This document shows positions 1 to 64,000 of a stretch of 64,000 nucleotides of DNA, in pieces. The notes under the pieces are model-generated. The model was given only the letters and a program-made list of their open reading frames with translations. It had not been told where the DNA came from and ran no database searches. The translations under genes and the position numbers were made by a program. This DNA is from an uncultured Pseudomonadales bacterium (GTDB lineage: Bacteria > Patescibacteriota > Microgenomatia > UBA1400 > PJMF01). Within the stretch, counting starts at the first letter, position 1. Each line of letters begins with the position of its first letter. The DNA lies in contig CAZBEW010000001.1 in the NCBI GenBank assembly GCA_964491115.1, forward strand, positions 62,936 through 126,935, in the 5' to 3' direction.

Positions 1-194
1 GTTGGGCAAAGAGAATTTAACTTGAGTCGGATCTTGACCAGCCAACTTTAAGTTAACACTGGCAGCTCCAGCCGTGTTGTCCTTTAAGGTTTCAACATCT
101 GAAAACAATGCTTTTGATAGGCGCAATGCACCAAACACCATGGCTATTGTCAACAAAAGACCCAAGCCTAGTTTCTTAATTTTTTTATTTTTGC
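1..194 (-). CDS. Partial TasA/camelysin-like secreted protein with a SipW-cognate-class signal peptide. The start codon is in the window at 192-194 and the gene runs off the left edge.
   Basis: Minus-strand translation from ATG 194 gives MSKNKKIKKLGLGLLLTIAMVFGALRLSKALFSDVETLKDNTAGAASVNLKL. The FSD-x-E-T...NTxxAGxxxL pattern closely matches the TasA/camelysin N-terminal signal region. It directly abuts the upstream ORF, indicating an operon. Confidence 0.5.
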
Positions 195-854
195 TCATAG
201 ATTACCTTTCTTTGAGCTAATTAATACTTTTTCTTTTTTCTTTGATTTGGAAAATATTGATCGATAAATAAAAAATATTAATATTAAAAAAAAGATGAAG
301 ATCATCAAGCAAATAATTACAAATGTCTTGGGTTCTGACACCACTGGTGCAACAGTGGCTTGTGCTGGAAGAACTTGTGGATCTCCTTCTTCACTTTGAA
401 GACCTAGAACTTCCTGATTTTGAGGCTGACTAGTTTCTGTTTGTTGGCAATTAAGCTTAAAATTTAATAAAAAGTTTGTTTGAAATTCTTCTGCTACTTC
501 TGCTAAATAAAATTCAAGTCGATAGAGCTTAAAACTATCACCAGCAATAGTTAAAAGATTAATTTTTTCTTGAAAAAATACTTGTAAATTGTCATCAAAT
601 AGCAATTGGTTTTGCTGAAATATTTTGACAAATATTTTTGACCAGGGTTGTTCCCCAACTTCTTGCTTCGGGCTGGCTTCTAAACTCAGCTGACAGCTAT
701 CTTTTAAGTAATTATGAATTAATAAATAATAGTTGTATTGGGCAGGTATTTGCTGAGTTTTAATATTAATTCCAGGCAAAGACTCTTCAGCCAATTGGCA
801 CTGATCAGCAGCATTCAATCCGCAGTTGATAATTATTTGATGACCACTAGGCAT
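195..854 (-). CDS. Hypothetical protein with a C-terminal TM anchor and a Lys-rich tail
   Basis: 219-aa ORF. The C-terminus reads PKTFVIICLMIFIFFLILIFFIYRSIFSKSKKKEK (hydrophobic helix plus basic tail). TAATG overlap with the upstream ORF; no recognisable catalytic motifs. Confidence 0.45.
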   Translation of the reverse strand: MPSGHQIIINCGLNAADQCQLAEESLPGINIKTQQIPAQYNYYLLIHNYLKDSCQLSLEASPKQEVGEQPWSKIFVKIFQQNQLLFDDNLQVFFQEKINLLTIAGDSFKLYRLEFYLAEVAEEFQTNFLLNFKLNCQQTETSQPQNQEVLGLQSEEGDPQVLPAQATVAPVVSEPKTFVIICLMIFIFFLILIFFIYRSIFSKSKKKEKVLISSKKGNL

Positions 855-1849
855 TAAATCACCTCCAAATAAAAATTACTTGAATTGACACAACTTAAAT
901 CTTGAACATTAATGAGAATTTCTTCGCCAAAATTGGGCCAGAAATCTGTAATAGTCATTTGAGGAAAAAGGAAATGGTTTTTTTGTATTAATTGTTCACT
1001 CTTTTCTTGCCCACAAGTTAAAAACCAACGATGATTTTTAAACACTGTTTCAGTAATTGTTGAAAATATAAAAGTAAAACTCCCATCTACCTCCTCGATA
1101 AGACTGGGCTTAGTAATTTTTTGCGAAACAAATTGATAAATTGGCCAATCATTTTCTGCAATCCTGATCTTGCCTTGCTCAACATATGTTTCTGGATTTT
1201 GAACAAGTTGATTGTCTAGTAATAATTGATCACCAACCTGCCAGACAATGACTTGTGAACTAAGATTTCTTATATAAACAGAGCTTGGCTTATCCTGGTC
1301 TCCTAAATTTCCCGCATAAAAACGCAAATGTTTATTAGATAAATCATAGGCTCTTAAATCTAAAATAACTTTTTGCCACTGACCATCGCTTTGTTTTATA
1401 CTTTTGGCAAAAATTAATTCTTGCTTAGCTTCTCCCTCAATACTGATGTAAAAAACTGGCTCATCAAAAGCAGATAAGTCTTCGGCACTGTCAATAAAAT
1501 ATTCAAAGCTGATAGCAGGTGGAAAATCTTTGGCTAAATCTAGTGAATAAAAATCATCTATTTCAATGATTAAGTTAGGATCAAAATCTTCCTTGAGTAC
1601 ATAAGACTGATTTTCCCCTATTAAATAAAAATTGTCTTCTACTTTATTGCTTTGTCCATCAAGTCTGCTCTCCTCTTTTTTTTCGGAAAGTTGCAGCTGC
1701 TGCTTAATTTGATAATCCCCAGCTGACTTAAGTTGAATGATGTTGTTAGGAATTGTGAATTGTAATTCACGCGCATGAATAATATTGGGGAAAAGTAGAT
1801 AAAAAATAATTACTAGTAAGAGAAATATTAAACGACGCATTAAGTGCAT
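854..1849 (-). CDS. Hypothetical secreted protein; first gene of the TasA-like operon
   Basis: 331-aa ORF with an N-terminal signal/TM segment (MHLMRRLIFLLLVIIFYLLFPNIIHA). Translationally coupled (TAATG) to the next ORF. Confidence 0.5.
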   Translation of the reverse strand: MHLMRRLIFLLLVIIFYLLFPNIIHARELQFTIPNNIIQLKSAGDYQIKQQLQLSEKKEESRLDGQSNKVEDNFYLIGENQSYVLKEDFDPNLIIEIDDFYSLDLAKDFPPAISFEYFIDSAEDLSAFDEPVFYISIEGEAKQELIFAKSIKQSDGQWQKVILDLRAYDLSNKHLRFYAGNLGDQDKPSSVYIRNLSSQVIVWQVGDQLLLDNQLVQNPETYVEQGKIRIAENDWPIYQFVSQKITKPSLIEEVDGSFTFIFSTITETVFKNHRWFLTCGQEKSEQLIQKNHFLFPQMTITDFWPNFGEEILINVQDLSCVNSSNFYLEVI

Positions 1850-1881
1850 TATCTAAATAGAAAATGACAAACTTGCTCACA

Positions 1882-1910
1882 TTTACAAAGGCTTAAAAAA
1901 TTTGTATAAT
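1882..1910 (+). promoter_or_regulatory. Sigma70-type promoter for tRNA-Glu
   Basis: -35 box TTTACA (1882-1887), a 17-nt spacer, and -10 box TATAAT (1905-1910). The tRNA 5' end lies about 14 nt downstream. Confidence 0.6.
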
Positions 1911-1923
1911 CCAGAGGTAACTA

Positions 1924-1995
1924 GGCCCTATCGTCTAGCGGTTAGGACATCGGGTTCTCATCCCGGCAACTGGGGTTCGATTCCCCATAGGGTCA
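1924..1995 (+). tRNA. tRNA-Glu (anticodon CUC)
   Basis: Hand-folded cloverleaf. Acceptor GGCCCTA/TAGGGTC with one G-U pair; D-stem GTCT/GGAC; anticodon stem TCGGG/CCCGG; loop TTCTCAT with U33, CUC and A37; T-arm TGGGG-TTCGATT-CCCCA; discriminator A. CCA is not encoded. Confidence 0.8.
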
Positions 1996-2416
1996 CACTT
2001 TGTCCATTTGAGGCTTTAAAAACCTTAATTTGCTTGAATAAAACTGTCTTCTCACACGCTCTATATCGGTTTTTTTTGACATACTTTATCCCCTTGCCCC
2101 CTACTTGACTAGGGGTGTCCATGCACGCATCCACTGTTAGACTTACCACACTAGTGTTTATTTACAACAAAGCAAGCGTTGAGGGGGGAGCGTATCTTGA
2201 ATTGACAGGAAACCTTTGTGCATAGTGTTATTGTAGATAAAAAAATTTGAATAATTTATTTTACAATAACAAAAAGACTTAGATGTATATATTGTGTTAT
2301 AATAATATCGTTAATTAGGTTACTAAGGAAGAAAGCCTTCCTCAAAAGCGACTTAGTTATAAATTGCTTGCTTGACGGGATCGATCCAGAAGTTCTAAGA
2401 ACAAGGAGAAGATCAA

Positions 2417-2596
2417 ATGTCACGAGAAAGTGCTGAAAAACAGTGGAATAGGTTGGTGAGTGAGTTCAATCTCACCCGTGAAGAACAAACGCAAGTCCAT
2501 CGTCATCTGGCTAACAACTACAGCCTTGAAAAAGACTACATGTCCTATGAAGAGCTGAAGTCCGCTGCCAGCGAAGTAGTATTACGCATCCGTTAG
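2417..2596 (+). CDS. Small hypothetical protein of 59 aa (below the 60-aa ORF-track cutoff)
   Basis: ATG 2417 is preceded by a strong SD AAGGAGAA at a 6-nt spacing. The product is MSRESAEKQWNRLVSEFNLTREEQTQVHRHLANNYSLEKDYMSYEELKSAASEVVLRIR. GC is clearly above the local background. A hairpin with a T-run follows the stop. Confidence 0.4.
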   Translation: MSRESAEKQWNRLVSEFNLTREEQTQVHRHLANNYSLEKDYMSYEELKSAASEVVLRIR

Positions 2597-2626
2597 GGAG
2601 AAATTCCTGTCGGCAAGCAAAAAAGT

Positions 2627-2656
2627 AGAGGACTAAGAAATTAGTCCTCTTTTTCT
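2627..2656 (+). terminator. Rho-independent terminator hairpin, possibly bidirectional
   Basis: Stem AGAGGACTA (2627-2635), loop, stem TAGTCCTCT (2642-2650), then TTTTTCT. It follows the 59-aa ORF and overlaps the 3' end of the minus-strand ORF 2641-3063. Confidence 0.5.
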
Positions 2657-3063
2657 AAAATAAAACTTCCACCAGACGTGGTCAAAAAAGCTTCTTCAAT
2701 TTTGTTTAATGACCATCCATTATTTTCCATACTATTCAAAATAATTTTTAGTTCACAATTATCAAAAGTAAATAGTAGTTTATCGTCTACAACAGATACA
2801 TCTTGCAAAGACATACTCATCAATTTTTGAAGAAAATTATCAATCTCACTAAAACTGCTCCCAGCATCTAAGGATAAAGCACTACTTTTTAGCCACCAGT
2901 TATTTGAAACAGCTAGAGTGTAATCACCTGCTCCTTTATCATCAATTTTACCAAATTCAAAGAAGATAGAAGATCCATAACCTCTCCAAGCCCTACTTAT
3001 AGGTAGTTTTTTGAGAATACTAAAATGTTCAATAGCCTGATTTATTGAAATTTGTTTTTGCAT
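2641..3063 (-). CDS. Hypothetical 140-aa cytoplasmic protein; immunity-protein-sized, family not recognised
   Basis: Clean ORF with no TM or signal segment. It lies in the tRNA-adjacent islet next to an ABC exporter. Confidence 0.45.
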   Translation of the reverse strand: MQKQISINQAIEHFSILKKLPISRAWRGYGSSIFFEFGKIDDKGAGDYTLAVSNNWWLKSSALSLDAGSSFSEIDNFLQKLMSMSLQDVSVVDDKLLFTFDNCELKIILNSMENNGWSLNKIEEAFLTTSGGSFILEKED

Positions 3064-3303
3064 AATTATATTCTATCATTTCTTAATAATTTTTCACTTT
3101 GTTTGTTCATAACTTTCTCTTAAATTTTTAATTAAGTAAAAATTGATCAACTTTTTTATGATGTCTTTGGCCAATATTAGGTTTGGAGGAATTACTGAGC
3201 AATTTAATTCATCTGTAAATAATTGAGAAATTAATCATCCACTACTTCTTCCTCTACCAACTTTTCAGTTCACAAAATGTTTTAAGCATTGTATAAGTAA
3301 TTA

Positions 3304-3573
3304 ATGCGCCGCAAACCATTGCTTCTTGCAATTATTTCATCAGTTGGAATAGCTTTTCTGCTACCGCTATTAATAGTCAACCTACTGCATTTGATGAAAG
3401 TGCTTCCTCCGCAATCAACATCTGGAACAGCAATTCCTTTGCCCAATAATATTTTCTCGTTCATATTTGTTATGTACTTTCTCTTTCCCAGACCTTTTTT
3501 AATTCTAATTGTGATTTCAGCGTTGTTATATCAAAAATTAAAAGTGTATTTTAAAAAAGTTTTGGGTTCGTAA
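3304..3573 (+). CDS. Possible small hydrophobic protein of 89 aa
   Basis: Two hydrophobic stretches in a 600-nt AT-rich gap. No SD. It overlaps a 60-aa antisense ORF. Weak call. Confidence 0.2.
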   Translation: MRRKPLLLAIISSVGIAFLLPLLIVNLLHLMKVLPPQSTSGTAIPLPNNIFSFIFVMYFLFPRPFLILIVISALLYQKLKVYFKKVLGS

Positions 3574-3672
3574 AATTGATAAAGAAAATTAAAAAGTCAC
3601 TTTTTATTATTAAATTTCTCAACAAATTCTTTTAATTGGAAACAAAACTAGTAAATTTTTCTCAGTAAAATT

Positions 3673-4881
3673 CTATTCGTATCTCAAGGCTTCAATTGGC
3701 GAAAGATTGGCCGCTCTTTTAGCCGGCGCTACGCCAAAAATTAAGCCAACGGCTGTTGATACTCCAAGAGCTAAAAGGACCGCTGTTAAGGTAATTTTAG
3801 CTGGAAAAATTGATTGGATGGCCCAAGTGCCAAGCACGGCTAAAGCCAAACCCATCAAACCCCCAAAAATAGAAAGTATTGATGCTTCAATTAAAAATTG
3901 TACTAAAATTTGATTAGGCGTCGCTCCTAAAGCCTTGCGCAAACCAATTTCTCTAGTGCGTTCTGAAACTGACACCAACATAATATTCATGATGCCAATC
4001 CCACCCACTAATAAGGAAATGGCGGCAATACCACCCAATGCCACAGTTAACATGGACAAGATATTATTAATCGTGTCTAATAATTGAGATTGATCAAAAA
4101 CGCTAAAGTCGTCTTCGTCTAAATTTTTTTCTAATTCTTTTTCAATTGCTTCAATTGCTGGTGGAATCAAACTTGGATCTTTAATTTTTACTGAAAACTC
4201 AGTTAAGTCTTGACTTTCATAAATTCGACTAACTAATGAGTAAGGAGCATACACACGGTTGTCAAAACCAGCTCCAGAAAAACCTTGACCTTGTTCGGCT
4301 GCCACTCCTACCACAGTAAACATTTGATTACCAATGCGTAATTTTCGAGAAACTGGATCAACACGATCAAATAATTCTTCAGCCACTCCATGACCCAAAA
4401 CCACAACTCTATCTCCAGATCTTTCTTCACTTTCATTAAAATAACGCCCACTAGCCATATTGACGGTAATCACTTCTGGATAATTCGCTAAAGTACCTAA
4501 AATAGTGACTCTCATCGTATTATTTAAAAATTTAGCCTCATCAATTCCCGAAGAATTATAAGCAACATCGTCTACATATTCTCTAAGTCTTTTGACTCGC
4601 TCAATATCCCGTAGTGTAAATTTTTTTTCTGAGAGAAAGCGATCCATGCTTCCTTGACCCACGCCACCTTCACTGTCAATCATTTGGCCTATTGATACAA
4701 AAACTGTGTTGGCACCTAAACTCTCAAATTGTTCGGAAACATAAGCTTGCAAACCATTGCCCAAACCGGTCAACATCACTACTGAAAAAACTCCAATAAT
4801 AATGCCTAGGGTTGTTAAAAAAGTTCGGCCCTTATTCACTAACAGAGCCTTAGTGGCAACTTTAAAAGTATTTAATAGCAT
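3673..4881 (-). CDS. ABC transporter permease, MacB/FtsX-like
   Basis: 402 aa with an N-terminal TM, a large periplasmic loop and a C-terminal FtsX-like triple-TM region. It overlaps the upstream ATPase gene by 10 nt. Confidence 0.85.
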   Translation of the reverse strand: MLLNTFKVATKALLVNKGRTFLTTLGIIIGVFSVVMLTGLGNGLQAYVSEQFESLGANTVFVSIGQMIDSEGGVGQGSMDRFLSEKKFTLRDIERVKRLREYVDDVAYNSSGIDEAKFLNNTMRVTILGTLANYPEVITVNMASGRYFNESEERSGDRVVVLGHGVAEELFDRVDPVSRKLRIGNQMFTVVGVAAEQGQGFSGAGFDNRVYAPYSLVSRIYESQDLTEFSVKIKDPSLIPPAIEAIEKELEKNLDEDDFSVFDQSQLLDTINNILSMLTVALGGIAAISLLVGGIGIMNIMLVSVSERTREIGLRKALGATPNQILVQFLIEASILSIFGGLMGLALAVLGTWAIQSIFPAKITLTAVLLALGVSTAVGLIFGVAPAKRAANLSPIEALRYE

Positions 4882-5594
4882 TTTTTACCATCAGTTCGAC
4901 GATCTTTAACTATCTGACCGTCTTTAATAATAATTTCACGACTGGCAATTTTTGCTACACTTTGATCATGAGTAACCAAAATAATAGTTTTGCCTTCCTT
5001 ATTAAGTTGAATTAAGATTTTTTTTATTTCATCTCCAGCTTTTGAATCAAGATTACCGGTTGGTTCATCAGCAAAAATAATGCTCGGATTATTGACTAAA
5101 GCTCGAGCAATTGCCACTCGTTGTTGTTGTCCACCAGATAATTCTCCTGGCTTATTTGACAATCTATTACCTAAACCTAGTTTCTTAAGCATAATTGTCG
5201 CTCTTTCTTTTCTTTCTTCATCAGAAACTTTAGCATAAACCAGAGGTAATTCAACTTGTTCAAGAGCTGGAGTTTTGGCTAGTAAATTAAATTGCTGAAA
5301 AATAAAACCAATTTCTTTATTGCGCAAATGGGCTCGATCTACTTCATCATATTCGGTCACATTTTTTCCTCTTAGAAAAATTTCTCCATGTGTGGCTTGA
5401 GATAGCATGCTAGCTACTTGCAATAAAGTTGATTTGCCAGAGCCAGACGCCCCCATAATCACCACAAAATCTCCCTCACAAATGCTTAAGGATAATTTGT
5501 TTAAAGCTGGGATTTGTTGCTCACCTAAAGTATAAATTTTAGAAACTTCTTTCAACTCTAAGATGGCTGTGAGACTCTTTTTAGTTTTAGCCAT
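4872..5594 (-). CDS. ABC transporter ATP-binding protein (MacB/LolD-type)
   Basis: Walker [13 protein letters not shown] signature [15 protein letters not shown], Walker [13 protein letters not shown], and an H-loop. Confidence 0.9.
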
Positions 5595-5602
5595 AAGCAG
5601 GT

Positions 5603-6658
5603 CTAACTTTCAATAAGAATAATTTCGCCTTCTTCTAAACCCTCAATCACCTCGGCCATTTCATCATTTTCCAAACCTAGTTTAATTACTCTGTCTTCAG
5701 GAGTGACTTGATTTGGATTTTTAACCTTAACCATTGTTTGACCTTCTTGACTAAAGATGGCTTCTAAGGGAACTACTAAGACGTCACTTTTGCGGGCTAG
5801 CTCAATTTCGACATCTACATTCATGCCAATTCGATACTTATTCAAATCTTCAACTCCAGCCAGAGGTAACTCTAGTTGAAAAACTGTGCCAGTACTACCC
5901 GTCATGCTTTTAAAAGCAATGTAGTCTATTTGACTCATAATTTCTTCTTCTGCATAAGCATTAAAAATAATTTTAGCTGTTTGGCCTAGGGAAATTAATG
6001 GTAGATCAATTTCATCAATTTCGGCTTTAATTATTAAAGTTTTGGGATTAACTAATTCAAAAACGTCGCTGGGAGATAAAACCACTCCAGTCACAGGCGT
6101 CGGTGAGGATAGTAAAATGCCAGCAAAAGGGGCACTCATCACTCGACCATCAACAGCAACGCTTGTTAATTCTACATCTAGAACGCTATTATCCATGAGA
6201 TTTTGCTCTTTTTTTCGCGCTCGTTTTTCATCGTCATCTAAAACTTCGCCTTCGTCTTCCTTTAATTGAGCGTCCCAGTCTAATCGAGTATTTTCGTAGT
6301 AATTGAGGTTTTTCTCAAGATTTTTTTGTAAATCTCGAGTATCAATGGTGGCAATAGTTTGCCATTTATTTACCCAATCGCCTGTTTTTGCTCCCAAATA
6401 AACCAGCTTGCCACCACCCGCAAAATTTAAATTAACTCTTTCTTTAGCATCAAGATTTCCTGATAAAAGCATGGTTTGGCTGATATCTTGTCGAGTAAGC
6501 TGATGCTCGCTGAATTCAACTTCTTGCTTTTTAGCCCGATTCCAAAAAAATAATGCCACAATTATTAAAATTATTAATAGACCAAAGAATAATTTGCGTT
6601 TTTTACTTTTATCAGTGAAAAAGGTTTTAAACTTGTTTTTATTTTTGATATTTTTCAT
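5603..6658 (-). CDS. HlyD/MacA-family periplasmic adaptor (membrane fusion protein)
   Basis: N-terminal TM anchor, then a lipoyl/beta-barrel-like pattern (LSGNLDAKERVNLNFAGGGKL...). First gene of a three-gene exporter operon. Confidence 0.8.
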   Translation of the reverse strand: MKNIKNKNKFKTFFTDKSKKRKLFFGLLIILIIVALFFWNRAKKQEVEFSEHQLTRQDISQTMLLSGNLDAKERVNLNFAGGGKLVYLGAKTGDWVNKWQTIATIDTRDLQKNLEKNLNYYENTRLDWDAQLKEDEGEVLDDDEKRARKKEQNLMDNSVLDVELTSVAVDGRVMSAPFAGILLSSPTPVTGVVLSPSDVFELVNPKTLIIKAEIDEIDLPLISLGQTAKIIFNAYAEEEIMSQIDYIAFKSMTGSTGTVFQLELPLAGVEDLNKYRIGMNVDVEIELARKSDVLVVPLEAIFSQEGQTMVKVKNPNQVTPEDRVIKLGLENDEMAEVIEGLEEGEIILIES

Positions 6659-6799
6659 TTTGTTAGCTTCTGTCCAATGCTATTTTATTTAAATTTATTA
6701 TAAAGCTTGTTTATAAAGGTTGCCTAGTCTAACAATAAAAAGCAAATTTTTCAATGATTGACTATTAAAACAGTAAAAATTTTGTTAGAATGATTTATT

Positions 6800-7327
6800 A
6801 TGATGAAAAAACTTAATTCTGTGCTTTACAACAAACGAATTAAAGAAATCGCTAAAAAAGGAGAAACTCTTCTTAAAGACTTACCTCATCTTCCTCAAGA
6901 CTGGGTAAAAAATATTGTTAAAGTATTGCCCATTTTAGTTCTAATTTTTGGCGTAGCATCTGTATTTTCTGGAGTTGAAAATTTATTATCCTATAGTCGT
7001 CGTAGTTTTCTCACAGAATGGATGGGAATTGGTCGATCTTATTATTATGTCAACGCTGCTTTTGCTGTTTTAATTGGTGCTCTTTACTTGATGTCCCATA
7101 AACTTATTAAAAATAAAGAATATGAGGGTTGGCTTTTACTATTTTGGACCGCTATTTTATCTGTAGCGCACAGCCTTGTTTTATTAATTTTGGGTTGGGG
7201 AGGCATATGGGGTTCCTTAATTTCTGCTACAATTACTTTCTATTTACTTTATGAAATTCGAGCTGAATTTATTTCTGCAAAAAGCCCTAAAGTTTCTGAA
7301 CCTAAATCTAAAAAAACTAAAAAATAA
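6800..7327 (+). CDS. Hypothetical polytopic membrane protein
   Basis: 175 aa with about 4 predicted TM helices. Divergent from the exporter operon. Confidence 0.5.
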   Translation: MMKKLNSVLYNKRIKEIAKKGETLLKDLPHLPQDWVKNIVKVLPILVLIFGVASVFSGVENLLSYSRRSFLTEWMGIGRSYYYVNAAFAVLIGALYLMSHKLIKNKEYEGWLLLFWTAILSVAHSLVLLILGWGGIWGSLISATITFYLLYEIRAEFISAKSPKVSEPKSKKTKK

Positions 7328-7333
7328 GCACAC

Positions 7334-8404
7334 ATGACTTACGAAGATATTGTTAAGCTTTTAGATGGAGAGGCCAAGTATCTATTGGCTCACCGCTGCA
7401 ATAATTTAGCGAAAGACTTGATTTATCAAGTTAATCCCAACCAAGTTCAAGAAGTTTTTGCGCAATCAAACCGTAATCAAAAGGTGTTAGATAATTTGCA
7501 AAAATTATATGCTCATGGTCGTTTGGCCAACACCGGCTATCTATCAATTTTGCCAGTCGATCAAGATATAGAACACAGCGCTAACTTTTCTTTTTATAAA
7601 AATCCACTATATTTTGATCCTGAAAATATAGTTAGATTAGCCCTTGAAGCAGGTAGCAGTGGGCTCGCTTCTAGCCTTGGTGCTTTAGCATTACTAAGTA
7701 AAAAATACGCAGATAAAATTCCCTTAATTGTTAAAATCAATCACAACGAACTCTTAACATATCCAAATAAATGGGATCAAGTTATTTTTACCAAAGTTAA
7801 ACAGGTTTATGAATTAGGAGCAGTGGCTGTCGGAGCCACCATTTATTTTGGCTCAGCTGAAAGCAATCGACAAATTGTTGAAATAGCTCAAGCCTTTGAT
7901 GAAGCTCATCGCCTAGGTATGGCTACTATTCTCTGGTGTTATCCACGTAACAGCGCCTGGGAAAGCAAGGATAATGATTATAATTCGAGTGCTGATATTA
8001 CCGCTCAAGCCAATCGCTTGGGAGTTACCATTGGGGCTGATATTATTAAACAAAAAATGCCCACAACTGATGGCGCTTTTCGTCATTTTAAATTTGCTAA
8101 ATATAATGACGAGATGTACGAGTCTCTCAGTACGGAAAATCCAATAGATATGCTTCGTTTACAAGTAATCAATTGTTATGCTGGCAGAATTCCTTTACTT
8201 AATTCTGGCGGTGAAAGTGATAGCGATGGTGATTTTAATAAGGATTTAAAAGATGCGGTTCGAAGCGCTGTCATTAATAAGCGAGCAGGCGGATCAGGAT
8301 TGATACTAGGCAGAAAAGCTTTTAAACGACCAATGGCTGAGGGAGTGCGTTTACTGCAAGCCGTTCAGGACGTTTATTTAAACGAGCAAATTACTATCGC
8401 TTAA
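7334..8404 (+). CDS. fbaB: Class I fructose-bisphosphate aldolase, FbaB/DhnA type
   Basis: Closely collinear with E. coli FbaB. Shared blocks include LLxHRC, GRLAxTGYLSILPVDQ, NPLYFDP, GAVAVGATIYFGS, ADIxxQANxL, TIGADIIKQKMP, VINKRAGGxGLILGRKAFK and VQDVYL. Confidence 0.9.
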   Translation: MTYEDIVKLLDGEAKYLLAHRCNNLAKDLIYQVNPNQVQEVFAQSNRNQKVLDNLQKLYAHGRLANTGYLSILPVDQDIEHSANFSFYKNPLYFDPENIVRLALEAGSSGLASSLGALALLSKKYADKIPLIVKINHNELLTYPNKWDQVIFTKVKQVYELGAVAVGATIYFGSAESNRQIVEIAQAFDEAHRLGMATILWCYPRNSAWESKDNDYNSSADITAQANRLGVTIGADIIKQKMPTTDGAFRHFKFAKYNDEMYESLSTENPIDMLRLQVINCYAGRIPLLNSGGESDSDGDFNKDLKDAVRSAVINKRAGGSGLILGRKAFKRPMAEGVRLLQAVQDVYLNEQITIA

Positions 8405-8433
8405 TTGCTTACCTCAGCGCTCGCCCATTTTAG

Positions 8434-9042
8434 TTAATTTTTTTCCAGAAACTCAAATAAAGCTTGCCAAGCTTTGGCCCGATGAGAAATCTTATTTTTG
8501 ACTACCATGCCCAATTGGGCAAAACTTAAATTATAAGCATCAGGAATAAAAATCGGATCATAGCCAAAACCTCCCTTTCCCTGAATTTTTGGCGCAATCT
8601 GACCAGTCACTTCTCCCGAGAAAAACAAGGGTTTATGCTTTTTGTAAGCATAGAGACACAGTATGGTTTGAAATTTTGCACGACGATTGGCTTGCTTCTC
8701 TAATTTTTTGAGCAAAGCGAGATTGCGCTCAAAATCACTGCCCTCAATCCAACGATTTGAATTCACTCCTGGAAAATTAGGATAAGTATCCAACAATAAG
8801 CCACTGTCGTCAGCGATACAAGGCAAATGACTAAAGCGATTAAAAGCTTGAGCTTTAATTAAGGCATTAGCTTGAAAAGATTTAGCGGATTCTTGAATAT
8901 CCAAATCTTTAGGAACTATTATTCCTAAATGCTCAAGGATTTCTTGATCCTTAACGCTTAACAACTGGTGTTTGCTGCTAAGAAAAATGTCTTTGGCTTC
9001 TGCAATTTTGCCCTGATTTGAACTGGCAAACAATATCTGCAT
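8434..9042 (-). CDS. rdgB: Non-canonical purine NTP pyrophosphatase (RdgB/HAM1 family)
   Basis: Blocks N-term FASSNQGK, GYDPIF and C-term SHRAKA are typical of the HAM1 family. Confidence 0.85.
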   Translation of the reverse strand: MQILFASSNQGKIAEAKDIFLSSKHQLLSVKDQEILEHLGIIVPKDLDIQESAKSFQANALIKAQAFNRFSHLPCIADDSGLLLDTYPNFPGVNSNRWIEGSDFERNLALLKKLEKQANRRAKFQTILCLYAYKKHKPLFFSGEVTGQIAPKIQGKGGFGYDPIFIPDAYNLSFAQLGMVVKNKISHRAKAWQALFEFLEKN

Positions 9043-9048
9043 GAAAAT

Positions 9049-9336
9049 TTATCTGCCGAGCATCCCACCTAAACCACCAGTCATGCTTTGTAATTTTTTA
9101 GCTGCCACTTCTTGAGATTTTTTAATGGCTTTATTTAGAGCATTAACTAAATCAGCGCTGTGAATTCCTTGAACCGAAACATCTTTAATATTTTGATCGC
9201 CTGCAATTGTCACCACAATGTCCCCTTCTTCAACAACAATTTCTTCTGCTGCTAAATCTTGTTGCATTTGTTTGGCTTGCTTGCGCAATTTGTTAAGGTC
9301 TCCCAACTGGCCTAATAAACCTGCTTTGTCTGACAT
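9049..9336 (-). CDS. ybaB: YbaB/EbfC nucleoid-associated protein
   Basis: 95 aa with an LxKQAxQMQQ pattern, immediately downstream of dnaX. This is the conserved dnaX-ybaB arrangement. Confidence 0.8.
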   Translation of the reverse strand: MSDKAGLLGQLGDLNKLRKQAKQMQQDLAAEEIVVEEGDIVVTIAGDQNIKDVSVQGIHSADLVNALNKAIKKSQEVAAKKLQSMTGGLGGMLGR

Positions 9337-9388
9337 AAACTCCTTTTTTACTAATTTTTACTAATAATAATAAATAATATTAACTGAA

Positions 9389-11035
9389 TTATATCAAAAC
9401 ATCTTTTGCTGTTTCCAGCAAATCGTTTTTACTTGTTTCTCTAGCTTTGCTTAAAACAAAATTAAATTGAATTTTTTCTCCTAATAATTGTTGACAACTT
9501 TGATCGAGTACATTCTGATATTTTTGTTGTTCGAGTTGCTCTTTATGAAAGTCATAAAAAACTAATATTTTAGCGGTATTATCAATCACTTCTTCTAAAC
9601 GACAGGACTTTAATAAGGCCGACAAAGAAAAATTTTCTTTAGCAACAAGATTCAATAATTTTTGCCACCACTCTATGGGTAAAACATTAGACAATGAATT
9701 GTTTTCACTTCGTGTTGATTCTTGCTGGGTTTGTTCTTGCTGACTTGCTTGCTGCTGGGTTGATTGTTGCTGGGTTGATTGCTGCTGGGTTGATTGCTGC
9801 TCCGTGTTATCTTTAAAATCAGGTGCTGCTGGATTTTCTTTAAGATCAGCTACTACTGAGTTAATTGGGATTTTTTTTTTGCTTGCTGCTGGAGTTGGCG
9901 AGGAATTAAACTCTTTAATTTTTCCCTGATCTGTATTGCCTTGCTTTTTATTCTGAACATTAGACCGATCAATGATATCCAAAAAACTTAATTCCAAGGC
10001 TAAAAAGGCAATTGGTAATTCTTCATGCAAGTTGCACATGGAAAATTCTTTTAACAAAAACCTATCAATTTTTGCTTCAGCAAAAGCCTCGCCCTTTTTA
10101 ACACCCAAATTGATTAATAAATCATCGTGCAAAAATTCTAACAAATCTTTATAAAAATCTTTTTGTTGCAAGTTTTTGTTACGCAATTCTTCAAAAATTT
10201 GACTAATTTTTTTGGCCTCTTTAGCTAATAATAAGTTTAGTAATTCTTTAATATAAACAAGGTTGTCTTGGCCCAAATAATGAGCAATACTGCTCATCTT
10301 TAATTCTCCAGTCTGACAGGCTAATTCAAGAATTTTTACTGCATCACGAAAACTACCATCAGCTCGTTTGGCAATGGCTAATAAATCTTCTTCTTTATAT
10401 TTAATTTTTTCGCTAGCTAGAACTCTTTTTAGTGACTCGACAATTTCTTCTTGGCTGGCTTTTTGAAAATTTATAACGGTACATCGGGAAATTATGGTAG
10501 CTGGCAGTTTTTGCAGTTCAGTGGTGGCTAAAATAAAAACCACGTGTGGCGGTGGTTCTTCAAGCATCTTCAAAAAAGCATTGAAGGCCTCAGTGGTTAA
10601 CATGTGCACTTCGTCTAAAATGTAGACGGCCATTTTTGCCCCCTGCGGAGGAAGCACAATTCGTTCTTTAAGTAGGCGAATATCATCAATGCCACGATTG
10701 CTGGCAGCATCAAGCTCATTCACTAAAAATGATTGACCCTCATAAACTTTTTTAGCTAGTGCTGAATCTGGATCTGGTTCTTGAAAAGCTTTGGTTTTTT
10801 TATTTTTAGACTCTTGGCCAAAGTAAACTTGATCCACTAAAGCTTCATTTTTTTTATCGTTGAGTAAGAGCGCTAAAATTCTTGATGCAGAAGTTTTACC
10901 AGTGCCTTTCGGCCCAGCAAAGATTAATGATTGAGGAATTTTTCCAGCCTCCATCATTGCTTTGATACTATTTCTGACCTGTTTTATATCTAGTTCTTCA
11001 ATAGTTTTTGGACGATATTGACGATGCCAAGCCAT
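9389..11035 (-). CDS. dnaX: DNA polymerase III subunit gamma/tau
   Basis: N-term MAWHRQYRPKT, Walker A GPKGTGKTS, and a clamp-loader AAA+ core. The central low-complexity linker carries QQSTQ repeats. Confidence 0.9.
   Translation of the reverse strand: MAWHRQYRPKTIEELDIKQVRNSIKAMMEAGKIPQSLIFAGPKGTGKTSASRILALLLNDKKNEALVDQVYFGQESKNKKTKAFQEPDPDSALAKKVYEGQSFLVNELDAASNRGIDDIRLLKERIVLPPQGAKMAVYILDEVHMLTTEAFNAFLKMLEEPPPHVVFILATTELQKLPATIISRCTVINFQKASQEEIVESLKRVLASEKIKYKEEDLLAIAKRADGSFRDAVKILELACQTGELKMSSIAHYLGQDNLVYIKELLNLLLAKEAKKISQIFEELRNKNLQQKDFYKDLLEFLHDDLLINLGVKKGEAFAEAKIDRFLLKEFSMCNLHEELPIAFLALELSFLDIIDRSNVQNKKQGNTDQGKIKEFNSSPTPAASKKKIPINSVVADLKENPAAPDFKDNTEQQSTQQQSTQQQSTQQQASQQEQTQQESTRSENNSLSNVLPIEWWQKLLNLVAKENFSLSALLKSCRLEEVIDNTAKILVFYDFHKEQLEQQKYQNVLDQSCQQLLGEKIQFNFVLSKARETSKNDLLETAKDVLI
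9752..9796. repeat. 15-bp tandem repeat (three units) inside dnaX, encoding QQSTQ x3
   Basis: Three consecutive units of TGCTGGGTTGATTG(T/C) on the plus strand. Confidence 0.7.
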
Positions 11036-11062
11036 ATTTATTCAGTGTAACACATTAAAAAA

Positions 11063-11458
11063 TTAATGGTCATCGTGATGATAACCTAATAAATGAAATA
11101 AGCCGTGTTCTAAATAAAAATTTATTTGGTCGTCGACTAGCCGACCAAAACGTCGTGCAGTTTTGACTGCTTCTGGAAAACTAATAACAATATCACCTAA
11201 ATGAGGAGCTAATTCTTTGGGCAGAGGTAAGTCATTAATTTGACCCTTGTCGTGCTGTGGAAATGATAAAACATCAGTGACACCAAAGTGTCCAAGTTTT
11301 GATTCATTAAGTTCTTTTATTTTTCGACTACCAACTATGGAAATATCAACTTGAGCATGATCAATCCCTCGTTCGCTTAAAACGCGCTTGACGGTTGCCC
11401 GTAATTGTCTTCGCTTAACCGGATAACGAGAACCAATATATAAATTACAAATAATCAT
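11063..11458 (-). CDS. ybeY: rRNA maturation endoribonuclease YbeY
   Basis: Blocks TDVLSFP and LGDIVIS, and the metal-binding motif HGLFHLLGYHHDDH (H-x3-H-x5-H). Confidence 0.85.
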   Translation of the reverse strand: MIICNLYIGSRYPVKRRQLRATVKRVLSERGIDHAQVDISIVGSRKIKELNESKLGHFGVTDVLSFPQHDKGQINDLPLPKELAPHLGDIVISFPEAVKTARRFGRLVDDQINFYLEHGLFHLLGYHHDDH

Positions 11459-11467
11459 AATTATTCT

Positions 11468-12289
11468 TTAATGAGCCATTAAGGCTTCTAAACTGATATC
11501 AAGAGGTCCTAAAGGAATTTGATCTTCTGGATCGTCCACAAAAAGCAAAAATACTCGACCTCGAGTGTTATTAGACCAAACTTTTCCCTCTCTAATTACT
11601 TCTGGTGATCCACCAAATTGTTTTTGCACCCAGGCAGCTGGACCAGCATCAGCTATTACCCCAACCACAGCCATTTGTTCACTCGGGTTAATCATAATCA
11701 TTTTACGGTATTTATACCAGGGTTTTAGTTCCGGATAATCTTGATTCCAATTGGGTAAATACATTAATTGCACCGCAAAATAATATTTTTCTCTTAAAAT
11801 CGCTTCTTGAGTGAGTTCACCCGCTTCTGTGAACCAAGAAAAGGCTCCTCGATTACTTGCTAAACCAGCCTCTCGATAAGCATCATGCTGATCAAGACTG
11901 TCGCCAGGATAACGCATTAGATGTTGTTCGGCTCCCATAATGCCAATACTATGATTTAGTTTTTTTCCTTCAAGCTCATGACGCACATCAAAACCTAAAA
12001 TTAGGCTTAATTGTTGTTCTAAATATAGCTGGGTTTCCGTTTCCAAGTGTCCAGCTGGCCCATTAACAAAAGAAGTTAATTTAGCCATAATTTCTTGATA
12101 TTCGGTGGCTGATAAATCAAAAGCTAAATCTTTGTCTTTTTCTTGCCCAGTTTTAGCGTAAATGGCTTTATCAAGCACCAACTCATTGCGCATCTGAGGA
12201 TTCATCATGGCCATCTGTCCCGCAACAGCTAAACCTGCCACCAGTTGTTGAGAGCCATTTTTAAAGGCTGTTGTCTTCTGTTTTTTCAT
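11468..12289 (-). CDS. Hypothetical protein of 273 aa
   Basis: Clean ORF in the housekeeping gene string with no recognised motifs. Its 5' end overlaps gltX by 29 nt, so the true start may be an internal Met. Confidence 0.45.
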   Translation of the reverse strand: MKKQKTTAFKNGSQQLVAGLAVAGQMAMMNPQMRNELVLDKAIYAKTGQEKDKDLAFDLSATEYQEIMAKLTSFVNGPAGHLETETQLYLEQQLSLILGFDVRHELEGKKLNHSIGIMGAEQHLMRYPGDSLDQHDAYREAGLASNRGAFSWFTEAGELTQEAILREKYYFAVQLMYLPNWNQDYPELKPWYKYRKMIMINPSEQMAVVGVIADAGPAAWVQKQFGGSPEVIREGKVWSNNTRGRVFLLFVDDPEDQIPLGPLDISLEALMAH

Positions 12290-13745
12290 GATTTCTAATT
12301 TTTTTAGCCGCCAAATCCAATCTTTGGCTAGCTAACTCTCGACCCAGTGCGCTAATTGTTTCAAATAAGGGCGGAGTGGCTGTTTTTCCAGTCATGGCTA
12401 TGCGCAACATCATAAAATATTGAGCTTTTTGCCAAGCTTGTTTTTCTTGAAGAATTCTAATCTCTTTTTCGAGTTCCAATGTTGTGAAGTCAGTTAAAGA
12501 TTGAAAAATATTTTTAGTTAATTGAATTTGCTCTAAGACTAAATCTTCTTGATTTTCAGCTTTTTTGAGTAAGAGTGTTGGAGAATAATCAATCTCCTTG
12601 TAAAAGAAATCTGTTAATTCAGAAAAGTCAGCTAAAGTCACTAAGCGCTCATAAACTAAATCTAAAATTTGATCTAATTTATCTAGAGGAAATTCTGTTG
12701 GAATAAAGCTTTTTAAGCGCTTTTTTAATTCTTCTCGAGACAAGTTACGAATATAAATCCCGTTTAACCAGTCGAGTTTATGAGTGTCGAAAATAACTGA
12801 GTTCATGCTCAAGTCTGCAGGATCAAATTCTTGAATATATTCCTCTAAAGACATAATTTCTTTTTGATCTTTGGCTGCCCAACCCAAAATCATCAAAAAA
12901 TTAAGTACCGCCTCTGGTAAATAGCCTTTATCCAAAAATGATTGTGCTGAAACCGTGCCCTTTCTTTTACTCATCTTGCCTTTGCCATCGGGATTTAAGA
13001 AAAGCGGAAAATGAGCAAAAATTGGTTGAGACCAATTAAAAGCACGATACAATAAAATATGTTTAGGCGTGGAACTAATCCACTCTTCACCACGCATCAC
13101 ATGAGTAATTTTCATTAAATGATCATCTACAACTACAGCCAGGTGGTAGGTTGGATATCCGTCTGATTTCAATAAAACCTGATCATCAACTTGATTTGAA
13201 TTAAAAGTGATTTTGCCACGAAGCAAATCTATAAAACTAATTTCTTGATTTTCCGGCACTTTTAAACGAATCACGTAATTTTCTCCAGCTGCTAAACGTT
13301 TTTCTACCTCTGCTTGATCTAAATGGCGACAATGTCCATCATAGCGAGGAGGCTGATGTGAGGCTTGTTGTTGCTGACGAACTTCATCTAAACGCTCTTT
13401 TGAACAAAAACAATAATAAGCCTGACCATTTGCTACTAATTCTTTGGCTTTCTCTTGATAAATTTCAAGTCTTTGAGATTGAATATAAGGACCGCATGCT
13501 CCATCCTTACCAGGCCCCTCATCCCAATCCAAACCATATTGCTTAATTATTGATTGAATTTTATTAACTCCATCTGCAACCTCTCTAACTTTATCAGTGT
13601 CTTCAATCCTCAAAATAAATTGTCCCTGATGTCTTTTAGCAAAAGCATAATTTTTTAATAAAGTTGCCATGCTGGCCACATGCATATCACCGGTAGGACT
13701 AGGTGCCATTCTGGTTCGAATTGGCGTTTGATCACTTTGCATCAT
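12261..13745 (-). CDS. gltX: Glutamyl-tRNA synthetase
   Basis: Class I HIGH-region block RTRMAPSPTGDMHV and a KMSKRKG (KMSKS) motif. Confidence 0.9.
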   Translation of the reverse strand: MMQSDQTPIRTRMAPSPTGDMHVASMATLLKNYAFAKRHQGQFILRIEDTDKVREVADGVNKIQSIIKQYGLDWDEGPGKDGACGPYIQSQRLEIYQEKAKELVANGQAYYCFCSKERLDEVRQQQQASHQPPRYDGHCRHLDQAEVEKRLAAGENYVIRLKVPENQEISFIDLLRGKITFNSNQVDDQVLLKSDGYPTYHLAVVVDDHLMKITHVMRGEEWISSTPKHILLYRAFNWSQPIFAHFPLFLNPDGKGKMSKRKGTVSAQSFLDKGYLPEAVLNFLMILGWAAKDQKEIMSLEEYIQEFDPADLSMNSVIFDTHKLDWLNGIYIRNLSREELKKRLKSFIPTEFPLDKLDQILDLVYERLVTLADFSELTDFFYKEIDYSPTLLLKKAENQEDLVLEQIQLTKNIFQSLTDFTTLELEKEIRILQEKQAWQKAQYFMMLRIAMTGKTATPPLFETISALGRELASQRLDLAAKKIRNHEKTEDNSL

Positions 13746-14848
13746 TATTCTTTCTGAAGATAATTGGGATGAATGGCACTAACATAGGCCAAAAAGTTGT
13801 TGTCCCCTTTAAATACATAGATTGGTTGGAGATAAGCCTGATATTGAAAGTCATCATAGTAGGCTAATTCAACACTGCGCACTACCACCCGATCTAAATC
13901 CTGCCCGCCAACTACATAAGCTTCTCCAGCTTGGACCATATTCCAAGCTGACTTAATTCCTCTTAAAGGATATGTTTCAAAAGTTGAATAATCGACTTCG
14001 TGGTAAAAATAGTCCATTTCTACAACAGAAGTACTTCCAGAAACAGCCCCGCTGATGATGGCAGAAACAACACCCTTTTCTCCCTCAGGAGTGTATAGTG
14101 GATACAAATCGTCAACGGGAATCCGATTTAGATCAACTTGCACAAAATCTGCTTCAGATAAAGACAGAGCTGGATTAAGTTCTCCACCAAGGGATTTATG
14201 ATAATTAATTGTGCCTGCACTGGTTGCTACATCGACCGGCATTAAACCACCGCTCGTTAAAAACTGTTTAACGACGTTAACCGCCTCAAATTCCTCTGGT
14301 AAATTGCGCTTTTGCTCACTAATTAATAATTCTGGTTTTGCCAAATAATTACTGTTGATTGAAAAATTTAAGAAATTAGAGTCAATTTCCAAACTCATGT
14401 CTAAAGGTTGGGTTTTAGTAAAACGATAAAGATCTCCCGCAAGCATTTCTGGAGCAAAGATAAAACCATATTTAGCAGCTATTTCTTTAACTTTTTGATC
14501 GGTTAATAGGCTGACAGATGGTTTGGGCATAAAATAGACTTTTAGTTGATCAACTGAATCAGTTAAAGTGCCAGCTATTTCTAAAATATATTCGTCGGGT
14601 TTATCGTCCTCATCCTGGGTTGGAAAATCAAGTTTAGGTAAAATACCAAAGGCAACTGTTGGTGGTGGAGGGCCAGGAGGATGAGTTCTTGTCCAATAAG
14701 CAACAAAAGAATTCCACAGAACTCGGCCAACCATTAATACTACTATCCCTATCAATAGAAATTTCAGTCCCACCCGACTAAAATAATTAATATTAGTTAG
14801 GGTTGGTTCCATGCTCGTTTTATTTTTATTAGTGACTGAATTATTCAT
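13745..14848 (-). CDS. Hypothetical N-terminally anchored extracytoplasmic protein
   Basis: 367 aa with a single N-terminal TM (FLLIGIVVLMVGRVLW), then a Pro-rich stretch (PGPPPPT) and a globular domain. Confidence 0.5.
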   Translation of the reverse strand: MNNSVTNKNKTSMEPTLTNINYFSRVGLKFLLIGIVVLMVGRVLWNSFVAYWTRTHPPGPPPPTVAFGILPKLDFPTQDEDDKPDEYILEIAGTLTDSVDQLKVYFMPKPSVSLLTDQKVKEIAAKYGFIFAPEMLAGDLYRFTKTQPLDMSLEIDSNFLNFSINSNYLAKPELLISEQKRNLPEEFEAVNVVKQFLTSGGLMPVDVATSAGTINYHKSLGGELNPALSLSEADFVQVDLNRIPVDDLYPLYTPEGEKGVVSAIISGAVSGSTSVVEMDYFYHEVDYSTFETYPLRGIKSAWNMVQAGEAYVVGGQDLDRVVVRSVELAYYDDFQYQAYLQPIYVFKGDNNFLAYVSAIHPNYLQKE

Positions 14849-14896
14849 ATAAATCTATTTATTAGTATAATGGCTTGTTCCAGACTATTCAAGTTC

Positions 14897-15862
14897 TTAA
14901 AAATTAATGTTGATGATGCTTTCGTTCGGATTAATAAATTGATAAGTATTAAAAATCCAGGCTAATAATTTTTGTGTATCAGCATAACGATCTTGGCTAT
15001 TCATTAAACTAATCAAAATTTCTCGTCCATCACGCTCTATCAGCGTCACTAAGACTTGGCCAGCCCAATCAGTGGTGCCAGTTTTAACACCTTTAACGCC
15101 CATTAAACTGCCTAAGAGCTGATTGGTATTAAATAATTGATAAGCGCTAGTCACTTGCTTTAAATTTTCTTGATGTGAAGCGTTTATTTCTAAATATGGT
15201 GTAGCCACTAACTCTCTTAGCAAATCATTTTTTAACAACTCTCTAGCTAAAATATTTAAATCTCGAGCAGAACTTAACTGTTGGAGTTCGTCCAAGCCAG
15301 CTGGATTAGAAAAAACGCTATCCTGTAAATTTAACTCTTCTGCCTTGTCATTCATTGCTAGTACAAAAGCTTCTAAGCCACCAGGATAATTATTGGCCAA
15401 AACATAAGCAGAGTCGTTGGCCGAAGCCAATAATAAAGCAGCTAATAAATCTTTAACTGTCACTTGCTCACCATTGACTAGGTTAAGTTTATTGCCAATA
15501 ACTTGATTTTCTCCATTAACCACTAGTAGTTCTTCTAATTGATAATGCTCAATAGCAACAAGAGCTGTTAACATTTTTGTGGTAGATGCCGGATAAAGCT
15601 TGAGTTGTGAATCTTTTTCATAGAGTAAAGTCCCAGTTGTTAAATCAAAAGCATAGGCGCTTTGGGCGCTGAGATCTAAATTTTTCCAGAGAAATTCTTG
15701 ATTAATATCGGGATTTTTATAAACAGGCAATAAATTTAGCGGTCGTAAATAAACAGCTTGTTTGCTGATGACTTTTACCGGATAAAATATTAAGAATAAA
15801 GTCAACAATAGAGATAAAGCAATTAAACACAATAAAACACTTCGCCAAGATAAATTCTTCAC
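14897..15862 (-). CDS. Serine-type D-Ala-D-Ala carboxypeptidase (peptidase S11 / PBP5-like)
   Basis: N-terminal signal/TM, SxxK motif (ASTTKM), SxN motif (SANDS) and KTG motif (KTGTT). Confidence 0.8.
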   Translation of the reverse strand: MKNLSWRSVLLCLIALSLLLTLFLIFYPVKVISKQAVYLRPLNLLPVYKNPDINQEFLWKNLDLSAQSAYAFDLTTGTLLYEKDSQLKLYPASTTKMLTALVAIEHYQLEELLVVNGENQVIGNKLNLVNGEQVTVKDLLAALLLASANDSAYVLANNYPGGLEAFVLAMNDKAEELNLQDSVFSNPAGLDELQQLSSARDLNILARELLKNDLLRELVATPYLEINASHQENLKQVTSAYQLFNTNQLLGSLMGVKGVKTGTTDWAGQVLVTLIERDGREILISLMNSQDRYADTQKLLAWIFNTYQFINPNESIININF

Positions 15863-15871
15863 TGTTTAATT

Positions 15872-17302
15872 CTAACTCGATTTTTTGTTTGAAGCCACGC
15901 TTAATTTTAATTCTGCCAGCTGTTCATCGCTGACAGCGCTTGGAGCATCCATCACGCTAGTTCGACCACCGGCAGTCATGGGAAAAGCCATTGTTTCTCT
16001 TAAATTGTCTTCACCAGCCATCAACATGAGGAGGCGATCAATCCCAAAAGCAATGCCACCATGGGGAGGCGTCCCCAAAGAAAAAGCTTTTAACATGTGG
16101 CCCACATTTTCCTCAATTTGCTCGTCACTATAACCCATGGTGCGAAAAGTGGCACGCAACACTTCTGCCTGATGAGCCCGCAAGCTACCACCAGCCACTT
16201 CAAAGCCATTACACACTAAATCATATTGGCTAGCAATAATTTTTTCTGTTTGATTACCCTCTAAATGAGCAGCAATGTGTTCCGGAATTGGACTGGAAAA
16301 TGGATTGTGGGTAAAAGTCCAAGCACTTTTACTATCCGAGATTTCGGCACGATCATTTTTATCAACTTTTTTGAAAAAAGGAAAATTAATTACCCAGGCA
16401 AAAGCCAAAACCCCTTCTTTTTTATCTTCTGGACTGCGTAAGTCAAATTTATCTGCCCCAAATTTTGTTAAAGCTTCTTGATAATCAAAAATAGGAAAAT
16501 TTTCATCTTTAATTTTTACGCCTAATTCTTGACAAACCTTAATCACCAAATTTGTTAAAAAATTCATAATTGTTGGCTGATCAACAAAACTCATTTCCAG
16601 ATCTAGTTGGGTAAACTCAAAGCCTCGATCAGCTCGTAAATCTTCATCGCGAATACAGCGAGCTAGTTGAAAATATTTTTCAAATCCTGCAGCCATTAAT
16701 AATTGCTTATATTGTTGTGGACTCTGGGGTAAAGCATAAAATTTTCCAGTCTGAAGTCGAGAAGGAACAATAAAATCTCGTGCCCCTTCTTTGGTTGATT
16801 TAGTCAGCATTGGTGTCTCAATTTCGACAAAATCTTGATCGAGTAATTCTTTTCGAAAAGCATTAATCAATTTCGATTTTAGGCGCAAGTTTTTCTGTAA
16901 ACGACTACGTCTTAAATCTAAATAGCGATATTGCAAGCGTGATTCTTCATTGATGCTTAAGCCATCGTCTTCAATGCTAATCGGCAATTCGCTACTTTTA
17001 TTTAAAATCTGATAATCTTCAACAAATAGTTCAATTTCACCAGTTACTAGTTCGTGATTAATTAATGATTCTGGTCTTTTATTAATTCTGCCAAAAACTT
17101 CGACAACAGATTCAATCGTTAGATCTTTTAATTTATTGTTAATGCCAACACACTGAATTAAGCCGGTTTCATCGCGCAAATCAATAAAAGTTACTTTACC
17201 ATGATCACGTTTATTGGCTACCCAACCAGCTAATTTAACCAGATCGTTAATTTTATCTTTACTACTAATAATGGAGCTACGGCTTAAAGTTGATTTTGAC
17301 AT
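15872..17302 (-). CDS. aspS: Aspartyl-tRNA synthetase; short 476-aa form lacking the bacterial GAD insertion
   Basis: Anticodon-binding N-term WVxxKRDHGKVTFIDLRDETGLIQ. Motif 2 region QSPQQYKQLLMAAGFEKYFQLARCIRDEDLRADRGFEFTQLD. Motif 3 GIAFGIDRLLML. Confidence 0.85.
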   Translation of the reverse strand: MSKSTLSRSSIISSKDKINDLVKLAGWVANKRDHGKVTFIDLRDETGLIQCVGINNKLKDLTIESVVEVFGRINKRPESLINHELVTGEIELFVEDYQILNKSSELPISIEDDGLSINEESRLQYRYLDLRRSRLQKNLRLKSKLINAFRKELLDQDFVEIETPMLTKSTKEGARDFIVPSRLQTGKFYALPQSPQQYKQLLMAAGFEKYFQLARCIRDEDLRADRGFEFTQLDLEMSFVDQPTIMNFLTNLVIKVCQELGVKIKDENFPIFDYQEALTKFGADKFDLRSPEDKKEGVLAFAWVINFPFFKKVDKNDRAEISDSKSAWTFTHNPFSSPIPEHIAAHLEGNQTEKIIASQYDLVCNGFEVAGGSLRAHQAEVLRATFRTMGYSDEQIEENVGHMLKAFSLGTPPHGGIAFGIDRLLMLMAGEDNLRETMAFPMTAGGRTSVMDAPSAVSDEQLAELKLSVASNKKSS

Positions 17303-17354
17303 AACTTCTTTATTATAAGGCCAAATTGATACTTTCCTTAATATAATTAAATAA

Positions 17355-18509
17355 TCAGTCTACTTTGCCTAATAATTTTCCTGAACCAGAGCGGTATTCT
17401 TCAATCTGCCTAATTCTTTTTTCCATTTGTTTTTTACGCGTACCGCTGAGAGTATCAAAATTCTTTTGCAAACCCTCAATACTTCTACCAAATTTATGGA
17501 ACTCTTCGTCAAATTTTTTCCACTCTTCACCAAAAGCTTCCACTTGTTTAATCACTTCTTGCATTTTTTTGCCCACCATAAAATTTCGATAACTTTCCAT
17601 CACCGTTCTGGCCACTACTAAAAAACTAAAAGGCGAGCATAAAATAACTTTTTTAGCTAAAGCCTCATCAATAATTTCTGGTAATTTTTGATTAATAAAA
17701 GAGAAAATCATTTCATTAGGCACAAATAGAATCGCATAATCCAAAGTATCTCTTTCTGGCGAAATATACTCCGCGACTTTATCAATTTTTATTTTTAAAT
17801 CCCTGGCAAATTGTTGCAAATGACTCTTTTTTTCTTCTTTACTTTCAGCATTAGACATCTTTTGAATTTCTTGATAAGGAAATTTCACATCAACCGGCAC
17901 ATTGCGATTATCGGGCAAAAGTAAGGTAATGTCGGGTATTAAACTGGCATTTTCTTGTTTACTTTGGCGCAAATAATGAACTCCTTCTTGTAAGCCATTA
18001 GCTTGCAACAAATCTTCAATAATTTTTTCTCCCCAGGCGCCTCGCGTTTGATTATTGTCTAATACTTGAGCCAATTTTTCCGTAGACACTTTTAGATCTT
18101 TCGTCAGCAAGCGATGATCCTCAATCGCTGTGGTCATTCTGCCAATTTTATCAATTTGTTGTTTCTCGATTTCTCTAATTTCTATTTGTCTTTGGTTTAA
18201 ATCTTCTTGAATTTTTTTTACTAATTTTTCGATAGTTGCTTGTTTATTAGCCAAATCTGTTTTTAATAAGTCTTGCTCACTTTGCAAAATACTCTTACTT
18301 TGTAGGGCAATCTTATTGGCAGTCATACCAAAAACTTTATTCACAGCAGATTCTAATTTTTCATCAATAATTTTCTCTTCTTCAGCCGCAGTTTTTTGTT
18401 TTTTCAATAAGAAAAATAACAGAAAGGATACTAATAAAATTAGTAAAATTAAAGAAATTACAATAACAAGATTCATATTCTTTAAGTATACTAGAAGTAT
18501 GGAAAGCAC
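17355..18509 (-). CDS. rmuC: DNA recombination protein RmuC
   Basis: N-terminal TM, a long coiled-coil, and the RmuC core with RGAWGE. Confidence 0.8.
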   Translation of the reverse strand: MLSILLVYLKNMNLVIVISLILLILLVSFLLFFLLKKQKTAAEEEKIIDEKLESAVNKVFGMTANKIALQSKSILQSEQDLLKTDLANKQATIEKLVKKIQEDLNQRQIEIREIEKQQIDKIGRMTTAIEDHRLLTKDLKVSTEKLAQVLDNNQTRGAWGEKIIEDLLQANGLQEGVHYLRQSKQENASLIPDITLLLPDNRNVPVDVKFPYQEIQKMSNAESKEEKKSHLQQFARDLKIKIDKVAEYISPERDTLDYAILFVPNEMIFSFINQKLPEIIDEALAKKVILCSPFSFLVVARTVMESYRNFMVGKKMQEVIKQVEAFGEEWKKFDEEFHKFGRSIEGLQKNFDTLSGTRKKQMEKRIRQIEEYRSGSGKLLGKVD

Positions 18510-18930
18510 CCAAGCTGTAAATATTGTTCGAGGACGTTCGCGTTTACAAAAAAGACCTCCTCTTCAAATTCCAACTAATCAAACGCAAGCCAATCCCAAA
18601 AAAAGATTTTTACGTGATCTTTTCCTAGGGCTTTTTTTTCTTATCTTGTTGGCTTTATTAATGTTTTATGCTGCCCCCGCTGATATCGCTAATTTATTAC
18701 TTTTTAATTCATACTTAGTGTTTTTAACTTTGTTTTTTTTAACTGGCTTTTTTTTATTAAAGTTTATATTAATCAAGACAAAACTAGCCTTTTGCATCAC
18801 TCTTAATTTAACTTTGCTTATTTTTTTTAAATTGCAAAACTTAACCTTTAATTATTATATATTTATTATTTTAGGCCTAACGTCGCTAATCTGCTTGGTT
18901 TTACACCAAGTCGAGAAAAGACTGTTATAA
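18499..18930 (+). CDS. Hypothetical small membrane protein, from the internal Met of ORF 18316-18930
   Basis: Starting from MESTQ... avoids most of the antisense overlap with rmuC. The product is rich in hydrophobic helices. Weak call. Confidence 0.3.
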   Translation: MESTQAVNIVRGRSRLQKRPPLQIPTNQTQANPKKRFLRDLFLGLFFLILLALLMFYAAPADIANLLLFNSYLVFLTLFFLTGFFLLKFILIKTKLAFCITLNLTLLIFFKLQNLTFNYYIFIILGLTSLICLVLHQVEKRLL

Positions 18931-18941
18931 TAAGAAGCTTT

Positions 18942-20357
18942 ATGAGTCAAAATTTCTACATTAGTACCACTTTACCTTATGTTAATGCTCCACCTCATAT
19001 TGGTTTTGCTTTAGAAATCATAGAGGCCGATATCATAGCTCGCTACCATCGGGAAATTCTTCATCAGCAAGTTGTTTTTAATACTGGCACCGATGAGCAT
19101 GGGCAAAAAGTATCCGAGAAAGCCAGACTACTCAAGCTTGAACCCCAGGATTATTGTGATCAACAGGTGAAAAATTTCCAAAATTTAAAAAAAATCCTGA
19201 ATTTAACTAACACTAATTTTATTCGCACCACAGACCCAGCACATCAAAGGGCTGCCCAAGAATTTTGGCGTCGTTGTCAAGCTAATGACGATATTTACAA
19301 GGCTAAATACAAAATAAAATATTGCGTAGGTTGTGAATTGGCCAAAACTAATAGCGAACTAGTCGACAATCATTGCCCATTACATCCCCATTTAGAACTA
19401 GAAATTAGAGAAGAAGAAAATTATTTTTTTAGATTTAGTCGTTATCAAAAAGATTTATTAAAACTTTATGCTCAACAAAAAGATTTTGTGAAACCAGCCA
19501 GTAGATTTAAAGAAATTTTAACTTTTGTGAACGCTGGCTTAGAAGATTTTAGTATTTCACGATTAAAAAAGAATATGGACTGGGGTGTTCCAGTGCCCGA
19601 TGACGATGACCATGTCATGTATGTGTGGTTTGATGCTTTAGTCAATTATATTTCCACTCTTGATTGGCTAGAAAAAACAGAAAATTTTCAGCGCTTTTGG
19701 CCAGCGGTGCAAGTCGCAGGTAAAGATAATTTGCGCCAACAAGCAGCCATGTGGCAAGCAATGTTGCTATCAGCTGGTCTCACTAATTCTCGACAAATTT
19801 TAATTAATGGTTTTATCGGCGTTAATGGACAAAAAATGAGTAAGTCCTTGGGAAATGTCATTACACCAGAGGAAATGATTGAGCGTTATGGAACTGATGC
19901 CAGTCGCTATTTACTAATTAAATTAGGCACTTTTGCTGAGGATATGGACGTTAGTTGGCAAAAATTTGATACTAGCTACAATGCCTTTTTGGCTAACGGC
20001 TTGGGAAATCTTTGTTCACGTTTAGCAAAAATGGCAAATTTACAACAGTTAAGCATCGATTATCAAGCACAACTGCCTAAACAATTTATTGAATATATGA
20101 ATTGCTATGATCTCACCTCGGCACTTAATTTTCTTGATGAGGGTTTAAAGGAAATAGATCAATATTTGTCTCAGGAAAAACCTTGGTTAAAAAATGGCCA
20201 GGAAAATGAACAAATTTTAAGTCGTGCCATCCAAAATCTATTAGATATTAATCTTGGTTTATCAATTTTTATGCCAGAAACTGCTCAAACAATTGCTCAA
20301 AAATTTACCCAAAAAAGCATTGTGCCTTTTGCCGAAGGATTGTTTAAAAGAATATAA
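18942..20357 (+). CDS. metG: Methionyl-tRNA synthetase; short form without the C-terminal tRNA-binding domain
   Basis: HIGH region PYVNAPPHIGFA and a KMSKSLGN motif. Confidence 0.85.
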   Translation: MSQNFYISTTLPYVNAPPHIGFALEIIEADIIARYHREILHQQVVFNTGTDEHGQKVSEKARLLKLEPQDYCDQQVKNFQNLKKILNLTNTNFIRTTDPAHQRAAQEFWRRCQANDDIYKAKYKIKYCVGCELAKTNSELVDNHCPLHPHLELEIREEENYFFRFSRYQKDLLKLYAQQKDFVKPASRFKEILTFVNAGLEDFSISRLKKNMDWGVPVPDDDDHVMYVWFDALVNYISTLDWLEKTENFQRFWPAVQVAGKDNLRQQAAMWQAMLLSAGLTNSRQILINGFIGVNGQKMSKSLGNVITPEEMIERYGTDASRYLLIKLGTFAEDMDVSWQKFDTSYNAFLANGLGNLCSRLAKMANLQQLSIDYQAQLPKQFIEYMNCYDLTSALNFLDEGLKEIDQYLSQEKPWLKNGQENEQILSRAIQNLLDINLGLSIFMPETAQTIAQKFTQKSIVPFAEGLFKRI

Positions 20358-20370
20358 TTTTGAAGAGCTT

Positions 20371-21243
20371 ATGCCAATTTTTGATACACACTGTCACTAC
20401 AATCTCGAACCTTTATATAGCGGACAAGCTCTGAATTTCAAAATCGATGATCAGGATCCAATTTTACAAAAAACTTGGCAAGACCACTGGCTCGAAGCCC
20501 AGCGACAAGGCATTAAAAAATCCCTAATACCTGGAGCTGGTTTAAGAAGTAGTCAGTTAGCTGTTGAAATTGCTAAAACTGATGCCAGTTTATATGCCAG
20601 TGTCGCCATTCATCCACTCCGAGCTGCTAAAATCGACCTAAGCACTGCTCTCGAAAGCATCAAAGAATTAAGTCAGGATGATGCTGTCATTGCCATTGGT
20701 GAAGCTGGTTTAGATTTTTTTCATTTTGACAAAGCAGCTGATTCATCAAGCATTAAACAAGAGAAACAAAAGCAAGAAGCACTATTTATCGCGCAAATCC
20801 AACTAGCTGTAGAAAATGATCTAACTTTAATTATCCACAGTCGAGATCAGGGTGAAGAAGCTTATTGGCGAATTTTAGAAATTTTAGAGGAACATTGGCC
20901 AGCCAAACAAAATGTTATCTTTCATTGTCTCTCTGGTCCCCTCGCTTACATTAAAAAAGCAATGCAAATTGATCACAGTTATTTTGGTTTTGACGGCAAT
21001 TTAACTTTTAAAAATGCTCAATATTTGCAAGAAATATTTCAGCTCTTTCAAAAACAAGCTCCAGAAAAAATTTTGTTAGAAACCGATGCTCCTTACTTGG
21101 CACCTGTGCCATTTCGAGGGCAAATTTGTCAACCAGCGATGATTGCTGAGTTGGCTAATTTTGTTAAAAATAATTTTCAAGCAAATTTAGAATTAATTTT
21201 TCAAAATTCTTTAAGAGCTTTTAATTTAGAAAGTGATGAATAA
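20371..21243 (+). CDS. TatD-family metal-dependent hydrolase/DNase
   Basis: Real start at MPIFDTHCHYN (ATG 20371). The longer track ORF overlaps metG. TatD-like His/Asp/Glu blocks are present. Confidence 0.8.
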   Translation: MPIFDTHCHYNLEPLYSGQALNFKIDDQDPILQKTWQDHWLEAQRQGIKKSLIPGAGLRSSQLAVEIAKTDASLYASVAIHPLRAAKIDLSTALESIKELSQDDAVIAIGEAGLDFFHFDKAADSSSIKQEKQKQEALFIAQIQLAVENDLTLIIHSRDQGEEAYWRILEILEEHWPAKQNVIFHCLSGPLAYIKKAMQIDHSYFGFDGNLTFKNAQYLQEIFQLFQKQAPEKILLETDAPYLAPVPFRGQICQPAMIAELANFVKNNFQANLELIFQNSLRAFNLESDE

Positions 21244-21246
21244 TCC

Positions 21247-22767
21247 ATGATTAAAGAATATTTTCAACGCCATCCAATCCGCACTAAGAGAGCTTTAGAA
21301 ATTTTACCAGGATTAGTTTCTTGGTCTTTAATATTGTTCCCAATTTGGGGGTCGTTTCTTGTGCCCAAGTTTGTGGCTTATTACGTCATTGTTTTTGCCG
21401 TTTATTGGCTTTATCGTTCAGTTAATTTAGCAATATTTGCTGGTATCGCTCAAAAAAAAGTACAAAAAAACTCTAAAAATGATATTTTGCCCACATTAAA
21501 AAAACAATTTCCCAAGCGCTGGCAAGAAATTCATCATGTAGTTATTATTCCCACTTTCCAAGAGCCACTGGAAACACTGGAAAAGACCATCACCGGACTA
21601 AGCAAACAAACTTATCCAAGAAAGAACATCCATATTATGCTTTCTTTTGAAGAAAGAGAGGGTAAAGAAGCTGATCAAAAAGCAGCCTTGCTCCAAAAAA
21701 AGTTTGGCAAAACTTTTGGCCACCTCTGGTCTACCAAGCATCCTGATATTGATGGAGAAATTAAAGGCAAATCTTCGAACACTGCTTGGGGAGCTAAAAA
21801 AGCTAAGCAATTATTAGTTGATCAAGACGGTATCAAAATTGAAAATTGTACTATTACCAGTGAAGATGCTGATGCGGTTTTACATCCTTTTTATTTTTCT
21901 TACCTCACCTATAGCTTTTTAACAGATCCAAAACCGCACAATAAGAGCTGGCAAGCCGCCATTTCTTTTTATAATAATATTTGGCAAGTGCCCGCTCCGA
22001 TTCGCGTGTTAGCTGCCACTCAATCTGTTGCTCAAATTCATATCTTAGCTAGCCGCGATCGTTTAATAAATTTTTCTACCTATTCAGTTTCTCTTAAACA
22101 TGTTGATGAGATTGGCTATTGGGATACTGATGTGATCCCAGAAGACTATCGCTTATTTTTTAAATCTTATTTTGCCAAGCAGGGTGATTTTGACGTTGAA
22201 CCAATTTTCTTGCCAATTTATGCTGACGCAGCTCAATCAACTGGCTTTTGGGCAACCATGCTCAATCAATATGAACAAATGAAGCGTTGGGCTTGGGGAG
22301 TCAGTGACGACCAATATATTATTCGCCATTATGTTTTAGACAATAAAATACCCTTCATTGATAAAACTTTGCGAGTCATGAAAGTCATTGAAGATCATTT
22401 TTTATGGCCAGTTAATTGGTTTGCTATCACTGTATCGGCGATGATGCCTCCTTTGCTCAATGACCAATTCAGTCGAACAATTATTGGCAAAACTCTACCT
22501 CAGGTGTCTTCAACCCTACTCACTTTATCCATGGTTTCTATGTTATCTATGTTTTTTATTGATGCTAAAAATAGACCCCCCCGACCAAAGAAAAACTTTT
22601 GGTCCTATCTTGCGCAACCTCTAGAATTTCTATTGATTCCTGTAGTTGGTTTCTTTTTCGGCGCATTGCCTGGTATAGATGCTCACACCCGTTTAATGTT
22701 TGGTAAATATTTAGAATACCGAGTGACTGAAAAAGTCGCTAACCCAACTCAAGAGAATAAGCAGTAA
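21247..22767 (+). CDS. Membrane-embedded processive family-2 glycosyltransferase (cellulose/chitin-synthase-like)
   Basis: N-terminal TMs, a GT-A core with D,D motifs (SEDAD) and the Q-x-x-R-W signature (QMKRWAWG), followed by C-terminal TMs. Confidence 0.7.
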   Translation: MIKEYFQRHPIRTKRALEILPGLVSWSLILFPIWGSFLVPKFVAYYVIVFAVYWLYRSVNLAIFAGIAQKKVQKNSKNDILPTLKKQFPKRWQEIHHVVIIPTFQEPLETLEKTITGLSKQTYPRKNIHIMLSFEEREGKEADQKAALLQKKFGKTFGHLWSTKHPDIDGEIKGKSSNTAWGAKKAKQLLVDQDGIKIENCTITSEDADAVLHPFYFSYLTYSFLTDPKPHNKSWQAAISFYNNIWQVPAPIRVLAATQSVAQIHILASRDRLINFSTYSVSLKHVDEIGYWDTDVIPEDYRLFFKSYFAKQGDFDVEPIFLPIYADAAQSTGFWATMLNQYEQMKRWAWGVSDDQYIIRHYVLDNKIPFIDKTLRVMKVIEDHFLWPVNWFAITVSAMMPPLLNDQFSRTIIGKTLPQVSSTLLTLSMVSMLSMFFIDAKNRPPRPKKNFWSYLAQPLEFLLIPVVGFFFGALPGIDAHTRLMFGKYLEYRVTEKVANPTQENKQ

Positions 22768-22802
22768 ATGCCTCTTGCGCTCTTGATGTTTTTCCAGATA
22801 AA

Positions 22803-24398
22803 ATGAAGTATATGTCAATTCTTAAAGTTTTAAAAAAAATCGATGTTTTTCTAGACAAACATACCGCACTATTCCTCAATTTATTTTTACTAGTTGTGCT
22901 GAGAATTCCCAATTTTTTTGAACCCTATTGGTATGGCGATGAAGCCATTTATTTAAGTGTTGGTAACGCCCTCAATCAGGGTGGCAAGCTTTATACGACC
23001 ATTATTGATCATAAAACACCACTTATTTATCAATTTGCTAGAGTGCCTAATCAGTTTTATTTTCGACTTTTAAACTTAGGCTGGATGTTGGTGGCAACCA
23101 CTTTTTTCTACTTATTTGCCAAAAAATTATTTAAAAAAGAGCTGCCAAGCTTCTTTGCCACCCTAATTATGGTCTTACTCACCTCTTTACCTTGGTTGGA
23201 GGGAAATATTCCTAATGGAGAACTGTTTGTCTTGGGTTTTGTTATTGTTGGCGCTTTTTTGTTTAGTAAAACTCAGGTCTGGAAAAACTTTTTCACTAAG
23301 CAAATTGAATACCCCAAAAAAAGCATCAAAGAAAGCTTATTACTCTTTTTTGCTGGGTCTTTATTTTCCTTGGGTATCTTAACTAAAGTTCCAGCGCTCT
23401 TAGATTTAGTGCCTTTTTTAGCCATCTTTGGCTTATTACTTTTTGAAGAAATAATCAAAGTCAACAATAAATTTAAAGACTGGAAGAAAATTTTTCAACA
23501 CTTATTGTGGAGGGCTTTGATCTTTGCAGCAGGAGTAGCGCTACCAATCTTAATTTCAATAATTTACTATCAGCTAATTGGCTCTGGAAAAGATTATTTA
23601 GATTATGGCTTGCTTTACAATTTGCGCTACAGTCAATCTTGGCAACTAGATTTTAATTCAGCCTTCGTTAATTTTTCTTTTTCCTTAATTGGCAAAACAC
23701 TGTATTTCTTTTCATTTTTAATCTTGATAGCACTCAATACCAAAGAACTAAGTAAACGCTTTCAGTTTTTAAGTATTTGGTTTGTTGCCACCCTTTATGC
23801 CACTTTGTTGTCTAATCGCCCCTATCCACATTATTTTATTCAAATGATGGCCCCACTTTCCTTACTAATCGTGGAATTGGTTAGTCAATTAAGTAAAAAA
23901 GGCCAAGCGATTAAAAAGAATTATAAAAGCATCTCTACCGGTTTTGCTCTCATCGCCTTAAGCATTTTTGTGATGCTGAGCCTAGGTTTTAAACCTTATC
24001 CGGTCGCTCAATACTATAGGCAATTTTGGCAGATGCTCAGTGGTAAAATTACTAAACAAGAATATGACTTTTCATTTAATAATTTAATGGAAGATAACCA
24101 AAAAATCACCACTTTAATTGATGAATTGGGTTTAGAAAAAATCTTTATTTGGGGCAACAATGCGATGCTCTACGCTCAAAGTAAAACTGTGCCAACCTCA
24201 AGATTTACTGTCGCTTTTCATATTAAAGATTTTGATGATTACGAACGGACTTTGGATCAGGTTAAAGCTGAGGAGCCAAAATTAATCGTAGTGATGAAAC
24301 AAGATCAAGATTCTTTTCCTCAACTCAATTTGTATCTGAAAGAAAACTATTTGGTTAATTCTCAATTTGACCACATGAATCTTTATCTTAAAAAATAA
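22803..24398 (+). CDS. GT-C fold membrane glycosyltransferase (ArnT/PMT, GT39/83-like)
   Basis: 531 aa with more than 10 TM helices. The first extracytoplasmic loop carries YWYGDEAIY (DE motif). Confidence 0.6.
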   Translation: MKYMSILKVLKKIDVFLDKHTALFLNLFLLVVLRIPNFFEPYWYGDEAIYLSVGNALNQGGKLYTTIIDHKTPLIYQFARVPNQFYFRLLNLGWMLVATTFFYLFAKKLFKKELPSFFATLIMVLLTSLPWLEGNIPNGELFVLGFVIVGAFLFSKTQVWKNFFTKQIEYPKKSIKESLLLFFAGSLFSLGILTKVPALLDLVPFLAIFGLLLFEEIIKVNNKFKDWKKIFQHLLWRALIFAAGVALPILISIIYYQLIGSGKDYLDYGLLYNLRYSQSWQLDFNSAFVNFSFSLIGKTLYFFSFLILIALNTKELSKRFQFLSIWFVATLYATLLSNRPYPHYFIQMMAPLSLLIVELVSQLSKKGQAIKKNYKSISTGFALIALSIFVMLSLGFKPYPVAQYYRQFWQMLSGKITKQEYDFSFNNLMEDNQKITTLIDELGLEKIFIWGNNAMLYAQSKTVPTSRFTVAFHIKDFDDYERTLDQVKAEEPKLIVVMKQDQDSFPQLNLYLKENYLVNSQFDHMNLYLKK

Positions 24399-24431
24399 TA
24401 ATTTTTTTAATATTTAGTTTATAATGGGCTT

Positions 24432-24815
24432 ATGGATGCTAGTTTTATTGATTCATCTAGACGAAAAAAAGAGTTTAAATATCTAACTTTTTTACCAAAA
24501 AAATTACGTCAGATTGCGCTGGTAATGCTGGTGCTAAACGCTTTGAGCATCATCATCGTCTTAATCTTTTTTTCCTCTTTACAAAAGGAAATTCCCTTAT
24601 TTTATTCCCTGCCAGAGTTACAACAATTAAGCAAAAAAGAAACAATTTTTATCTTGCCAGGACTAGCTTCGATCATTACAGCCGCTCATTTTTTAATAGT
24701 CAAACATTTTAAAGATGCCCACCCAACAATTCTGCATGTTTTTTTGTTAAGCAGTCTGGCTCTCCAAATATTAATTTTAGCCATTATATTAAGATTGCTT
24801 ATTATTTTGCATTAA
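24432..24815 (+). CDS. Small membrane protein of 127 aa
   Basis: Three to four hydrophobic helices. It sits between the GT-C and WecA-like genes. Confidence 0.4.
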   Translation: MDASFIDSSRRKKEFKYLTFLPKKLRQIALVMLVLNALSIIIVLIFFSSLQKEIPLFYSLPELQQLSKKETIFILPGLASIITAAHFLIVKHFKDAHPTILHVFLLSSLALQILILAIILRLLIILH

Positions 24816-24818
24816 ACT

Positions 24819-25865
24819 ATGTGGTCATTAATTATTAGTTTTATTATCAGTCTTAGTATTACTCCACTCATTATTAAGTTATATAAAAAACACAACTGGC
24901 TTGATGATCCAGCAAAAAATCATCATGCCAAAGTTACTCATTCCAAAAGCGTCCCCAGAGGAGGTGGCTTAGTTATTTTTTTGGCTGTGCTAATTACTTC
25001 AATTTTTTTTCTCAAATTTGATCGCTATTTAATTGCTATTTTCTTGGGAAGCATTGTCCTCAGTGTTGTGGGGGTTCTTGATGATATTTATGATCTTAGT
25101 CCATATTGGCGCTTGCTAAGTGGCTTGTTGGCCTCCCTAATTGTGGTTGGAGCGGGTATTGGCATCGCCTATGTGAGTAATCCTCTAGGCCCAGGGGTAA
25201 TTCACCTAGATCAACCTCAATTACAATTTTATTTATTTGGTGAACAGAGAAGTATCTGGATCCTGTCTAGTCTCTTTGCAGTCTTTTTTATTATGTGGAA
25301 TATGAATATTATTAATTGGTCAAAAGGTGTTGATGGGCAATTGCCTGGATTTGTAACAGTCGCCTGTCTCTTTATCGCTGTTTTAGCTAATAGTTTTCAT
25401 GATGCGCCCAGTCAATTTAATGTTGCTCATTTAGCTTTAATTGTCGCTGGAGCTTATGCTGGCTTATTTTGTTGGAATTTTTATCCACAAAAAATTATGC
25501 CTGGATATGGCGGTGGCTCTTTAGCTGGATATTTTTTAAGTGTCTTGGCAATATTGTCAGGAGCCAAAGTTGCTACCACTCTCATGGTTTTAGCTATTCC
25601 CACTGCCGATGGGGTTTTCTCTATTTTAAGAAGAATTCTGGCTGGAAAATCACCCTTTTGGGGCGATCGTGGTCACTTACATCATAAATTAATTGATAAT
25701 TTTGGTTGGGGTAAAAGGCGAATTAGTATTTTTTATATTTTTACTAGTTTTGTCCTAGGTTTTCTATCATTATTTTTAGATACAAATGGTAAAATTATTT
25801 CAATTATTATTGTCAGCTTATTTGTTTTTGCTTTTTTGATTTATAATAAGTTAAAGAAATCATGA
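24819..25865 (+). CDS. Polyprenyl-phosphate sugar-1-phosphate transferase (WecA/TagO/MraY family, GT4)
   Basis: Motifs VPRGGGL and GxLDD. About 10 TM helices. Confidence 0.8.
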   Translation: MWSLIISFIISLSITPLIIKLYKKHNWLDDPAKNHHAKVTHSKSVPRGGGLVIFLAVLITSIFFLKFDRYLIAIFLGSIVLSVVGVLDDIYDLSPYWRLLSGLLASLIVVGAGIGIAYVSNPLGPGVIHLDQPQLQFYLFGEQRSIWILSSLFAVFFIMWNMNIINWSKGVDGQLPGFVTVACLFIAVLANSFHDAPSQFNVAHLALIVAGAYAGLFCWNFYPQKIMPGYGGGSLAGYFLSVLAILSGAKVATTLMVLAIPTADGVFSILRRILAGKSPFWGDRGHLHHKLIDNFGWGKRRISIFYIFTSFVLGFLSLFLDTNGKIISIIIVSLFVFAFLIYNKLKKS

Positions 25866-26824
25866 AAAACATTGCTAATCAGCTTTTTTTGTTGATTAAA
25901 ACTGCCCGCCCAAAACAATGGATAAAGAATTTAGCTATTTACGCCTCTTTAATTTTTTCTGGATTTTTCTTTTTCAAACCTGTTGACGGTTATCCCTATT
26001 TTTATTCGGTGACTTACGCTTTCATCATTTTTTGTTTATTAACCAGTAGTACTTACATCATGAACGACCTGATTGATATTAAAGCTGATCGCAAACATCC
26101 CTTCAAAAAATACCGACCACTTGCCTCTGGAAAACTGTCAATTCCTGTGGCTATTTTTACCATTATCCTGTGTTTAGCTCTGGTTGTTTGGCTAAGTTGG
26201 CCTTTGCCTCTCGTGTTTAAACTTTTAATTTTTACTTACCTAATTCTGCAAATATTTTATTCACTCTACCTCAAACAAATTGCGATTTTAGACATTATTT
26301 CTATTGCCGGTGGTTTCCTAATTCGAGTCTATGCTGGAGCGGTGGTGGTCAATCTGCACATGAGCGTCTGGTTTTTATTAACCGTCATTTCCATGTCCTT
26401 ATTTATGGCTGTTGGTAAGAGACAAAGCGAACGCACCTTGATGACTGAACACAAGTTATCTTTTGTCAGAAAAAGTTTAGACACTTATAGCACGCGCCTT
26501 TTAGACCAATACACCAGTATTTTTGCTACCTCAACTTGGATCACCTATGCTCTCTTTGCTTTTCAAAATTCTCCCGGAGATGGTTTAAATTTGCTTTACG
26601 AACACTTCCCCAACTTGGCCATTGATTTGCCTCGCACCTTACAATCACAAAAACTACTCATGCTCACTCTCCCTTTTGTCATTTTTGGCATCATGCGCTA
26701 TTTACAGTTAGTCTATGAAGAAAATCGCGGTGAAGCTCCGGTGGATGTCTTACTCAAGGATAAAACTTTGTTAAGCACAGTTTTCCTGTGGTTTCTTGGG
26801 GTGATGTTTGTAATATACGCTTAA
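25862..26824 (+). CDS. UbiA-family prenyltransferase; decaprenyl-phosphate phosphoribosyltransferase-like
   Basis: NDLIDIKADRKHPFKKYRPLASG matches the DPPR-synthase (Rv3806c-type) NDxxDxxxDRxH signature. Polytopic protein. Confidence 0.65.
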   Translation: MKNIANQLFLLIKTARPKQWIKNLAIYASLIFSGFFFFKPVDGYPYFYSVTYAFIIFCLLTSSTYIMNDLIDIKADRKHPFKKYRPLASGKLSIPVAIFTIILCLALVVWLSWPLPLVFKLLIFTYLILQIFYSLYLKQIAILDIISIAGGFLIRVYAGAVVVNLHMSVWFLLTVISMSLFMAVGKRQSERTLMTEHKLSFVRKSLDTYSTRLLDQYTSIFATSTWITYALFAFQNSPGDGLNLLYEHFPNLAIDLPRTLQSQKLLMLTLPFVIFGIMRYLQLVYEENRGEAPVDVLLKDKTLLSTVFLWFLGVMFVIYA

Positions 26825-27399
26825 GCAAGATTCTCATTAATAAAGTTGATCAACAGGTCTATTGGCAAACCATGAGTAAAGGCAGTCAAATTACCTCGTG
26901 ACCAAGCTAATAAGGCCATTCCAGCGTCATAGGCAGGGCAAAAAGCAGCAGACCAGCTTAAAACTGGCTGATGAGCTAAATAATGCTCAATTTCAGCTGA
27001 AGATAGTTGACGAAAACGTGCTCTTGTTAAAACACTAGCATTTTTCACAATCTGCCCCTGAGGACTTTGATAAATAAAAGCATAACCAGTAATTGCTTGA
27101 ATTTGCCGATTATTTTGCAATTCTAGCATTTCTCTAGCTTGAGCTTTAGTTTTTGGCTTTTCTAAAATTTTTCCTTGACAGACACAAAAGGTGTCTGCAG
27201 CCACAATAATTGCCTCACCCTTGATTGTCTTGGCTACTTCTAAAGCTTTGGCTAAAGCAATTTTTTGAGCCTTCTGGCGTTGATTTTTGAAACTTATGCT
27301 TGATTCATCAATATTAGCTGGGATAATTTTAAAGGAATAAGGCAAAGTTGCCAAAAGCTTGGCCCGCTGTGGCGATTGAGATGCTAAAATGAATTGCAT
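26821..27399 (-). CDS. maf: Maf-like nucleoside-triphosphate pyrophosphatase
   Basis: Real start MQFILASQSPQRAKLL (ATG 27399). The track ORF extends further and overlaps galU. Confidence 0.8.
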   Translation of the reverse strand: MQFILASQSPQRAKLLATLPYSFKIIPANIDESSISFKNQRQKAQKIALAKALEVAKTIKGEAIIVAADTFCVCQGKILEKPKTKAQAREMLELQNNRQIQAITGYAFIYQSPQGQIVKNASVLTRARFRQLSSAEIEHYLAHQPVLSWSAAFCPAYDAGMALLAWSRGNLTAFTHGLPIDLLINFINENLA

Positions 27400-27439
27400 A
27401 AACTTAACAAGTATACAAAAATATGTTACAAAGAAAAAT

Positions 27440-28315
27440 ATGAAAATTACTAAAGCACTTATTACATCGGCAGGCTTTGGCACCAGATTTTTGCCAATCA
27501 GTAAAACCATTCAAAAAGAAATGCTGCCAATCCTCGATCGACCGCTAATTGATTATGTCGTTGAAGATTGTGTCAAAGCTAACATTACCGACATTATTTT
27601 CGTCGTGAACGAACACAATTATCAGGTGCTTCATTATTATCGAGAAAATGAAAGATTACATCAATATTTAAAGAAAAATAATAAATTAGCACTTTATGAT
27701 CACATTAAAAATATCCATCAGCAAGCTAATTTTCATTTTGTAAAACAAAGTGATGAGGATGACTATGGCACCGCTGTTCCAGTTAGATTAGCTAAAGAAT
27801 ATCTAAAAGATGAAGAAGCTTTTTTAGTCCTCATGGGCGATGATTTTATTTATAACCACGGTCAAGGCAGTGAAGTTGGCGCAATGATCGATACTTTTAA
27901 CAAATCTGGAGCTAAGGGCTTGGTCACTTGCATAGAAAAACCAGATGAATTGCTCCAGCGCTATGGAGTTGCCGCTTTCAACAAAGAAAGCGACTTTCTT
28001 TATCTAAAAGCCTTGGTTGAAAAACCTCAGCCAGGCACAGCTCCATCAAACTTGGCAAATATTAGTAAATATATCTTTCCTCAAAGCGTTTTTGATCTCA
28101 TTGATGTGCAACAGCCCAATCCTCAATCTGGTGAACTTTATATTACCGATACCATCAGTCAATTAGCCTTGACCGATAAAGTGGTCATTCATCAGCCGAG
28201 TGGTGAATATTTAGATGGAGGTTATCCCCTGGGCTGGTTATTGGCCAATTTAACCCTGGCTAAAGATCGTCCTGAAATTTGGCAGGAAGTTCAAAAATTC
28301 GTCGAACAAAAATAA
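27440..28315 (+). CDS. galU: UTP-glucose-1-phosphate uridylyltransferase
   Basis: Start MKITKALITSAGFGTRFLPISKTIQKEMLPILDRPLIDYVVEDC (ATG 27440). Classic GalU N-terminus. Confidence 0.85.
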   Translation: MKITKALITSAGFGTRFLPISKTIQKEMLPILDRPLIDYVVEDCVKANITDIIFVVNEHNYQVLHYYRENERLHQYLKKNNKLALYDHIKNIHQQANFHFVKQSDEDDYGTAVPVRLAKEYLKDEEAFLVLMGDDFIYNHGQGSEVGAMIDTFNKSGAKGLVTCIEKPDELLQRYGVAAFNKESDFLYLKALVEKPQPGTAPSNLANISKYIFPQSVFDLIDVQQPNPQSGELYITDTISQLALTDKVVIHQPSGEYLDGGYPLGWLLANLTLAKDRPEIWQEVQKFVEQK

Positions 28316-28336
28316 GCAGTGCCAGTAATTCCTGGC

Positions 28337-28386
28337 AATTTCACACAATTTCACACAATTTCACACGGTTTCACGAAATTTCACGC
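28337..28386. repeat. Five-unit tandem array of a 10-bp repeat (AATTTCACAC)
   Basis: Units at 28337, 28347, 28357, 28367 (GGTTTCACGA) and 28377 (AATTTCACGC). It lies in the convergent galU/trxB intergenic region, after a small GCCAG/CTGGC hairpin. Confidence 0.65.
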
Positions 28387-28413
28387 AGTTTTAAGCATCT
28401 CTGAAACTAATTG

Positions 28414-29490
28414 TTAAGCCTGATCTGACATTTCCAACCAACGCTCAATATCAATAGCGGCCATCGCTCCAGAGCCAGCTGCCACCACTGCTTGACGATA
28501 AAGACTATCAGTCACATCACCAGCGGCAAAGACGCCAGGAACAGAAGTCATTGTTGGAAAATAATTTTCTGCGGCTGCATTTTCTTCTTGATTTAATTCC
28601 ATAAGTGCTTGAGCATTACCAAATTGTTTGGTGGTGATATAGCCTTGTTCCTTGGTTTTTACTTGATCGAGAAAGATAGTGCTGTTGGGTCGATAGCCAA
28701 CTGCCACAAATACCCCATCAGCGTTCAACTCAGTTTCTTTTCCTTCTTGGAGAAGTTTGAGTCCAGTCACCCGTTGGCCATCACCCAAGATTTCTTTAAG
28801 CTCGGTATTCCACAAAATTTTAATTTTTTTATCATTTAAGACACGCTCTTGCAAGGTTTTGCAGGCACGAAGTTTATCTCGACGATGGATAAGAAAAACC
28901 TGATCAGAAAATTTAGTGAGCGCCAGAGCATCTCCCAAAGCACTGTCGCCACCCCCAACCACAACAACTTTTTTATCTCGATAAAAAGCTCCATCACAAA
29001 CCGCACAAAAACCAACGCCTTTACCCATGTATTCTTTTTCTCCAGGAACAGCCAGTTTCAGATGTTCAGCACCCGTACTAATTAAGACGGCTTGGGCTGC
29101 ATAATCAGCCTCCTTGCTATTTCTTATCAACTCTATTGTCTGGGCTAATTCTTCTGGAGACATATTTTTGATGTCTTCATAATTCACATTTTCTGGCAAA
29201 GAAGTCCACAAACGAAAAGGACGCTGACTAAAATCAACTGCTGTAATTTGCTCATGGCGAAGATCCGCACCAAATTTAGCAACCTGTTTTTGCAAGTCTA
29301 AGATAAATTGAGGACCGGGCACGCCATCAGGAAAGCCTGGAAAATTATCAACACTTCTGGTGAACATTAATTGACCGCCCACACTTAAACCACTAAATAA
29401 GACCGGCTTTAATAAAGCTCGCCCTAAATAAATGCCCGCAGTATAACCCGCTGGACCAGAACCAATTACTGCCACTGATATGTTTTGCAT
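28414..29490 (-). CDS. trxB: Thioredoxin-disulfide reductase
   Basis: Start MQNISVAVIGSGPAG (ATG 29490, with AGAGGA upstream). Redox-active CAVCDG. FAD and NADPH GxGxxG/A motifs. A roughly 35-aa insertion relative to canonical TrxB. Confidence 0.85.
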   Translation of the reverse strand: MQNISVAVIGSGPAGYTAGIYLGRALLKPVLFSGLSVGGQLMFTRSVDNFPGFPDGVPGPQFILDLQKQVAKFGADLRHEQITAVDFSQRPFRLWTSLPENVNYEDIKNMSPEELAQTIELIRNSKEADYAAQAVLISTGAEHLKLAVPGEKEYMGKGVGFCAVCDGAFYRDKKVVVVGGGDSALGDALALTKFSDQVFLIHRRDKLRACKTLQERVLNDKKIKILWNTELKEILGDGQRVTGLKLLQEGKETELNADGVFVAVGYRPNSTIFLDQVKTKEQGYITTKQFGNAQALMELNQEENAAAENYFPTMTSVPGVFAAGDVTDSLYRQAVVAAGSGAMAAIDIERWLEMSDQA

Positions 29491-29562
29491 AAAATAATCC
29501 TCTATACCGATTTTAGCTAGCTTTATAGCCAAGCTAGATTTATATTTTAACTAGATTTGCAT

Positions 29563-29904
29563 TTAAGCTAGAGCTTGTTCAATCATTTCCTTGTAGGCAT
29601 TTTCTCCAGGAAAACCGATTTTACGATCAAATTCTACCATTTTATTGTCTTCGCGTTTAAAGATAATTACTGTGGGAATACTCATCACATTAAATTGCCC
29701 AGCAATATCTCTGGCCTCATCAATGTCGACTTTAACAATGAGCATTTTGTCTTTATATTCATCAGCTAATTTATCCATGATTGGAGCAGCCATTTGACAA
29801 GGACCACACCACTCAGCAAAAAAATCAACTAAAACTGGAGTTTGAGCATTATCTAATGTGCTTTGAAAATTACTACTGTCTAAATGTTGTGCTGGCATAA
29901 GCAC
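29563..29904 (-). CDS. trxA: Thioredoxin
   Basis: WCGPC active site. Confidence 0.9.
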   Translation of the reverse strand: MLMPAQHLDSSNFQSTLDNAQTPVLVDFFAEWCGPCQMAAPIMDKLADEYKDKMLIVKVDIDEARDIAGQFNVMSIPTVIIFKREDNKMVEFDRKIGFPGENAYKEMIEQALA

Positions 29905-29919
29905 CTTTCTTTATAATAA

Positions 29920-30180
29920 TTATTTTAATAATTCTTTTAAAATTGAATTTAACTGTTTTTGCTCCCGATCATTAACGCAGCGATTAGCAGCCCCAGTTAA
30001 AACATCTCTAGAAACTCTGGCTAAAGAGTTACGCACGGCCGTAATCTGTTGAGCTATCTCAACGCAAGACCGCTCGTCCTGATACATGCGGATTAAACCA
30101 TCAACCTGACCCCGAATACGTTTTAATTGAGCAATTGTTTTATCTTCTGCATTAATGGTGATTTTATTTTTGAAAGCCAT
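29920..30180 (-). CDS. CsoR/RcnR/FrmR-family metal-sensing repressor
   Basis: 86 aa with LKRIRGQVDGLIRM and conserved Cys/His positions (C38, C68-region). Confidence 0.75.
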   Translation of the reverse strand: MAFKNKITINAEDKTIAQLKRIRGQVDGLIRMYQDERSCVEIAQQITAVRNSLARVSRDVLTGAANRCVNDREQKQLNSILKELLK

Positions 30181-30235
30181 AATTTCATTATACCCTATGG
30201 GGGTATGTTAGCAAGAGGCAATTCTGTGGCAAAGT

Positions 30236-32044
30236 TTAGTCTTTTAGCTGTTTTTGTTTCTTAACAATTTCTTCTAATAAATCATTAACTCGCTTTTCTT
30301 CTTTCGCACTTCTTTCATTTTTATTATCTAGAGCTTGCAGTTCTAGATTAATTTTTGCAATTTCACTATGCACAATATTATGTTTGACTTGTAATAAAAT
30401 TTTATGCCATTCTTTTTTAAGATCGATATTTTCTGCATTTTTAATAAAAACAGGGTTTAATAAACATTCCATTAATATTTCTTTCAAGTCATCTGCCAGG
30501 CTTTTGCTGAATTTTTCTAAATCAAAATTATTAAGCTTGCTTGCTAGCGACTCAATAATATTACTGATTCCTGGAGTTTGGTAGTTGAGGCTTAAAACTT
30601 TTTTCACTTCTTGCTCAAACATTTCTGGCTCAAGTTTAAATAATAAAAACAATAAATATTCTTCTAAAACTTGTTGGTGTTCTTTGACTTGATCGCTTTT
30701 TGGTGCATCTTTTTTACTTGGCTTAACTGGGAAAGATTTTTTTTGCGCCACTCGTTCAATGTCTTCTTTAATCAAACTTAATTTCACATTTAGTTTTTCA
30801 GAAATTTTTTGCAAATAAAATTCTTTTTCAACTAAATGATCAATACTGGCAATAATTGGCGCCAATTCATTGATGATTTTGCGTTTGCCGTCTGGACTTT
30901 GCGCATCATGATTGGCAAAAACCACATTTAACAGAAAACTATAAACAGAGATGGATTGATTAGCTGCCTCCCGCCACAACTTGGGTTCGAAGCGAGCAAA
31001 ATCATCTGGATCTTTAAGATTCTCTGTTTTAGCCAACTTTTTTAAACTTGGAAAGTCGATCACTCTTAAATCAACATCTTTATCCTTAATTAAAGTAATA
31101 GCTCTTTTGCTAGCTTCAATACCAGCATTATCTTGATCAAAAGCTAGGATAATTGTTTGCGCTGCCCGCGATAGCAAATCAATTTGATCACTAGTCAAAG
31201 CACTGCCCTTGATTGCCACCACATAGTTAAGATGTGCCTGAGCAGAAGAAATAACATCGAATTCACCCTCAACCACCAACACCTTATTGCTTTTTCTAAT
31301 CTCTCGGAACAACTCACTGTAGCCAAAAAGTAATTTTGATTTATGGTATAGGATCGTTTCTGGACTGTTAATATATTTAGCTTCCTTGGCTTGCTGATCC
31401 AATAAGCGACCAGAAAAACCAACTACTTGGCCACGATGATTTTTCAAAGGAAACATTAAGCGTCCGCGAAAACGATCATAATAGCGACCATCATTACCCT
31501 TAATAATTAAGCCTGTTTTAGCAATTAAACCTAAAGGATATTTCTTTTTTTTGTGCAAATAATTGATGAGCCCATCCCAGCTGGCTAAAGAATAACCCAA
31601 GTTAAACAATTTAATTGACTGATTGTTAACTGCCCGATCTTTTAGATATTTTAAAGCTACTTGGCCGGCACGATGCTCAGTCAATAAAAAGTGATAATAT
31701 TCCTTGCTTAAATTTAAAATCGCTAATAATTGTTCCCGCTCTTCATCTTCACTAGTACGGTTAAAATCTTTGAGGGTAATGGCTGCTCGATCAGCTAAAA
31801 ATTTTAAAGCTTCATAAAAAGTCATCCCGTCATAATTTTGTAAGAAATTTAAGACATCTCCTGATTCTCCACAACCAAAACAGCGATAACGTTGCATTTC
31901 AGGATGAACAAAAAACGAGGGGGTTTTTTCATTATGGAAAGGACAGCGAGCCCTAAAACTGCTGCCAGAGGCTTTTAAATCAATTCTTTCCCCGATAATT
32001 TCAACAATATTATTCGCGTCTTTAACATCTTGAATTTGTGACAT
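30236..32044 (-). CDS. dnaG: DNA primase
   Basis: Start taken at MSQIQDV (ATG 32044). CHC2 zinc finger CPFHNEKTPSF...CFGCG and a Toprim domain. Confidence 0.9.
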   Translation of the reverse strand: MSQIQDVKDANNIVEIIGERIDLKASGSSFRARCPFHNEKTPSFFVHPEMQRYRCFGCGESGDVLNFLQNYDGMTFYEALKFLADRAAITLKDFNRTSEDEEREQLLAILNLSKEYYHFLLTEHRAGQVALKYLKDRAVNNQSIKLFNLGYSLASWDGLINYLHKKKKYPLGLIAKTGLIIKGNDGRYYDRFRGRLMFPLKNHRGQVVGFSGRLLDQQAKEAKYINSPETILYHKSKLLFGYSELFREIRKSNKVLVVEGEFDVISSAQAHLNYVVAIKGSALTSDQIDLLSRAAQTIILAFDQDNAGIEASKRAITLIKDKDVDLRVIDFPSLKKLAKTENLKDPDDFARFEPKLWREAANQSISVYSFLLNVVFANHDAQSPDGKRKIINELAPIIASIDHLVEKEFYLQKISEKLNVKLSLIKEDIERVAQKKSFPVKPSKKDAPKSDQVKEHQQVLEEYLLFLLFKLEPEMFEQEVKKVLSLNYQTPGISNIIESLASKLNNFDLEKFSKSLADDLKEILMECLLNPVFIKNAENIDLKKEWHKILLQVKHNIVHSEIAKINLELQALDNKNERSAKEEKRVNDLLEEIVKKQKQLKD

Positions 32045-32108
32045 CTCTAGGAGTAAAATATACTGTTTATAAATAAAAGTCAATTATAATACAGGTATAA
32101 TACAGAAA

Positions 32109-32759
32109 ATGTTAATTCATACTTGTTGCGCCGATTGTTTTCTCAAGCTCTATCAATCTTTGAGCGAGGAAACGCAAGCAACTGTGCAGATATTTTTTTA
32201 TAATCCCAATATTTACCCTAGAGAAGAACATCAAGCTCGATTATTAGCCATTAAAAAAGTTGTGAAAAGTCTAAATCAAGACATTAAAATTATTGTCGCC
32301 AATTATCAACCTCAAGACTATTTTCAAACTATCAAAAAATTAAAGGATAATCCTGAAAATCGTGATGCTTCTAAAAATCGTGAAAGTCTGAAAAATGGTG
32401 AAGGTTTGAAAAATCGTGAAAACTGTGAAAACAAAAGTGCCGACGATCGTTTCACGATCATTTCACGACAAAAACGCTGCCCACTATGTTGGGAGCTCAG
32501 GCTTAGAGCCCTCTTTGAAAGAGCTCAGGCAGAAAAAATTTCTCTAGTTAGTTCAACTTTATTCAGCAGCAACTATCAAGATTTAGACAAAGTGAAATTG
32601 ATTGCCCAAAAATTAAGTCGAGAATATCAAATTGATTTTTATGTCCCAAAAATTGATCAAGCGATGCGAGATCACTCCCATCGCGGTTTTTATAAACAAA
32701 ATTATTGTGGCTGTCTTTATTCCTTGCTGGAGAAAAGTCGTGAAAAATATGATGTTTAA
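32109..32759 (+). CDS. queH: Epoxyqueuosine reductase QueH (DUF208) carrying an in-frame repeat insertion
   Basis: N-term HTCCADC, CPLCW and C-term YKQNYCGC Cys clusters. The middle carries roughly 30 extra residues of (K/E)N(R/G)E-type hexapeptide repeats. Confidence 0.75.
   Translation: MLIHTCCADCFLKLYQSLSEETQATVQIFFYNPNIYPREEHQARLLAIKKVVKSLNQDIKIIVANYQPQDYFQTIKKLKDNPENRDASKNRESLKNGEGLKNRENCENKSADDRFTIISRQKRCPLCWELRLRALFERAQAEKISLVSSTLFSSNYQDLDKVKLIAQKLSREYQIDFYVPKIDQAMRDHSHRGFYKQNYCGCLYSLLEKSREKYDV
32355..32444. repeat. 18-bp tandem repeat (about 5 degenerate units) inside queH
   Basis: Units GAAAATCGTGATGCTTCT, AAAAATCGTGAAAGTCTG, AAAAATGGTGAAGGTTTG, AAAAATCGTGAAAACTGT, GAAAACAAAAGTGCCGAC. 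Inverted copies TTTCACGAT x2 follow at 32448-32468. Confidence 0.7.
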
Positions 32760-32818
32760 TCGAGCATTAATCTAATTTTTTGCGAATCAGACACAATATT
32801 ATTCAAGCTCAGCAGGTT

Positions 32819-33889
32819 TTAATCAAGCTCTGTTAAGCGCAAACTAGTAATTCCCTCTTGGCTCATTTCAATAATTTGCTCATCAATGTGGTAGCTCCAT
32901 AATAATTGCTTGGGATCATAAGTGAACTTAATTTTTAATACTAAGCCCTCTTGAGTTTCTTTGGAAAAATATTGATCAAAAACAAAATTGCCCAAAGAAT
33001 AATAAATAGTTTTATTTTGATAAACTTCTTTATTTTGTATGACATGAGGATGGCCACCAATAATTAAATCAACTCCTGCGTCAATAAATTCATGAGCCAA
33101 ATTAACAATAACCTGATTGGCTTCTGGAACATATTCATTACCCCAGTGAGTAAATAATATAATCAGGCTGGCTCCTTGATTTTTCGCTGTCAAGATAGCT
33201 GCTAAAGCCCGATTTTTACTGCCGCTAACAAATTGGTTATAACTAATCAGCGCAATTTTTTGCTCAAAAATATCTAAGTAGTAAAAATTTTCTTCACTGC
33301 TTTCTTCACCCACATCTCCAAAAGAAATCAGATTGGCATCAGCCAAATATTGACGCGTACTCATCAAGCCTTTTTGAGCAAAATTTAAGATGTGATTATT
33401 GCCTAAATTAAGCAGGGTTAAATTATTCTTTTTTAAAACGGGAATAATGGCTGGTGAAAAAGTAAAAGTGAAGTTGCCAGGACCACCGGGAATGGTATTT
33501 TGACTAATTGAATTCTCTAAGGTAATTGGCCCTTCTAAATTAGCCAAAGCGTAATCAGCACTATTCAAATAATTAGTCAGTTTTTGATCAAAAATGAAAT
33601 CATAGTTGCCTTGAGCTTCAGCCTTGCTGCGAATATGCCGATCAAACATTAGGTCTCCGCCGACTGCCAAAGTAAAACTTTGAGGCGTGGGAGTGGGAGA
33701 AGGTGCTTTTCTGAGCAGTTCTGGAGCGGACGGCGCCTGGCTAGGTTGGTTGTTTGTTGAATTGAATTGCTCTCTAAACTGGCTAAAGTTTAAAAAACTA
33801 AACAAATATGCCAAGGACAAGAGGGAAACGATAATTAGCAAAGATAAATATATTTTTTTATGCAGATAAAGATATTCTAACCGACACAA
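32819..33889 (-). CDS. CapA/PgsA-family metallophosphatase-like protein, membrane-anchored
   Basis: N-terminal TM. Blocks FTHWGNEY, GHPHVIQ and YSLGNFVFDQ. Confidence 0.75.
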   Translation of the reverse strand: MCRLEYLYLHKKIYLSLLIIVSLLSLAYLFSFLNFSQFREQFNSTNNQPSQAPSAPELLRKAPSPTPTPQSFTLAVGGDLMFDRHIRSKAEAQGNYDFIFDQKLTNYLNSADYALANLEGPITLENSISQNTIPGGPGNFTFTFSPAIIPVLKKNNLTLLNLGNNHILNFAQKGLMSTRQYLADANLISFGDVGEESSEENFYYLDIFEQKIALISYNQFVSGSKNRALAAILTAKNQGASLIILFTHWGNEYVPEANQVIVNLAHEFIDAGVDLIIGGHPHVIQNKEVYQNKTIYYSLGNFVFDQYFSKETQEGLVLKIKFTYDPKQLLWSYHIDEQIIEMSQEGITSLRLTELD

Positions 33890-33938
33890 GCCCGATTAGC
33901 TAATACTAAGGGACACAAATATATTTAAGTGCAGGCCA

Positions 33939-33999
33939 ATCTATTTAGTAGTGAATTAATCTGTCTGTTGGGGCGATCTATTTAGTAGTGAATTAATCT
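33939..33999. repeat. 24-bp direct repeat, two copies with a 37-bp period, spanning the stop codon of the ddl-like gene
   Basis: ATCTATTTAGTAGTGAATTAATCT at 33939-33962 and 33976-33999. The second copy encodes the last 6 codons (DRLIHY) plus the stop of the ddl-like gene. Confidence 0.7.
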
Positions 34000-34971
34000 A
34001 TCCAATAAAGTATAGAAAGACACGCCATGAAGCTCTAAAATGCTGCCAATGGCACAGCTGCCACTTGGACCAAGAGCGGGATTAACGTTGACATCAATCA
34101 GATAATGACGACCAGCCTCATCAAGCCGAAAGTCAAATTTGGCATAGTCCTCAATTTTTAGAATATTAAAAGCGGTTTTAGCCGCTTTTTTAACTGATTC
34201 TGGCAATTCATACTTTTCATAAGTAATGGTTTTTTCTTCAGTTATCCAGTTGTCATCAAAAGTGACAATTTTGCCAAAAGGATCCTCGTTTGCTCGATGG
34301 AAGATTTTTTCAGCCGCGTAAATTTTTTTATTACCACCATCGACAAGCACCACAGTAATTTCTCGACCAGCTATAAATTCCTCTAATAAAATTGGCTGCT
34401 GATAGGTGTTGTACAAATAATTAATTTGCTGATCAGCCATTTTTTCATCAAAACAGACTGAGGCCTGCGACACCTCCAAAGAGCCATGATTTTCATTAAG
34501 TTTAACAAATAAAGGGTAATCTAATTCTTCATCAACCTCATCTGTCGAATGTCTAACTAATTGGTATTTAGGCGTGGTCACGCCATATTGCTCTAAGAGA
34601 GATTTGGTTAAATACTTATTGGCATTAATAGAAGTGGCCAGCATACCGCTGCCGGTATAAGATATTTGTAATAGCTCGAGGGTGGCTGGAATAGTACCAG
34701 CTAAATATTCTTGACCATAAACACTGTCCACCAAATTGATAACTTTGTCTGGCTTATATTCAAGCAAAGTATTGTGTAATTGAGCGTTGCCTGGAAAAGT
34801 TTCTACCTGATAACCCTTGCTTCTTAAGATTTCGGCAATTAATTGAGCGCGGCCTTTGACTTCTACTTCGGTAATATAAATTTCTTCAGTTGGAAAATAT
34901 TCGCGCTTGGCGTCAGAATACAAAATAGCAATCTTGTTAATTTTTGGTTTAACTTTAATGTTTAATGACAT
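33982..34971 (-). CDS. ddl: D-alanine--D-alanine ligase family ATP-grasp enzyme
   Basis: C-terminal block AKFDFRLDEAGRHYLIDVNVNPALGPSGS (the Ddl-type RxDFR...E.N..PG...S pattern). Confidence 0.65.
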   Translation of the reverse strand: MSLNIKVKPKINKIAILYSDAKREYFPTEEIYITEVEVKGRAQLIAEILRSKGYQVETFPGNAQLHNTLLEYKPDKVINLVDSVYGQEYLAGTIPATLELLQISYTGSGMLATSINANKYLTKSLLEQYGVTTPKYQLVRHSTDEVDEELDYPLFVKLNENHGSLEVSQASVCFDEKMADQQINYLYNTYQQPILLEEFIAGREITVVLVDGGNKKIYAAEKIFHRANEDPFGKIVTFDDNWITEEKTITYEKYELPESVKKAAKTAFNILKIEDYAKFDFRLDEAGRHYLIDVNVNPALGPSGSCAIGSILELHGVSFYTLLDRLIHY

Positions 34972-35050
34972 TGTGCAAATGTTAATTATAAGCTAAAGAT
35001 TTTATTATAAAATAGGATTAATGCTAGAGTTAATGGTACAATAGGAGATT

Positions 35051-35401
35051 ATGAAAAAAAATAACACAAAAATAACTGCCGAAACATCACTTAAAGTACC
35101 AGTTTCAGGCTTTTTCGATTTTATTAGAGAACAAGGAGTGGTTGGTTTAGCCGTCGGTTTTATTTTAGGTGGCTCAATTCGCTCAGTGGTTGATTCAATC
35201 GTGGTCGATATAATTAATCCTCTTTTGGGACTGCTGCTAGGGAAAGTTGACTTTTCTCAAGCTGTCTGGCAAATTGGTTCAGCTAAAATTGTCTGGGGAA
35301 ACTTCGTCACTGCGTTGATTAACTTCACCATTGTCTCTGCCGTTGTTTACTTTGGAGTTAAAGGCTTGGGCTTGGAAAAACTAGATAAGAAAAAGAAATA
35401 A
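35051..35401 (+). CDS. mscL: Large-conductance mechanosensitive channel
   Basis: 116 aa. GVVGLAVGFILGGSI...IINPLLGLLLGKVDFSQ is collinear with MscL TM1/loop/TM2. Confidence 0.85.
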   Translation: MKKNNTKITAETSLKVPVSGFFDFIREQGVVGLAVGFILGGSIRSVVDSIVVDIINPLLGLLLGKVDFSQAVWQIGSAKIVWGNFVTALINFTIVSAVVYFGVKGLGLEKLDKKKK

Positions 35402-35412
35402 ACAGTGGGTAA

Positions 35413-37623
35413 TTACCCTGTTTTTTGTTTAGCGTAGCGTTCTCGACTACTGCGAATTACTTTGTCTCGGTTTTGGTTTTTGCTACTGGCTAATCTTAGC
35501 GTGTAAGCTGGAAATGGCCGACTCAAAACATTATCAATAGAAATCTTGTTAATAATTTGGTATTTGCCCAAATTAACTAAATCATCTTGAGTATAGAGTC
35601 CCCCATATTCAGCTTGAAAATAATTGGCATCACCAGCTCCCATCACAAAACTAATAATATTGCCACAGTTACCAAAAATAGCGTTACGCACTTCTTCAGG
35701 AATTTGATCAATATATTGGTTGGCCAAAATTAAATTGAGTCGATATTTTCTCGCTTCAGATAAAATTTTGACAAAAGCATCGGTGGCAAAATTTTGAAAT
35801 TCATCGACATATAAATAAAAATCACGACGCTCTTCTTCATCGGTGTTGACTCTAGCCATCGCTGCCAATTGAATTTTAGTAATCATCATCGCGCCCAACA
35901 AGGTGGCATTGTCCTCACCCAAGCGCCCCTGAGACAAATTAATTAACAAAATTTTGCCCTCGTTCATTAATTTTTCAATGCTAAAAGATGATTGAGTGGT
36001 ATTAACCACATTGCGCACCAGCGGTGAAGAAACAAATTGACCAACCTTATTCAGAATTGAGGCAATTTGCTCTTGGCGTTGGCGATCACTCATTTTGTTA
36101 TATTCATTGACCCAAAAATTCTTTAAAATTGGATCATCGAGTTGGCTGACGACTTGCTCACGAAATTTTTCATTGGTTAATAAATCTAAAACATCTGACA
36201 GCTTGGCCTGCTCACTTTTTAATAAAGTCAGTAAACAATTGCGTAAAATATATTCAAGTCTTGGTCCCCAAGAATAACCATATAATTTCTTAAAAACTGA
36301 AATAATTCCAGAAGCAATCAGCTCCCGATGAGCTACATTTTCTCCCTCAAATAAATTAATCTGCACCGTGCGCTCTTGATCAGCTGGATCAAAGTAAATA
36401 ACATCATTAATCCTGTGCTTAGGAATATAATCCAATAAAGTTTCCACCAAATCCCCGTGGGGATCAATCACGCATAAACCCTTATTGTGTTTTAAGTCAT
36501 TAATGGCCATATTAGCCAGTAAAGTTGATTTACCAGTGCCAGTCTTACCAATGACATAAACATGACGACGTCGATCAGCATCAGTTAAGCCGTATTTACT
36601 TGTTTGATTTTTATAATTGGTTTCAGCAATAATATTAATCTTATTTTTGCTTTCTTCAGAACTGTTAATGTTGATGATTGGCAAATTGTCTGGAGCCTCA
36701 CCAAGAATTTTTTTACCCCAAGAAATATTATTAATATTACTCAGTTTTTGATTGGGAAAATGATAGATAGTTGCTAATTCATCGACACTCAGGGTCAGTG
36801 CTGGCACCAAGTTAAAGCTGCGATTTTTCATGCTTTTGATAAAGCAGTTTTTGAGAAAGAGACGTTTTGAGAAAAGTAATTCATTGCTTTCACTTCTAGA
36901 AGTGGCTTGATAAGCGGCAGCAATATTGCTCAATAAGAGTTGGCTTTTTTGACGATTGTCAGTGGCTACCGCAATTTTAAAAGCGGCTCTTAATTGCCTT
37001 TGTTCCAGTTTTTGCTTGATTAGTTGTTGCTGAGGGTGCTCGGCCAATTCTTCAGTTGATGGAGTTTGATCTATAGAAAAGAAAGGAAAATCAGTGGCTA
37101 ATAGCAATTGAATTAAAATCGTGTCCTCTCCCTCGTTTTTTGATAAAGTCGACATTAAAGTCGCTAAAGGATCAATATCTACAAAATCATGATGGGTTTT
37201 GAGTGGTAAATAATGACGATTTTTTAATCTAAAACTGGAAATAGCTAGTTGGCGATTTTCGAGTAAAAAATAATCAACTGGGTCAGAATCCATTTCTTCA
37301 ATGACGGCTTTGGGATAGCTGGCATGAATTGCTCCCTTAAAATAGGCTAAAAGTCGGACAGGCACGTTGATTAAAAAATGAATACTTTGCTCGCGCACTA
37401 GGATTTCAAAACTCAATCTTTCGTTTTTTCCCAATAATTTCTCAAACAAGTTGTTTTTAAGTTTTGGCAAAGTAGATAATAACTGCACTGCTGCCTCTGC
37501 AGTTTCTTCACCATCCTTGCTGGTTTTGATTTTGAGTAAGATATGATTTTTTGGCACGTTTTCAGTATAACAAATTATAATGAGCTTTTTTTCTCCAAAC
37601 GAAGTGCTCGATTTTTTTGCCAT
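35413..37623 (-). CDS. P-loop ATPase of the FtsK/HerA/VirD4 (type IV coupling protein-like) superfamily with a novel 350-aa N-terminal domain
   Basis: Walker A VIGKTGTGKSTLL, then VIDPHGD, Walker B FYLYVDEFQNF, and LILANQ. No TM helices. The ORF start overlaps the upstream membrane-protein gene by 49 nt. Confidence 0.6.
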   Translation of the reverse strand: MAKKSSTSFGEKKLIIICYTENVPKNHILLKIKTSKDGEETAEAAVQLLSTLPKLKNNLFEKLLGKNERLSFEILVREQSIHFLINVPVRLLAYFKGAIHASYPKAVIEEMDSDPVDYFLLENRQLAISSFRLKNRHYLPLKTHHDFVDIDPLATLMSTLSKNEGEDTILIQLLLATDFPFFSIDQTPSTEELAEHPQQQLIKQKLEQRQLRAAFKIAVATDNRQKSQLLLSNIAAAYQATSRSESNELLFSKRLFLKNCFIKSMKNRSFNLVPALTLSVDELATIYHFPNQKLSNINNISWGKKILGEAPDNLPIININSSEESKNKINIIAETNYKNQTSKYGLTDADRRRHVYVIGKTGTGKSTLLANMAINDLKHNKGLCVIDPHGDLVETLLDYIPKHRINDVIYFDPADQERTVQINLFEGENVAHRELIASGIISVFKKLYGYSWGPRLEYILRNCLLTLLKSEQAKLSDVLDLLTNEKFREQVVSQLDDPILKNFWVNEYNKMSDRQRQEQIASILNKVGQFVSSPLVRNVVNTTQSSFSIEKLMNEGKILLINLSQGRLGEDNATLLGAMMITKIQLAAMARVNTDEEERRDFYLYVDEFQNFATDAFVKILSEARKYRLNLILANQYIDQIPEEVRNAIFGNCGNIISFVMGAGDANYFQAEYGGLYTQDDLVNLGKYQIINKISIDNVLSRPFPAYTLRLASSKNQNRDKVIRSSRERYAKQKTG

Positions 37624-40600
37624 TTAGCTAGCAAAATTATTAACAAAGGCATTAAGAGCACCAGTCCCCCCAATTCTAAAAGTTGAGGCCAATAAACAAT
37701 ATAAATCTGACTATTATCGGTTGGTTTATTGATCACCCAGGCATTAGCCCAATTACTTAATTTATGATGTTCTAATTTTTGCCCATCTTGATAAGCGACC
37801 CAAGCAGGATCAAAAGCTTGAGATAGACTTAAGTATTTTGTTTGACAATTAGACGATAAATTAACTTGATAGAGCCAGAAAGCTCTTTTTTGCACAGTAA
37901 AATCACAAGCGCTAGGCTGTTCTTGAAAAACTTGAGCAGTAGCATTTCGCCATGATAAATTTTTCAAGAAATTATATGGCCAAAAAAATACTTCAAGTGA
38001 TTCAATCAGATCTTCATTTAGCTCTCGTCCATAAGAGTCAATTGAGAAATACAAGGTGTAAGCTTGATTAAAATCTTCGGTTGGTGGTAAAACTTGATAG
38101 TTGATTCCTTCGCTTAAATAAGTTTCGATGGGACTGCGACCCGAGCTATCTGATTGCACAGCAAAAACAGCGGGTAGACTAGCTAAATTCTTTGCCTCAA
38201 GCCTGATTAAATAGCCTAAATCGTGCTTTAAATTGGCCAAGGGGAAATGATCGCAGATGCTGGTGCCAACTGCCTGATAAAAAGTACCTTCAGCCCACTG
38301 TTCCTTAGCCACAGAACCTCCTTGTAATGGTCGACAATCAACTGGTTCAAAAACATTTTTCTCGCTCGTCATCAGATTACTTTGCAAAATTACTCGGGGA
38401 ATTTTCACTAATAATTGCTCAGTTCCTTGATGGGATTCTTGCTCAACCCGCTTAGTTTGCTCAACCTGCTCAACTTGCACATTAAACAAATTTAAATCAA
38501 AAAAAGCATAGTCAAAATAAGCAGTACTTTGCTCGCTACTTAAGGCTATCGTGTTAGAAACGCTGGTGTTGAGCAATAAATCAATTTGGCCACTGTTTTC
38601 CAGCTGAGCAATTAAGTGATTGTTAATATTTAGATAACAGGCCTCGCTAGCTAAACATAAATGAGCATCAAAAACAAAATCTTTTTCTAAAGTAAAATTT
38701 GTTATTTGGTCTTGCTCAATAATTTCTGGAGCTAACAAACTAAAATTGAGTTGAGCCTCACCATTTTCCACCAACCAAGTTAAACGAAAAGGCAAGTCTT
38801 TTTCACTTTTAAGTAAGTCTGCAAAGTGCAATTGAAAGTCGGTGCTGGGGCTAGCTTTCAAGCTAGTAAGATAAAAATAATGCTCATCTTCACTTAAAGA
38901 AAATTCAAGGTTTTTTTGCAGATGATTGCTAAATAATGCTGGAAAAGGATAAATAAAATCAGGATTAATAGAAGCGGCTCGCTGCTCAGTAAGCAGCTGA
39001 TCATCAATACTTAAATAATGAGACAAATCAGCAAAAGCCTGATCAAGCCAACTAAAGCGATAATTATTTATCACTCTAGGTAAATCATCATACAAGCTAA
39101 TGAATTCTTGACGAGCCTGGTGCGGCTGTTTTTTGACTTGATAAATGCTTAAAAAGTCATATTGTTCAAGCAAGTGAATATTAGTCGAACTTTGTAAAAA
39201 ATCACTTATAGCCTGGTAATTAAAGGGTTTTTTGGTATTACGATTAATAATTGATTCATCCAAGATTAAATAGTCAACATCGTATTGGGCGAAGACATTT
39301 TCTAGGGCAACAATATCTTGTCGATCGAGGGCCAACTGCAATTGCCAGTAATATCGTTCACTGGCTTCGCTCCAAACATCGAAAGCTCGATCTAAAATAG
39401 GCTGTTTAATACCATACCAAATAAATCCAGAGCCACGATAACCCCAATCATTCCATTGCCAACCATAAAAAGTATGCTGAGGTAAATTAGCGATGCGGCT
39501 GCTCGCTGGAGCTTGATCTTTAAAATAATCAAAAAGTTGAAAATAGGCATCGGGAATATTTATTCGTAAACGCGAATAGAAAAAATTACCAGTAAAACTT
39601 GGCCATGAATAATACAACAAGGACAGGAAAAACAAGCCAGACAAAATAAATTGCCAAACCCTCTTCTTTAATAAAGAAAAAAGCCAAGCCAAGCCAAAAG
39701 TCAGCAACAAACTATAAAAAAGACTGTAGGGCACAATCCATTTGGTGAAAGCTGAGCGAAATATTTGGCCAAACAAAGGCAAATATTGGCGTAAAAAATC
39801 ATAAAGAAAAGCCAAGGGTGGATTAGAACCTGCCAAAATAAAAACTGTAAACAAAAAAACCAGCAGAATGGCTAAATGACTGTGAGCTAAAAATGATTTA
39901 TTTTTTTTGCTGAAAATTAATAATCCCAAACCCAAAAGCAATAATAAAAAATAGAGCCAGCTTACAATAATAACGCCTGGTTGATGAAAGTGAGTTTTCC
40001 ACACATCCATCAGGTAAACACTATTTCCCCATTGATTAAAGTCTGTGTAATCAAGCCAAAAACCCTTGAGAGTGGCTAAATTAGCAAAACTACCAAATTG
40101 ATTATTTTTTAAGAAAGTTACCTCAGTAGACATCAGGTTAATTTTGGCATCGACGGTGGTGTTACTGGCAAAAATTGTAAAATAAATGACAGGTAATAGC
40201 CAAAAAGCATTGCTTAAAAAGACTATTAATAAAACTAGGGCAAATTTTTTCCAAGTAATTTTTTTCTTGAGTAGAAAAAAAACCATAATAATCAATAAAA
40301 TTAACAAATAAACAATGAAGACCGTTTGGACGTAAGCAAAAATGCTCCCCAAAAGAGAAAACAAGATAAACAATAATAAGTTTTTTTTAGTCGATTGTTC
40401 TAGATAGCTTAAAAAGTAATAAATTAACCATGGGAAAAAAGCAAAAAAAGCGGCAAAAGGCTCAAAAGTGACATAAAAATTTTGCACTGTGCCCAAGTTT
40501 AATAAATAAAAACTAGCACCAAGAACAGCCAATAGTCGACATTGCTTATTGTTTCTTAATAAATGGGCAAATAAACGATAAGCTCCTAAAACACCCAGTA

Positions 40601-40910
40601 ATAAAGACAAATAATTCCAGAAATATCTTAGCCACTCTTGTTTTAAGATTAAAGATAAGGGCCATAACAACAGCTGGCGAATTAAGTCTGCTCCATGAGC
40701 CATCCCTCCCAATAAACCCAAACCCTGATATTCTTGCCAAACAGCATTAAAAGTTCTTTCTAAATTAATCCCCAAATCAAGCTCAACGGGTAAATTATCC
40801 CAACCAATTAAATAAGTATCTGGGGTAAAGTTCTGATAACACAAAACAGTGACTAAGAAAAACAAAAGCAGCTGAGGCCAGATCTTTTTAACTAGGGAAA
40901 TAAATTTCAT
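37575..40910 (-). CDS. Giant 1111-aa polytopic membrane protein; possibly a GT-C-type glycosyltransferase (AftD/DUF3367-like)
   Basis: About 14 hydrophobic helices in the first roughly 470 aa, then a roughly 600-aa soluble domain with a final C-terminal TM (LGGLVLLMPLLIILLA). Family assignment is tentative. Confidence 0.55.
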   Translation of the reverse strand: MKFISLVKKIWPQLLLFFLVTVLCYQNFTPDTYLIGWDNLPVELDLGINLERTFNAVWQEYQGLGLLGGMAHGADLIRQLLLWPLSLILKQEWLRYFWNYLSLLLGVLGAYRLFAHLLRNNKQCRLLAVLGASFYLLNLGTVQNFYVTFEPFAAFFAFFPWLIYYFLSYLEQSTKKNLLLFILFSLLGSIFAYVQTVFIVYLLILLIIMVFFLLKKKITWKKFALVLLIVFLSNAFWLLPVIYFTIFASNTTVDAKINLMSTEVTFLKNNQFGSFANLATLKGFWLDYTDFNQWGNSVYLMDVWKTHFHQPGVIIVSWLYFLLLLLGLGLLIFSKKNKSFLAHSHLAILLVFLFTVFILAGSNPPLAFLYDFLRQYLPLFGQIFRSAFTKWIVPYSLFYSLLLTFGLAWLFSLLKKRVWQFILSGLFFLSLLYYSWPSFTGNFFYSRLRINIPDAYFQLFDYFKDQAPASSRIANLPQHTFYGWQWNDWGYRGSGFIWYGIKQPILDRAFDVWSEASERYYWQLQLALDRQDIVALENVFAQYDVDYLILDESIINRNTKKPFNYQAISDFLQSSTNIHLLEQYDFLSIYQVKKQPHQARQEFISLYDDLPRVINNYRFSWLDQAFADLSHYLSIDDQLLTEQRAASINPDFIYPFPALFSNHLQKNLEFSLSEDEHYFYLTSLKASPSTDFQLHFADLLKSEKDLPFRLTWLVENGEAQLNFSLLAPEIIEQDQITNFTLEKDFVFDAHLCLASEACYLNINNHLIAQLENSGQIDLLLNTSVSNTIALSSEQSTAYFDYAFFDLNLFNVQVEQVEQTKRVEQESHQGTEQLLVKIPRVILQSNLMTSEKNVFEPVDCRPLQGGSVAKEQWAEGTFYQAVGTSICDHFPLANLKHDLGYLIRLEAKNLASLPAVFAVQSDSSGRSPIETYLSEGINYQVLPPTEDFNQAYTLYFSIDSYGRELNEDLIESLEVFFWPYNFLKNLSWRNATAQVFQEQPSACDFTVQKRAFWLYQVNLSSNCQTKYLSLSQAFDPAWVAYQDGQKLEHHKLSNWANAWVINKPTDNSQIYIVYWPQLLELGGLVLLMPLLIILLAKWQKNRALRLEKKSSL

Positions 40911-40936
40911 AACTCAATTGTATACAAAAACTAAGC

Positions 40937-42358
40937 TTAAGTGCCAGCTTGAGAATATATTGGCTTGTGCCAAAAATATCCTTTTTCTAGTCCGCTTGTT
41001 TTGACAATTTGTTCTTTAACAACTTGTTTTTTGACTGGCGTTATATGACTTAAATATTGTCCAGCAACCTCATTCCAGTCATGCGCTTTAGATAATTGAC
41101 GAGCAAAATTCCACATTTTTTGGCGTAAAACTGGATTTTGCCAGTTGTTTAAAAATACTTTGGCAAAAGAAGTGTAATTTAAGTCAAATAATAATTGATC
41201 AGTAGCGACACCATGCTTTTTAGCTAATTTTTGCACCTCATCTGTTCTTAAATTTTCGGCAAAAAAACTTGAGCAAATAAAAGACTTACGATATTGCAAA
41301 GCTAGAGCTAGAGCTCCAGAACTCGACATACGCGCACGATAAGGAAAAACTACTAAATCTGCCACTGCAAAAATCTTTGCCACCTCTTTTTCTGGCACGA
41401 AGCCAGTGTGAATAATATCTTGACTATTATTTTTGATTAAATTGTGCAGATTTTGATAAAAAGCACGCAAATGAGCCTGATTTTTTTGGGTAGGTGCCAC
41501 ATCTCCTGCTAATAATAATTTAGTATTCTTGCTTAACTTGCCAGATTTTTTTAAACGCAAAAAGTTCTTAATCAACCAATCAGTACCTTTGTACCAAGAA
41601 TGATAACCATAGGCTAAAACTAGTCGATCACTGGCTTGACAGCCCAAACTTTGCTTAAAATTAGCTTGTTGTTCTTGAGTTAAATTTTGATAACCATTAA
41701 TACCGTGAGGAATAATAGCTAATTTACGCTGAGGCACTAAGTTTTGTAATTTTTCAGCTAAAAATTGATCATGAACCAATATTTTTTGACTAGCCAAGCC
41801 CAAAATACTATAAAACAGACGCATCGCGCCATTAAAAAACAGAGTTTTTAGCGAACTAGCAGACAAGGCCACTTGACCAGACAAAGTAGCTAAATCTAAA
41901 ACTACTTGATGTAGCATGCTGTAGATTTTTTTGCCAAGCAAGCGTTGCCAAAGAAAGAAAAAAGGCAATAAAAAAGTAATAATTTCTTTGCCAAATAAAC
42001 TAAATTCAAATTGGAGGAGGATGTTTTTTGCCTGAGAAAAACGTTTAAATTGACTGTTTAGTTGAGTAAAAAGCTGAAGTGAGTTAACTGTATAGCTGGG
42101 AACAACTAAAATGTTCTTTTTGAGTAAATAAGCCTGGTTGTTTTCACCAACAATTTGCTCACACAGAACCACCACTCGTTGTTGATTGGGGAAATGTTGA
42201 AGTAATAATTGGCTATAACGAGCCACTGCGTTACGCTTGGCAATTTCCTCACCTTGCAGAGGAAAACTAGAAACTAGCAACAAAGTAGCTGAATCATTAA
42301 AGCGCTGGTAAGTCTTGTTACTTAATTTCATAATTTTTGGTAAAACAAAAACCACCAA
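40937..42358 (-). CDS. GT-B fold glycosyltransferase (GT4 / glycosyl-transferase group 1)
   Basis: The C-terminal half carries the GT1 signature pattern (LLLAGD...VPEKEVAKIFAVADLVVFPY...SSGALALALQYRKSFI). Confidence 0.7.
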   Translation of the reverse strand: MVVFVLPKIMKLSNKTYQRFNDSATLLLVSSFPLQGEEIAKRNAVARYSQLLLQHFPNQQRVVVLCEQIVGENNQAYLLKKNILVVPSYTVNSLQLFTQLNSQFKRFSQAKNILLQFEFSLFGKEIITFLLPFFFLWQRLLGKKIYSMLHQVVLDLATLSGQVALSASSLKTLFFNGAMRLFYSILGLASQKILVHDQFLAEKLQNLVPQRKLAIIPHGINGYQNLTQEQQANFKQSLGCQASDRLVLAYGYHSWYKGTDWLIKNFLRLKKSGKLSKNTKLLLAGDVAPTQKNQAHLRAFYQNLHNLIKNNSQDIIHTGFVPEKEVAKIFAVADLVVFPYRARMSSSGALALALQYRKSFICSSFFAENLRTDEVQKLAKKHGVATDQLLFDLNYTSFAKVFLNNWQNPVLRQKMWNFARQLSKAHDWNEVAGQYLSHITPVKKQVVKEQIVKTSGLEKGYFWHKPIYSQAGT

Positions 42359-42424
42359 TCCTAATTGATGAGCTTTGTTTTACCCGCGTCTCCTATGTTT
42401 CAAGGGGGACGCGGGTAAGGAGGA

Positions 42425-43342
42425 TTATGGGGCATAAGCCGTGAGGCTTTGCCCTGGAAAGGTGGCGGCCGCCCAGGCCTTTACCTGGGCTTCGGTCCAG
42501 CTGCTTGGCATTAGCCAAGCTTGGACCGTTTTATAAGCAATATTGTCCTGGGCATTCACCCAGAACACCAGCTGTTCATCCAACAGCGCGACAGTAGTCG
42601 CGCCTCGAGCGCCAATGCTGGCGCTGAAAGCTGAGCCATCCCAAACCCCGTGTACCGAAATAGACTGGGGTTGGTCAAAGTCGGCGTTGTCTGGCAAAAC
42701 CACCACTGGTGTGGCTTGTCCTAAGGGAAAAACAAAAATGTTTTTCCCGTAGTGGACAAAAATTGTCCAGTCGTAACCATTTGCTATCTGGTTCTGACGT
42801 TTTGCCGTCACGAACTCAGATGCGATCGGCGGCTTTGTAGTGGAAAAGTCCGCCATGTTCCAGTCTGCGGGATACACCCACAGGCTGGCCTCACGAACGG
42901 AGAGTTCCCACTCCACACCTGGGTCAAAGACCCAAATATGGTGCTCGGGATCGAGGGTCTGGCGACCCTCAATCAAAATGTTGCAACCAGCATAGTCTGC
43001 CAGCTGCTTCATTCCTGAAGACAACTTATAAAAGCCGTCTTCTTTCAGGTTGCTGAGGAATTCGATCCTCATTCCCTGATATCCGAGCGGACAATCCGCG
43101 ATTGCGACCACGGGTTCTTCCACCGGTACTTCAACCACTGGTTCTTCAACTACGGGTTCGACCACGGGTTCGACCACCGGGTCTTCGACCACGGGGTCGA
43201 CCAGCACCGGTTCCACGATAGGTACGGTTGTTTCCTTTACCTCTGTTGGAGGCAAAGGGGGTGCTTCTTGCTCAACCGGAGTCGAGCAAGAGGCGAGTAA
43301 ACTCGCCACTAACAACAAAACAAACAAAATTTTTGCGCGCAT
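42425..43342 (-). CDS. Lipoprotein with a (P-V-V-E)n linker and a C-terminal globular domain; the gene is strongly GC-rich relative to the genome
   Basis: Real start MRAKILFVLLLVASLLASCS (ATG 43342, SD AAGGAG 8 nt upstream). Lipobox L-A-S-C. Roughly 30 aa of PVVE-type repeats. The DNA is visibly GC-rich (GGCGGCCGCCCAGGCC...), unlike all neighbours. Confidence 0.7.
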   Translation of the reverse strand: MRAKILFVLLLVASLLASCSTPVEQEAPPLPPTEVKETTVPIVEPVLVDPVVEDPVVEPVVEPVVEEPVVEVPVEEPVVAIADCPLGYQGMRIEFLSNLKEDGFYKLSSGMKQLADYAGCNILIEGRQTLDPEHHIWVFDPGVEWELSVREASLWVYPADWNMADFSTTKPPIASEFVTAKRQNQIANGYDWTIFVHYGKNIFVFPLGQATPVVVLPDNADFDQPQSISVHGVWDGSAFSASIGARGATTVALLDEQLVFWVNAQDNIAYKTVQAWLMPSSWTEAQVKAWAAATFPGQSLTAYAP

Positions 43343-43708
43343 GATTTTTTCTCCTTTTTCTTGCGCAAATTCCACTAGACAGCAGTGGTCACCGACTCGT
43401 CCATTGCCCTGATGGCACGCTTGGACCAGCTTCTCTAACAACCACCTCAATCATGATTGCTAAAAAAGCTGGACCAAAATGCCTCGGGCATTATTTCCTC
43501 CTTGTTAAGGTGCGTCTCTTTTCGTAAGTGACTCAAAACTCCAGAAGCAATTTCTAGGTTTTAAGCTTTACTTAAGAGCTCCTTCTTCTACTCTTTCGAG
43601 TAGAGAATAATTTTTGACACAAGGGTTGGGGAAAAAAGATGGAGCTGTCAAAAACTATTCTCTAATCAAAAGATTCATTACTTATTTATTAATTTATTAA
43701 TATATATA

Positions 43709-43737
43709 AGTATATCAAATAAAGTCATTTTTGTCAA
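43709..43737 (-). promoter_or_regulatory. Sigma70 promoter (TTGACA-17-TATACT) reading toward the GC-rich lipoprotein gene
   Basis: Minus-strand sequence: ATGTCCCATAATA TTGACA aaaatgactttatttga TATACT. About 25 nt are shared with the promoter at 44658-44686. Confidence 0.55.
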
Positions 43738-43830
43738 TATTATGGGACATTACAATTATCTTTTTGCCAAATTTCTTAACTCAAGATCAAATAATCATTT
43801 AAGTTGAAAAGTCACCTTAGCTATTTTAAA

Positions 43831-43856
43831 AAGCCCTTCTGTCAAAGAAGGGCTTT
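43831..43856 (-). terminator. Rho-independent terminator downstream of the sortase-substrate gene (palindromic, potentially bidirectional)
   Basis: AAGCCCTTC-tgtcaaa-GAAGGGCTT, with a T-run on the minus strand (ttttaaaa follows). Confidence 0.55.
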
Positions 43857-43878
43857 CAATTTCATATTTCTGTAAATT

Positions 43879-44556
43879 TTATTTACTAAATTTCTTTGAT
43901 TTGCCTAAAGCAAAAGCACCTACGCCAGCTAAAGCCACCGCTTCTAAAATTAAAACTGTGCTTAAATCAAAACCAGTGTCTGGAGTGCTCTCAGTAATAA
44001 TGGCAGCACCATCGCTTTTTACACAAAAGCTAGCATAATCACTATCACTCACATCATCTGGGCGAGAATAAACTTTGGCCTTATTGGTAATACAAGTAGT
44101 ACCAGCTGGTAATTCGTTTTTACCCTTAAATCGAGCAGTAAAATAGACAGTAATTTCTTCATCAGGATCAACGGTATCAATAATAAATTTTAATTCATTG
44201 TCCTTAAATTCAACTGGGTATTCTTTGCCGTCTGCTCCTAAATAGAACATGTAATCAACTAAACGAGCGAAATCATCAATTAGACGAACCTTGTTGGTTT
44301 TAACATCGCTCACATTTTTAATGCGTAATCTAAATTTAACTTCTTGCTCAGGAGCAAAAGTGTAAGAGCTAGCAGCAATATTGTCCCAATATTCATTGGC
44401 TTTGGGATTAAAAATCTTTTTATCTAGGCTTAGATCGCCGTTTTCACAGACTTCACCACCGCCATAAACGGTGTGACAATCGCGAGCACTGGCAACATTA
44501 AAAGTCACTAAAAGAAAAGCTGTTGCTAATAAAAGGGAAGAAATTATTTTTTTCAT
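43879..44556 (-). CDS. Secreted surface protein with a C-terminal sortase-type sorting signal (TPDTG motif, TM, basic tail)
   Basis: Signal peptide MKKIISSLLLATAFLLVTFNVASA. The C-terminus reads ...ESTPDTGFDLSTVLILEAVALAGVGAFALGKSKKFSK (motif, hydrophobic helix, K-rich tail). It lies next to the sortase gene. Confidence 0.6.
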   Translation of the reverse strand: MKKIISSLLLATAFLLVTFNVASARDCHTVYGGGEVCENGDLSLDKKIFNPKANEYWDNIAASSYTFAPEQEVKFRLRIKNVSDVKTNKVRLIDDFARLVDYMFYLGADGKEYPVEFKDNELKFIIDTVDPDEEITVYFTARFKGKNELPAGTTCITNKAKVYSRPDDVSDSDYASFCVKSDGAAIITESTPDTGFDLSTVLILEAVALAGVGAFALGKSKKFSK

Positions 44557-44657
44557 AAATACTTTGTTATTTTTTTTATTTTTTTATTAATTTAATTTAT
44601 TTATTTTTAATTTAATTATATTTAATTTAATAAATGTAATAATGTGTCTGATACTCT

Positions 44658-44686
44658 ATTATATACTTATAATTAATTATTGTCAA
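44658..44686 (-). promoter_or_regulatory. Consensus sigma70 promoter (TTGACA-17-TATAAT) for the sortase-substrate gene
   Basis: Minus-strand sequence: AATATCCCATAATA TTGACA ataattaattataagta TATAAT. A perfect match to consensus in both hexamers and spacing. Confidence 0.65.
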
Positions 44687-44698
44687 TATTATGGGATA

Positions 44699-45520
44699 TT
44701 ATTCCTTAACAACAGGCACAGCGGTAATAAATAAACGCTGCCAACTGGTGCCCGGTGGCCAACAAGTTTGCAGTAATAAGATATTTTCCTCTTGAAGATT
44801 GTTAACAAAATCAATTTCTGTACTAGCGACTACATTTTGGGCAGTGACTTCGTAGACAAATTGTTCATCTCCCAAATGAAGAATGATTTGCTCGCCAATA
44901 GCTAAATCTTTGATTTGATAAAAAACCGCATTGTAAGCTTCGACATTCCATAAACCATTAGTAGAATGCCCAAAAATATAAATTAATTTTTCTTGACCAG
45001 GAAAAGCTGAGTTTTTGGCATGTGCCACACCAGATTCTAGTGCTGATTGATATTCTTCAGCATTATTAGGATCGATATTGGGATGAACCTGCTCGTAGAG
45101 TTCTAGGCTAGGTATTTCAATATAAAAAGGTAAGGTCGCGTAGTCGGGAGTTTCTATGAGCTTGGCTAAAGCGCTTTGACCGGCTTCTTGGCTGGAGGCC
45201 TCTTCTCTGGCAAAAATTGGCCAAGTCTTGTCGAGTTGCATTTTTGTCCAATCAAAAAAGGCAAAAGTATTCTCCTCTACTTCTTGTGGTAAATTTTTGA
45301 AAAATTCAGGAACAGCACTGATGAGCTGTTTTGATTGATTAAGTGTATTTGGTAATTTTTTAATTGCTTGAAAACTAAAAAATGGATTGCTTAAGATAAG
45401 CAGTAAAAAACTCAAAACAAAAGAAAAGATCGCCAACTTCTTGAGGCTTTTTGCTTTTTGTAAAATAAATTTAGCCGGGGATTTTTGATATAATCTCACC
45501 CTCGTCTTTTTATTTATCAT
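44699..45520 (-). CDS. Sortase (cysteine transpeptidase), N-terminally membrane-anchored
   Basis: TM at residues about 30-50. Catalytic His in LIYIFGHS, Cys in LLLQTCWPP (TLxTC-type), and Arg in SWQRLFI. Confidence 0.8.
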   Translation of the reverse strand: MINKKTRVRLYQKSPAKFILQKAKSLKKLAIFSFVLSFLLLILSNPFFSFQAIKKLPNTLNQSKQLISAVPEFFKNLPQEVEENTFAFFDWTKMQLDKTWPIFAREEASSQEAGQSALAKLIETPDYATLPFYIEIPSLELYEQVHPNIDPNNAEEYQSALESGVAHAKNSAFPGQEKLIYIFGHSTNGLWNVEAYNAVFYQIKDLAIGEQIILHLGDEQFVYEVTAQNVVASTEIDFVNNLQEENILLLQTCWPPGTSWQRLFITAVPVVKE

Positions 45521-45528
45521 TATGGGAC

Positions 45529-45556
45529 ATTATACTGAAAAATGTGAAAAAATCAA
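45529..45556 (-). promoter_or_regulatory. Putative promoter for the sortase gene, predicted to give a leaderless or near-leaderless mRNA
   Basis: Minus-strand sequence: TTGATT-16-TATAAT gtcccata ATG. It contains the shared GTCCCATAAT motif directly abutting the start codon. Confidence 0.4.
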
Positions 45557-45602
45557 GCTTTTGTCCAATGTCTTAAAAAAAGTTTAATGATAAAATTAAG
45601 AC

Positions 45603-46280
45603 ATGTTAAGTGCGAGATACGAGCGGAAATTTTTTTTAACTGAGCTAAATGATAAGCAATTAGAAACCATTATTAAATTGCACCCGGCAATTTTCTCAGA
45701 AATATATCACGAGCGCCAGGTTAACAGCCTTTATTTTGACAATCATAGTCTAGATTTTTATCAACATAATGTTCAAGGCAGTCAGGAACGTTTGAAAATT
45801 AGGCTGCGCTGGTATGATGACTTAGAAAATGCCCTCGACCCCAATTTGGAATTTAAAATTAAAGTTGGCTTGCTAGGCACTAAAGAGACAATTGCCTGCC
45901 AAAGTTTTTCCTCAGCTGGTGATTTGCCAATGATTAATGACTTGCTTATTACTGAAAATAATTTTGCATCGCTAAGTAAATATAAGCTAAAAAATCTCAA
46001 ACCAGTGATTTTAATTTCATATTTTCGGCGCTATTTTCAATCGGCTGATAAAAAATATCGCTTAACCATTGATCGTGATTTACGTTTTTATCAAGTTAAT
46101 AAAAATCAAATAACTTGGAACACTAAACTACAAATCAACGCAAATATCTTAGAATTAAAGTATGATCAGCAAAACGATACCGAGGCCGATAAAATTAGCT
46201 CATTTTTTCCTTTTCGCATGACTAAATCGTCTAAATATGTATTGGGAATGTTAAAAGTTTATCCGCAAGTTAAGATTTAA
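45603..46280 (+). CDS. VTC-domain (CYTH-like polyphosphate-polymerase-domain) protein
   Basis: N-term MLSARYERKFFL is typical of bacterial VTC-domain proteins. 225 aa. First gene of a tight three-gene plus-strand cluster. Confidence 0.55.
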   Translation: MLSARYERKFFLTELNDKQLETIIKLHPAIFSEIYHERQVNSLYFDNHSLDFYQHNVQGSQERLKIRLRWYDDLENALDPNLEFKIKVGLLGTKETIACQSFSSAGDLPMINDLLITENNFASLSKYKLKNLKPVILISYFRRYFQSADKKYRLTIDRDLRFYQVNKNQITWNTKLQINANILELKYDQQNDTEADKISSFFPFRMTKSSKYVLGMLKVYPQVKI

Positions 46281-46281
46281 C

Positions 46282-48180
46282 ATGATTTTAAAAAAAAATA
46301 AAAAATTTCACTTAGCTTGGAAAAAAATTTTTAAATATTTAGCTGCTTTTTTAATTTTATTTTTTTTCATTTTAATTTTATTTAATTTTGATTTTATAAA
46401 AATTAATTTATTAAAACAAAAAATAAGCTTTGATCCAGATATTAATTTTTCCAAGGAAGCGATTAATTTAACTTTAAGTTCACCAATTAAAAAGGCCACA
46501 ATTTATTACACTAAAGATGGCACTACTCCAGATGAAAGTAGCGAGCAATACCAAAATCCCATTGAAATTAAGGAAACTACCACTTTAAAATTTGTTCTTT
46601 ATAAAAAAGGCAAACAACTGGGGACCGTGCAAACCCATGATCTGTTTATTAATACCCATCACGATCTCGCAGTAATTTCTTTATCTACGGATCCAGTTAA
46701 TTTATGGGATGAAGAAACTGGCATTTATACAGAAGAAAATTATGCAAAGAAGGGCAAGGAGTGGGAAAGAAATGGGGTAATAAATTTTTATGAAGAAGAT
46801 GGCACACGCGGATTTTCTCGAGAAGTGGGGATTAGGATTCATGGCGGTGGAACACGAGGGTTACCGCAAAAATCTTTTCGGATTTTAATTACTAACAAGG
46901 AAAATAATCAAACTCTAAAATATCCCTTATTCCCTGATGGCAAAGTGCAGAATTTTAATTCTTTTATTTTAAGAAATGCTGGTGGTGATTGGAGCCATAC
47001 CCATTTGAGAGATGCGTTAATGCAAGAAATCGTTGAAGACGCCAATTTAACAGTTGATTTACAAGATTATCGTCCAGCAGTCCTCTATTTAAATGGTCAA
47101 TATTGGGGCTTATATGACATTCGTGAAAGATATGACCAAGATTATTTTAGCAATCACTATGGTGCCGATGCAAAACGCGTCAATATTTATTACGTGCCTC
47201 ACGATGTTGGCGTTGATCGCGGTCGAATACAACTGGACGAGGGAAAAGACACCGGGGGCGTTGAACTTTATAACAAGCTTTTTAATGAAACAAAAAGTTG
47301 CCAAAGTTGTACCGACTTAAATAATTTAAAACAATATCTGGACCCAATTAACTACCGCGATTATTTAATTACCGAATTACATTTTAATAATTATGATTGG
47401 CCTTATGGTAACGCTAAACTCTGGCGCTATGAAACCAATGCTTTTGAACCGAATGCTCCCAATGGTTTAGATGGGCGCTTCCGCTGGTTACTTTTTGATT
47501 TAGATGTGGGATTTGGAGCTGGTAAACAAAGTGAGGAAGAAATGCAAAGATCTGCCAAAGCCAATCCCTATCAAGATCGCTTGGTTGATGATCACTTCCC
47601 CTTTAGAAATTTATTTTATAACTACAGCTTTGCTAATGAGTTTGTCAATCAATATGCTGATTTATTGAATACATCCTTTAAATATGAAAACGTCGTAGCA
47701 AAAATTGATGAGCTAGCAGGCGCAATTGACTCTGAAATGCCTAGACAAATTGAGCGCTGGCATAATAAAGAAACTTGGCCAGGAATAATAAATAATCAAG
47801 AAACTATTGATAAAATTAAAAACATCGGCTCTTATGAAGAATGGAAAAACAATGTTGAATTATTAAAAGTCTATGCTTACTGGCGACCAATCTATATGAA
47901 AGAACATACGATCAACTTTTTTAATCTTTCAGGAATGAGCAATATCAGCATCAATACTAATAACCCTGCTTGTGGCTCAATTAAGGTCAACAGCATTATT
48001 ATTGATAAAGAACAAATGCCTTGGGTTGGAGAATATTTTAATGATGTTAGAATTAATATAGAAGCAATTTCAAGCGCCGGCTGCAAATTTGTTTCTTGGA
48101 CTGGCGATATTGAATCCAAAAATAAGAAAATTAATTTTTTACTTGATGCAAATATTAATTTAATTGCTAATTATAAATAA
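46282..48180 (+). CDS. CotH-family (atypical kinase-like) protein
   Basis: N-terminal TM. CotH core blocks GIRIHGGGTRGLPQKSFRILI, RNAGGDWSHTHLRDAL and YWGLYDIRERYD. Confidence 0.75.
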   Translation: MILKKNKKFHLAWKKIFKYLAAFLILFFFILILFNFDFIKINLLKQKISFDPDINFSKEAINLTLSSPIKKATIYYTKDGTTPDESSEQYQNPIEIKETTTLKFVLYKKGKQLGTVQTHDLFINTHHDLAVISLSTDPVNLWDEETGIYTEENYAKKGKEWERNGVINFYEEDGTRGFSREVGIRIHGGGTRGLPQKSFRILITNKENNQTLKYPLFPDGKVQNFNSFILRNAGGDWSHTHLRDALMQEIVEDANLTVDLQDYRPAVLYLNGQYWGLYDIRERYDQDYFSNHYGADAKRVNIYYVPHDVGVDRGRIQLDEGKDTGGVELYNKLFNETKSCQSCTDLNNLKQYLDPINYRDYLITELHFNNYDWPYGNAKLWRYETNAFEPNAPNGLDGRFRWLLFDLDVGFGAGKQSEEEMQRSAKANPYQDRLVDDHFPFRNLFYNYSFANEFVNQYADLLNTSFKYENVVAKIDELAGAIDSEMPRQIERWHNKETWPGIINNQETIDKIKNIGSYEEWKNNVELLKVYAYWRPIYMKEHTINFFNLSGMSNISINTNNPACGSIKVNSIIIDKEQMPWVGEYFNDVRINIEAISSAGCKFVSWTGDIESKNKKINFLLDANINLIANYK

Positions 48181-48242
48181 TAATCCTTTAATTATCTTAA
48201 AAATATTTTACAATTATAAACACTTAGCAAAGAAAGAAACTT

Positions 48243-48950
48243 ATGGCAAAAATTAATCAACTGGAATTTTTAAGTTCCTATTTTGACGACAGTAAAATTA
48301 CTGGCTCCTTAAATGAATTTATTTTAGATGTCGGTATTTTGGTCTTAATTTCATTTTTATTGTCAATAATCTATCAAAAATTTGGCAATTCTCTATCTAA
48401 TCGCAAAAAATTTGCGGCAAATTTTGTTTTATTGTCATTAATTACTATGATGATCATTTCTGTGATTAGATCATCTTTAGCCCTATCTTTAGGTTTGGTT
48501 GGAGCTTTGTCAATTATTAGGTTTCGCTCAGCTATCAAAGAGCCAGAAGAATTAGCATATATTTTTCTAGCGGTATCCTTAGGTTTGGCCTTTGGTGCCG
48601 GTCAGAGAGAAGTAGCAATTGTCTTTTTTGTTTTAATTAGCCTTGTGATTATATTAAGAAGCCTGATCGCGAAAAAGTTTAACTTTTTCAACCTTAAAAC
48701 TGATGAGGTTTTATATTTGAACATTAAGGCTGATGCTAAAATGGATTTAAAAAAGATCAATAATGTTTTGGATCAATACTGTAGCTTTATTGATTTAAAG
48801 CGAGTGGATGAAAAAGATAATCAAGCTGAGTTTTTATTTTTAATTAAGTTGAACTCTTTAGACAAGCTAGTGAGCATGAAAGATGCCCTGCTTTCTCTCG
48901 ATAAAAAAATAGATCTAACTTTGCTCAATGATGAAGGTTTGTTTAATTAA
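48243..48950 (+). CDS. DUF4956-like membrane protein
   Basis: 235 aa with about 4 TM helices, then a soluble tail. This is the canonical partner of VTC and CotH genes. Confidence 0.6.
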   Translation: MAKINQLEFLSSYFDDSKITGSLNEFILDVGILVLISFLLSIIYQKFGNSLSNRKKFAANFVLLSLITMMIISVIRSSLALSLGLVGALSIIRFRSAIKEPEELAYIFLAVSLGLAFGAGQREVAIVFFVLISLVIILRSLIAKKFNFFNLKTDEVLYLNIKADAKMDLKKINNVLDQYCSFIDLKRVDEKDNQAEFLFLIKLNSLDKLVSMKDALLSLDKKIDLTLLNDEGLFN

Positions 48951-49073
48951 AGAATAAATTTAATTGGCTTGTGATGGCTTTAAATGGCGCTTGTTTCAAA
49001 CTGGCTGTAGCAAAAGGCTTACCCATAGTTCAAATTTTTTGGCGGAGCATGTGAGCCTGGAAACCCAGTGTCC

Positions 49074-49592
49074 CTATAATTTCTTTAAAATTTCTTCAAC
49101 TATTTGTTTTGCTTGTCCATTAATTAGAGATTGTGTCTCTATGGCTAAAAAAGGAATGTTGTTGTCTTTAAGAGATTTCTTAACGAACTGATCTCTAGCT
49201 TTTCTGTTATTCCACAGATGAGTTGAATCGTTCAGTTCAATTACTAATAAAGGTTGTAAATTTTGTTTATCAAATATAACAAAATCAACAAATAATTTAT
49301 TAAGCCATTCAAATTTTCCAGCAAGATCGTTTGATTCTTCTTTAACTTGTAAAAGCGTTGAAAGGTGAAGTTGCGGAAAAACTAAATAATTGCTATTTGA
49401 AGTTAAGTCTTGAAGTATTAAAAAAAGTTCTTTTTCATTAAGAGTTAAAAAATATTTCTTTTTCTTATACGGATTCAGTTCTCCATGGAGATAAAGATTT
49501 TTATTTCTTTCATCTTGTAACTTTAAATACAACAATATTGATGTGAAAGATAAGAAAGCAAATAAGAAAAGGAAATTAATGGTCACACTCAT
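49074..49592 (-). CDS. DUF2726 (PD-(D/E)xK nuclease-like) domain protein with an N-terminal TM
   Basis: VDFVIFDKQNLQPLLVIELNDSTHLWNNRKARDQFVKKSLKDNNIPFLAI matches the DUF2726 core (D...E.K-type). Confidence 0.65.
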   Translation of the reverse strand: MSVTINFLFLFAFLSFTSILLYLKLQDERNKNLYLHGELNPYKKKKYFLTLNEKELFLILQDLTSNSNYLVFPQLHLSTLLQVKEESNDLAGKFEWLNKLFVDFVIFDKQNLQPLLVIELNDSTHLWNNRKARDQFVKKSLKDNNIPFLAIETQSLINGQAKQIVEEILKKL

Positions 49593-49779
49593 ATAAATAA
49601 GTATAGCTTATTTAGATCAAATCTTCATCAAACCAACGTTCCACTGATCACAATAACGACTCTTTTTGATAATCACAGGCTTCAAAACTCACATCTGGCA
49701 AATTTTAAGCAAAAAAAAGCGAGATACATCCATACAATACGGAAAATAGACTGATCTATACAGAAAAAACCAATTCTTG

Positions 49780-49862
49780 CGGAGGTGAAGGGATTCGAAC
49801 CCTTGGAGCCGTGAGGCTCACGCTTTCCAAGCGTGTGCAATTGACCGCTATGCGACACCTCC
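49780..49862 (-). tRNA. tRNA-Ser (anticodon GGA), type II with a long variable arm
   Basis: Acceptor GGAGGTG/CACCTCC. Anticodon stem CACGC/GCGTG with loop TTGGAAA. Long variable arm. T-arm AAGGG-TTCGAAT-CCCTT. Discriminator G. Confidence 0.85.
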
Positions 49863-49933
49863 TTAAAACTGTCTTATTATAACGTTTTTTATCGAAGCTA
49901 GAAGTATCAAGCGAGAGCATCGAGCAAATAATT

Positions 49934-51496
49934 CTAGTTAAAAGCCAATCTCTCTTCGACAATCATTGAGCTAAATAGTTTTTCACTTTGTTTAATTGAA
50001 AAACTATTTTGTTTGTCAACAAAGAGTTGTATTATGTGTTCTGGAATGCCATCTGGGGGTTCGTATAGAGTAAAATGGACGCCCGTAGGCTGATTATCTT
50101 CCTCTAACAAACCTCCTCCAAAAATTCCAGTTTGAGACGGACCGATAAATTTTGGGATATAAGCATAGCTTTTGTTACCATACCAACTATATAAATAAGC
50201 CCAAGTTGTATTGTAATCGTAGGGAGAAGTGAGTGAAGAAAAGCTAAATGGTTCAAACGAAGCCGCTTGATATGTGTAATCAATTAGCTCCAGCTGATCT
50301 TTAAGCGTGGTTCCTGTTTTAATTGCTACAGGATGATAACCAGTTTTGTTTGAATATCTTAATTCTTTTATATTTGTTATAAAAAATAGCATTAAAATAG
50401 CAAAAACAATAAATTTACCCATATATAGCTTGTCCTTGATAAACAGTAAAAATAAAGCGGCAAAGATATATAATAAAGGAGCTACACCTATAAAGGTATA
50501 ATAAGAATTTCGATATTGCAAAGTCAATAAAATAACTGGTCCAAGAAAAAACAGTAAAAAGAAAAATCCGTTTTTTTTGCTGAGTTTTTTCCCCACAAAC
50601 CATATTATTCCAAGAAAGAGAAATATCGATAAAAGTGGCATTGTTGGAAAAAATGATTGAGCGATAATTTTTAAATAATTATTAATTGTTCCAATAAATA
50701 TTTCAGACGGAGCTAAACCAACGGAGTTGAATTTAGTAAAAAATGACAGGGGATTAAAAATGCCTCTTACAATTAATTGTAATTGAGTCAAAAGCATAGT
50801 ACTGGTGCTTGCTAAATAAATCAATCCCGAGCTAATTAGTTCTTTTCTGGAAAATTTTAATTTATGACCCTGACGATTGCGAAACCACCAAGCTATTATT
50901 AAGACTCCAAAAAGATAAAGTGCAAAAATAATAGCCTGATGAGACAGACCCAAAAACAATGCTAATAGCCAAGTCTCCTTGGTTTTATTTTGCCAAAAAA
51001 CCCGATACAAATAATAATAAAAGGCGGGAATAGTAATAAGTGCAATCATTGGGTTAGATAGCCACGTGCCTAGTTGTGCACTATCAGTGGAGAAAGTAAA
51101 TAAAAATAAAGTTAAGACAAACACATACTTTGACTTCGACAATTGCCAAGCTAATTCGCCTATTGGTATTAAAGCCAACATGCTAATTACACCCAATAAG
51201 CCAGAAACAATCTGGGGGTTTCCTTCAGCAAACGCATACAGAGGGGCAATTAGATAATAATACAAAACCCCATGATAAACAGCATCATCTGTGCCACTCG
51301 CAGATGGACCCTGAATTTTAATATCTTTCTCATCTATCATTTGTTTAACAATAATTGCATCTCGACCCTGATCAAACCAAAACAACACATTATTATTACT
51401 AATCAGCCAAAAGCGATACAAACTGCCTACTATAAAAAAAATTAAATAAATGGCTATTCGCTGTTTAAATTTATTTGAAAAATTAATTAAAGACAT
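49934..51496 (-). CDS. Polytopic membrane protein, GT-C (PMT/ArnT-like) glycosyltransferase candidate
   Basis: 520 aa with more than 10 TM helices. The first loop carries WFDQGRD. Confidence 0.45.
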   Translation of the reverse strand: MSLINFSNKFKQRIAIYLIFFIVGSLYRFWLISNNNVLFWFDQGRDAIIVKQMIDEKDIKIQGPSASGTDDAVYHGVLYYYLIAPLYAFAEGNPQIVSGLLGVISMLALIPIGELAWQLSKSKYVFVLTLFLFTFSTDSAQLGTWLSNPMIALITIPAFYYYLYRVFWQNKTKETWLLALFLGLSHQAIIFALYLFGVLIIAWWFRNRQGHKLKFSRKELISSGLIYLASTSTMLLTQLQLIVRGIFNPLSFFTKFNSVGLAPSEIFIGTINNYLKIIAQSFFPTMPLLSIFLFLGIIWFVGKKLSKKNGFFFLLFFLGPVILLTLQYRNSYYTFIGVAPLLYIFAALFLLFIKDKLYMGKFIVFAILMLFFITNIKELRYSNKTGYHPVAIKTGTTLKDQLELIDYTYQAASFEPFSFSSLTSPYDYNTTWAYLYSWYGNKSYAYIPKFIGPSQTGIFGGGLLEEDNQPTGVHFTLYEPPDGIPEHIIQLFVDKQNSFSIKQSEKLFSSMIVEERLAFN

Positions 51497-51520
51497 AATG
51501 TTACTTTAGCACAATATTAC

Positions 51521-52258
51521 TTAATATTTTTTATTTAAATAAAACTGTCTTTTGTTCTCTGGTAATTTTTCAATGGCATAGCGCAACATGGTCCGAGGCA
51601 TCTGCAAAGTATATTGATTTAAGAAATTAATTAAAACTTTTTCATCACGCTTGCCCACTTCTCTAAGCAACCAACCCACTGCTTTATGAATTAAATCTTC
51701 TTGATCATTAAGTAATATCTTGGCTAATTCTATGGTGGGCAGAAATTCCCCCGCCCTGATAAAAGCAAAAGTCGACAAAACTGCAATGCGCCTTTCCCAA
51801 AGAATTTTAGATTTAGCTAAGTTAATTAATAAACTGGGAACCTTCTGCACAAGTTCATTATTTTTCTCCAATAAATATTGACCAAGAATTTTGTCGGCAG
51901 ATAAATCAACCAAGTCCCAACTATTAACATAAACGCTATGCGCTAAATAAAAATCAACAATTTGTTTTTTGGTCGCTTGAGTTTTTGCGCCTTTAAATAG
52001 CTCCACCAATAATAGCAAAGCGCTTAGGCGAACTTCATGATAGGGATTCACCACTAGCTCTGCCGAGTCTTCAATTTTAACTTGATTTTTATACTGTTTA
52101 ACAATGCTTCGTACTTGTGGAACTGTTATACCTAAAAATAAATCACCTTCGCCATATTCACCCTTTGCAGTTTTAAAAAATCTTTGAGAGTGTTGGGCTT
52201 TTTGCGGATTAGCTGCTTTTTTAAGAGCTGAAATAATTTTATCAGCAATTTTTGCCAT
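51521..52258 (-). CDS. DNA alkylation repair protein (AlkD-like HEAT-repeat glycosylase family)
   Basis: Start taken at MAKIADKIISALKK (ATG 52258). The family's typical all-helical HEAT-like repeats are present. Confidence 0.65.
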   Translation of the reverse strand: MAKIADKIISALKKAANPQKAQHSQRFFKTAKGEYGEGDLFLGITVPQVRSIVKQYKNQVKIEDSAELVVNPYHEVRLSALLLLVELFKGAKTQATKKQIVDFYLAHSVYVNSWDLVDLSADKILGQYLLEKNNELVQKVPSLLINLAKSKILWERRIAVLSTFAFIRAGEFLPTIELAKILLNDQEDLIHKAVGWLLREVGKRDEKVLINFLNQYTLQMPRTMLRYAIEKLPENKRQFYLNKKY

Positions 52259-52274
52259 TTTTTTGCTTTTAAAA

Positions 52275-53081
52275 TTAATATAATAATTCTTTAATTTTTT
52301 TAATATTTTCTTTGACAACCACTTGACCGTTACTTAAAACGTCACCTCGTGTCACAAATCCTGAAAAAGGATTACTGTATTCACCGCTTTCTTTGATATC
52401 GGGGAATAAAACTAGGTCGGCATCTTTTTGTGTATGTTTGGCCAAATGATGCAACATCACCTGAGAAGTTTTTAGAACTGTTTGTAGGGCAGAAATCTTG
52501 TCATTGCTCATGGGAAATTGATTTTTTTGCAAGTTGACTGCTATTACCACTTCTGCACCCATTTGTTTCACCGTTTTAACCGGCACTGGTACAGCTGAAG
52601 CACCATCAATTAAGCGCATCTTGCCCCGCTTGACTGGTTCTAATACAAAAGGCACCGTTATGCTGGCATGAATTGCTTCGCTCAGACTACCTTTTTTCAA
52701 TTCAACAACTTGACCAGTAATCAGATCGCAAGCCATCGCACAAAAAGGAATTTTTAAATCTTCAATGCGACGCCCAGCTAGATAATGAGCAAAAATCTCT
52801 TCCATTTTTTCGCCCTTAAAAATTCCTCTAGCTGGTCGGGGATCAGAAAAAGCGTAAAGTAAACTGCGGTAATTCATGTTTTGGCGAAAAATTTCTTCGA
52901 CCTGATTAATATCAAGTAAAGCACTATACATGCCACCAACTAATGCTCCAGCACTACTGCCAGCTATATAGCTGATTTCAATGTCATTATTAAGCAATTC
53001 TTTAATCACCCCTAAATGAGCTAAAGCGCGCCAGCCGCCACTACCCAGAGCCAAACCCAATTTTTTTTGTTTTTGCTTCAT
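52275..53081 (-). CDS. Patatin-like phospholipase
   Basis: Oxyanion GSGGWRALAHLG, nucleophile GSSAG (GxSxG), and a catalytic Asp in DGA. Confidence 0.8.
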   Translation of the reverse strand: MKQKQKKLGLALGSGGWRALAHLGVIKELLNNDIEISYIAGSSAGALVGGMYSALLDINQVEEIFRQNMNYRSLLYAFSDPRPARGIFKGEKMEEIFAHYLAGRRIEDLKIPFCAMACDLITGQVVELKKGSLSEAIHASITVPFVLEPVKRGKMRLIDGASAVPVPVKTVKQMGAEVVIAVNLQKNQFPMSNDKISALQTVLKTSQVMLHHLAKHTQKDADLVLFPDIKESGEYSNPFSGFVTRGDVLSNGQVVVKENIKKIKELLY

Positions 53082-53149
53082 GAAGGAAATTATAACTGAA
53101 AAATAAAATTTATCAGCACTTAGGAATTTAACTAGCTTTCATCTACAGC

Positions 53150-53476
53150 TTATTTCATCTCCCCAATAAGCCAATCGTAATATTTTTTGGCGACATGTTG
53201 AACAGGGATTGCCAAAATACAAGGAACATCGTAAGTGTGGATTTTATAAACTTCGTCTTCTAATTTCTGATAATTCTTCTCGATCGTCTTGGCAATTAAG
53301 ACGACTTCTTTACTCTCATCTATTTTCCCTGATTTTGGGGGCCAAAAAAACATCGGCTGCATTTCGGGAAAAATATTCACACAAGCGCAGAGTTTTTTAT
53401 CCATTAAATGCTTGCCAATTTGCTTGGCTTGCTCAACACTCTCGCAGGTGATGTAGACCAATAATATGTCTGTCAT
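53150..53476 (-). CDS. cutA: Divalent-cation tolerance protein CutA
   Basis: 108 aa, collinear with CutA1 (CACVNI...YDVPCILAIPV). Confidence 0.8.
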   Translation of the reverse strand: MTDILLVYITCESVEQAKQIGKHLMDKKLCACVNIFPEMQPMFFWPPKSGKIDESKEVVLIAKTIEKNYQKLEDEVYKIHTYDVPCILAIPVQHVAKKYYDWLIGEMK

Positions 53477-53483
53477 AGTATCC

Positions 53484-53978
53484 TTAATTCAAGAATTTTC
53501 CTTTTGAGTCAATTACCCTAATTAAACTTTTTACACTCTTTTCTTCTATCTTTCTTTTAATTCTCTTTTCACCTTCATCAGAATAAAAAGAAAGTGTTAC
53601 AGATTCAGCATTTTTTTCTAAAAAACTAAAAAGCTCATCTATTAATTTATGTGAATATCCCTTTCCTTGATATTTTGGATCAATGGATATAAACATTAGC
53701 CAAAAATTTTTATCACTCTTTGGATCTTTTTTAAGTTCGGAGAGTCCAACTATTTTTTTATTTAATTCTAATATAGAAAAGTAACTTGAGTTTGGGTCAT
53801 TAACTAATTCTCCTAAATCCAAATACTTGAATACATCATCTTTGTCTGTACTTAAAAATTGTTCATCTTGAGGTAATGAATTCCCTTGATATATACGTTC
53901 AATCAAATCAACACCAGATATCGTAGTTGTTCTTACATTATTAATCTCTAGCTCATTTGCTAAAAATTTTTCTAACAT
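53484..53978 (-). CDS. GNAT-family N-acetyltransferase
   Basis: Acetyl-CoA binding block YQGKGYSHKLIDELFSF. Confidence 0.7.
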   Translation of the reverse strand: MLEKFLANELEINNVRTTTISGVDLIERIYQGNSLPQDEQFLSTDKDDVFKYLDLGELVNDPNSSYFSILELNKKIVGLSELKKDPKSDKNFWLMFISIDPKYQGKGYSHKLIDELFSFLEKNAESVTLSFYSDEGEKRIKRKIEEKSVKSLIRVIDSKGKFLN

Positions 53979-54029
53979 ATCTAATCATATAACATTAAAA
54001 ATAGACTTATCTTAAGGTTAAAAATCTTG

Positions 54030-54113
54030 CGGAAGGGGCGGGACTCGAACCCGCGATGCCCAAAAGGGCGTCAGTTTTCGAAACTGATGCAATAGCCACT
54101 ATGCGACCCTTCC
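54030..54113 (-). tRNA. tRNA-Ser (anticodon CGA), type II
   Basis: Acceptor GGAAGGG/CCCTTCC. Anticodon stem TCAGT/ACTGA with loop TTCGAAA. Long variable arm. T-arm GCGGG-TTCGAGT-CCCGC. Confidence 0.85.
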
Positions 54114-54194
54114 TATTGTAATTCTAACGCGAAAAGCCCAGAAAAACAAAAAAACAAAACAATCTTCTTCGCTCCAGGAAATTTTAGAAAAGGG

Positions 54195-54268
54195 TGCGCC
54201 CAAGGGGATTCGAACCTCTGACCTTTTGTTCCGCAAACAAACGCTCTATCCAACTGAGCTATGGGCGC
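54195..54268 (-). tRNA. tRNA-Arg (anticodon GCG) candidate
   Basis: Acceptor GCGCCCA/TGGGCGC. Anticodon stem TTTGT/ACAAA with loop TTGCGGA. T-loop TTCGAAT with one A.C mismatch in the T-stem. Discriminator A. Confidence 0.7.
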
Positions 54269-54336
54269 TGTTCTCAAGTCCCTATTATCTCAAAAATCAG
54301 CCCCTAGTTCAATAGGGGCTGATTTTTCAATTAAAA

Positions 54337-55158
54337 TTATTTTTTTAGCTCTTTTACTTCGGTATGACAAAACCACCAATCAAAACAATCTTTTTGACCG
54401 CGTCTTTTCTCAGCCTCTACCTCATCTTTCGCAGGTGGAATGATAACGTGATCGCCAACTAAATCATTGTTCGGCCAATTAGCTGGCATGGCCACTTTAT
54501 TAGCAGTCGAAAATTGCAAGGCTTTAACGACTCGTAAAATTTCTTCCATGTTACGACCTACTTCTTGAGGGTAATATAGAATTAAACGAATAATTGCCTT
54601 ATCATCAATCACAAAAACAGCTCTCACGGTGTCACTCCCTTTTTTCTCATGAATCATACCTAGTGATTTACCAACTCTACCCATGCTGTCGGCAATAATT
54701 GGGAAAGGAATTTTCACGCCTAATTTTTCATTAATCCATTCTGTCCACTTAATGTGAGAAAAAACTTGATCAACGGATAAACCAATTAACTGTGTATTAA
54801 TTTTTTTGAAATCTGGAGCCATTTTAGCAAAAGCGACAAACTCGGTAGTACAAACTGGAGTGAAATCTCCAGGATGACTAAATAAAACTGTCCACTTACC
54901 CATTAAATCTTGAGGAAAGGATAAGCGACCGTGGGTGCTGTGTACCTCAATTTGAGGAAATTTATCACCAATTAGGGGGAAAGAAGAAGTGCTTTGACTG
55001 CAATGCTTGTCGGGACATTGATTAGAACACTTATTTGAGCAGTTGTCGGAGCACTTTTTGGAGCACTGGCTGGGACACTGTTCTGGGCAATTTTCAGAAC
55101 ACTGACAATCTTGGCAAGGACAATCTGGGCAACAATTATTTAATTTTTTTTCTGACAT
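54337..55158 (-). CDS. Peroxiredoxin (Prx6/1-Cys-like, thioredoxin fold) fused to a roughly 56-aa N-terminal Cys-rich CX3C ladder
   Basis: Prx core FTPVCTTE. The N-terminus [53 protein letters not shown] has 15 Cys. The C-terminus has an extra CxxxxxxC. Confidence 0.8.
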
Positions 55159-55392
55159 GTAAACCTTTCCGTTTTAAATACTTAGTCTTTTGAGTTTAAC
55201 AAAAAAAATAAAATAATCAATAAACAAAAAACATTTATTTATCAATCTATAATAAGTTTTAAGAGTAAAAATTTGTTTCTTAATTCAAGTAACCCAGTTG
55301 AGTACATTGTTGAGTATATTACTAAGTATCTTGCTGATTACGCTGCTGATTTCTTGCTAAATTTGCCCCCAACTTATTTATCAAAATTTTGA

Positions 55393-56583
55393 TCAATAAT
55401 ACTTTTTGCCTCGCAGTTTTTCTGGTAAATAACTTTCTAATTTTTTATCTTTTCCCGGTTTATACATTTGATAATCTTTACCATAATTTAAATCTTTCAT
55501 CAATTGAGTTGGCGCATTACGCAGTTTAAGAGGAATTGCTAAACTACCATATTTTTCAACATCATCTAAAGCTGCAAAATAAGCGTCATAGGCTCGCCGA
55601 TCTTTTTTGGCTAAAGCAAGATAAGCCACACCATGGGCTAAACTAATTTGCGCCTCTGGATAACCGATTTTCATTACGGCATCAAAAACTTCGTTGGCTA
55701 CTACCAAAGCAGTTGGTTGAGCCATGCCCACATCTTCACTGGCAAAAATAACCATTCTCCTGGCAATAAATTTTGGATCTTCTCCAGCTTTGACCATTCT
55801 GGCTAAATAATAGAGCGCAGCATCAACATCACTGGCTCTTAAACTTTTAATAAAGGCGCTAATGATGTTGTAGTGCTCTTCTCCTTTTTTATCATAGAGT
55901 ATTTGTTTCGATTGCAGAGCGTTTTTGAGTGAGGATAGTTTTAAATTACCATAGAGGGCATAGGCATTATCAATGATGGTTAAGAGTCGACGCGCATCGC
56001 CATCGGCATAATTCAGTAAAAATTCTTGACTAGCTTGGGCAATTTTTTTAATTTTTAATACTTTTAAAGCTCTGTTGGTAATGGCGATCAGGTCTTCAGC
56101 TGTTAATGGCTGTAAAACAAAAACCCGCATCCTGGATAACAAAGGAGCGATCACTTCAAAAGAAGGATTTTCCGTAGTTGCCCCAATCAAAATTATTTGG
56201 CCACTTTCAACACTGGGTAATAGGAAATCTTGCTGGGCTTTATTAAAGCGATGAATTTCATCTAAAAAGAGGACTGGAGCCTGATAAGACTCTAGTAAAC
56301 TTTTTTGTTCTTTACTTTGATCAAGCACTTTTTTAACATCAGCTTTGCTTGCTGACACTGCCGACAATTCAATAAATGAGCGACCAGTTTCTCGGGCAAT
56401 AATTTTGGCTAAAGTCGTTTTTCCCACTCCTGGAGGTCCCCAAAAAATTAAGGAAAAGGGCGAGCCCATGGCAATCATCGTACTTAAGGGCTTGCCTTCA
56501 CCAACTAGTTGGCTTTGACCAACAAATTCTGCTAAATTTTTGGGACGCAGTAGGGAAGCTAAAGGTTCATTAAAATCAGACAC
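55393..56583 (-). CDS. rarA: Replication-associated recombination protein A (AAA+ ATPase)
   Basis: Walker A GPPGVGKTT, with typical MgsA C-terminal domains. Confidence 0.9.
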   Translation of the reverse strand: MSDFNEPLASLLRPKNLAEFVGQSQLVGEGKPLSTMIAMGSPFSLIFWGPPGVGKTTLAKIIARETGRSFIELSAVSASKADVKKVLDQSKEQKSLLESYQAPVLFLDEIHRFNKAQQDFLLPSVESGQIILIGATTENPSFEVIAPLLSRMRVFVLQPLTAEDLIAITNRALKVLKIKKIAQASQEFLLNYADGDARRLLTIIDNAYALYGNLKLSSLKNALQSKQILYDKKGEEHYNIISAFIKSLRASDVDAALYYLARMVKAGEDPKFIARRMVIFASEDVGMAQPTALVVANEVFDAVMKIGYPEAQISLAHGVAYLALAKKDRRAYDAYFAALDDVEKYGSLAIPLKLRNAPTQLMKDLNYGKDYQMYKPGKDKKLESYLPEKLRGKKYY

Positions 56584-56647
56584 AAGCCTATTCTAACACT
56601 CATTTTCAACAATTGGCTGAAACAAGCAAATTTTTGCTTGACTATTA

Positions 56648-58498
56648 TTAAGCCCGAGCTTGAGCTTTTTTATTTCGCTCTAACTTGCTTAAATAACGTT
56701 TGCGAAGACGAAGATTTTTTGGTGTGACTTCAAGCAATTCATCATTTTCAATAAAATCTAAACATTGCTCTAAACTTAAATCAACTTTTGCATTAAGCAC
56801 TGTCAGAACATCTGCATTTGATCGAAAATTAGTTAATTTTTTACTTTTACAAACATTCACTTCTAAATCGCCTTTTTGTTTGCACAAACCGACAATTTGC
56901 CCCTCATAAACTTCCTCGCCAGGGATAACAAAAGTTTTACCGCGCTGTTGGACGCTTTCCAAAGCATAAGCAGTAACCATCCCGCCTTCAGTAGCAATTA
57001 AAGCCCCATTTCTTAATTTTAATCTGCTGGCCTGCAAAGGAGCATAATGTAAAAAAGAACTGGTAAATAAGCCATTACCCTTGGTTTTTGTTAATATTTC
57101 ACTGCGAAAACCCAAGAGATTGCGACTGCTAATATGATAAAGCATGTGACTTACGCCTCGGCTATTGCTTGAACTACTTTGTAGCTGAGCATAACGTTTA
57201 CCTAATTCTTCAGTAATGACTCCCACATAAGCTTGTTCAATTTCGATAATTAATTCTTCGATTGGTTCTTGTTGTACACCATCAATTTCTTTAAAAATAA
57301 CCTGAGGTCGAGCAATTTCCATTTCGTAGCCTTCGCGGCGCATCGTTTCAATTAAGACAGCCAAATGTAATTCCCCTCGTCCCGCAACTATGAAAACTCC
57401 GCCTTCTTTTTGTTGAATATCTAAACCTAAATTGGTTTTTTGCTCACGTTTGAGGCGCTCTGCCAATTGACGAACAGTACAAAATTCGCTTTCTCTACCA
57501 ACAAATGGTGAGGTACTGGCAGTAATCGCAATTTTTAAAGTCGGCTCAGTAATTTTGATCATAGGAAAACCCTCTGTTTCCCCCAATGCAGCCAAAGTTT
57601 GACCAATAGCAATTTTTTCCACTCCTGTAATAGCGATGATGTCTCCCGCTGGTGACTCTTGAATTTCTTTTTTTTCTAAACCAATACTTTCGAATAACTG
57701 ACTGACAGATATTTCTCCCACCTTTTCTTGTTCTTGCAAAATGACCAAGCGCTGACCTTTTTTAACTACTCCTTGAGTGACTTTACCAATAGCATAAATA
57801 CCTTTATATGGGTCAAAATCTAAAGTCGACACCTGCATTTTAAAAGCTGCTTGAGTGTCGCACTGAGGAGCAGGGACAGTGCGAATAATTTCTTCAAATA
57901 AGACTTGTAAATTACCTGCTGCTTGAGGCAAAGTTTCTAATTGGCTTTTTTCTGGCAACGCTGACCAAATTTTTCCTAATCGACCCACCGCATATAAGAC
58001 TGGAAAATCTAATTGGCTGCTGTCGCTGGCTAAGTTCAAAAATAATTCTTCAACTTGCTGTAAGACTCTTTCTGGCTCAGCATCATGGCGATCAATTTTG
58101 TTAATTAAAACAATAATCGGCAACTGTTGTTTAATGGCTTGTTGCAGCACAAACTTAGTTTGGGGCAAAGGGCCTTCGGCAGCATCCACTAATAAAATGG
58201 CACCATCTGCCATGCTGATTACTCGCTCAACTTCTCCAGCAAAATCGGCATGTCCTGGAGTATCAATAATATTAATTTTATATTCTTCTCCAGCTAAACT
58301 TTGATAAAATACTGAGGTATTTTTCGCTAAAATGGTGATGCCCTTTTCTCGTTCTAAATCATTGCTATCTAAAATGGTTTCTTGTCCCATTTCAGCCTGA
58401 TTAGCTCGAAAAGCATGAGTTTGCTTCAACATCCCATCAATCAGGGTGGTTTTACCATGATCAACATGAGCGATAATAGCTATATTACGAATTTGCAT
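56648..58498 (-). CDS. typA: Translational GTPase TypA/BipA
   Basis: N-terminus IRNIAIIAHVDHGKTTL. G-domain motifs and EF-G-like domains. Confidence 0.9.
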   Translation of the reverse strand: MQIRNIAIIAHVDHGKTTLIDGMLKQTHAFRANQAEMGQETILDSNDLEREKGITILAKNTSVFYQSLAGEEYKINIIDTPGHADFAGEVERVISMADGAILLVDAAEGPLPQTKFVLQQAIKQQLPIIVLINKIDRHDAEPERVLQQVEELFLNLASDSSQLDFPVLYAVGRLGKIWSALPEKSQLETLPQAAGNLQVLFEEIIRTVPAPQCDTQAAFKMQVSTLDFDPYKGIYAIGKVTQGVVKKGQRLVILQEQEKVGEISVSQLFESIGLEKKEIQESPAGDIIAITGVEKIAIGQTLAALGETEGFPMIKITEPTLKIAITASTSPFVGRESEFCTVRQLAERLKREQKTNLGLDIQQKEGGVFIVAGRGELHLAVLIETMRREGYEMEIARPQVIFKEIDGVQQEPIEELIIEIEQAYVGVITEELGKRYAQLQSSSSNSRGVSHMLYHISSRNLLGFRSEILTKTKGNGLFTSSFLHYAPLQASRLKLRNGALIATEGGMVTAYALESVQQRGKTFVIPGEEVYEGQIVGLCKQKGDLEVNVCKSKKLTNFRSNADVLTVLNAKVDLSLEQCLDFIENDELLEVTPKNLRLRKRYLSKLERNKKAQARA

Positions 58499-58554
58499 AA
58501 TTTCTTAAAAACAAAAGCTAGATTATACTCTTTTCAACAAAAAAAAACAGACAA

Positions 58555-59193
58555 TTAAGATAATAGATCTAAAATTTCACCTGGCTGATTAAGCAAAAAA
58601 TTAGGCTGAGCACCAGCTAATAATTCTTCATTAGCAAAACCCCAAGTAACCGCTGCCACTGCTACACCAGCTCTTTGACAAGCTTCAACATCTCTAACTT
58701 GATCACCAAAATATAAAACTTCTTGGCGTGGAATTTTATGTTTTTTCATCAAGGCTGTCAGCGCTCGATCTTTAGCAAATATTTCTTTTTCACAGCGCCA
58801 AAAAGTAAAAAGACTATCTATGGGTAAATTTTGCTGATTAAAAAAATTTTCAATAGTGCTCAATTGATTCGAACTTAAAATGCCTAAAACATGATCTTTT
58901 TTTAATTCTAATAAAATCTTTTTAATCTTGGGATAAAAATTCGCCTGACTAATTAGAGAAGCTGTTTCTTGATTTAGAGCTTGAGCAATTTTTAATAATT
59001 TAACAGGACCAATCTTATATTCTGTAATCAGATCTTTAATCTTGCTTGATTTAATTTTTACTAATTCTGCTTGAGTAAATTTTGGCAAATCAAAGCGACG
59101 GTAAATTCGCTTGTAAGCCTCAAGATGAATAAACTCCGTATCGGCTAAAGTACCATCAAAATCAAAAATTAAATATTTAAAATTATTAGACAT
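58555..59193 (-). CDS. HAD-superfamily hydrolase (phosphatase)
   Basis: Motif I LIFDFDGTLADTE. Confidence 0.7.
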   Translation of the reverse strand: MSNNFKYLIFDFDGTLADTEFIHLEAYKRIYRRFDLPKFTQAELVKIKSSKIKDLITEYKIGPVKLLKIAQALNQETASLISQANFYPKIKKILLELKKDHVLGILSSNQLSTIENFFNQQNLPIDSLFTFWRCEKEIFAKDRALTALMKKHKIPRQEVLYFGDQVRDVEACQRAGVAVAAVTWGFANEELLAGAQPNFLLNQPGEILDLLS

Positions 59194-59195
59194 AG

Positions 59196-59948
59196 TTAGC
59201 TAGTTAATTGGACGGTCTTTTTTAAGGCCGAAATTTCATCATCACTTAATTTTCTCACCGTGCCCACTTGTAAATTACCTAGTTCTAAATTGGCTAAGCG
59301 CGTTCTGGTTAAACGGGTCACTTCCCAGCCCACTTTGGCAGATAAACGACGCACCTCATGTTTTCGCCCCTCATGAAGAATAAATTTTAGGAGCAAGTCG
59401 CGGCCTTTTTTCTCAACTAATTCAATGTGTTCAGCCCGAGCGCGCTTGCCAGCAAGCAAGACGCCTCTTTCTAAACGACTAATTTTATCTTGACTAAAAA
59501 TTCCCTGAGCCTCAACAAGATATTCTTTTTCCACCTGATATTTGGGGTGCGTGAGACGATAAGCCAAGTCACCATCATTAGTCATTAACAATAAACCCTC
59601 TGAATCATAATCAAGACGGCCAACTGGATATAAACGAGCCTGACTTTTATTTTTTAAAAAAAACATAACCGTTTTACGATTAAGCTCATCACTAACTGTT
59701 GACACTACCGCTCGCGGTTTATTTAACAACCAATATTCAAATTTTTCACCACTGGCCACAGTTTGAATTAAAGCATCGTCAATGATTTTACCTTTAACTT
59801 TTAGTTGGTCATGACTTAAATCAATTTTTTCGCCTAATTTAGCTTGACGACCATTGACTTTTACCTGACCAGCTTGAATTAAAGTATCAGCCTCTCTCCG
59901 AGAAGCTAAGCCCAAATCAGCCAAGATTTTATTAATACGACCTTTCAT
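59196..59948 (-). CDS. Pseudouridine synthase, RsuA/RluB family (S4 domain plus catalytic domain)
   Basis: S4 N-terminus (INKILADLGLASRREA). Catalytic block GRLDYDSEGLLL. Confidence 0.8.
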   Translation of the reverse strand: MKGRINKILADLGLASRREADTLIQAGQVKVNGRQAKLGEKIDLSHDQLKVKGKIIDDALIQTVASGEKFEYWLLNKPRAVVSTVSDELNRKTVMFFLKNKSQARLYPVGRLDYDSEGLLLMTNDGDLAYRLTHPKYQVEKEYLVEAQGIFSQDKISRLERGVLLAGKRARAEHIELVEKKGRDLLLKFILHEGRKHEVRRLSAKVGWEVTRLTRTRLANLELGNLQVGTVRKLSDDEISALKKTVQLTS

Positions 59949-60077
59949 AGAATATGCTTAATTATATACGCTAATCTTGAAAGATTGAAATTAATTTTGT
60001 CGCTTGTAAGAACTTAAATTAAGTGCGAGAGAGAGCGAATTAAACGTACGAGAGAGGAAATTAAGCGCAAACATTTA

Positions 60078-61271
60078 TTAATTACCGATAATAATTAATT
60101 CCTCTTCGGCGCGGGTCACGGCCGTATATAGCCACCGGCGCCAATCTTCATCGCTCATTTGTTTAAAGCGTTCTTCAAAAACGATGACCCGCGCCGCCTG
60201 ACTTCCTTGAGCTTTATGGACGGTGAGGGCATAAGCAAAATCAAATAAATCAGCTTTTTTTAAGAGTTGTCGATCGGGACTGTTATAACTTATGGTGCTG
60301 GCACTATTAAATTGTTTGGCTAAGGCTAAGCCTTCATAAACTCGATCTTGGTCGTCAAAATTTACTACAATATCATAAAAATGTTGATCAATCCGCCTAA
60401 TTCTCTCAATTGTGCCCAACATGCCATTATAAATTTGTTTTTGATGATTATTGCGTAAACAAATGACGCGGTCAGCAACTTGTGGTTCTGCTGTTTCAAA
60501 GCCTTTGAGAGTGCGTAAATATTGATTGAGTCGTAAGCGAGTGTTGTTATATCCGCAAACTATGAGGGTGTCCTCGTCAGCCATTTGCAAATAATTTTCA
60601 ATTTGATCAGCGGTATCTGGATCACTTTTTAGGAGTTTCTTAACTTTTTTGCCATAACTGGCTACGGGGATTTGGCCCTGCGTCCGTGCCAAAATTGAAA
60701 TATCAATAATAGGATTGCTTATTTCTTGACGATGAATGCTTTCTAAGCGCAACATCGGTTTTTTCATTAAATTGAAGTAACCATGAATTGGTGGTAATTG
60801 CCCGTGATCACCAACTGCCAAAATCGGGATATGGTAAGAAAGCAGATCAAGCCAAATGTCTTGATCGAGCATCGAGGCTTCATCAATAATGATTAAATCA
60901 GTTTTTAAACGCTCTTTCTTGCGCCAGGCAACAATTTGTTGTTGTTCGTTCTCTACTACACTATAAATGAGTGAGTGAATGGTACTCACTGAATCTTGTG
61001 AATAAAGCATGTTAAATTCAGCCAAATAATTTTGTAAAACTTGAGTGGCTTTCCCAGTAAAAGCGGCAAAGGCCACTTTTAATTTAGGGTTCTTTTTGTG
61101 CAACAATTGGCGTAAGACTGCTAATAAAGTGGTTTTGCCAGTTCCAGCATAACCGCCAATGGTTAAATATGGCTGTTTTTGGCTTTGAAATTCTAACCAG
61201 TGTAAAATTTGTTTTAAAACAATTTTTTTATCAGCTGATAAAAGCAGTGTTCTTTCTTCTTTTTTTGTCAT
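60078..61271 (-). CDS. RecD/Dda-like SF1B DNA helicase
   Basis: Walker A GYAGTGKTT, Walker B IIIDEASM, and the C-terminal helicase block LTVHKAQGSQ. Confidence 0.75.
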   Translation of the reverse strand: MTKKEERTLLLSADKKIVLKQILHWLEFQSQKQPYLTIGGYAGTGKTTLLAVLRQLLHKKNPKLKVAFAAFTGKATQVLQNYLAEFNMLYSQDSVSTIHSLIYSVVENEQQQIVAWRKKERLKTDLIIIDEASMLDQDIWLDLLSYHIPILAVGDHGQLPPIHGYFNLMKKPMLRLESIHRQEISNPIIDISILARTQGQIPVASYGKKVKKLLKSDPDTADQIENYLQMADEDTLIVCGYNNTRLRLNQYLRTLKGFETAEPQVADRVICLRNNHQKQIYNGMLGTIERIRRIDQHFYDIVVNFDDQDRVYEGLALAKQFNSASTISYNSPDRQLLKKADLFDFAYALTVHKAQGSQAARVIVFEERFKQMSDEDWRRWLYTAVTRAEEELIIIGN

Positions 61272-61300
61272 TATATTTAGCTCAGCCTAGCAAGAAATAA

Positions 61301-62485
61301 TCAAAGAATCAACATCGCATCACCAAAACTAAAAAAGCGGTAGTCATTATTGATGGCGTGTTGATAGGCTTGGCCGATAGGCGAGCTTAAAAAGTTTTTA
61401 AAAACAAAGGGGGAATTGGGCTGAGTGCTAAAAGCCGTCACCAGCATGAGCAAGCTTGATTCTGGTAAATGAAAGTTAGTAATTAAAGCATCAACTGCTT
61501 GAAATTGATAAGGAGGCTTAATAAAAATGCTCGTGCTTTGCTGGCCAGTTTTAAACAAGAAATCATTTTTTTTATTTTTTTGAGAATTTTTTGGCAGTTC
61601 TGATTTATTTTTTTCAATTATTTTTGAATTAATAAAAGCACTTTCTAAAGCTCGCAAGCTAGTGGTGCCAACCGCAATTAAGCGTTTACCGACCGCTTTG
61701 GCTTGGCTTAATCTATCAGCCACATCTTCTTGAATCTGATAATGTTCTTCATGAAGCCTTTGGTTCTGCCAATTCTCTTGAGTTAATTTGGCAAAAGTAC
61801 CTAAACCGACTGCTAAATCAATTTTTTCAATTTGCACTCCTTGATCGGATATTTTTTTCAATAATTCATCGGTAAAATGTAAGCCAGCAGTGGGAGCCGC
61901 TGCTGAACCAATGTTTTTGGCATAGGTAGTTTGATATTCACTGCGACGCAAATCTTCACTTTGCTGATTTTTAATGTATGGCGGAAGAGGAGTATAACCA
62001 GTTTTTTCAATGGCTTGCCACAATTTATCATCTGAATAGTTAAATTCAACTTCAACTAATGCACTAGCCTCTTGATTTTTTAAGACTCGAGCTTGTAAAA
62101 AATCCGCTAAATCATAATCTTCATCTAAAAGTAAATTTCTGGGTGGAAAATACAAGCGCTGATTAATTTTTAATGCTGGTTTGCTAATAGCTTGCCAAGC
62201 ATTAGCCGCTGTTTTTTTTAAAAGCAACAACTCCACTTTGCCACCGGTATCTTTTTTGCCTAAAAGTCGAGCGGGAAAAACTTTAGTTTCATTTAATACT
62301 AAAACGTCGTTGGCATTTAATAATTCACTTAATTCAAAAAAATGGCGATCACTAAATTTTCCCGTTTGGCGATTAAAAACTAATAGTCGTGATTGCTCAC
62401 GTTTGGCTAGCGGTTGATGAGCAATTTTTTCTTTAGTCAGGGGATAGTGAAAATTACTCAACACTTGATTAAAATCAGCAGTCAT
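61301..62485 (-). CDS. queA: S-adenosylmethionine:tRNA ribosyltransferase-isomerase
   Basis: N-terminal block FDYxLP-like (FHYPLTKEKIAHQP), with QueA-wide collinearity. Confidence 0.85.
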   Translation of the reverse strand: MTADFNQVLSNFHYPLTKEKIAHQPLAKREQSRLLVFNRQTGKFSDRHFFELSELLNANDVLVLNETKVFPARLLGKKDTGGKVELLLLKKTAANAWQAISKPALKINQRLYFPPRNLLLDEDYDLADFLQARVLKNQEASALVEVEFNYSDDKLWQAIEKTGYTPLPPYIKNQQSEDLRRSEYQTTYAKNIGSAAAPTAGLHFTDELLKKISDQGVQIEKIDLAVGLGTFAKLTQENWQNQRLHEEHYQIQEDVADRLSQAKAVGKRLIAVGTTSLRALESAFINSKIIEKNKSELPKNSQKNKKNDFLFKTGQQSTSIFIKPPYQFQAVDALITNFHLPESSLLMLVTAFSTQPNSPFVFKNFLSSPIGQAYQHAINNDYRFFSFGDAMLIL

Positions 62486-62523
62486 AAGGGTAGTTTAACA
62501 GATTCGAGCAGTATCTTGCTGGT

Positions 62524-63234
62524 CTATTTTTTTGCGTATTGAGGATAGTTGTTTCTCAAAAATTCTTCTCTCTCCTCCCCTTTTAAATTGGGTAAAAATG
62601 GACGCAAATCATTTAAAGCTGCTGAATCTTTGTGTAAAGCATTAATAAGCTTGTTTAAATATTGTTGTAAATCTTCGGCATATTGAATATTTTCTAAATA
62701 AAAATATTTTTTGTTAACTCGCGTAACATCGTCTGTTGCCACTCCAGAACTGCTGGCACTAGATCGGGCAGTAATGGTGCCAATATTTAAATATGAACTA
62801 AGAAAACCTTTGTTGTGATAGCTAGTATCAACAATCATTTCTAGGGGCAAGCTCATGTTGTAACGATTAACTGGGCTTGTGTAAATAAATTTAATTAAAC
62901 GCTTATTAGTGACAATAGCCACTGATTTTTTCCACAAGGTAAACACCCACCACATGCCCAACAAAATAAATACAAAAAACAGCAATAATCCAAGCGCTAA
63001 GATGCTGGATAAAAGTTGACTATCAAAAATTTGACCAAAGCTTTTATTTAACATAACACTAGCAACAATAATCGTTACAGCAATTAACAAGATAAAGAGG
63101 AGTTTATAGACTAAAAATATCACATGCTCTCTTGTGACATAGAGGATTTTTTCATCACTGCCTTGACCAGGAAATCTTAATTTATTATAAGGAAATTGAT
63201 TATTTTGCAAAGTAAAAAAAGAATTTTTTGACAT
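62524..63234 (-). CDS. Membrane protein with a bacterial PH (bPH_2/DUF304-like) domain
   Basis: Two TM helices, then an AIVTNKRLIKF motif. Confidence 0.5.
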   Translation of the reverse strand: MSKNSFFTLQNNQFPYNKLRFPGQGSDEKILYVTREHVIFLVYKLLFILLIAVTIIVASVMLNKSFGQIFDSQLLSSILALGLLLFFVFILLGMWWVFTLWKKSVAIVTNKRLIKFIYTSPVNRYNMSLPLEMIVDTSYHNKGFLSSYLNIGTITARSSASSSGVATDDVTRVNKKYFYLENIQYAEDLQQYLNKLINALHKDSAALNDLRPFLPNLKGEEREEFLRNNYPQYAKK

Positions 63235-63274
63235 GTGTTTATTATATCATTTAAGATATACTAAGCTCACTCAA

Positions 63275-64000
63275 ATGTTGCAAAAACTAAAACAAAAATT
63301 ATTAAATGCATATCGGGGATTAAGTAAAAAACAAAAGAGATTATTTTTCGCTTTTTTGTTTTTATTAGTCATTAGCATCGGGGTGACAGCAACTATTACT
63401 TTTCATCGATTACAAAAAGAGGAAAAAGCTGATGCTGCTCAGGAAAATCAACAAATACCTCAATTGAATGATGATCTCAGTCAGATTGCTAGTGACGATC
63501 AAAAAGAGCTAAATGTTTTATTAATTGGCTATGGAGGTGCTGGTCATCAAGGAGGCATGTTGGCCGACCTCATTCAAATTGCTCATATAGATTTTGAAAA
63601 TAAAATCATTGCCTTTATCTCCATACCCAGAGATTTAGAATTAAAATTAAACGATGGTAGTTATCGTAAAATTAATACGGTGTTTAGCTCACACATGAGC
63701 GGCCCAGAACCGATAGTCAATGCCGGCCAAGTCAGCAAAAACTTATTGTCTTCGGTCACCAATTTAAATATCAAGTATTTTATTGCCATAGATTTTGTAG
63801 GTTTTCAACGCCTGGTTGGTCAGGAACTAGGCAGTATAGAAGTTGAGGTTAAAGAAGACTTTGCTGATCAATGGTATCCGGTTGAAGGTAGACAGCTCGA
63901 TCCCTGTGGGCATAGTAATGAAGAAATCGCCCATTTAACAGAAACTTTAAGTGGTTTTGAATTGGAAAAACAATTTGCTTGCAGATATGAAAAAATTTAT
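63275..64000 (+). CDS. LytR-CpsA-Psr (LCP) family protein, 3' end beyond the window
   Basis: N-terminal TM, then LLIGYGGAGHQGGMLADLIQIAHID...ISIPRDL, the LCP core. No stop codon before the window end. Confidence 0.7.
   Translation, partial: MLQKLKQKLLNAYRGLSKKQKRLFFAFLFLLVISIGVTATITFHRLQKEEKADAAQENQQIPQLNDDLSQIASDDQKELNVLLIGYGGAGHQGGMLADLIQIAHIDFENKIIAFISIPRDLELKLNDGSYRKINTVFSSHMSGPEPIVNAGQVSKNLLSSVTNLNIKYFIAIDFVGFQRLVGQELGSIEVEVKEDFADQWYPVEGRQLDPCGHSNEEIAHLTETLSGFELEKQFACRYEKIY

Follow-up and report, generated by a model that had tools for sequence, protein, structure and literature searches.

Type I toxin-antitoxin systems such as hok/sok and aapA1/isoA1 feature mRNAs with long-distance interactions between their 5′ and 3′ ends, and in the field of transport, YknXYZ of Bacillus subtilis exemplifies a tripartite ABC pump that protects against peptides. 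The window analysed here, a 64,000-nt stretch of a Pacebacteria (CPR) genome, contains features reminiscent of both; a sequence-only reading had likened the layout to a degraded peptide/toxin-immunity-export locus. In our reading, positions 1997-3123 are probably what erosion has left of a mobile element at the 3′ end of a tRNA-Glu gene, and the exporter beyond is an unrelated, ordinary MacAB-type pump. The degraded islet beside a tRNA stands; the proposed link to immunity and export is not supported, and the two small genes at the core of the islet occur elsewhere without an exporter.

The left border of the remnant is the tRNA-Glu gene itself (anticodon CUC; 1924-1996, plus strand), whose presence was confirmed by ARAGORN and by an Rfam tRNA match of 58.7 bits. 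Read downwards from 3123 on the minus strand, the remnant comprises the last nine codons of a DUF5655/PDC-S18-like gene, a gene for a 140-aa protein, a convergent gene for a 59-aa protein, and, up against the tRNA, a DUF6788-like pseudogene. A mobile-element fragment that is better preserved, at another locus, L013, has a colinear arrangement, and 2287-3122 aligns to it in blastn at 76%; 2492-3122 aligns to a further locus, L011, at 85%, and 3122 is the right edge of the blastn homology. Alignment with L011 and L013 also resolves the right border (3064-3123, minus strand) into a short spacer ahead of the 140-aa gene, carrying TGATAGAAT-N6-ATG, and a relic of the ancestral upstream neighbour, LRESYEQTK plus stop, at 3123-3094. 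The 178-aa protein at L011 matches DUF5655 (7.7e-13) and the PADLOC model PDC-S18 (9.5e-36). No second copy of the tRNA-Glu 3′ end (att repeat) is present in the 64 kb, and neither an integrase nor an ‘empty site’ genome was found, so that we infer insertion at the tRNA from adjacency and truncation only. Among GTDB species representatives there was no close relative, the best MacB match being 46%.

Next to the tRNA, the sequence-only reading had described about 650 nt of non-coding DNA with clearly elevated GC, possibly hiding a structured RNA. The rise is in fact small and local: 1997-2416 has 35.5% GC against a window mean of 35.6%, the elevation is confined to about 120 nt (2080-2200, 47.9%), and the 200-nt window at 42% GC ranks no higher than among the top 10% of windows across the 64 kb. 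Nor is the stretch devoid of genes. Tblastn, the translations and blastn to L013 reveal a decayed DUF6788-like gene (1997-2223, minus strand), which begins at a start codon at 2223-2221 (MHKGF...), has a -2 frameshift and in-frame stops, has lost Cys residues and is cut off at the tRNA; its translation reads PLNACFVVNKH, stop, CGKSNSGCVHGHP, stop. With the 121-aa DUF6788-like protein of L013 as the query, 2186-2115 matches at 67% over 24 aa across an in-frame stop (E 1e-6), in the sister strains the match extends over aa 14-73 at 47%, and blastn pairs 2114-2243 with L013 1487-1618. That a structured non-coding RNA occupies 1997-2290 is highly improbable: the local GC of up to 48% and a short hairpin, CCCCCUACUUGACUAGGGG, in the MFE fold speak for it, but Rfam returned no family even at E<=10, the MFE z-scores are just -1.2 and -0.9, and the protein that can still be read through its stops and frameshifts fully accounts for the composition.

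Selection still acts on only two parts of the remnant, the convergent genes, which form a portable module. We found them together in five other contexts, all unrelated, among them a conjugative-plasmid-like element and another CPR tRNA islet, and every 59-aa homologue found is convergent to a 140-aa homologue. L011 lies next to a GP3_package small terminase and a PDC-S18 candidate defence gene; at L101 and L120 the pair has Replic_Relax on one side and a T4SS coupling protein on the other, and rve and GmrSD are near; and L117 adjoins tRNA-Met in another CPR-like genome. Plasmids, phage-like elements and tRNA islets all carry this uncharacterised pair of small genes. The two partners evolve at strikingly different rates, with dN relative to L013 of 0.040 for the 59-aa gene versus 0.306 for the 140-aa gene, and with identities across contexts of 68-92% versus 27-55% at the same loci.

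Their decay is equally asymmetric. In an alignment of strain loci with the window, a 240-bp segment (2292-2531) with the promoter of the 59-aa gene, its 5′UTR and its codons 1-38 is deleted in most conspecific strains (L001, L002, L003 and L005, with L007 intact), an 804,852-bp JGI contig being among the carriers of the deletion. An independent truncation at another breakpoint (window 2492) affects the same gene in L011 and L012. The 140-aa ORF is intact after both, an asymmetry that rests on two events.

The 59-aa ORF (2417-2596, plus strand) has the near-perfect Shine-Dalgarno sequence noted earlier, AAGGAG, 8 nt ahead of its ATG. Its product is 92% identical to the homologue at L013 and 68% to those at L014, L117 and L101, and a dN/dS of 0.06 against L013 shows strong purifying selection. 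An AF2 model (pLDDT 82) predicts three helices for this hydrophilic protein, whose structural matches are generic helical bundles, sigma-factor domains among them; it had no match in Pfam, PHROG, PADLOC or NCBIfam. Upstream, the sequence and the alignments identify an extended -10 promoter element, TGTTATAAT (2295-2303, plus strand), which is conserved in L013 and L101 and has similar counterparts in L014 and L117. Downstream, the terminator hairpin of the earlier reading was confirmed by a scan of both strands as a 10-bp hairpin at 2627-2650 that overlaps the 140-aa stop codon; as it has T-runs on both strands, it is a bidirectional intrinsic terminator common to the two convergent genes, and it is kept with compensatory changes in L013, L014 and L101.

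It is in the untranslated regions of this mRNA (2326-2380 and 2605-2620) that the hidden structured RNA is found. The RNAalifold consensus shows a 5′UTR hairpin, AGGAAG-AAAGC-CUUCCU (2326-2342, plus strand), which is extended by an outer stem and bears a conserved CCUC anti-Shine-Dalgarno-like motif in its 3′ arm; these two helices show 82-87% pairing, and 11 of their 15 pairs carry compensatory changes. A third, long-range helix closes the mRNA, its 5′ arm at 2364-2380 and its 3′ arm at 2605-2620 (both plus strand), between the 59-aa stop codon and the terminator. Duplexfold assigns this duplex -29.2 kcal/mol, matched in 0 of 200 shuffles, and in 4 of 5 loci the duplex between the UTRs is better than all 200 shuffles. 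The helix is also recovered de novo by RNAalifold, is 93.8% paired, and has both sides changed in 6 of 10 pairs. Taken over all helices, 87.8% of cells are paired compared with 33-49% when the partners are slid, and both-side changes at 17 of 25 pairs were reached by 0 of 500 shuffles, with five sequences as the basis and a structure derived from the same alignment. Could the flanks of the ORF instead be DNA-level inverted repeats of a mini-element or an invertible switch? The arms of 12-16 bp do bracket the ribosome-binding site and the ORF, and upstream at L014 lies a coiled-coil gene fragment that is recombinase-like by eye only, with no Pfam recombinase match. But the imperfect positions are U-G and G-U wobbles, which are valid in sense-strand RNA only; in DNA, or read from the opposite strand, they would give A-C mismatches. 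Moreover, the remnant in the window has no recombinase, and the arrangement has one orientation in 5 of 5 loci. We regard this explanation as barely credible.

The 140-aa ORF was likewise confirmed (2641-3063, minus strand). It encodes an acidic cytoplasmic protein, predicted to form a beta-sandwich, of a sparse, uncharacterised family (55, 27, 37 and 31% identical where the 59-aa protein is 92, 68, 68 and 68% identical). Searches of both small proteins against SUKH, Imm, PADLOC, PHROG and NCBIfam gave no family match, and Foldseek returned nothing significant for the 140-aa protein.

What might such a pair do? Tentatively, we read it as a toxin/antidote-like module. The 59-aa three-helix protein would be the conserved effector, its synthesis restrained at the mRNA level by the covarying helix that closes the mRNA and by the upstream hairpin with its CCUC motif, and the fast-evolving 140-aa protein could act as its neutraliser or partner at the protein level. 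If the module does behave as such a pair, in addiction or conflict, this would account for the survival of the 140-aa gene where the small one has been destroyed. Several observations count against a toxin/antidote pair: the convergent genes are not co-transcribed, no toxin family matches the 59-aa protein, which is hydrophilic and has generic helical folds as its structural matches, and some 140-aa homologues lack the small partner (L123). A different reading, equally tentative, is that the pair is conserved mobile-element cargo or a housekeeping module. The 59-aa protein might then be a small regulator or bind DNA or RNA, its structured mRNA being autoregulated, and the 140-aa protein might serve independently as an accessory protein (anti-defence, or a nucleic-acid-binding NFACT-N/Fpg-N-like domain), with nothing but their common terminator to link the two genes. 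A promoter for each gene, the sigma-factor domains among the fold matches, the 140-aa homologues without a small gene, and the PDC-S18-like candidate defence gene directly upstream of the 140-aa gene in L011 and L013 would fit such cargo. However, linkage is still kept where the 140-aa partner has fallen to 27-31% identity, loss hits the small gene only, in two separate events, and the rate asymmetry together with the mRNA lock, which resembles that of type I toxins, is more in keeping with a conflict module than with a simple regulator.

Beyond the remnant lies the AT-rich gap reported earlier (3064-3672; 609 nt, 27.4% GC), although it does not hold only tiny hydrophobic ORFs. An 89-aa ORF with two predicted transmembrane segments (3304-3573, plus strand) is annotated by gene callers in sister strains, with a length of 89 or 96 aa. 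A comparison of strain clades gives five silent and no replacement changes over its codons 1-37, together with a 3-nt indel that keeps the frame and, towards the 3′ end, a frameshift by which the tail is altered. It is probably a real small membrane protein; it has no family match in Pfam, PHROG, PADLOC or NCBIfam, and no evidence was found that ties it to the remnant or the exporter. The complete membrane-fusion/ABC/FtsX operon was confirmed at 3673-6658 on the minus strand. Its 402-aa permease (3673-4881) matches MacB_PCD and FtsX (Pfam 2.2e-45 and 4.2e-20) and, at 3.2e-63, the NCBIfam MacB model, under the equivalog cut-off of that model; the 240-aa ATPase (4872-5594; PF00005 1.4e-33, MacB and LolD-like NCBIfam matches) overlaps the permease gene by 10 nt; and the 351-aa HlyD/MacA-like adaptor (5603-6658) matches HlyD_D23, HlyD_3 and TIGR01730 RND_mfp (101.8 bits, over the 94.9 cut-off).

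With a GC of 36.7%, about the genome mean, the pump is of the ordinary MacAB type, and no link between it and the cassette could be detected: the triad occurs in many phyla at 34-46% identity, never with the neighbours it has in the window, and none of the five other contexts of the 59/140 pair has an exporter beside it. These distributions also bear on the idea that the 140-aa protein is an immunity protein, that the small ORFs are what remains of genes for peptides or toxins, and that the pump exports the product or protects against it. The capacity of this pump type to protect against peptides, the weak likeness of the 140-aa fold to the immunity protein PIM7, and a membrane ORF between cassette and pump lend this idea some appeal. 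But the 89-aa ORF has no double-glycine leader, the gap holds no bacteriocin-like precursor, Imm/SUKH and bacteriocin family matches are absent, and the homology borders of the remnant, 1997 and 3123, stop well short of the pump, making such a locus very unlikely.

Finally, we would like to place the locus into the context of known systems. Like MacAB, YknXYZ and DevBCA (type VII ABC tripartite exporters), the pump is encoded by one operon of overlapping genes, for an adaptor, an ATPase and a MacB_PCD+FtsX permease; however, ATPase and permease are fused in E. coli MacB and are separate polypeptides here, and the host is a CPR bacterium without a known TolC-like partner. The 140-aa protein has 16% identity to PIM7, which confers immunity to the DNase toxin PT7 (PDB 8owu chain E), without a sequence-level relationship; here, no toxin with a trafficking domain lies upstream, and the putative immunity gene is far less conserved than its partner, which is convergent to it. 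In contrast to the N-terminal beta-sandwich domains of NFACT and Fpg/Nei, it is a stand-alone domain, without the catalytic N-terminal Pro-Glu of Fpg, the H2TH domain or the rest of NFACT. The small-gene mRNA resembles type I toxin mRNAs in its covarying 5′UTR/3′UTR closing helix, its upstream anti-Shine-Dalgarno motif and its carriage by mobile elements, but its product is a hydrophilic three-helix protein, not a hydrophobic membrane peptide, and the conserved neighbour is a protein gene, with no antisense RNA identified at the locus. In contrast to typical tRNA islets and decayed integrative elements, the remnant has no integrase, tRNA 3′-end direct repeat or empty-site genome to its name and, at about 1.1 kb, is far below typical island size. 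What it shares with them is its position right at a tRNA 3′ end, a content of truncated and pseudogenised genes that exist intact in plasmid-like and phage-like contexts, strain polymorphism through the 240-bp deletion, and a second instance of the pair by tRNA-Met in another CPR-like genome.

The stretch 1997-3123 is, in our judgement, probably the decayed remnant of a mobile element beside a tRNA-Glu gene, the GC-rich patch within it being a pseudogene and the exporter operon at 3673-6658 being unrelated to it. The remnant begins at 1997, the first base past the 3' end of tRNA-Glu(CUC) (1924-1996), and thus shows the tRNA adjacency expected of a genomic island. Much of the layout described in the sequence-only reading stands: the 59-aa ORF (2417-2596, plus strand) has a good Shine-Dalgarno sequence (AAGGAG, 8 nt 5' of the ATG), a terminator is predicted on either strand at 2627-2650, its 10-bp hairpin overlapping the end of the 140-aa ORF (2641-3063, minus strand) at the stop codon, and the gap of about 600 nt behind it (3064-3672) is AT-rich, at 27.4% GC in a window of 35.6%. 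Two further ORFs, 1902-2108 and 1958-2149, were rejected as coding because they overlap the tRNA and the pseudogene.

The identity of the remnant comes from loci elsewhere. In blastn comparisons, window 2287-3122 matches the better-preserved element fragment L013 at 76%, and window 2492-3122 matches two further loci, L011 and L012, at 85%. Homology stops at 3122-3123, within the last nine codons (LRESYEQTK*) of a gene that L011 and L013 carry just ahead of the 140-aa gene; it encodes a DUF5655 protein matching the PADLOC candidate defence model PDC-S18 (9.5e-36). A literature search on DUF5655 gave one paper, a genome note on Methanobrevibacter smithii. Along its minus strand, the window reads DUF5655 relic, 140-aa gene, convergent 59-aa gene, DUF6788 relic and tRNA, and L013 has the same gene order plus an extra 171-aa gene. 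ORF and Pfam scans found no recombinase or integrase between 1997 and 3672, no second copy of the tRNA 3' end occurs in the 64 kb with up to three mismatches allowed, and a repeat scan of 1-12000 gave nothing bearing on the islet. Nor did we find an empty-site variant, an exact-sequence look-up of the window's MacB returning one short contig only, or a match to 1997-3672 among the INPHARED phages with blastn at its 'distant' setting. A Candidatus Pacebacteria (CPR) MAG encodes a hypothetical protein identical to the 140-aa protein; the organism occurs in anaerobic-digester samples, and the same protein is encoded on an 804,852-bp JGI contig (L002) and many short contigs of conspecific strains. 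The islet in itself is ordinary; what it illustrates is that mobile-element debris in the course of erosion persists next to a tRNA gene in a CPR genome of some 0.8 Mb. Beyond the tRNA, two proteins of 331 aa (854-1849, minus strand) and 219 aa (195-854, minus strand) have no Pfam or NCBIfam match; the former carries an N-terminal hydrophobic segment and measures 328 aa in some strains.

What had drawn attention to the locus was a GC-elevated, apparently non-coding stretch next to the tRNA, thought possibly to hide a structured RNA. The elevation is local: 2080-2200 reaches 48% GC, but 1997-2416 as a whole has 35.5%, and a 200-nt window at 42% lies within the top 10% of windows here. A structured RNA in this stretch finds no support, as Rfam gives no match, no fold is significant and the stretch translates as a dead gene. 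Among covariance models run over 1850-3750 at E<=10, only the tRNA passes, all others having E-values of at least 0.048 and lying far below gathering thresholds; across the entire window at gathering thresholds, Rfam returns tRNAs only. Folding of 1997-2420 compared with shuffles is significant on neither strand (z -1.2 and -0.9). The minus strand of 2115-2186 instead translates as PLNACFVVNKH*CGKSNSGCVHGH, sharing 67% identity with PLNACLVINKYKCGKSNCRCNRGH, a segment of the 121-aa DUF6788-like protein encoded on L013 (E 1e-6 against the whole window), and the match widens to residues 14-73 (47%) in sister strains. The start of this gene is still recognisable at 2223-2221 (MHKGF... versus MYKGF...), 2 nt out of frame. 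With three in-frame stops and frameshifts, the window copy is a pseudogene; its Cys motif is gone, its C-terminal third is missing where the relic abuts the tRNA, and the window allele carries an additional 2-nt indel. Since the L013 reference protein scores just under the cut-off of the DUF6788 model PF20586 (25.3 versus 27.2 bits), we call it DUF6788-like only; our literature search found no paper on DUF6788. A 'GC-rich non-coding' patch can thus be simply a dead gene.

The exporter is complete, as had been read from the sequence: a HlyD-type adaptor (TIGR01730, 101.8 bits against a cut-off of 94.9), an ABC ATPase (PF00005, 1.4e-33) and a permease with a MacB periplasmic core (PF12704, 2.2e-45) and an FtsX four-TM module (PF02687, 4.2e-20) are encoded by adjacent or overlapping genes at 3673-6658 on the minus strand. 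By its domain content, it is a MacAB-type tripartite ABC exporter. It does not reach the equivalog level of E. coli MacB (NF007826, 214 and 252 bits against a cut-off of 966), in which NBD and permease are fused, whereas here they are separate genes. The proposed tie between exporter and islet, as a degraded peptide/toxin-immunity-export locus, found no support, since the pair of 59-aa and 140-aa genes recurs without the pump and the pump without the pair. Among GTDB species representatives, the adaptor-ATPase-permease arrangement recurs in 80 loci of many phyla at 34-46% identity, so this ubiquity with unrelated neighbours, which the sequence-only reading had itself named as evidence against the tie, is read across phyla rather than at genus level; none of the 80 has the window's other genes beside the triad, and none of the pair's other contexts includes the pump. 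The exporter's GC content (36.7%) is genome-typical. Further along, in a dnaX-like gene (9389-11035, minus strand), four copies of a 15-nt tandem repeat (9714-9801) give the DNA polymerase III gamma/tau homologue a low-complexity insert of QQSTQ type.

In the gap between pair and exporter, where a check for leader-bearing peptides had been suggested, an 89-aa ORF (3304-3573, plus strand) with two hydrophobic (TM) segments is gene-called in sister strains and has neither a double-glycine leader nor a family match. Between strain clades, codons 1-37 show five silent and no replacement changes, and there is an in-frame 3-nt indel; the 3' half shows clustered replacements, one additional Pro codon and a shift of 1 nt after which the C-terminal tail differs, giving 89 versus 96 aa (counterpart in L002, 9470-9760). 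The ORF probably encodes a real, fast-changing small membrane protein. A 60-aa ORF on the minus strand (3282-3464) was rejected as coding, its ATG being lost in sister strains.

The noteworthy part of the locus is the pair itself, a strongly constrained, uncharacterised 59-aa protein and a sparse, unnamed 140-aa family, found in plasmid-like, phage-like and tRNA-islet contexts. Every 59-aa homologue that we found lies tail-to-tail with a 140-aa homologue: in the colinear L013 fragment, in L014, in the CPR-like genome of L117 directly after a tRNA-Met gene, and in L101, L120 and L121 within a conjugative-plasmid-like unit (DUF2958, Replic_Relax, T4SS coupling protein, rve integrase, GmrSD) whose contig was assigned to a Micrarchaeota MAG. 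L120 (JAHKLX010000019.1, 26.8 kb, binned as Candidatus Micrarchaeota archaeon) combines bacterial-style conjugative-plasmid genes with a 142-aa/62-aa pair, and these three loci represent either a mis-binned plasmid or an element common to very different hosts. L011 adjoins a phage small-terminase-like gene (GP3_package). In L117, two tRNA-Met genes (7077-7151, minus strand, and 7766-7835, plus strand, the second merely 70 nt) bracket a 160-aa ORF directly upstream of the pair, a doublet that may be a duplicated tRNA att site. At L011 1-846, a PDC-S18-like gene (NucS_C-like N-terminal part plus DUF5655), split in two ORFs, directly precedes the 140-aa gene, and a functional link of this defence candidate with the 140-aa family is possible in that lineage. 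Beside the pair in L013, the 171-aa ORF (971-1486, plus strand) aligns with the 140-aa family at an hhalign probability of 72% (E 3e-5) and is a probable distant paralogue, so the element may carry tandem diversified copies.

The two genes evolve at different rates. Across L013, L014, L117 and L101, identity is 92, 68, 68 and 68% for the 59-aa protein and 55, 27, 37 and 31% for the 140-aa protein. Against L013, the 59-aa gene has a dN of 0.040 and a dS of 0.68, a ratio of 0.06 that marks it as a real, strongly constrained protein gene, and the 140-aa gene has a dN of 0.306 and a ratio of 0.26. Loss is one-sided: most conspecific strains, including L001, L002, L003 and L005, carry a 240-bp deletion (window 2292-2531) that strips the 59-aa gene of its promoter, 5'UTR and first 38 codons (the window and strain L007 have it intact), and L011 and L012 show an independent truncation with another breakpoint (homology from window 2492). 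Both truncations, two events in all, leave the 140-aa ORF intact; in no case that we saw was a 140-aa gene damaged beside an intact 59-aa gene. A closer 140-aa homologue, L123 (41%), lacks the small partner altogether.

A structured RNA, as had been suspected here, is in fact predicted, not in the GC-rich stretch but in the UTRs of the 59-aa mRNA. A conserved extended -10 element, TGTTATAAT (2295-2303), lies upstream of the ORF and leaves some 100 nt of UTR in a predicted transcript of roughly 340 nt (about 2310-2652). From five loci, RNAalifold predicted three elements de novo: a 5' stem-loop (2326-2342 plus an outer stem) with a conserved CCUC in its 3' arm, a 10-bp long-range helix (2364-2380 with 2605-2620) that encloses the RBS and the ORF, and the terminator. 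In this alignment of only five sequences, from which the structure itself was derived, 87.8% of cells are paired, versus 33-49% with partners slid by one to three columns, and 17 of 25 pairs show changes on both sides, matched by none of 500 shuffles; in the long-range helix, pairing reaches 93.8% and 6 of the 10 pairs have compensatory changes. Checked independently, the energy of the duplex between 5'UTR and 3'UTR is better than all 200 shuffles in four of the five loci and than 184 of 200 in L117. Where the helix is imperfect, the sense strand offers U-G or G-U, a pattern that favours pairing at the RNA level over inverted repeats in the DNA. In the 140-aa gene and in its homologues, an extended -10 (TGnTAnAAT) precedes the ATG by just 6-27 nt, and a Shine-Dalgarno sequence is lacking (window 3061-3078, minus strand; L011 ~860-880; L013 ~150-171; L101 1918-1940; L117 7965-8003), an arrangement that suggests leaderless or near-leaderless mRNAs.

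Neither protein has a Pfam, PHROG, PADLOC or NCBIfam match. The 140-aa family is sparse, with 32 relatives by phmmer among 1.84 billion representatives and 264 by profile search, all 'hypothetical' and some annotated PF11228/DUF3027. Membership in SUKH/Imm families, suggested earlier by its size, is not borne out, as none of 23 family members has a Pfam match and no PDB sequence matches. Its AlphaFold model is a confident alpha+beta sandwich (pLDDT 94); Foldseek found nothing in the PDB at E<=1e-3, so the NFACT-N/PIM7-like resemblance of the fold serves as a lead and does not classify the protein. With 10 acidic and 9 basic residues, the 59-aa product is hydrophilic, and its model shows three amphipathic helices (pLDDT 82) with generic helical structure matches only. 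In IMG/VR, the 59-aa profile has no match, and the sole match of the 140-aa profile (L019) was rejected as spurious, the motif lying in a non-coding frame of a high-GC contig.

What, then, could the pair do? Tentatively, and with low to moderate confidence, it may work like a toxin/antidote or conflict module, in which the 59-aa protein would be a small, conserved effector whose translation its own mRNA keeps locked, and the 140-aa protein its fast-evolving protein neutraliser. The rate asymmetry, the one-sided gene loss, the carriage on mobile elements and the type-I-toxin-like mRNA architecture fit this reading; the convergent orientation, the hydrophilic product, the lack of a family match and the very small samples, however, speak against it. 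Its main rival, that mobile elements carry the pair as a module with a non-toxic, accessory or regulatory role, strikes us as about equally probable. A little less probable is the most specific version, in which mobile elements of CPR bacteria and their neighbours carry a toxin/antidote-like or other conflict module not described before: a hydrophilic, conserved three-helix effector would be silenced by a type I-like mRNA lock and neutralised by a fast-evolving protein of NFACT-N/PIM7-like fold, a hybrid of RNA control and protein-level immunity. If a toxin/antidote or defence-related role were true, a small and easily testable system would be added to the very thin catalogue of conflict systems from CPR bacteria and their mobile elements; as it stands, the pair with its mRNA structure is a modestly interesting, testable lead.

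Finally, the locus can be set beside known systems. Adjacency to a tRNA 3' end is common to tRNA-integrated islands, but their integrase and direct repeat of the tRNA 3' end are absent here. In polymorphic toxin/immunity systems, the immunity gene lies downstream of and co-oriented with a toxin carrying a trafficking domain, whereas here the 59-aa gene is convergent and has no such domain. Type II toxin-antitoxin systems consist of co-transcribed small genes with known domains, unlike this convergent pair, which Pfam, PADLOC and NCBIfam leave unmatched. Type I toxins are small, hydrophobic and membrane-active, in contrast to the hydrophilic 59-aa product; yet it is with type I systems that the 59-aa mRNA shares, in five sequences, a predicted long-distance lock between its 5' and 3' ends.

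Follow-up and report, generated by a model that had tools for sequence, protein, structure and literature searches.

A sortase gene, the gene for a secreted protein and the gene for a GC-rich lipoprotein lie consecutively on the minus strand of the 64-kb stretch of DNA analysed here (the window), as the initial annotation of this DNA had described, and we put at about an even chance the reading that they form a conserved cell-surface module of the Paceibacterota, organised as three transcription units and coordinated by a putative protein-bound promoter element. In the mechanism proposed, a weak promoter would give rise to a leaderless sortase mRNA, a consensus promoter would drive the dedicated sortase substrate and be followed by a terminator, and a second consensus promoter would drive a structured leader of approximately 360 nt and a fast-evolving, GC-recoded lipoprotein gene, the expression of which would be controlled in cis by the leader RNA.

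The units share a 14-nt motif, TAATRTCCCATAAT, present in three exact copies on the minus strand, and the presence of the motif in each promoter had been correctly noted. The 9-mer TCCCATAAT occurs four times in the 64 kb against an expectation of 0.66, a count reached in none of 100 shuffles, and its minus-strand copies are at 45527-45519, 44696-44688 and 43747-43739. The fourth copy of TCCCATAAT, on the plus strand at 11933, falls within a gene and is probably due to chance. A further motif-like sequence, at the lipoprotein stop codon (42437-42424), was rejected as a copy since it encodes the conserved C-terminal YAP-stop, which makes the resemblance a coincidence. Identity with the DnaA box (TTATCCACA) was likewise rejected, as in a by-eye comparison of the consensus sequences only TATCC is common to both and the 3' half is YATAAY as against ACA.

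Copy 1 (TAATGTCCCATAAT; 45519-45532, minus strand) lies between the -10 box and the start codon of the sortase gene, as had been reported, and ends in the AT of the sortase ATG. Such an overlap suggests that the sortase mRNA is leaderless or nearly so. The predicted promoter, P_srt (45529-45556, minus strand), has the layout TTGATT-16-TATAAT-G-TCCCATAAT, with the -35 box at 45556-45551, a 16-nt spacer and the -10 box at 45534-45529 (10/12 matches). Copy 2 (TAATATCCCATAAT; 44688-44701, minus strand) starts with the sortase stop codon TAA and is placed 1 nt upstream of a -35 box, as is copy 3 (TAATGTCCCATAAT; 43739-43752, minus strand). The corresponding promoters are P_sub (44658-44686, minus strand; TTGACA-N17-TATAAT, 12/12 matches) and P_RNA (43709-43737, minus strand; TTGACA-N17-TATACT with a TGn extended -10, 11/12 matches). 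The earlier description of these two as nearly identical over about 25 nt is borne out by an identity of 23/25 nt around copies 2 and 3, and two of the motif sites share the 17-mer TCCCATAATATTGACAA without a mismatch. All three predicted promoters have sigma70-type hexamers separated by 16-18 nt. In the whole 64 kb the only other promoter with at least 11/12 matches is that of a tRNA; this strong promoter is without the motif, which shows that the motif is not part of every strong promoter.

TCCYATAAY was found at the same three places in approximately 20 relatives with sortase identities of 49-94% (the sample being 14 GTDB species-representative loci plus other relatives), and only three stray matches were present in about 300 kb of their flanks. 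Conservation starts sharply at the motif and the flanks directly upstream are unconserved. Because it has been kept at the same three positions while upstream sequence has not, the interpretation of the shared motif as a real, selected cis-element is supported by these comparisons. P_srt takes the form TTGnnn-N17-TATAAT in 23 distinct relatives, and TATAAT-(A/G)-TCCYATAAT-G is kept at the sortase start. In distant relatives the ATG of the substrate gene lies 8 nt after the -10 box of P_sub, a distance which suggests that the substrate mRNA is leaderless there. The P_RNA spacer AAAATGACTTTATTTGA is also conserved. Recent modular duplication had been offered as one explanation for the similar promoters, and the near-identity of copies 2 and 3 in the window would agree with a recently duplicated or mobile promoter cassette devoid of shared regulatory meaning. 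We find this hardly credible, as the element has been retained at each of the three sites in orthologous promoters from genomes with as little as 49% sortase identity, an arrangement that thus predates this divergence, and as the spacers and flanks have diverged and are specific to promoter type (...TTATAAnTATATAAT at P_sub, AAAATGACTT..TTGATATACT at P_RNA).

The element is not restricted to the module. The pattern TATCCYATAAY-n-TTGACA-N17-TATAMT was found at at least 112 distinct promoters in a metagenome scan (at least 120 stretches), a sample biased towards strong promoters by the demand for perfect hexamers. Positions left free in the pattern are still biased among these instances (A at -1 in 82%, T at -2 in 62%). 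Approximately 27 of the unique instances belong to the module, and more than 80 distinct promoters lie outside it. Among the matches listed, 65 of 107 downstream ORFs have a signal peptide, transmembrane (TM) segment or lipobox, the non-module promoters precede lipoprotein, membrane-protein, S16, L21 and glycosyltransferase genes, and the named protein clusters of the downstream genes are those of Ca. Pacebacteria / Paceibacterota. Searching the fetched loci with the 9-mer only returned approximately 20 further cases with the 1-nt spacing to TTGAC, approximately 13 of the sortase-promoter type and three in which the element is the -10 box. The 1-nt spacing recurs at all module promoters and in approximately 19 of 20 cases from the search that did not demand a promoter.

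These data bear on the earlier suggestion of co-regulation by a factor acting on the shared motif, of which one part, selection on the motif, has held, and the other, a motif private to the module, has not. A private regulon of three promoters, with the motif as operator for a regulator that serves the sortase module alone, might be argued from the presence of three copies in 1.8 kb and none at other promoters of the 64-kb window, and from the near absence of the motif in the 10-kb flanks of the relatives. It is nevertheless improbable given the non-module promoters with the same composite element and the contigs that hold several motif promoters without a sortase (L042/L088, L050, L079). The bias at unspecified positions and the conservation of leaders downstream of non-module motif promoters argue against chance matches there. 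The best reading of the sequence comparisons is that the 11-nt TATCCYATAAY, carried by all three module promoters, is a lineage-wide element of many promoters of the Paceibacterota. By extrapolation from fragments there may be approximately 20-30 such promoters per genome, many of them before genes for lipoproteins or secreted proteins with long leaders. No description of the element was found in the literature searched.

UP elements are sites for the alpha-CTD at -40 to -60 with the A/T-rich consensus AAAWWTWTTTT..AAAA, and class II activator sites are exemplified by that of CRP at -41.5. As in both, TATCCYATAAY abuts the -35 hexamer at a fixed distance, is tied to strong sigma70-type promoters and is reused at many promoters per genome; unlike them it is neither A/T-tract-like nor palindromic, and its occurrences are not limited to that position, since at the sortase gene it follows the -10 box and elsewhere it forms the -10 region. 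A rival that we hold to be less likely, yet still plausible, is that RNA polymerase itself recognises the element (through the alpha-CTD or sigma region 4), which would then be an UP-like or 'extended -35' determinant peculiar to the lineage; no dedicated regulator would take part, and the element would mark the strongest constitutive promoters. Its position at -47 to -37 is that of the proximal UP subsite, and the predominant 1-nt spacing to TTGAC, the association with the window's only two near-perfect TTGACA promoters and the occurrence before S16 and L21 genes are all in agreement with this. The invariant CC, however, does not fit the UP consensus, the element itself is the -10 region in three contigs, and the window's strong tRNA promoter lacks it. 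Furthermore, the same 9- to 11-mer is strictly kept between the -10 box and the sortase ATG, a place at which a UP-like function is impossible.

The reading that we prefer is that TATCCYATAAY is the binding site of a conserved sequence-specific protein, which we infer to be a global class-II-type activator or a dual regulator. At -47 to -37, 1 nt from the -35 box, this putative protein would boost very strong promoters throughout the lineage. At P_srt, where the element lies between the -10 box and the predicted +1, binding would limit initiation, and this limitation is proposed to couple low expression of the enzyme to high expression of its substrate. Against a bound protein it may be said that the element is asymmetric and approximately 11 bp long, which is unusual for dimeric regulators, and that the fixed -35 spacing, the consensus promoters and the ribosomal-protein genes fit an element read by RNA polymerase equally well. 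To our knowledge almost nothing is known of transcription signals and regulatory RNAs in the largely uncultivated CPR/Patescibacteria. TATCCYATAAY provides an easily searchable handle for the prediction of strongly expressed genes and operon starts in CPR genomes and is usable as bait for its binding factor.

The 273-aa product of the first gene (44699-45520, minus strand) had been annotated as a sortase of no assigned class, and both parts of this description agree with HMM classification. It has an N-terminal TM anchor and catalytic His/Cys/Arg, matches Pfam Sortase (E = 2.9e-19; PF04203, 69.5 bits against a cut-off of 26.6) and exceeds the cut-off of TIGR01076 (50.5 against 39.35 bits). In an alignment with 4d70 and 6ixz, IFGHST falls on the HRN position, LLLQTCWPPG on TC and WQRLFIT on ERL. 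4D70 is SrtD of C. perfringens, and 6IXZ and 7D6P are pilus-specific class C sortases. No cut-off of an NCBIfam sortase class (A-F) was reached with the NF0337xx models, class C being the best (50 against 160), followed by class D (46.7 against 165), class E (27 against 160) and class F (16.5 against 166). Class E sortases use LAXTG. The module enzyme resembles class C/D/E sortases in its fold family, its His-Cys-Arg residues, its N-terminal membrane anchor and the adjacency of its gene to that of a dedicated substrate, and differs from them in falling far under all curated class cut-offs. All 277 homologues found are of CPR type, and sortases are common in CPR bacteria (Meheust et al., 2019, PMC6744442).

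The second gene (43879-44556, minus strand) encodes a 225-aa protein that is best read as the dedicated substrate of the module sortase. It has a signal peptide, one Ig-like beta-sandwich with a weak DUF11-like match, and a C-terminus in which TPDTG (43986-43972, minus strand) is followed by the hydrophobic FDLSTVLILEAVALAGVGAFALG, a TM helix, and the basic tail KSKKFSK. This signal had been recognised as departing from LPXTG, and the recognition is upheld by 56 homologues, in which the tripartite layout of pentapeptide, hydrophobic stretch and basic tail is kept and the pentapeptide is [TAS]P[DAEST]TG. Position 1 is always T, A or S, Leu being absent there in all 56, and the LPXTG-anchor model TIGR01167 gave no match to the protein (NCBIfam, E <= 1). 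Like LPXTG-type substrates, the protein has a signal peptide, a hydrophobic segment and a basic tail, and its pentapeptide ends in TG; it departs from them at position 1. The AF2 model (pLDDT 82.9) has only generic Ig-like or pilin-like structural matches, and pilins, like many other surface proteins, are Ig-like beta-sandwiches. The Pam pili known from CPR bacteria (Troman et al., 2026, bioRxiv 10.64898/2026.03.03.709456) are built of secreted proteins that are abundant and CPR-specific, have an Ig-like fold and contain paired cysteines; these pilins have two domains and assemble through donor-strand exchange with chaperone-like proteins, and neither a sortase nor a sorting signal at the C-terminus is involved. 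The 225-aa protein is like them in being CPR-specific, secreted and putatively abundant, and in its fold and paired cysteines, and unlike them in being single-domain with a sortase signal. A [TAS]PxTG sortase-substrate pair would widen the known specificity of sortases and point to an abundant surface protein. A putative intrinsic terminator follows the gene (43827-43856, minus strand; AAAGCCCTTCT...AGAAGGGCTTTTT, with a terminator-like stem in the alignment), and equivalent hairpins were found in relatives.

The earlier assignment of a promoter to each gene holds to the extent that three promoters are present, but the third, P_RNA, is 400 nt upstream of the lipoprotein ATG with a structured RNA between the two. 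This RNA, which had been overlooked, is approximately 360 nt long (43343-43702, minus strand, the transcription start and RNA ends being predicted). It comprises a 5' domain P1-P3 (43666-43501), a 3' domain with a long helix P4/P4'/P5 (43491-43403), a hairpin P7 (43388-43372) and the Shine-Dalgarno GGAG (43354-43351), all on the minus strand. In alignments A1-A3, 37 of 78 pairs show compensatory changes as against 6-14 in slid controls, and 96.7% of cells are paired; the minimum free energy is -120.9 kcal/mol (z = -7.6). With covariance model R1 a single copy (159 bits) is detected in the window, and a search of the window and L008 against Rfam 15 gave no family even at E <= 10, only spurious miRNA-hairpin matches. 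The RNA is always located after the substrate gene and in one syntenic context only.

It is most likely that the leader RNA acts in cis on lipoprotein expression. Behind all of the approximately 25 distinct copies, within 20-40 nt, come a Shine-Dalgarno sequence and the gene of a lipoprotein whose signal peptide is conserved, every copy having a conserved structured element between promoter and Shine-Dalgarno/ATG as is general for riboswitches. A CCUU could pair with either of two AAGG segments (anti-SD-like/SD-like), and in several relatives a U-tract comes after P7, features that fit a putative riboswitch-like or protein-binding leader. The RNA has several helices, exceeds 300 nt and is rich in covariation, in which it resembles large structured 5' leaders and riboswitches (T-box, cobalamin, ydaO) and the orphan large RNAs raiA, OLE and ROOL; further likenesses are its highly conserved single-stranded joining regions, its position between a promoter and a Shine-Dalgarno with ORF, and the possible alternative pairings. 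It differs from known leaders in preceding a lipoprotein gene and not a metabolic or transport gene, and in its lack of an Rfam 15 match. With its strong covariation and no database match it is a candidate for a new class of regulatory RNA. Rather doubtful, in our estimation, is the alternative of an independent stable non-coding RNA with the lipoprotein expressed by read-through. In its favour, a lineage at 42% sortase identity has, at the same place, a motif promoter after the substrate gene that leads into a self-complementary non-coding stretch of approximately 190 nt, and no ORF comes after this stretch; several relatives have a U-rich tract just after P7; and in some lineages the 3' half has been replaced while the 5' domain was kept. 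The invariable lipoprotein gene behind the approximately 25 copies, the lack of a U-tract after P7 in the window's own lineage and a covarying hairpin that extends into the lipoprotein coding region all speak for a cis-acting leader instead.

That hairpin (GGCGAG-UUUA-CUCGCC; 43292-43307, minus strand) lies within the signal-peptide codons, directly ahead of the codon for the lipobox Cys, and covaries to GCUGAG/CUCAGC in L017, GCCAGCAU/AUGCUGGC in L013 and GAUCGCCAG/CUGGCGAUC in L022. The lipoprotein itself (305 aa; 42425-43342, minus strand, counted from the ATG after the AAGGAG Shine-Dalgarno) consists of a lipobox LLASC, a Pro/Val/Glu-rich linker and a folded C-terminal domain for which no known fold neighbour was found. 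The anomalous composition ascribed to the gene is real: its GC is 0.53 in a genome of 0.35, and its GC3 is 0.57 against 0.283 +/- 0.047 in 55 other ORFs (6 SD). This composition, together with mature parts of the protein that differ between relatives, could denote a recently acquired foreign cassette, which we consider very improbable. In every relative this slot is taken by a lipoprotein gene that is likewise GC-rich (0.46-0.60) and has the same leader RNA, signal peptide and coding-region hairpin, and this retention of the anomaly argues against recent horizontal transfer. The GC excess of ORFs behind long leaders is moreover general among motif promoters (rho 0.60, p = 3e-7). A horizontally acquired island was rejected on the same grounds, the GC-rich slot being conserved in all relatives. 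All 20 homologues found for the mature domain are from the same kind of contig. The GC recoding conserved among surface-protein genes linked to leaders poses a puzzle of composition, one that would mislead automated detectors of horizontal transfer.

More speculatively, and on balance unlikely in our view, the Paceibacterota (and perhaps other CPR bacteria) may express surface proteins at a high level through a dedicated system with three undescribed components, namely TATCCYATAAY as a lineage-specific promoter determinant fused to -35 and read by RNA polymerase or a global factor, long structured leaders, and GC-recoded coding regions with hairpins in the signal-peptide codons. If so, the three parts together would control and stabilise the mRNAs of fast-evolving host-contact lipoproteins, and the module RNA would represent a new class of riboswitch or RNA-protein switch.

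Past the lipoprotein stop codon there is a further hairpin without a U-tract (42382-42416, minus strand; ACCCGCGTC...GACGCGGGT). The genes downstream, also on the minus strand, encode a GT4-family glycosyltransferase (40937-42358) and a polytopic membrane protein of 1111 aa with no Pfam match (37575-40910), and this synteny is kept in L002, L004, L006 and L008.

The three successive minus-strand open reading frames described in the initial annotation were confirmed between 42.4 and 45.6 kb of the AT-rich window (GC ~0.35). They encode a sortase (44699-45520), its 225-aa substrate (43879-44556) and a 305-aa lipoprotein (42425-43342). Relatives are labelled as Candidatus Paceibacterota / Pacebacteria MAGs, the source environments being anaerobic digesters and groundwater, and in these the gene order of sortase, substrate, ~520-nt gap, lipoprotein, GT4 glycosyltransferase and ~1100-aa membrane protein is kept. 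In the window the last of these is a 1111-aa polytopic protein (37575-40910, minus strand) that has no Pfam match and follows the GT4 glycosyltransferase in all relatives; it possibly belongs to this surface-assembly module as well. Downstream of the module lies an envelope and conjugation-type context (32819-37623), with genes for a TrwB/VirD4-like type IV coupling protein (35413-37623), MscL, a D-Ala-D-Ala ligase and a PGA_cap capsule-synthesis protein. A divergent cluster on the plus strand (45603-48950) encodes a VTC-domain protein, a CotH kinase-like protein with chitobiase/Fn3-associated domains and a DUF4956 protein, and is not kept beside the module in relatives.

Assignment of the 273-aa protein as a sortase is borne out by a match to the Pfam Sortase family (E = 2.9e-19), with TIGR01076 also matching, and by alignment of its His (IFGHST), Cys (LLLQTCWPPG) and Arg (WQRLF) with those of solved class D and C sortases (4d70, 6ixz). 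It falls far under the cut-off of every NCBIfam class model, the best being class C with 50 bits against a required 160. An exact-sequence look-up in assemblies found no record of the sortase, and found the substrate only on a 1.9-kb contig. The substrate begins with a signal peptide, and its C-terminus is made up of TPDTG, a hydrophobic stretch and KSKKFSK. A sorting signal other than LPXTG had been proposed for it. The substrate family has 56 homologues, whose contigs also carry the sortase gene, and at the C-terminus of every one [TAS]P[DAEST]TG is followed by a TM helix and a basic tail; the variant signal is therefore a conserved family trait. Sortases are frequent in CPR bacteria (PMC6744442), and the [TAS]PxTG signal with its unclassified sortase clade is a variant of a known system. 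AF2 predicts a single Ig-like beta-sandwich for the substrate (pLDDT 82.9); its structural matches are all generic and include Gram-positive pilins at low TM-score. Identification of the substrate as a Pam pilin was dropped because the architecture differs; Pam pili, recently described in CPR bacteria, are a different system from the sortase-substrate pair.

The sequence TCCCATAAT occurs four times in the window against 0.66 expected, and four occurrences were reached in 0/100 shuffles. Three of these are minus-strand copies at gene boundaries, in agreement with the earlier proposal of a motif common to three gene starts, and the full shared sequence is 14 nt long (TAATRTCCCATAAT). Copy 2, at the substrate promoter, is followed by one base and then TTGACA-N17-TATAAT (12/12 matches), and copy 3, at a promoter 400 nt upstream of the lipoprotein ATG, by one base and then TTGACA-N17-TATACT (11/12 matches, with TGn). 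A scan of the whole window found no other TTGACA-type promoter with 11/12 matches or more; one further promoter of this quality, TTTACA-17-TATAAT before a tRNA, is without the motif. Copy 1 belongs to a weaker promoter, TTGATT-16-TATAAT, where it sits behind the -10 box with its final AT forming part of the sortase ATG; this suggests a leaderless or nearly leaderless sortase mRNA, transcription start sites being placed throughout from hexamer positions. In distant relatives the substrate ATG is found 8 nt after its -10 box, so leaderless starts appear to be normal in the module. A fourth motif-like sequence, TTATGCCCCATAAT (42424-42437, minus strand), lies at the lipoprotein stop, and copies flanking each gene might be read as an integron-like or cassette-like arrangement. 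Recombinase genes are lacking in the vicinity, as is any inverted-repeat structure, and the reading was dropped because the fourth copy encodes a conserved C-terminal Tyr-Ala-Pro-stop, its resemblance to the motif thus being a coincidence.

Relatives were gathered by exact protein look-up together with one genome per species, and their sortases range from 94% down to 49% identity. TCC[CT]ATAA[TC] is present at the same three places in almost every relative locus, with only 3 other matches in ~300 kb of flanking sequence. In consensus profiles of the three promoter types (23, 20 and 20 distinct sequences) conservation begins exactly at the motif with none upstream, and each type retains a spacer of its own. 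Together these findings indicate purifying selection on the element and rule out recent modular duplication, which had been offered as one explanation of the similar promoters. In one relative two tandem copies (TCCTATAATATAATCCTATAAC; L021:10835-10886) were observed ahead of the substrate promoter.

Metagenome contigs were scanned with the pattern TCCYATAAYNTTGACA-N17-TATAMT, for which, given its 18 specified bases, only a few chance matches per terabase were estimated. At least 120 stretches were found, with 112 unique instances among the matches listed. Unspecified positions in these listed matches are biased, position -1 being A in 82% and position -2 being T in 62%, which defines the element as TATCCYATAAY. 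The 112 instances show no further-upstream -35-like signal, and a tandem promoter with the upstream CATAAT/TATAAT for its -10 box was rejected since no such signal lies 17 nt upstream of it. A regulon private to the sortase module is contradicted by the finding that only ~27 of the 112 listed instances lie in sortase modules. Among the matches listed, 65 of 107 downstream ORFs encode a signal peptide, TM segment or lipobox, and the products of other downstream genes include ribosomal proteins S16 and L21, glycosyltransferases and an aminotransferase. The named downstream protein clusters among these matches are from Ca. Pacebacteria / Paceibacterota, with one exception labelled Nanoarchaeia. 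A TrmB-like helix-turn-helix protein whose NCBI cluster carries this label is encoded under a motif promoter (L053:72-830, minus strand); the label may reflect mis-binning, and the protein is, speculatively, a candidate autoregulated factor. A search for the 9-mer alone in 695 kb of fetched loci revealed ~20 more, imperfect promoters with the identical 1-nt spacing to TTGAC, ~13 copies of the sortase-promoter type and three promoters in which TCCTATAAT is the -10 region itself. By extrapolation a ~1-Mb genome would hold a few dozen such promoters, which points to a promoter class or global regulon that is not sortase-specific. A search of the literature on the motif sequence, CPR promoters, CPR promoter architecture and CPR sortase signals yielded no specific description.

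The putative TATCCYATAAY element may be likened to upstream promoter elements and operators, which are features of a known kind. We propose that it is a protein-binding promoter element used lineage-wide. At 1 nt from the -35 box it would help the substrate and the RNA-plus-lipoprotein unit to be transcribed very strongly; at the weaker sortase promoter, where it lies between the -10 box and +1, it would hold initiation back, such that one factor could keep the enzyme low and the substrate high. A sequence-specific regulator of the class II type is favoured as the reader of the element because it would explain all three placements, and we put the chances of this at close to even. RNA polymerase may instead read the element itself, as it would an UP-like sequence; this is a good fit to the fixed spacing and the housekeeping targets but explains only the placement 1 nt from the -35 box, and we consider it on the unlikely side.

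The interval between the third motif promoter and the lipoprotein gene is highly conserved in relatives (nhmmer E down to 1e-110) and corresponds to a structured, putative leader RNA of ~360 nt (43343-43702, minus strand), which the initial annotation had missed. Its helices, in an alignment of 20 sequences, are a long hairpin P1, a GAAA-capped P2, P3 around P3a, a long irregular P4/P4'/P5 and a hairpin P7, with 96.7% of cells paired and compensatory changes in 37 of the 78 pairs. Covariation as good as this was reached by 0/500 shuffles, and slid controls gave 39-48% pairing with 6-14 compensatory pairs. For the window copy on its own the folding energy is -120.9 kcal/mol (z = -7.6), and the long helix is recovered in this single-sequence fold. 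Two local hairpins (ATGCC..GGCAT and GTGCC..GGCA) in place of P4/P4' fitted worse, the long-range pairing being better supported. A 14-codon ORF within the RNA, MPEAFWSSFFSNHD (43450-43494, minus strand), has a perfect AAGGAGG Shine-Dalgarno; it was rejected, being ML-stop in one relative (L006) and lacking an ATG in another (L008), and the segment covaries as a helix, as part of P4. No family in Rfam 15 matches the leader RNA even at E <= 10, and the T-box, ydaO, yybP and other known leaders were rejected on this ground; the RNA is a candidate for a new RNA family. A covariance model of the 5' domain found exactly one copy in the window (159 bits) and only module-linked copies in 645 kb of loci, with no distant homologues behind other motif promoters. 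Owing to the breadth of the promoter element and to this RNA, the feature set is more interesting than had been claimed; it is real, conserved and partly new, and the functions ascribed to it from sequence are proposals.

All copies of the leader RNA are followed by a Shine-Dalgarno and then by a lipoprotein gene with a conserved signal peptide. An anti-SD-like CACCUU can potentially pair with either of two AAGG segments, and a U-tract follows P7 in several relatives; these are hints that may point to a switch. Cis-acting control of lipoprotein expression is the most likely function, and we judge it to be somewhat better than an even chance. In a more distant lineage (sortase 42% identical; L142 reverse-complement 8964-9170, also L083, L098, L109 and L135) a motif promoter lies behind the substrate gene and drives ~190 nt of self-complementary, non-coding sequence that leads into no ORF; this sequence may be a stand-alone small RNA in the slot of the leader RNA. 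This ORF-less transcript makes a trans-acting role possible for the leader RNA also; that the leader RNA is itself a stand-alone RNA we regard as improbable.

The lipoprotein has a lipobox (LLASC) and no Pfam, NCBIfam or structural neighbour. Its gene has a GC of 0.53 and a GC3 of 0.57, against 0.283 +/- 0.047 in the other 55 ORFs, and is GC-rich in every relative (0.46-0.60). Among the matches listed, leader length and downstream-ORF GC excess are correlated across 62 non-module motif promoters (rho 0.60, p = 3e-7); ORFs behind long leaders are GC-rich relative to their own contigs (loci L024-L143), and the lipoprotein genes average +0.14 GC. The persistence of GC-richness in relatives and this wider pattern argue against recent horizontal transfer. 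A hairpin, GGCGAG-UUUA-CUCGCC, lies in the signal-peptide codons just before the lipobox Cys codon (43292-43307, minus strand), and covaries across lineages. The amino acids change in step with it (ASLLAA to LSLLSA), so that pairing is kept at the expense of the peptide sequence, which points to probable RNA-level selection within the coding sequence.

Another conserved leader, CCCCYCGAUACUUAAAAAGUAUCAAACUUUAACAAAGUG..., is driven by 16 of the 112 instances among the matches listed (carriers are loci L025, L030, L032, L057, L063, L064, L067, L068, L108 and L132). It begins directly after the -10 box, is ~110 nt long with three hairpins and a few compensatory pairs, and has no Rfam match. Genes for GC-rich zinc-ribbon or membrane proteins are found 250-370 nt downstream. 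This leader and the window RNA have in common a mini-hairpin YUU-AAC-AAR (CCUUAACAAGG vs CUUUAACAAAG; 43514-43520, minus strand, in the window) and are otherwise unrelated; the mini-hairpin could be a common protein-binding or switching element.

Follow-up and report, generated by a model that had tools for sequence, protein, structure and literature searches.

Replacement-type flexible islands, such as the O-antigen or glycotype loci and the central regions of fliC, usually span many genes and have a lower GC than the genome. The Vlp, Vsa and Vsp proteins of Mycoplasma are encoded by multigene families that are switched by site-specific inversion or by slipped-strand tracts. Long structured 5' UTRs are known from ompA and S-layer mRNAs, and leader RNAs of polysaccharide operons (EAR, antitermination) are known as well. 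In Borrelia, the vls cassettes have 49.1% G+C in a genome with 28.6% (PMC11499132). For bacterial GC-biased gene conversion (gBGC), it has been reported that high recombination goes with raised GC3 (Lassalle et al. 2015, PMC4450053). Our search of the literature on an equivalent locus in Patescibacteria found nothing relevant.

We analysed a 64-kb window (the whole stretch of DNA studied here) from an ultra-small bacterium of the Patescibacteria; it contains a lipoprotein gene of unusual composition. Sliding-window GC confirmed that this gene lies in a GC-rich island in otherwise AT-rich DNA, as an earlier note on the sequence had claimed. The 500-nt windows at 42501-43500 had a GC of 0.524 and 0.504, and all others in the 64 kb were between 0.244 and 0.426. 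The lipoprotein coding sequence (CDS; 42425-43342, minus strand) had a GC of 0.532, with values of 0.611, 0.412 and 0.572 at the first, second and third codon positions. As a comparison, the 55 other ORFs of at least 100 aa had a GC of 0.352 (sd 0.031) and a GC3 of 0.283 (sd 0.047). Relative to these ORFs, z was 5.8 for GC and 6.1 for GC3, so that base composition and codon usage of the CDS are both atypical (z ~6). Its third positions were near-uniform (A.22, C.28, G.29, T.21) and without strand skew, and the coding strand as a whole (G.277, C.255) had no GC skew. Both the GC windows and the identity profile showed sharp edges to the island. Raised GC extended past the CDS into the leader, up to ~43540, and this bears out the idea that the leader upstream of the start codon is GC-rich.

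Judged from its translation, the product is a bacterial lipoprotein and a predicted substrate of Lgt and Lsp, that is, lipid modification is predicted. The predicted N-terminus (MRAKILFVLLLVASLLAS followed by C) has a charged n-region, a hydrophobic h-region and a lipobox that satisfies the pattern [LVI][ASTVI][GAS]C, and ASLLA[AG]C is kept among homologues. This is followed by a variable, low-complexity linker and by a C-terminal domain of ~225 aa with a conserved fold (42428-43108). The linker includes the (PVVE)n repeat that had been proposed, which is evident both in the translation and in a direct-repeat family at 43105-43212. The features of the locus are as follows, with helices given as 5' arm/3' arm.

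43709-43746, minus strand: promoter from a consensus scan, with upstream motif CCCATAATA, -35 TTGACA (43737-43732), a 17-nt spacer and an extended -10 TGATATACT (43717-43709)
43343-43700, minus strand: structured 5' leader RNA, conserved core 43371-43671
43658-43646/43619-43607, minus strand: P1 helix with C-rich loop
43605-43598/43593-43586, minus strand: P2 helix with GAAA loop
43584-43507, minus strand: P3 multi-helix domain
43513-43497, minus strand: invariant single-stranded 17-mer GCACCUUAACAAGGAGG
43492-43478, minus strand: P4
43475-43453/43445-43423, minus strand: P5 long hairpin
43417-43405, minus strand: P6
43389-43371, minus strand: P7, then AAUUU
43286-43342, minus strand: signal peptide and lipobox (MRAKILFVLLLVASLLAS-C), the 5' recombination anchor, from the translation and close-strain comparisons
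42428-43285, minus strand: mature lipoprotein, hypervariable GC-rich part
42339-42423, minus strand: intercistronic 3' element (inverted repeats I6 and I3)
42423-42417, minus strand: CCUCCUU at the start of the 3' element
42416-42408/42390-42382, minus strand: hairpin H1, ACCCGCGUC/GACGCGGGU
42384-42364/42359-42339, minus strand: hairpin H2, ending 7 nt 5' of the glycosyltransferase start codon
40937-42331, minus strand: AT-rich GT1-family glycosyltransferase (Pfam Glyco_trans_1_4 and Glycos_transf_1)

The neighbouring genes encode a sortase, a DUF11-like protein, a glycosyltransferase and a membrane protein. The order in the slot is sortase, a 225-aa sortase substrate, leader, lipoprotein, glycosyltransferase and a membrane protein of ~1100 aa, and the same order was found in eight related loci (L001, L005, L006, L008, L011, L014, L033 and L035). 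In a different small-genome lineage (L036), it is kept for the gene and its downstream neighbours, a family-1 glycosyltransferase and a large membrane protein. We also considered whether the 1111-aa membrane protein is an AftD-type GT-C enzyme, and set this aside as unsupported since there was no sequence match in Pfam, NCBIfam or PDB.

This slot is occupied by one or the other of two unrelated lipoprotein families, and each comes with a glycosyltransferase family of its own. A-type loci carry a 300-aa lipoprotein and a GT1 enzyme that are co-inherited as a two-gene module. B-type loci carry a 190-aa lipoprotein (19 family members) unrelated to the A-type protein together with a GT2 enzyme, so that lipoprotein and glycosyltransferase are replaced together. 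Within the swapped B block the lipoprotein alone is GC-rich (GC3 0.51 versus 0.21 in L038 and 0.61 versus 0.18-0.22 in L037). The GC3 of the glycosyltransferase is 0.28 here and ~0.21 in L037 and L038. A GC excess was found in all relatives, with a lipoprotein GC3 of 0.41-0.67 versus 0.2-0.3 in the flanks and a weaker excess in L033 (0.33) and L036 (0.43). In both lipoprotein families and all lineages, high GC takes in the full cistron, leader included, as far as the first 3' hairpin. The codons of the signal peptide, which are conserved, are also GC3-rich (0.38-0.70, ~20 codons each).

These data bear on the proposal that the island is the clearest horizontal-transfer signature in the window, which was not supported in the sense intended. 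A recent acquisition from a GC-rich donor, with the composition now decaying toward that of the host, would account for GC and GC3 values ~6 sd above those of the window's genes, for the shift at all three codon positions and for the sharp boundaries. We nevertheless regard it as highly improbable. The GC-rich lipoprotein occupies the same slot in every relative found, even in lineages with a flank dS >2, and its absence from the slot was not seen in any relative checked. Alleles that are at least 1.1 apart in dS all have a GC3 of ~0.6, and we infer that under AT pressure this would need an impossibly GC-rich ancestor. In the swapped B block the co-transferred glycosyltransferase is AT-rich, and an unrelated protein family in the same slot shares the raised GC. 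There was no integrase or transposase among the neighbours and there were no flanking direct repeats; the nearest tRNA is >6 kb from the gene. In 1.84e9 representative proteins we obtained 20 word-based and 53 HMM matches with no homologue outside the small-genome group, and the matches examined were on small-genome contigs of the same group (0.4-0.8 Mb). No donor lineage with a similar composition was found among the homologues examined or among viral contigs. A phage reservoir was also considered and rejected, as IMG/VR contained neither a relative of the domain nor the leader motif. The raised GC is found in all alleles, including the unrelated family in the slot. Taken together, these results mark the atypical composition as something that the locus maintains and not as a trace of a donor. 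Gene flow does occur in the form of frequent homologous exchange of alleles within the clade.

Identity along the locus was 0.90-1.00 in the flanks, 0.92-1.00 in the leader and 0.67-0.80 in the CDS (74% versus the nearest relative). The lipoprotein had a dS of 1.1-1.27 with a dN/dS of 0.18, and the four flanking genes had a dS of 0.20-0.36. The CDS is hypervariable at synonymous and non-synonymous sites and is under purifying selection. The differences are spread over its full length and are not A-specific. In three close-strain comparisons, an identity of 94-99% stopped 58-66 nt into the CDS, at the codon for the lipobox Cys. For instance, L016 and L020 match at 99.2% over the stretch that reaches 62 nt into the CDS, past which they are unrelated. 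L019 and L008 lack similarity between the lipobox and the point where the 1100-aa gene begins, and differences between L008 and L020 are confined to the linker and the N-terminal half. One protein (P0009) is equal to P0008 over residues 1-150 and to P0010 over residues 150-302. In the three close-strain comparisons the 5' crossover lay within the conserved stretch of leader and signal peptide, at the lipobox, and the 3' crossover inside the CDS or, in the A/B swap, past the glycosyltransferase. The alleles are mosaics exchanged by homologous recombination within the clade. We infer that the diversity goes back to old allelic lineages, which diversifying or frequency-dependent selection preserves by acting on an exposed protein that is probably glycosylated.

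On balance we lean toward the interpretation that the island is not an imported gene but a resident unit, shared across the clade, through which a cell-surface lipoprotein is expressed and varied. The unit would run from a strong conserved sigma-70-type promoter through the structured leader and the lipoprotein cistron to two conserved hairpins, and then to the AT-rich glycosyltransferase and the rest of the surface-glycosylation operon. Its GC would be at a steady state, with a fixation bias confined to the lipoprotein cistron keeping it there. A possible source of this bias, proposed with considerable doubt, is gBGC at a recombination hot spot. Selection on mRNA composition is a second candidate, proposed with equal doubt; if synonymous composition were under strong selection, a dS as high as this would be somewhat surprising. 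When we polarised substitutions, W>S and S>W counts in the lipoprotein were roughly balanced, and a control gene showed that the method carries a parsimony bias.

The GC enrichment could also be nothing but a by-product of recombination through GC-biased heteroduplex repair between divergent alleles, which would drive the gene with the most recombination and polymorphism toward high GC. In that case the leader and the hairpins would be ordinary expression signals that also serve as homology anchors. In its favour, the alleles are mosaics at a hot spot of recombination, the shift in composition affects all three codon positions and the third positions are near-uniform. The two unrelated families share high GC and the non-homologous glycosyltransferases, which are unable to form heteroduplex, do not. 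Allele GC3 ranges from 0.33 to 0.67, as allele-specific histories would predict, and recombining genes are GC3-richer in many bacteria (PMC4450053). However, published effects amount to a few percent and not to a doubling of GC3. The conserved signal-peptide codons are GC3-rich even though conversion should have little to act on there, and the 5' end of the glycosyltransferase gene, where 3' crossovers fall, has no GC enrichment. Given these data, this by-product explanation is possible but falls well short of probable.

Another way to obtain such a gene is programmed diversification, by targeted hypermutation or by gene conversion from silent cassettes, with the leader/lipobox region and the 3' hairpin as cis sites. 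The 5' breakpoint at the lipobox in three close-strain comparisons would fit this, as would a dS that is raised ~5-fold along with dN and a GC of ~50% versus ~30% that resembles the Borrelia vls cassettes (49.1% versus 28.6%; PMC11499132). By contrast, every homologue with a checked context sits in an expression slot, there is no GC skew here versus 0.52 in vls, and the differences cover the full CDS and are not A-specific. The 64-kb window contains no paralogue or template-like repeat, and there is no recombinase or reverse transcriptase nearby. Searches of the window with the CDS by blastn and tblastn gave no silent copies, and none were found in the flanks (up to 7 kb) of related loci. We consider this explanation very unlikely. 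A diversity-generating retroelement (DGR) was rejected separately since the CDS has no repeat in the window, no reverse transcriptase was found among the neighbours scanned and the differences run across the whole CDS. A related idea, still improbable but slightly less so, is a dedicated process that targets whichever lipoprotein occupies the slot with GC-biased conversion or mutagenesis and has the leader, the lipobox junction and the 3' hairpin as its cis elements. If true, dedicated diversification would explain the 5-fold dS, the near-uniform third positions and the clade-wide, cistron-limited GC in two families.

Returning to the resident unit, we examined the promoter and leader that would drive it. 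The promoter (TTGACA-17-TATACT with an extended-minus-10 TG) has 11 of 12 consensus matches plus the TG and is sigma-70-like. Its sequence is almost invariant across relatives (ATCCCATAATATTGACAAWAATGACTTTATTTGATATACT), and it is still recognisable in the distant loci L033, L037 and L038. The sequence CCCATAATATTGACAA has a second exact copy at 44680-44695. From the promoter position, transcription is predicted to start near 43700 and to give a leader of ~330-360 nt. The long leader described in the earlier note stands, with its length revised from ~330 nt to the ~360 nt that the promoter position gives. A "perfect 11-bp" inverted repeat in the leader was not correct as described. The reverse complement of TGGACCAGCTT is AAGCTGGTCCA and not AAGCTGGACCA, leaving a central mismatch, and the longest perfect inverted repeat within the leader is 9 bp. 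The two arms of the 11-bp repeat nevertheless form the base of a 21-23-bp RNA helix with G-U pairs. The second, small hairpin (TGCC-TCG-GGCA) is present and has 6 bp in RNA (AAUGCC/GGCAUU).

The leader folds at -122.5 kcal/mol versus -81.1±5.3 for shuffled sequences (z -7.87). Conservation and covariation were judged over 13 related loci. For the 86 proposed pairs, 94.4% of cells are paired, and 27 of the 86 change on both sides versus 10.2±2.3 in shuffles (0/500) and 5-11 in slid controls. Relative to L001, identity is 99% in the leader core, 94% in the adjacent glycosyltransferase gene and 74% in the CDS. The leader structure is under selection, and the conservation and covariation across these 13 loci strongly support the suggestion that it is a functional RNA. 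We also carried out the proposed Rfam check. In a scan with Rfam 15 the leader had no match at the gathering score, and only four tRNAs in the window reached threshold. At E <=10, its best matches were microRNA models at ~20 bits and EAR did not match. The leader is a previously undescribed conserved structured RNA without an Rfam counterpart in a poorly explored phylum.

Several other features of the leader were considered and set aside. RNAalifold proposed a long-range pairing of the P4 and P6 arms, which was replaced by local hairpins on account of GNRA and UUCG loops and lineage-specific stems. The pairing that inverted repeat I12 would allow between a P5 arm and AGCUGGACC, close to where the CDS ends, is not kept in other alleles. 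A stretch in the L014 insertion that looked tRNA-like by eye was not found as a tRNA by ARAGORN, and a role as DNA-uptake sequence was dropped as the leader and hairpin motifs are not over-represented in the window.

The leader occurs once in the 64-kb window, and its position is constant, between the conserved promoter and the lipoprotein ATG on the same strand in both A-type and B-type loci. A sequence-profile search for it in L033, L036 and L037 gave no match, and only the promoter and a short GCWCUUUAACAGGUGAG block look related. We think it likely that the leader acts in cis on its own transcript. More tentatively, it may do so as a 5' stabiliser combined with a read-through gate. Such a gate is suggested by the P7 hairpin, which lies just 5' of the ribosome-binding site and is replaced by intrinsic terminators in two lineages. 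These two (L014 and L035) are the only lineages with clear intrinsic terminators at this position; P7 is trailed by only AAUUU(U), a weak terminator. The P1x and P2 pairings are mutually exclusive and each is ~95% kept, with P1x backed by just one compensatory change. The near-invariant 17-mer and the base of P5 suggest a specific ligand or protein partner, and because of them a plain stabiliser may be too simple.

In L014 and L035, strong intrinsic terminators follow the RNA ahead of the ribosome-binding site, and this could also mean that the conserved RNA is a small RNA gene in its own right or else a leader-peptide attenuator. It would then end at P7 or the terminator, and the lipoprotein would depend for its expression on read-through or on a weak promoter of its own. 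Five of seven lineages have an AUG after the invariant AAGGAGG, which would allow a uORF of 14-23 codons running into P4/P5. However, only ~30 nt without a promoter-like site separate P7 from the lipoprotein ATG, and in the loci searched the RNA was never seen without the adjoining lipoprotein gene. We kept the leader peptide itself (uORF MPEAFWSSFFSNHD behind the AAGGAGG) as no more than a minor alternative, as L014 and L026 lack its AUG and lineages differ in its stop and frame, in contrast to the conserved nucleotides and pairings. An independent RNA or an attenuator is, on this evidence, rather unlikely, and we prefer a leader that acts on its own transcript.

At the other end of the cistron, the 3' element is 97% identical to those of L001 and L006. 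Its hairpins show compensatory changes, from CCCGCG/CGCGGG to CCCACG/CGUGGG and from GUAAAACAAAG/UUUGUUUUAC to GUAAAGCAAAG/UUUGCUUUAC. Neither H1 nor H2 has a trailing U-tract. The same layout of CCUCC, H1 and H2, with a different sequence, is also found 3' of the unrelated B-type lipoprotein. These hairpins may set the lipoprotein segment apart from the downstream genes or give it greater stability than theirs.

The locus offers a natural case for asking what holds local GC off mutational equilibrium. In tiny genomes, one cistron keeps about twice the genomic GC3 across the clade, in two unrelated families and beside co-inherited AT-rich genes. A large structured RNA with good covariation support heads the surface-glycosylation operon. 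The most variable exposed protein and its paired glycosyltransferase are a candidate determinant of host or phage specificity in these presumably host-attached bacteria. None of this overturns current concepts, and the mechanism is one that we propose from the comparisons above.

This locus resembles Borrelia vlsE in that a surface lipoprotein in an AT-rich genome has a variable part with ~50% G+C, segmental recombination and a conserved 5' end. Unlike this locus, vls has a contiguous array of silent cassettes, G-runs with a GC skew of 0.52, and conversion that goes in one direction within the genome. At this locus we found no silent copies in the 64 kb and no skew, the leader is long and structured, and the exchange appears to be between strains. 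With the variable lipoproteins of Mycoplasma it shares high conservation of the promoter, the 5' UTR and the signal peptide with its lipobox, ahead of a mature region that varies and is rich in repeats. However, it is a single-copy slot with no nearby recombinase gene, and no paralogues were found. Compared with the gBGC described by Lassalle et al., the GC3 of 0.57 versus 0.28 is far above the reported genome-wide effects, and gBGC is a candidate cause here. As in the ompA, S-layer and EAR-type systems, a folded leader behind a strong promoter heads a surface-protein or glycosylation operon, with a hairpin or terminator before the first cistron and an intercistronic hairpin after it. At ~330 nt, with at least seven helices and an invariant 17-nt single-stranded block, this putative leader exceeds what a simple stabiliser needs. 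The locus also fits the replacement-type variable surface loci: we found conserved flanks, divergent or non-homologous content among close strains and a surface function. As in replacement-type islands, the position is the same, a glycosyltransferase is swapped with a surface component, the composition is atypical and the diversity is old. In contrast to those islands, this is a two-gene module in which the lipoprotein alone is deviant, and the deviation is toward GC.

GC content is 0.524 and 0.504 in two neighbouring 500-nt windows (42501-43500), and lies between 0.244 and 0.426 in the remaining 500-nt windows of the 64 kb. The features at and around this stretch are as follows.

43879-44556 and 44699-45520, minus strand: 225-aa DUF11/CLIPPER-like protein and adjoining sortase gene
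43737..43709, minus strand: near-consensus promoter TTGACA-17-TATACT with a TG extension
43342 (ATG) to 42425 (stop), minus strand: lipoprotein ORF, GC 0.532 (0.611/0.412/0.572 at codon positions 1/2/3)
42339-42423, minus strand: CCUCCUU and hairpins H1 and H2, directly after the lipoprotein stop codon
35413-40910, minus strand: 1111-aa multi-pass membrane protein and VirD4/TrwB-like coupling ATPase, downstream in the same orientation

Compared with the 55 other window ORFs of at least 100 aa (mean GC 0.352, sd 0.031; mean GC3 0.283, sd 0.047), the lipoprotein ORF has a z of ~6 for both GC and GC3. Its third positions are nearly uniform (A.22, C.28, G.29, T.21) and no strand skew was found at them. 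The 42501-43500 stretch is a true compositional outlier, and both the window scan and the ORF comparison confirm the earlier note's GC-rich island in an AT-rich genome. The excess spans the entire lipoprotein cistron, conserved signal-peptide codons included, and ends at the first 3' hairpin. As had been claimed, GC-richness also reaches upstream, the promoter-distal 200 nt of the leader being GC-richer than intergenic background. Structured RNAs in AT-rich genomes normally show raised GC, as this leader does.

Translation agreed with the proposed lipoprotein with a (PVVE)n linker: the N-terminus, MRAKILFVLLLVASLLAS-C, is a signal peptide with a lipobox, and a (PVVE)-like repeat linker comes next. 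The lipoprotein had no match in Pfam or NCBIfam. A word-indexed search of 5.8e9 proteins returned 20 relatives, and a profile of the C-terminal domain (~225 aa) had only 53 matches among 1.84e9 cluster representatives. The relatives looked up sit on 0.4-0.8-Mb contigs, a size that Patescibacteria genomes typically have; the source of one is named 'Patescibacteria group bacterium', and a 'Candidatus Paceibacterota' MAG has one locus identical to our nearest relative. One Patescibacteria-type locus, L030 (CAYSMC010000033.1), was deposited as 'uncultured Pseudomonadales', probably through a mistake in binning or labelling.

In related contigs the gene order is sortase, 225-aa DUF11/CLIPPER-like protein, long intergenic region, lipoprotein, family-1 glycosyltransferase, ~1100-aa membrane protein and VirD4/TraG-like ATPase, and the lipoprotein gene occupies the same slot in every one. 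L033, and L036 from a distinct lineage, have different upstream neighbours and keep the downstream order. The window is 90% identical to an 805-kb contig across 11.8 kb. Across related loci lipoprotein GC3 is 0.41-0.67 and that of the flanks ~0.2-0.3, with a weaker excess in L033 (0.33) and L036 (0.43 vs 0.28-0.37). Alleles at least 1.1 dS apart are all near GC3 0.6, and the excess persists in lineages with flank dS >2. Over such divergence, a decaying donor signature would need an impossibly GC-rich ancestor, as inferred from a two-state relaxation estimate. No integrase, nearby tRNA or flanking direct repeat was found at the lipoprotein locus, and IMG/VR contained neither a homologue of the lipoprotein domain nor the leader motif. 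A recent genomic island therefore fails as an explanation: the atypical composition is maintained, the lipoprotein gene is not a recent import, and the horizontal-transfer signature read from the sequence earlier is not supported for a slot that is occupied in every relative examined and lacks mobility hallmarks.

The same gene is hypervariable. Compared with the closest relatives in 100-nt windows, flanking genes are 90-100% identical, the leader 92-100% and the CDS 67-80%, with the shift located at both CDS ends; overall identity is 99% for the leader core, 94% for the glycosyltransferase and 74% for the CDS. Between the window and its nearest relative, L001, four flanking genes have dS of 0.20-0.32 and dN of 0.006-0.046 (Nei-Gojobori), whereas the lipoprotein has dS of 1.10 and dN of 0.20 (dN/dS 0.18). 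Because synonymous and non-synonymous change are both up ~5-fold under purifying selection, positive selection alone is no explanation. Diversifying selection on the lipoprotein may preserve old allelic lineages, which would explain the high dS.

Close strains locate the exchanges, and the transitions are abrupt. Loci L016 and L020 are 99.2% identical over 1740 nt, ending 62 nt into the CDS at the lipobox Cys, beyond which they are unalignable. L008 and L020 are 98.6% identical as far as this same position; past it the linker and N-terminal half are unalignable, and identity is 96% from mid-CDS on. Residues 1-150 of protein allele P0009 match P0008, and residues 150-302 match P0010. These data show that the alleles are plain mosaics, turned over by recombination. 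Comparisons of close strains put the 5' crossover at the lipobox (3/3) and the 3' one either within the CDS or past the glycosyltransferase. Four loci, L016, L019, L037 and L038, lack both the family-1 glycosyltransferase and the usual mature lipoprotein and have instead an unrelated ~190-aa lipoprotein (its own family, 19 members) and a family-2 glycosyltransferase; their leader, signal peptide and 1100-aa gene downstream are unchanged. Two alternative lipoprotein-plus-glycosyltransferase modules exist. The paired glycosyltransferase probably acts on the lipoprotein, which has a Thr/Pro/Val/Glu-rich linker, or works as its partner.

Within the swapped block the lipoprotein alone is GC-rich (GC3 0.51 vs 0.21 in L038; 0.61 vs 0.18-0.22 in L037), so the excess attaches to the lipoprotein behind the leader, whichever it is, and is tied neither to one gene's ancestry nor to co-travelling DNA. 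One candidate for what holds the GC is recombination-linked GC-biased conversion (concept: PMC4450053), which agrees with the recombination hot spot, with all codon positions being shifted and with glycosyltransferases that are non-homologous and AT-rich, but accounts less well for the size of the excess and for the high GC3 of the signal-peptide codons. Selection on the composition of the mRNA, the other candidate, would explain why the boundaries match the cistron exactly but is at odds with the very high dS. In a polarised-substitution test between these forces, the control gene carried method bias. L037 also has a second GC-rich gene beside the slot in its 35%-GC locus, a 97-aa ORF (4166-4459; GC 0.565, GC3 0.55) just upstream of the leader promoter.

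The promoter position would give a leader of ~360 nt; a long leader behind an upstream promoter had been predicted, with the distance put at ~330 nt. The promoter, including upstream CCCATAATA, is almost invariant across relatives. When public metagenomes and one genome per species were scanned with GCACCTTAACAAGGAG-N(15-45)-CCAGCT, 17 loci were found, 13 of them true, each upstream of a clade lipoprotein, and 4 by chance. A leader sequence profile matched once in the window and hit L035 and L038 as well. The window leader folds at -122.5 kcal/mol (shuffles -81.1±5.3; z -7.87). A structure curated on a 13-sequence alignment has these seven elements.

P1: C-rich loop
P2: GAAA loop
P3: multi-helix domain
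P4: short hairpin
P5: long hairpin with a sequence-invariant base
P6: GNRA or UUCG loops
P7: last hairpin ahead of the ribosome-binding site, ~30 nt before the ATG, then AAUUU(U)

The curated structure comprises 86 pairs, and 94.4% of cells are paired. Both sides changed in 27/86 pairs, compared with 10.2±2.3 in column shuffles (0/500 reach) and 5-11 when partners were slid 1-3 columns; the leaders come from ~seven lineages of one clade, so these counts include shared ancestry, which the slid-partner control handles only partly. Most curated helices were found independently by RNAalifold. The folding energy and covariation uphold the leader as a structured RNA, and show that its structure is under selection. 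One mismatch, at its centre, interrupts the inverted repeat reported as a perfect 11 bp (TGGACCAGCTT has AAGCTGGTCCA as its reverse complement), although its arms still form the base of a 21-23-bp RNA helix; perfect inverted repeats in the leader reach at most 9 bp. A 17-nt block between P3 and P4, GCACCUUAACAAGGAGG, is invariant in 13/13 aligned leaders. The 5' half of this block closes P3, and the predicted structure leaves AACAAGGAGG single-stranded. Upstream UAGAGA can pair with the P2 5' arm, extending P1. The two alternatives, this extension and the P2 pairing, are each ~95% maintained, but only one compensatory change backs the extension. In L014 and L035 the P7 region is replaced by unmistakable intrinsic terminators.

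The P1-loop poly-C tract (window equivalent ~43625-43635) varies in length among lineages, with 7 vs 8 C between near-identical L011 and L012/L013, and is possibly a slipped-strand tract inside the leader RNA. Several hundred nt of extra, GC-richer sequence lie between the upstream gene and the leader in L014 (~4925-5620, flanking the promoter on both sides) and L035 (~4370-4660), in which ARAGORN found no tRNA. The 16-mer CCCATAATATTGACAA occurs twice on the minus strand, at 43731-43746 (leader promoter) and 44680-44695 (promoter of the 225-aa surface protein, -10 TATAAT), which may mean that two adjoining surface genes have an upstream promoter element or regulator site in common.

On the 3' side, H1 and H2 show compensatory changes between lineages, H2 ends 7 nt ahead of the glycosyltransferase ATG, and neither hairpin is followed by a U-tract. 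The same CCUCCUU and two-hairpin layout, different in sequence, lies 3' of the ~190-aa lipoprotein in L016, L019 and L038. From this arrangement, the element may be an intercistronic processing or stability element. Its anti-SD-like CCUCCUU is complementary to the leader's invariant AAGGAGG and to the lipoprotein gene's SD. Judging from sequence, the leader would act in cis, both stabilising the 5' end and gating read-through ahead of the first cistron; together with the 3' hairpins it would separate lipoprotein expression from that of downstream genes.

The 225-aa protein ends in a sortase sorting signal (..TPDTG, hydrophobic stretch, KSKK), and a clean bidirectional terminator hairpin (43830-43856) follows its gene. 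The 1111-aa membrane protein had no Pfam, NCBIfam or PDB match. Relatives share this unusual pairing of a membrane protein and coupling ATPase with a glycosylation and sortase locus. The palindrome TTGGCCAA occurs 12 times in the window (1141, 3167, 7523, 10814, 15393, 19338, 28241, 35720, 38233, 39765, 45217 and 52438), compared with 2.3±1.5 expected from dinucleotide-preserving shuffles (0/100 reach 12).

When compared with known systems, the lipoprotein locus fails as a DGR target, with no second copy of the CDS in the 64 kb and no reverse transcriptase among the scanned neighbours, and the leader fails as a known Rfam family, no family being found at gathering score or E <=10. The nearest analogue in phenotype, a GC-rich variable surface lipoprotein in an AT-rich genome, is vlsE of Borrelia, where the variable cassettes are 49% G+C in a 29% genome (PMC11499132). 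However, vls has silent cassette arrays and a strong GC skew, and this locus has neither within the 64-kb window. Mycoplasma variable lipoproteins share the conserved 5' UTR and signal peptide; unlike them, this locus has no paralogue within the 64 kb and no nearby recombinase gene. The population-genetic behaviour of the locus resembles that of a replacement-type surface island. The leader's likeness to polysaccharide-operon leader RNAs and to the long 5' UTRs that abundant envelope-protein mRNAs carry is one of role, not of sequence.
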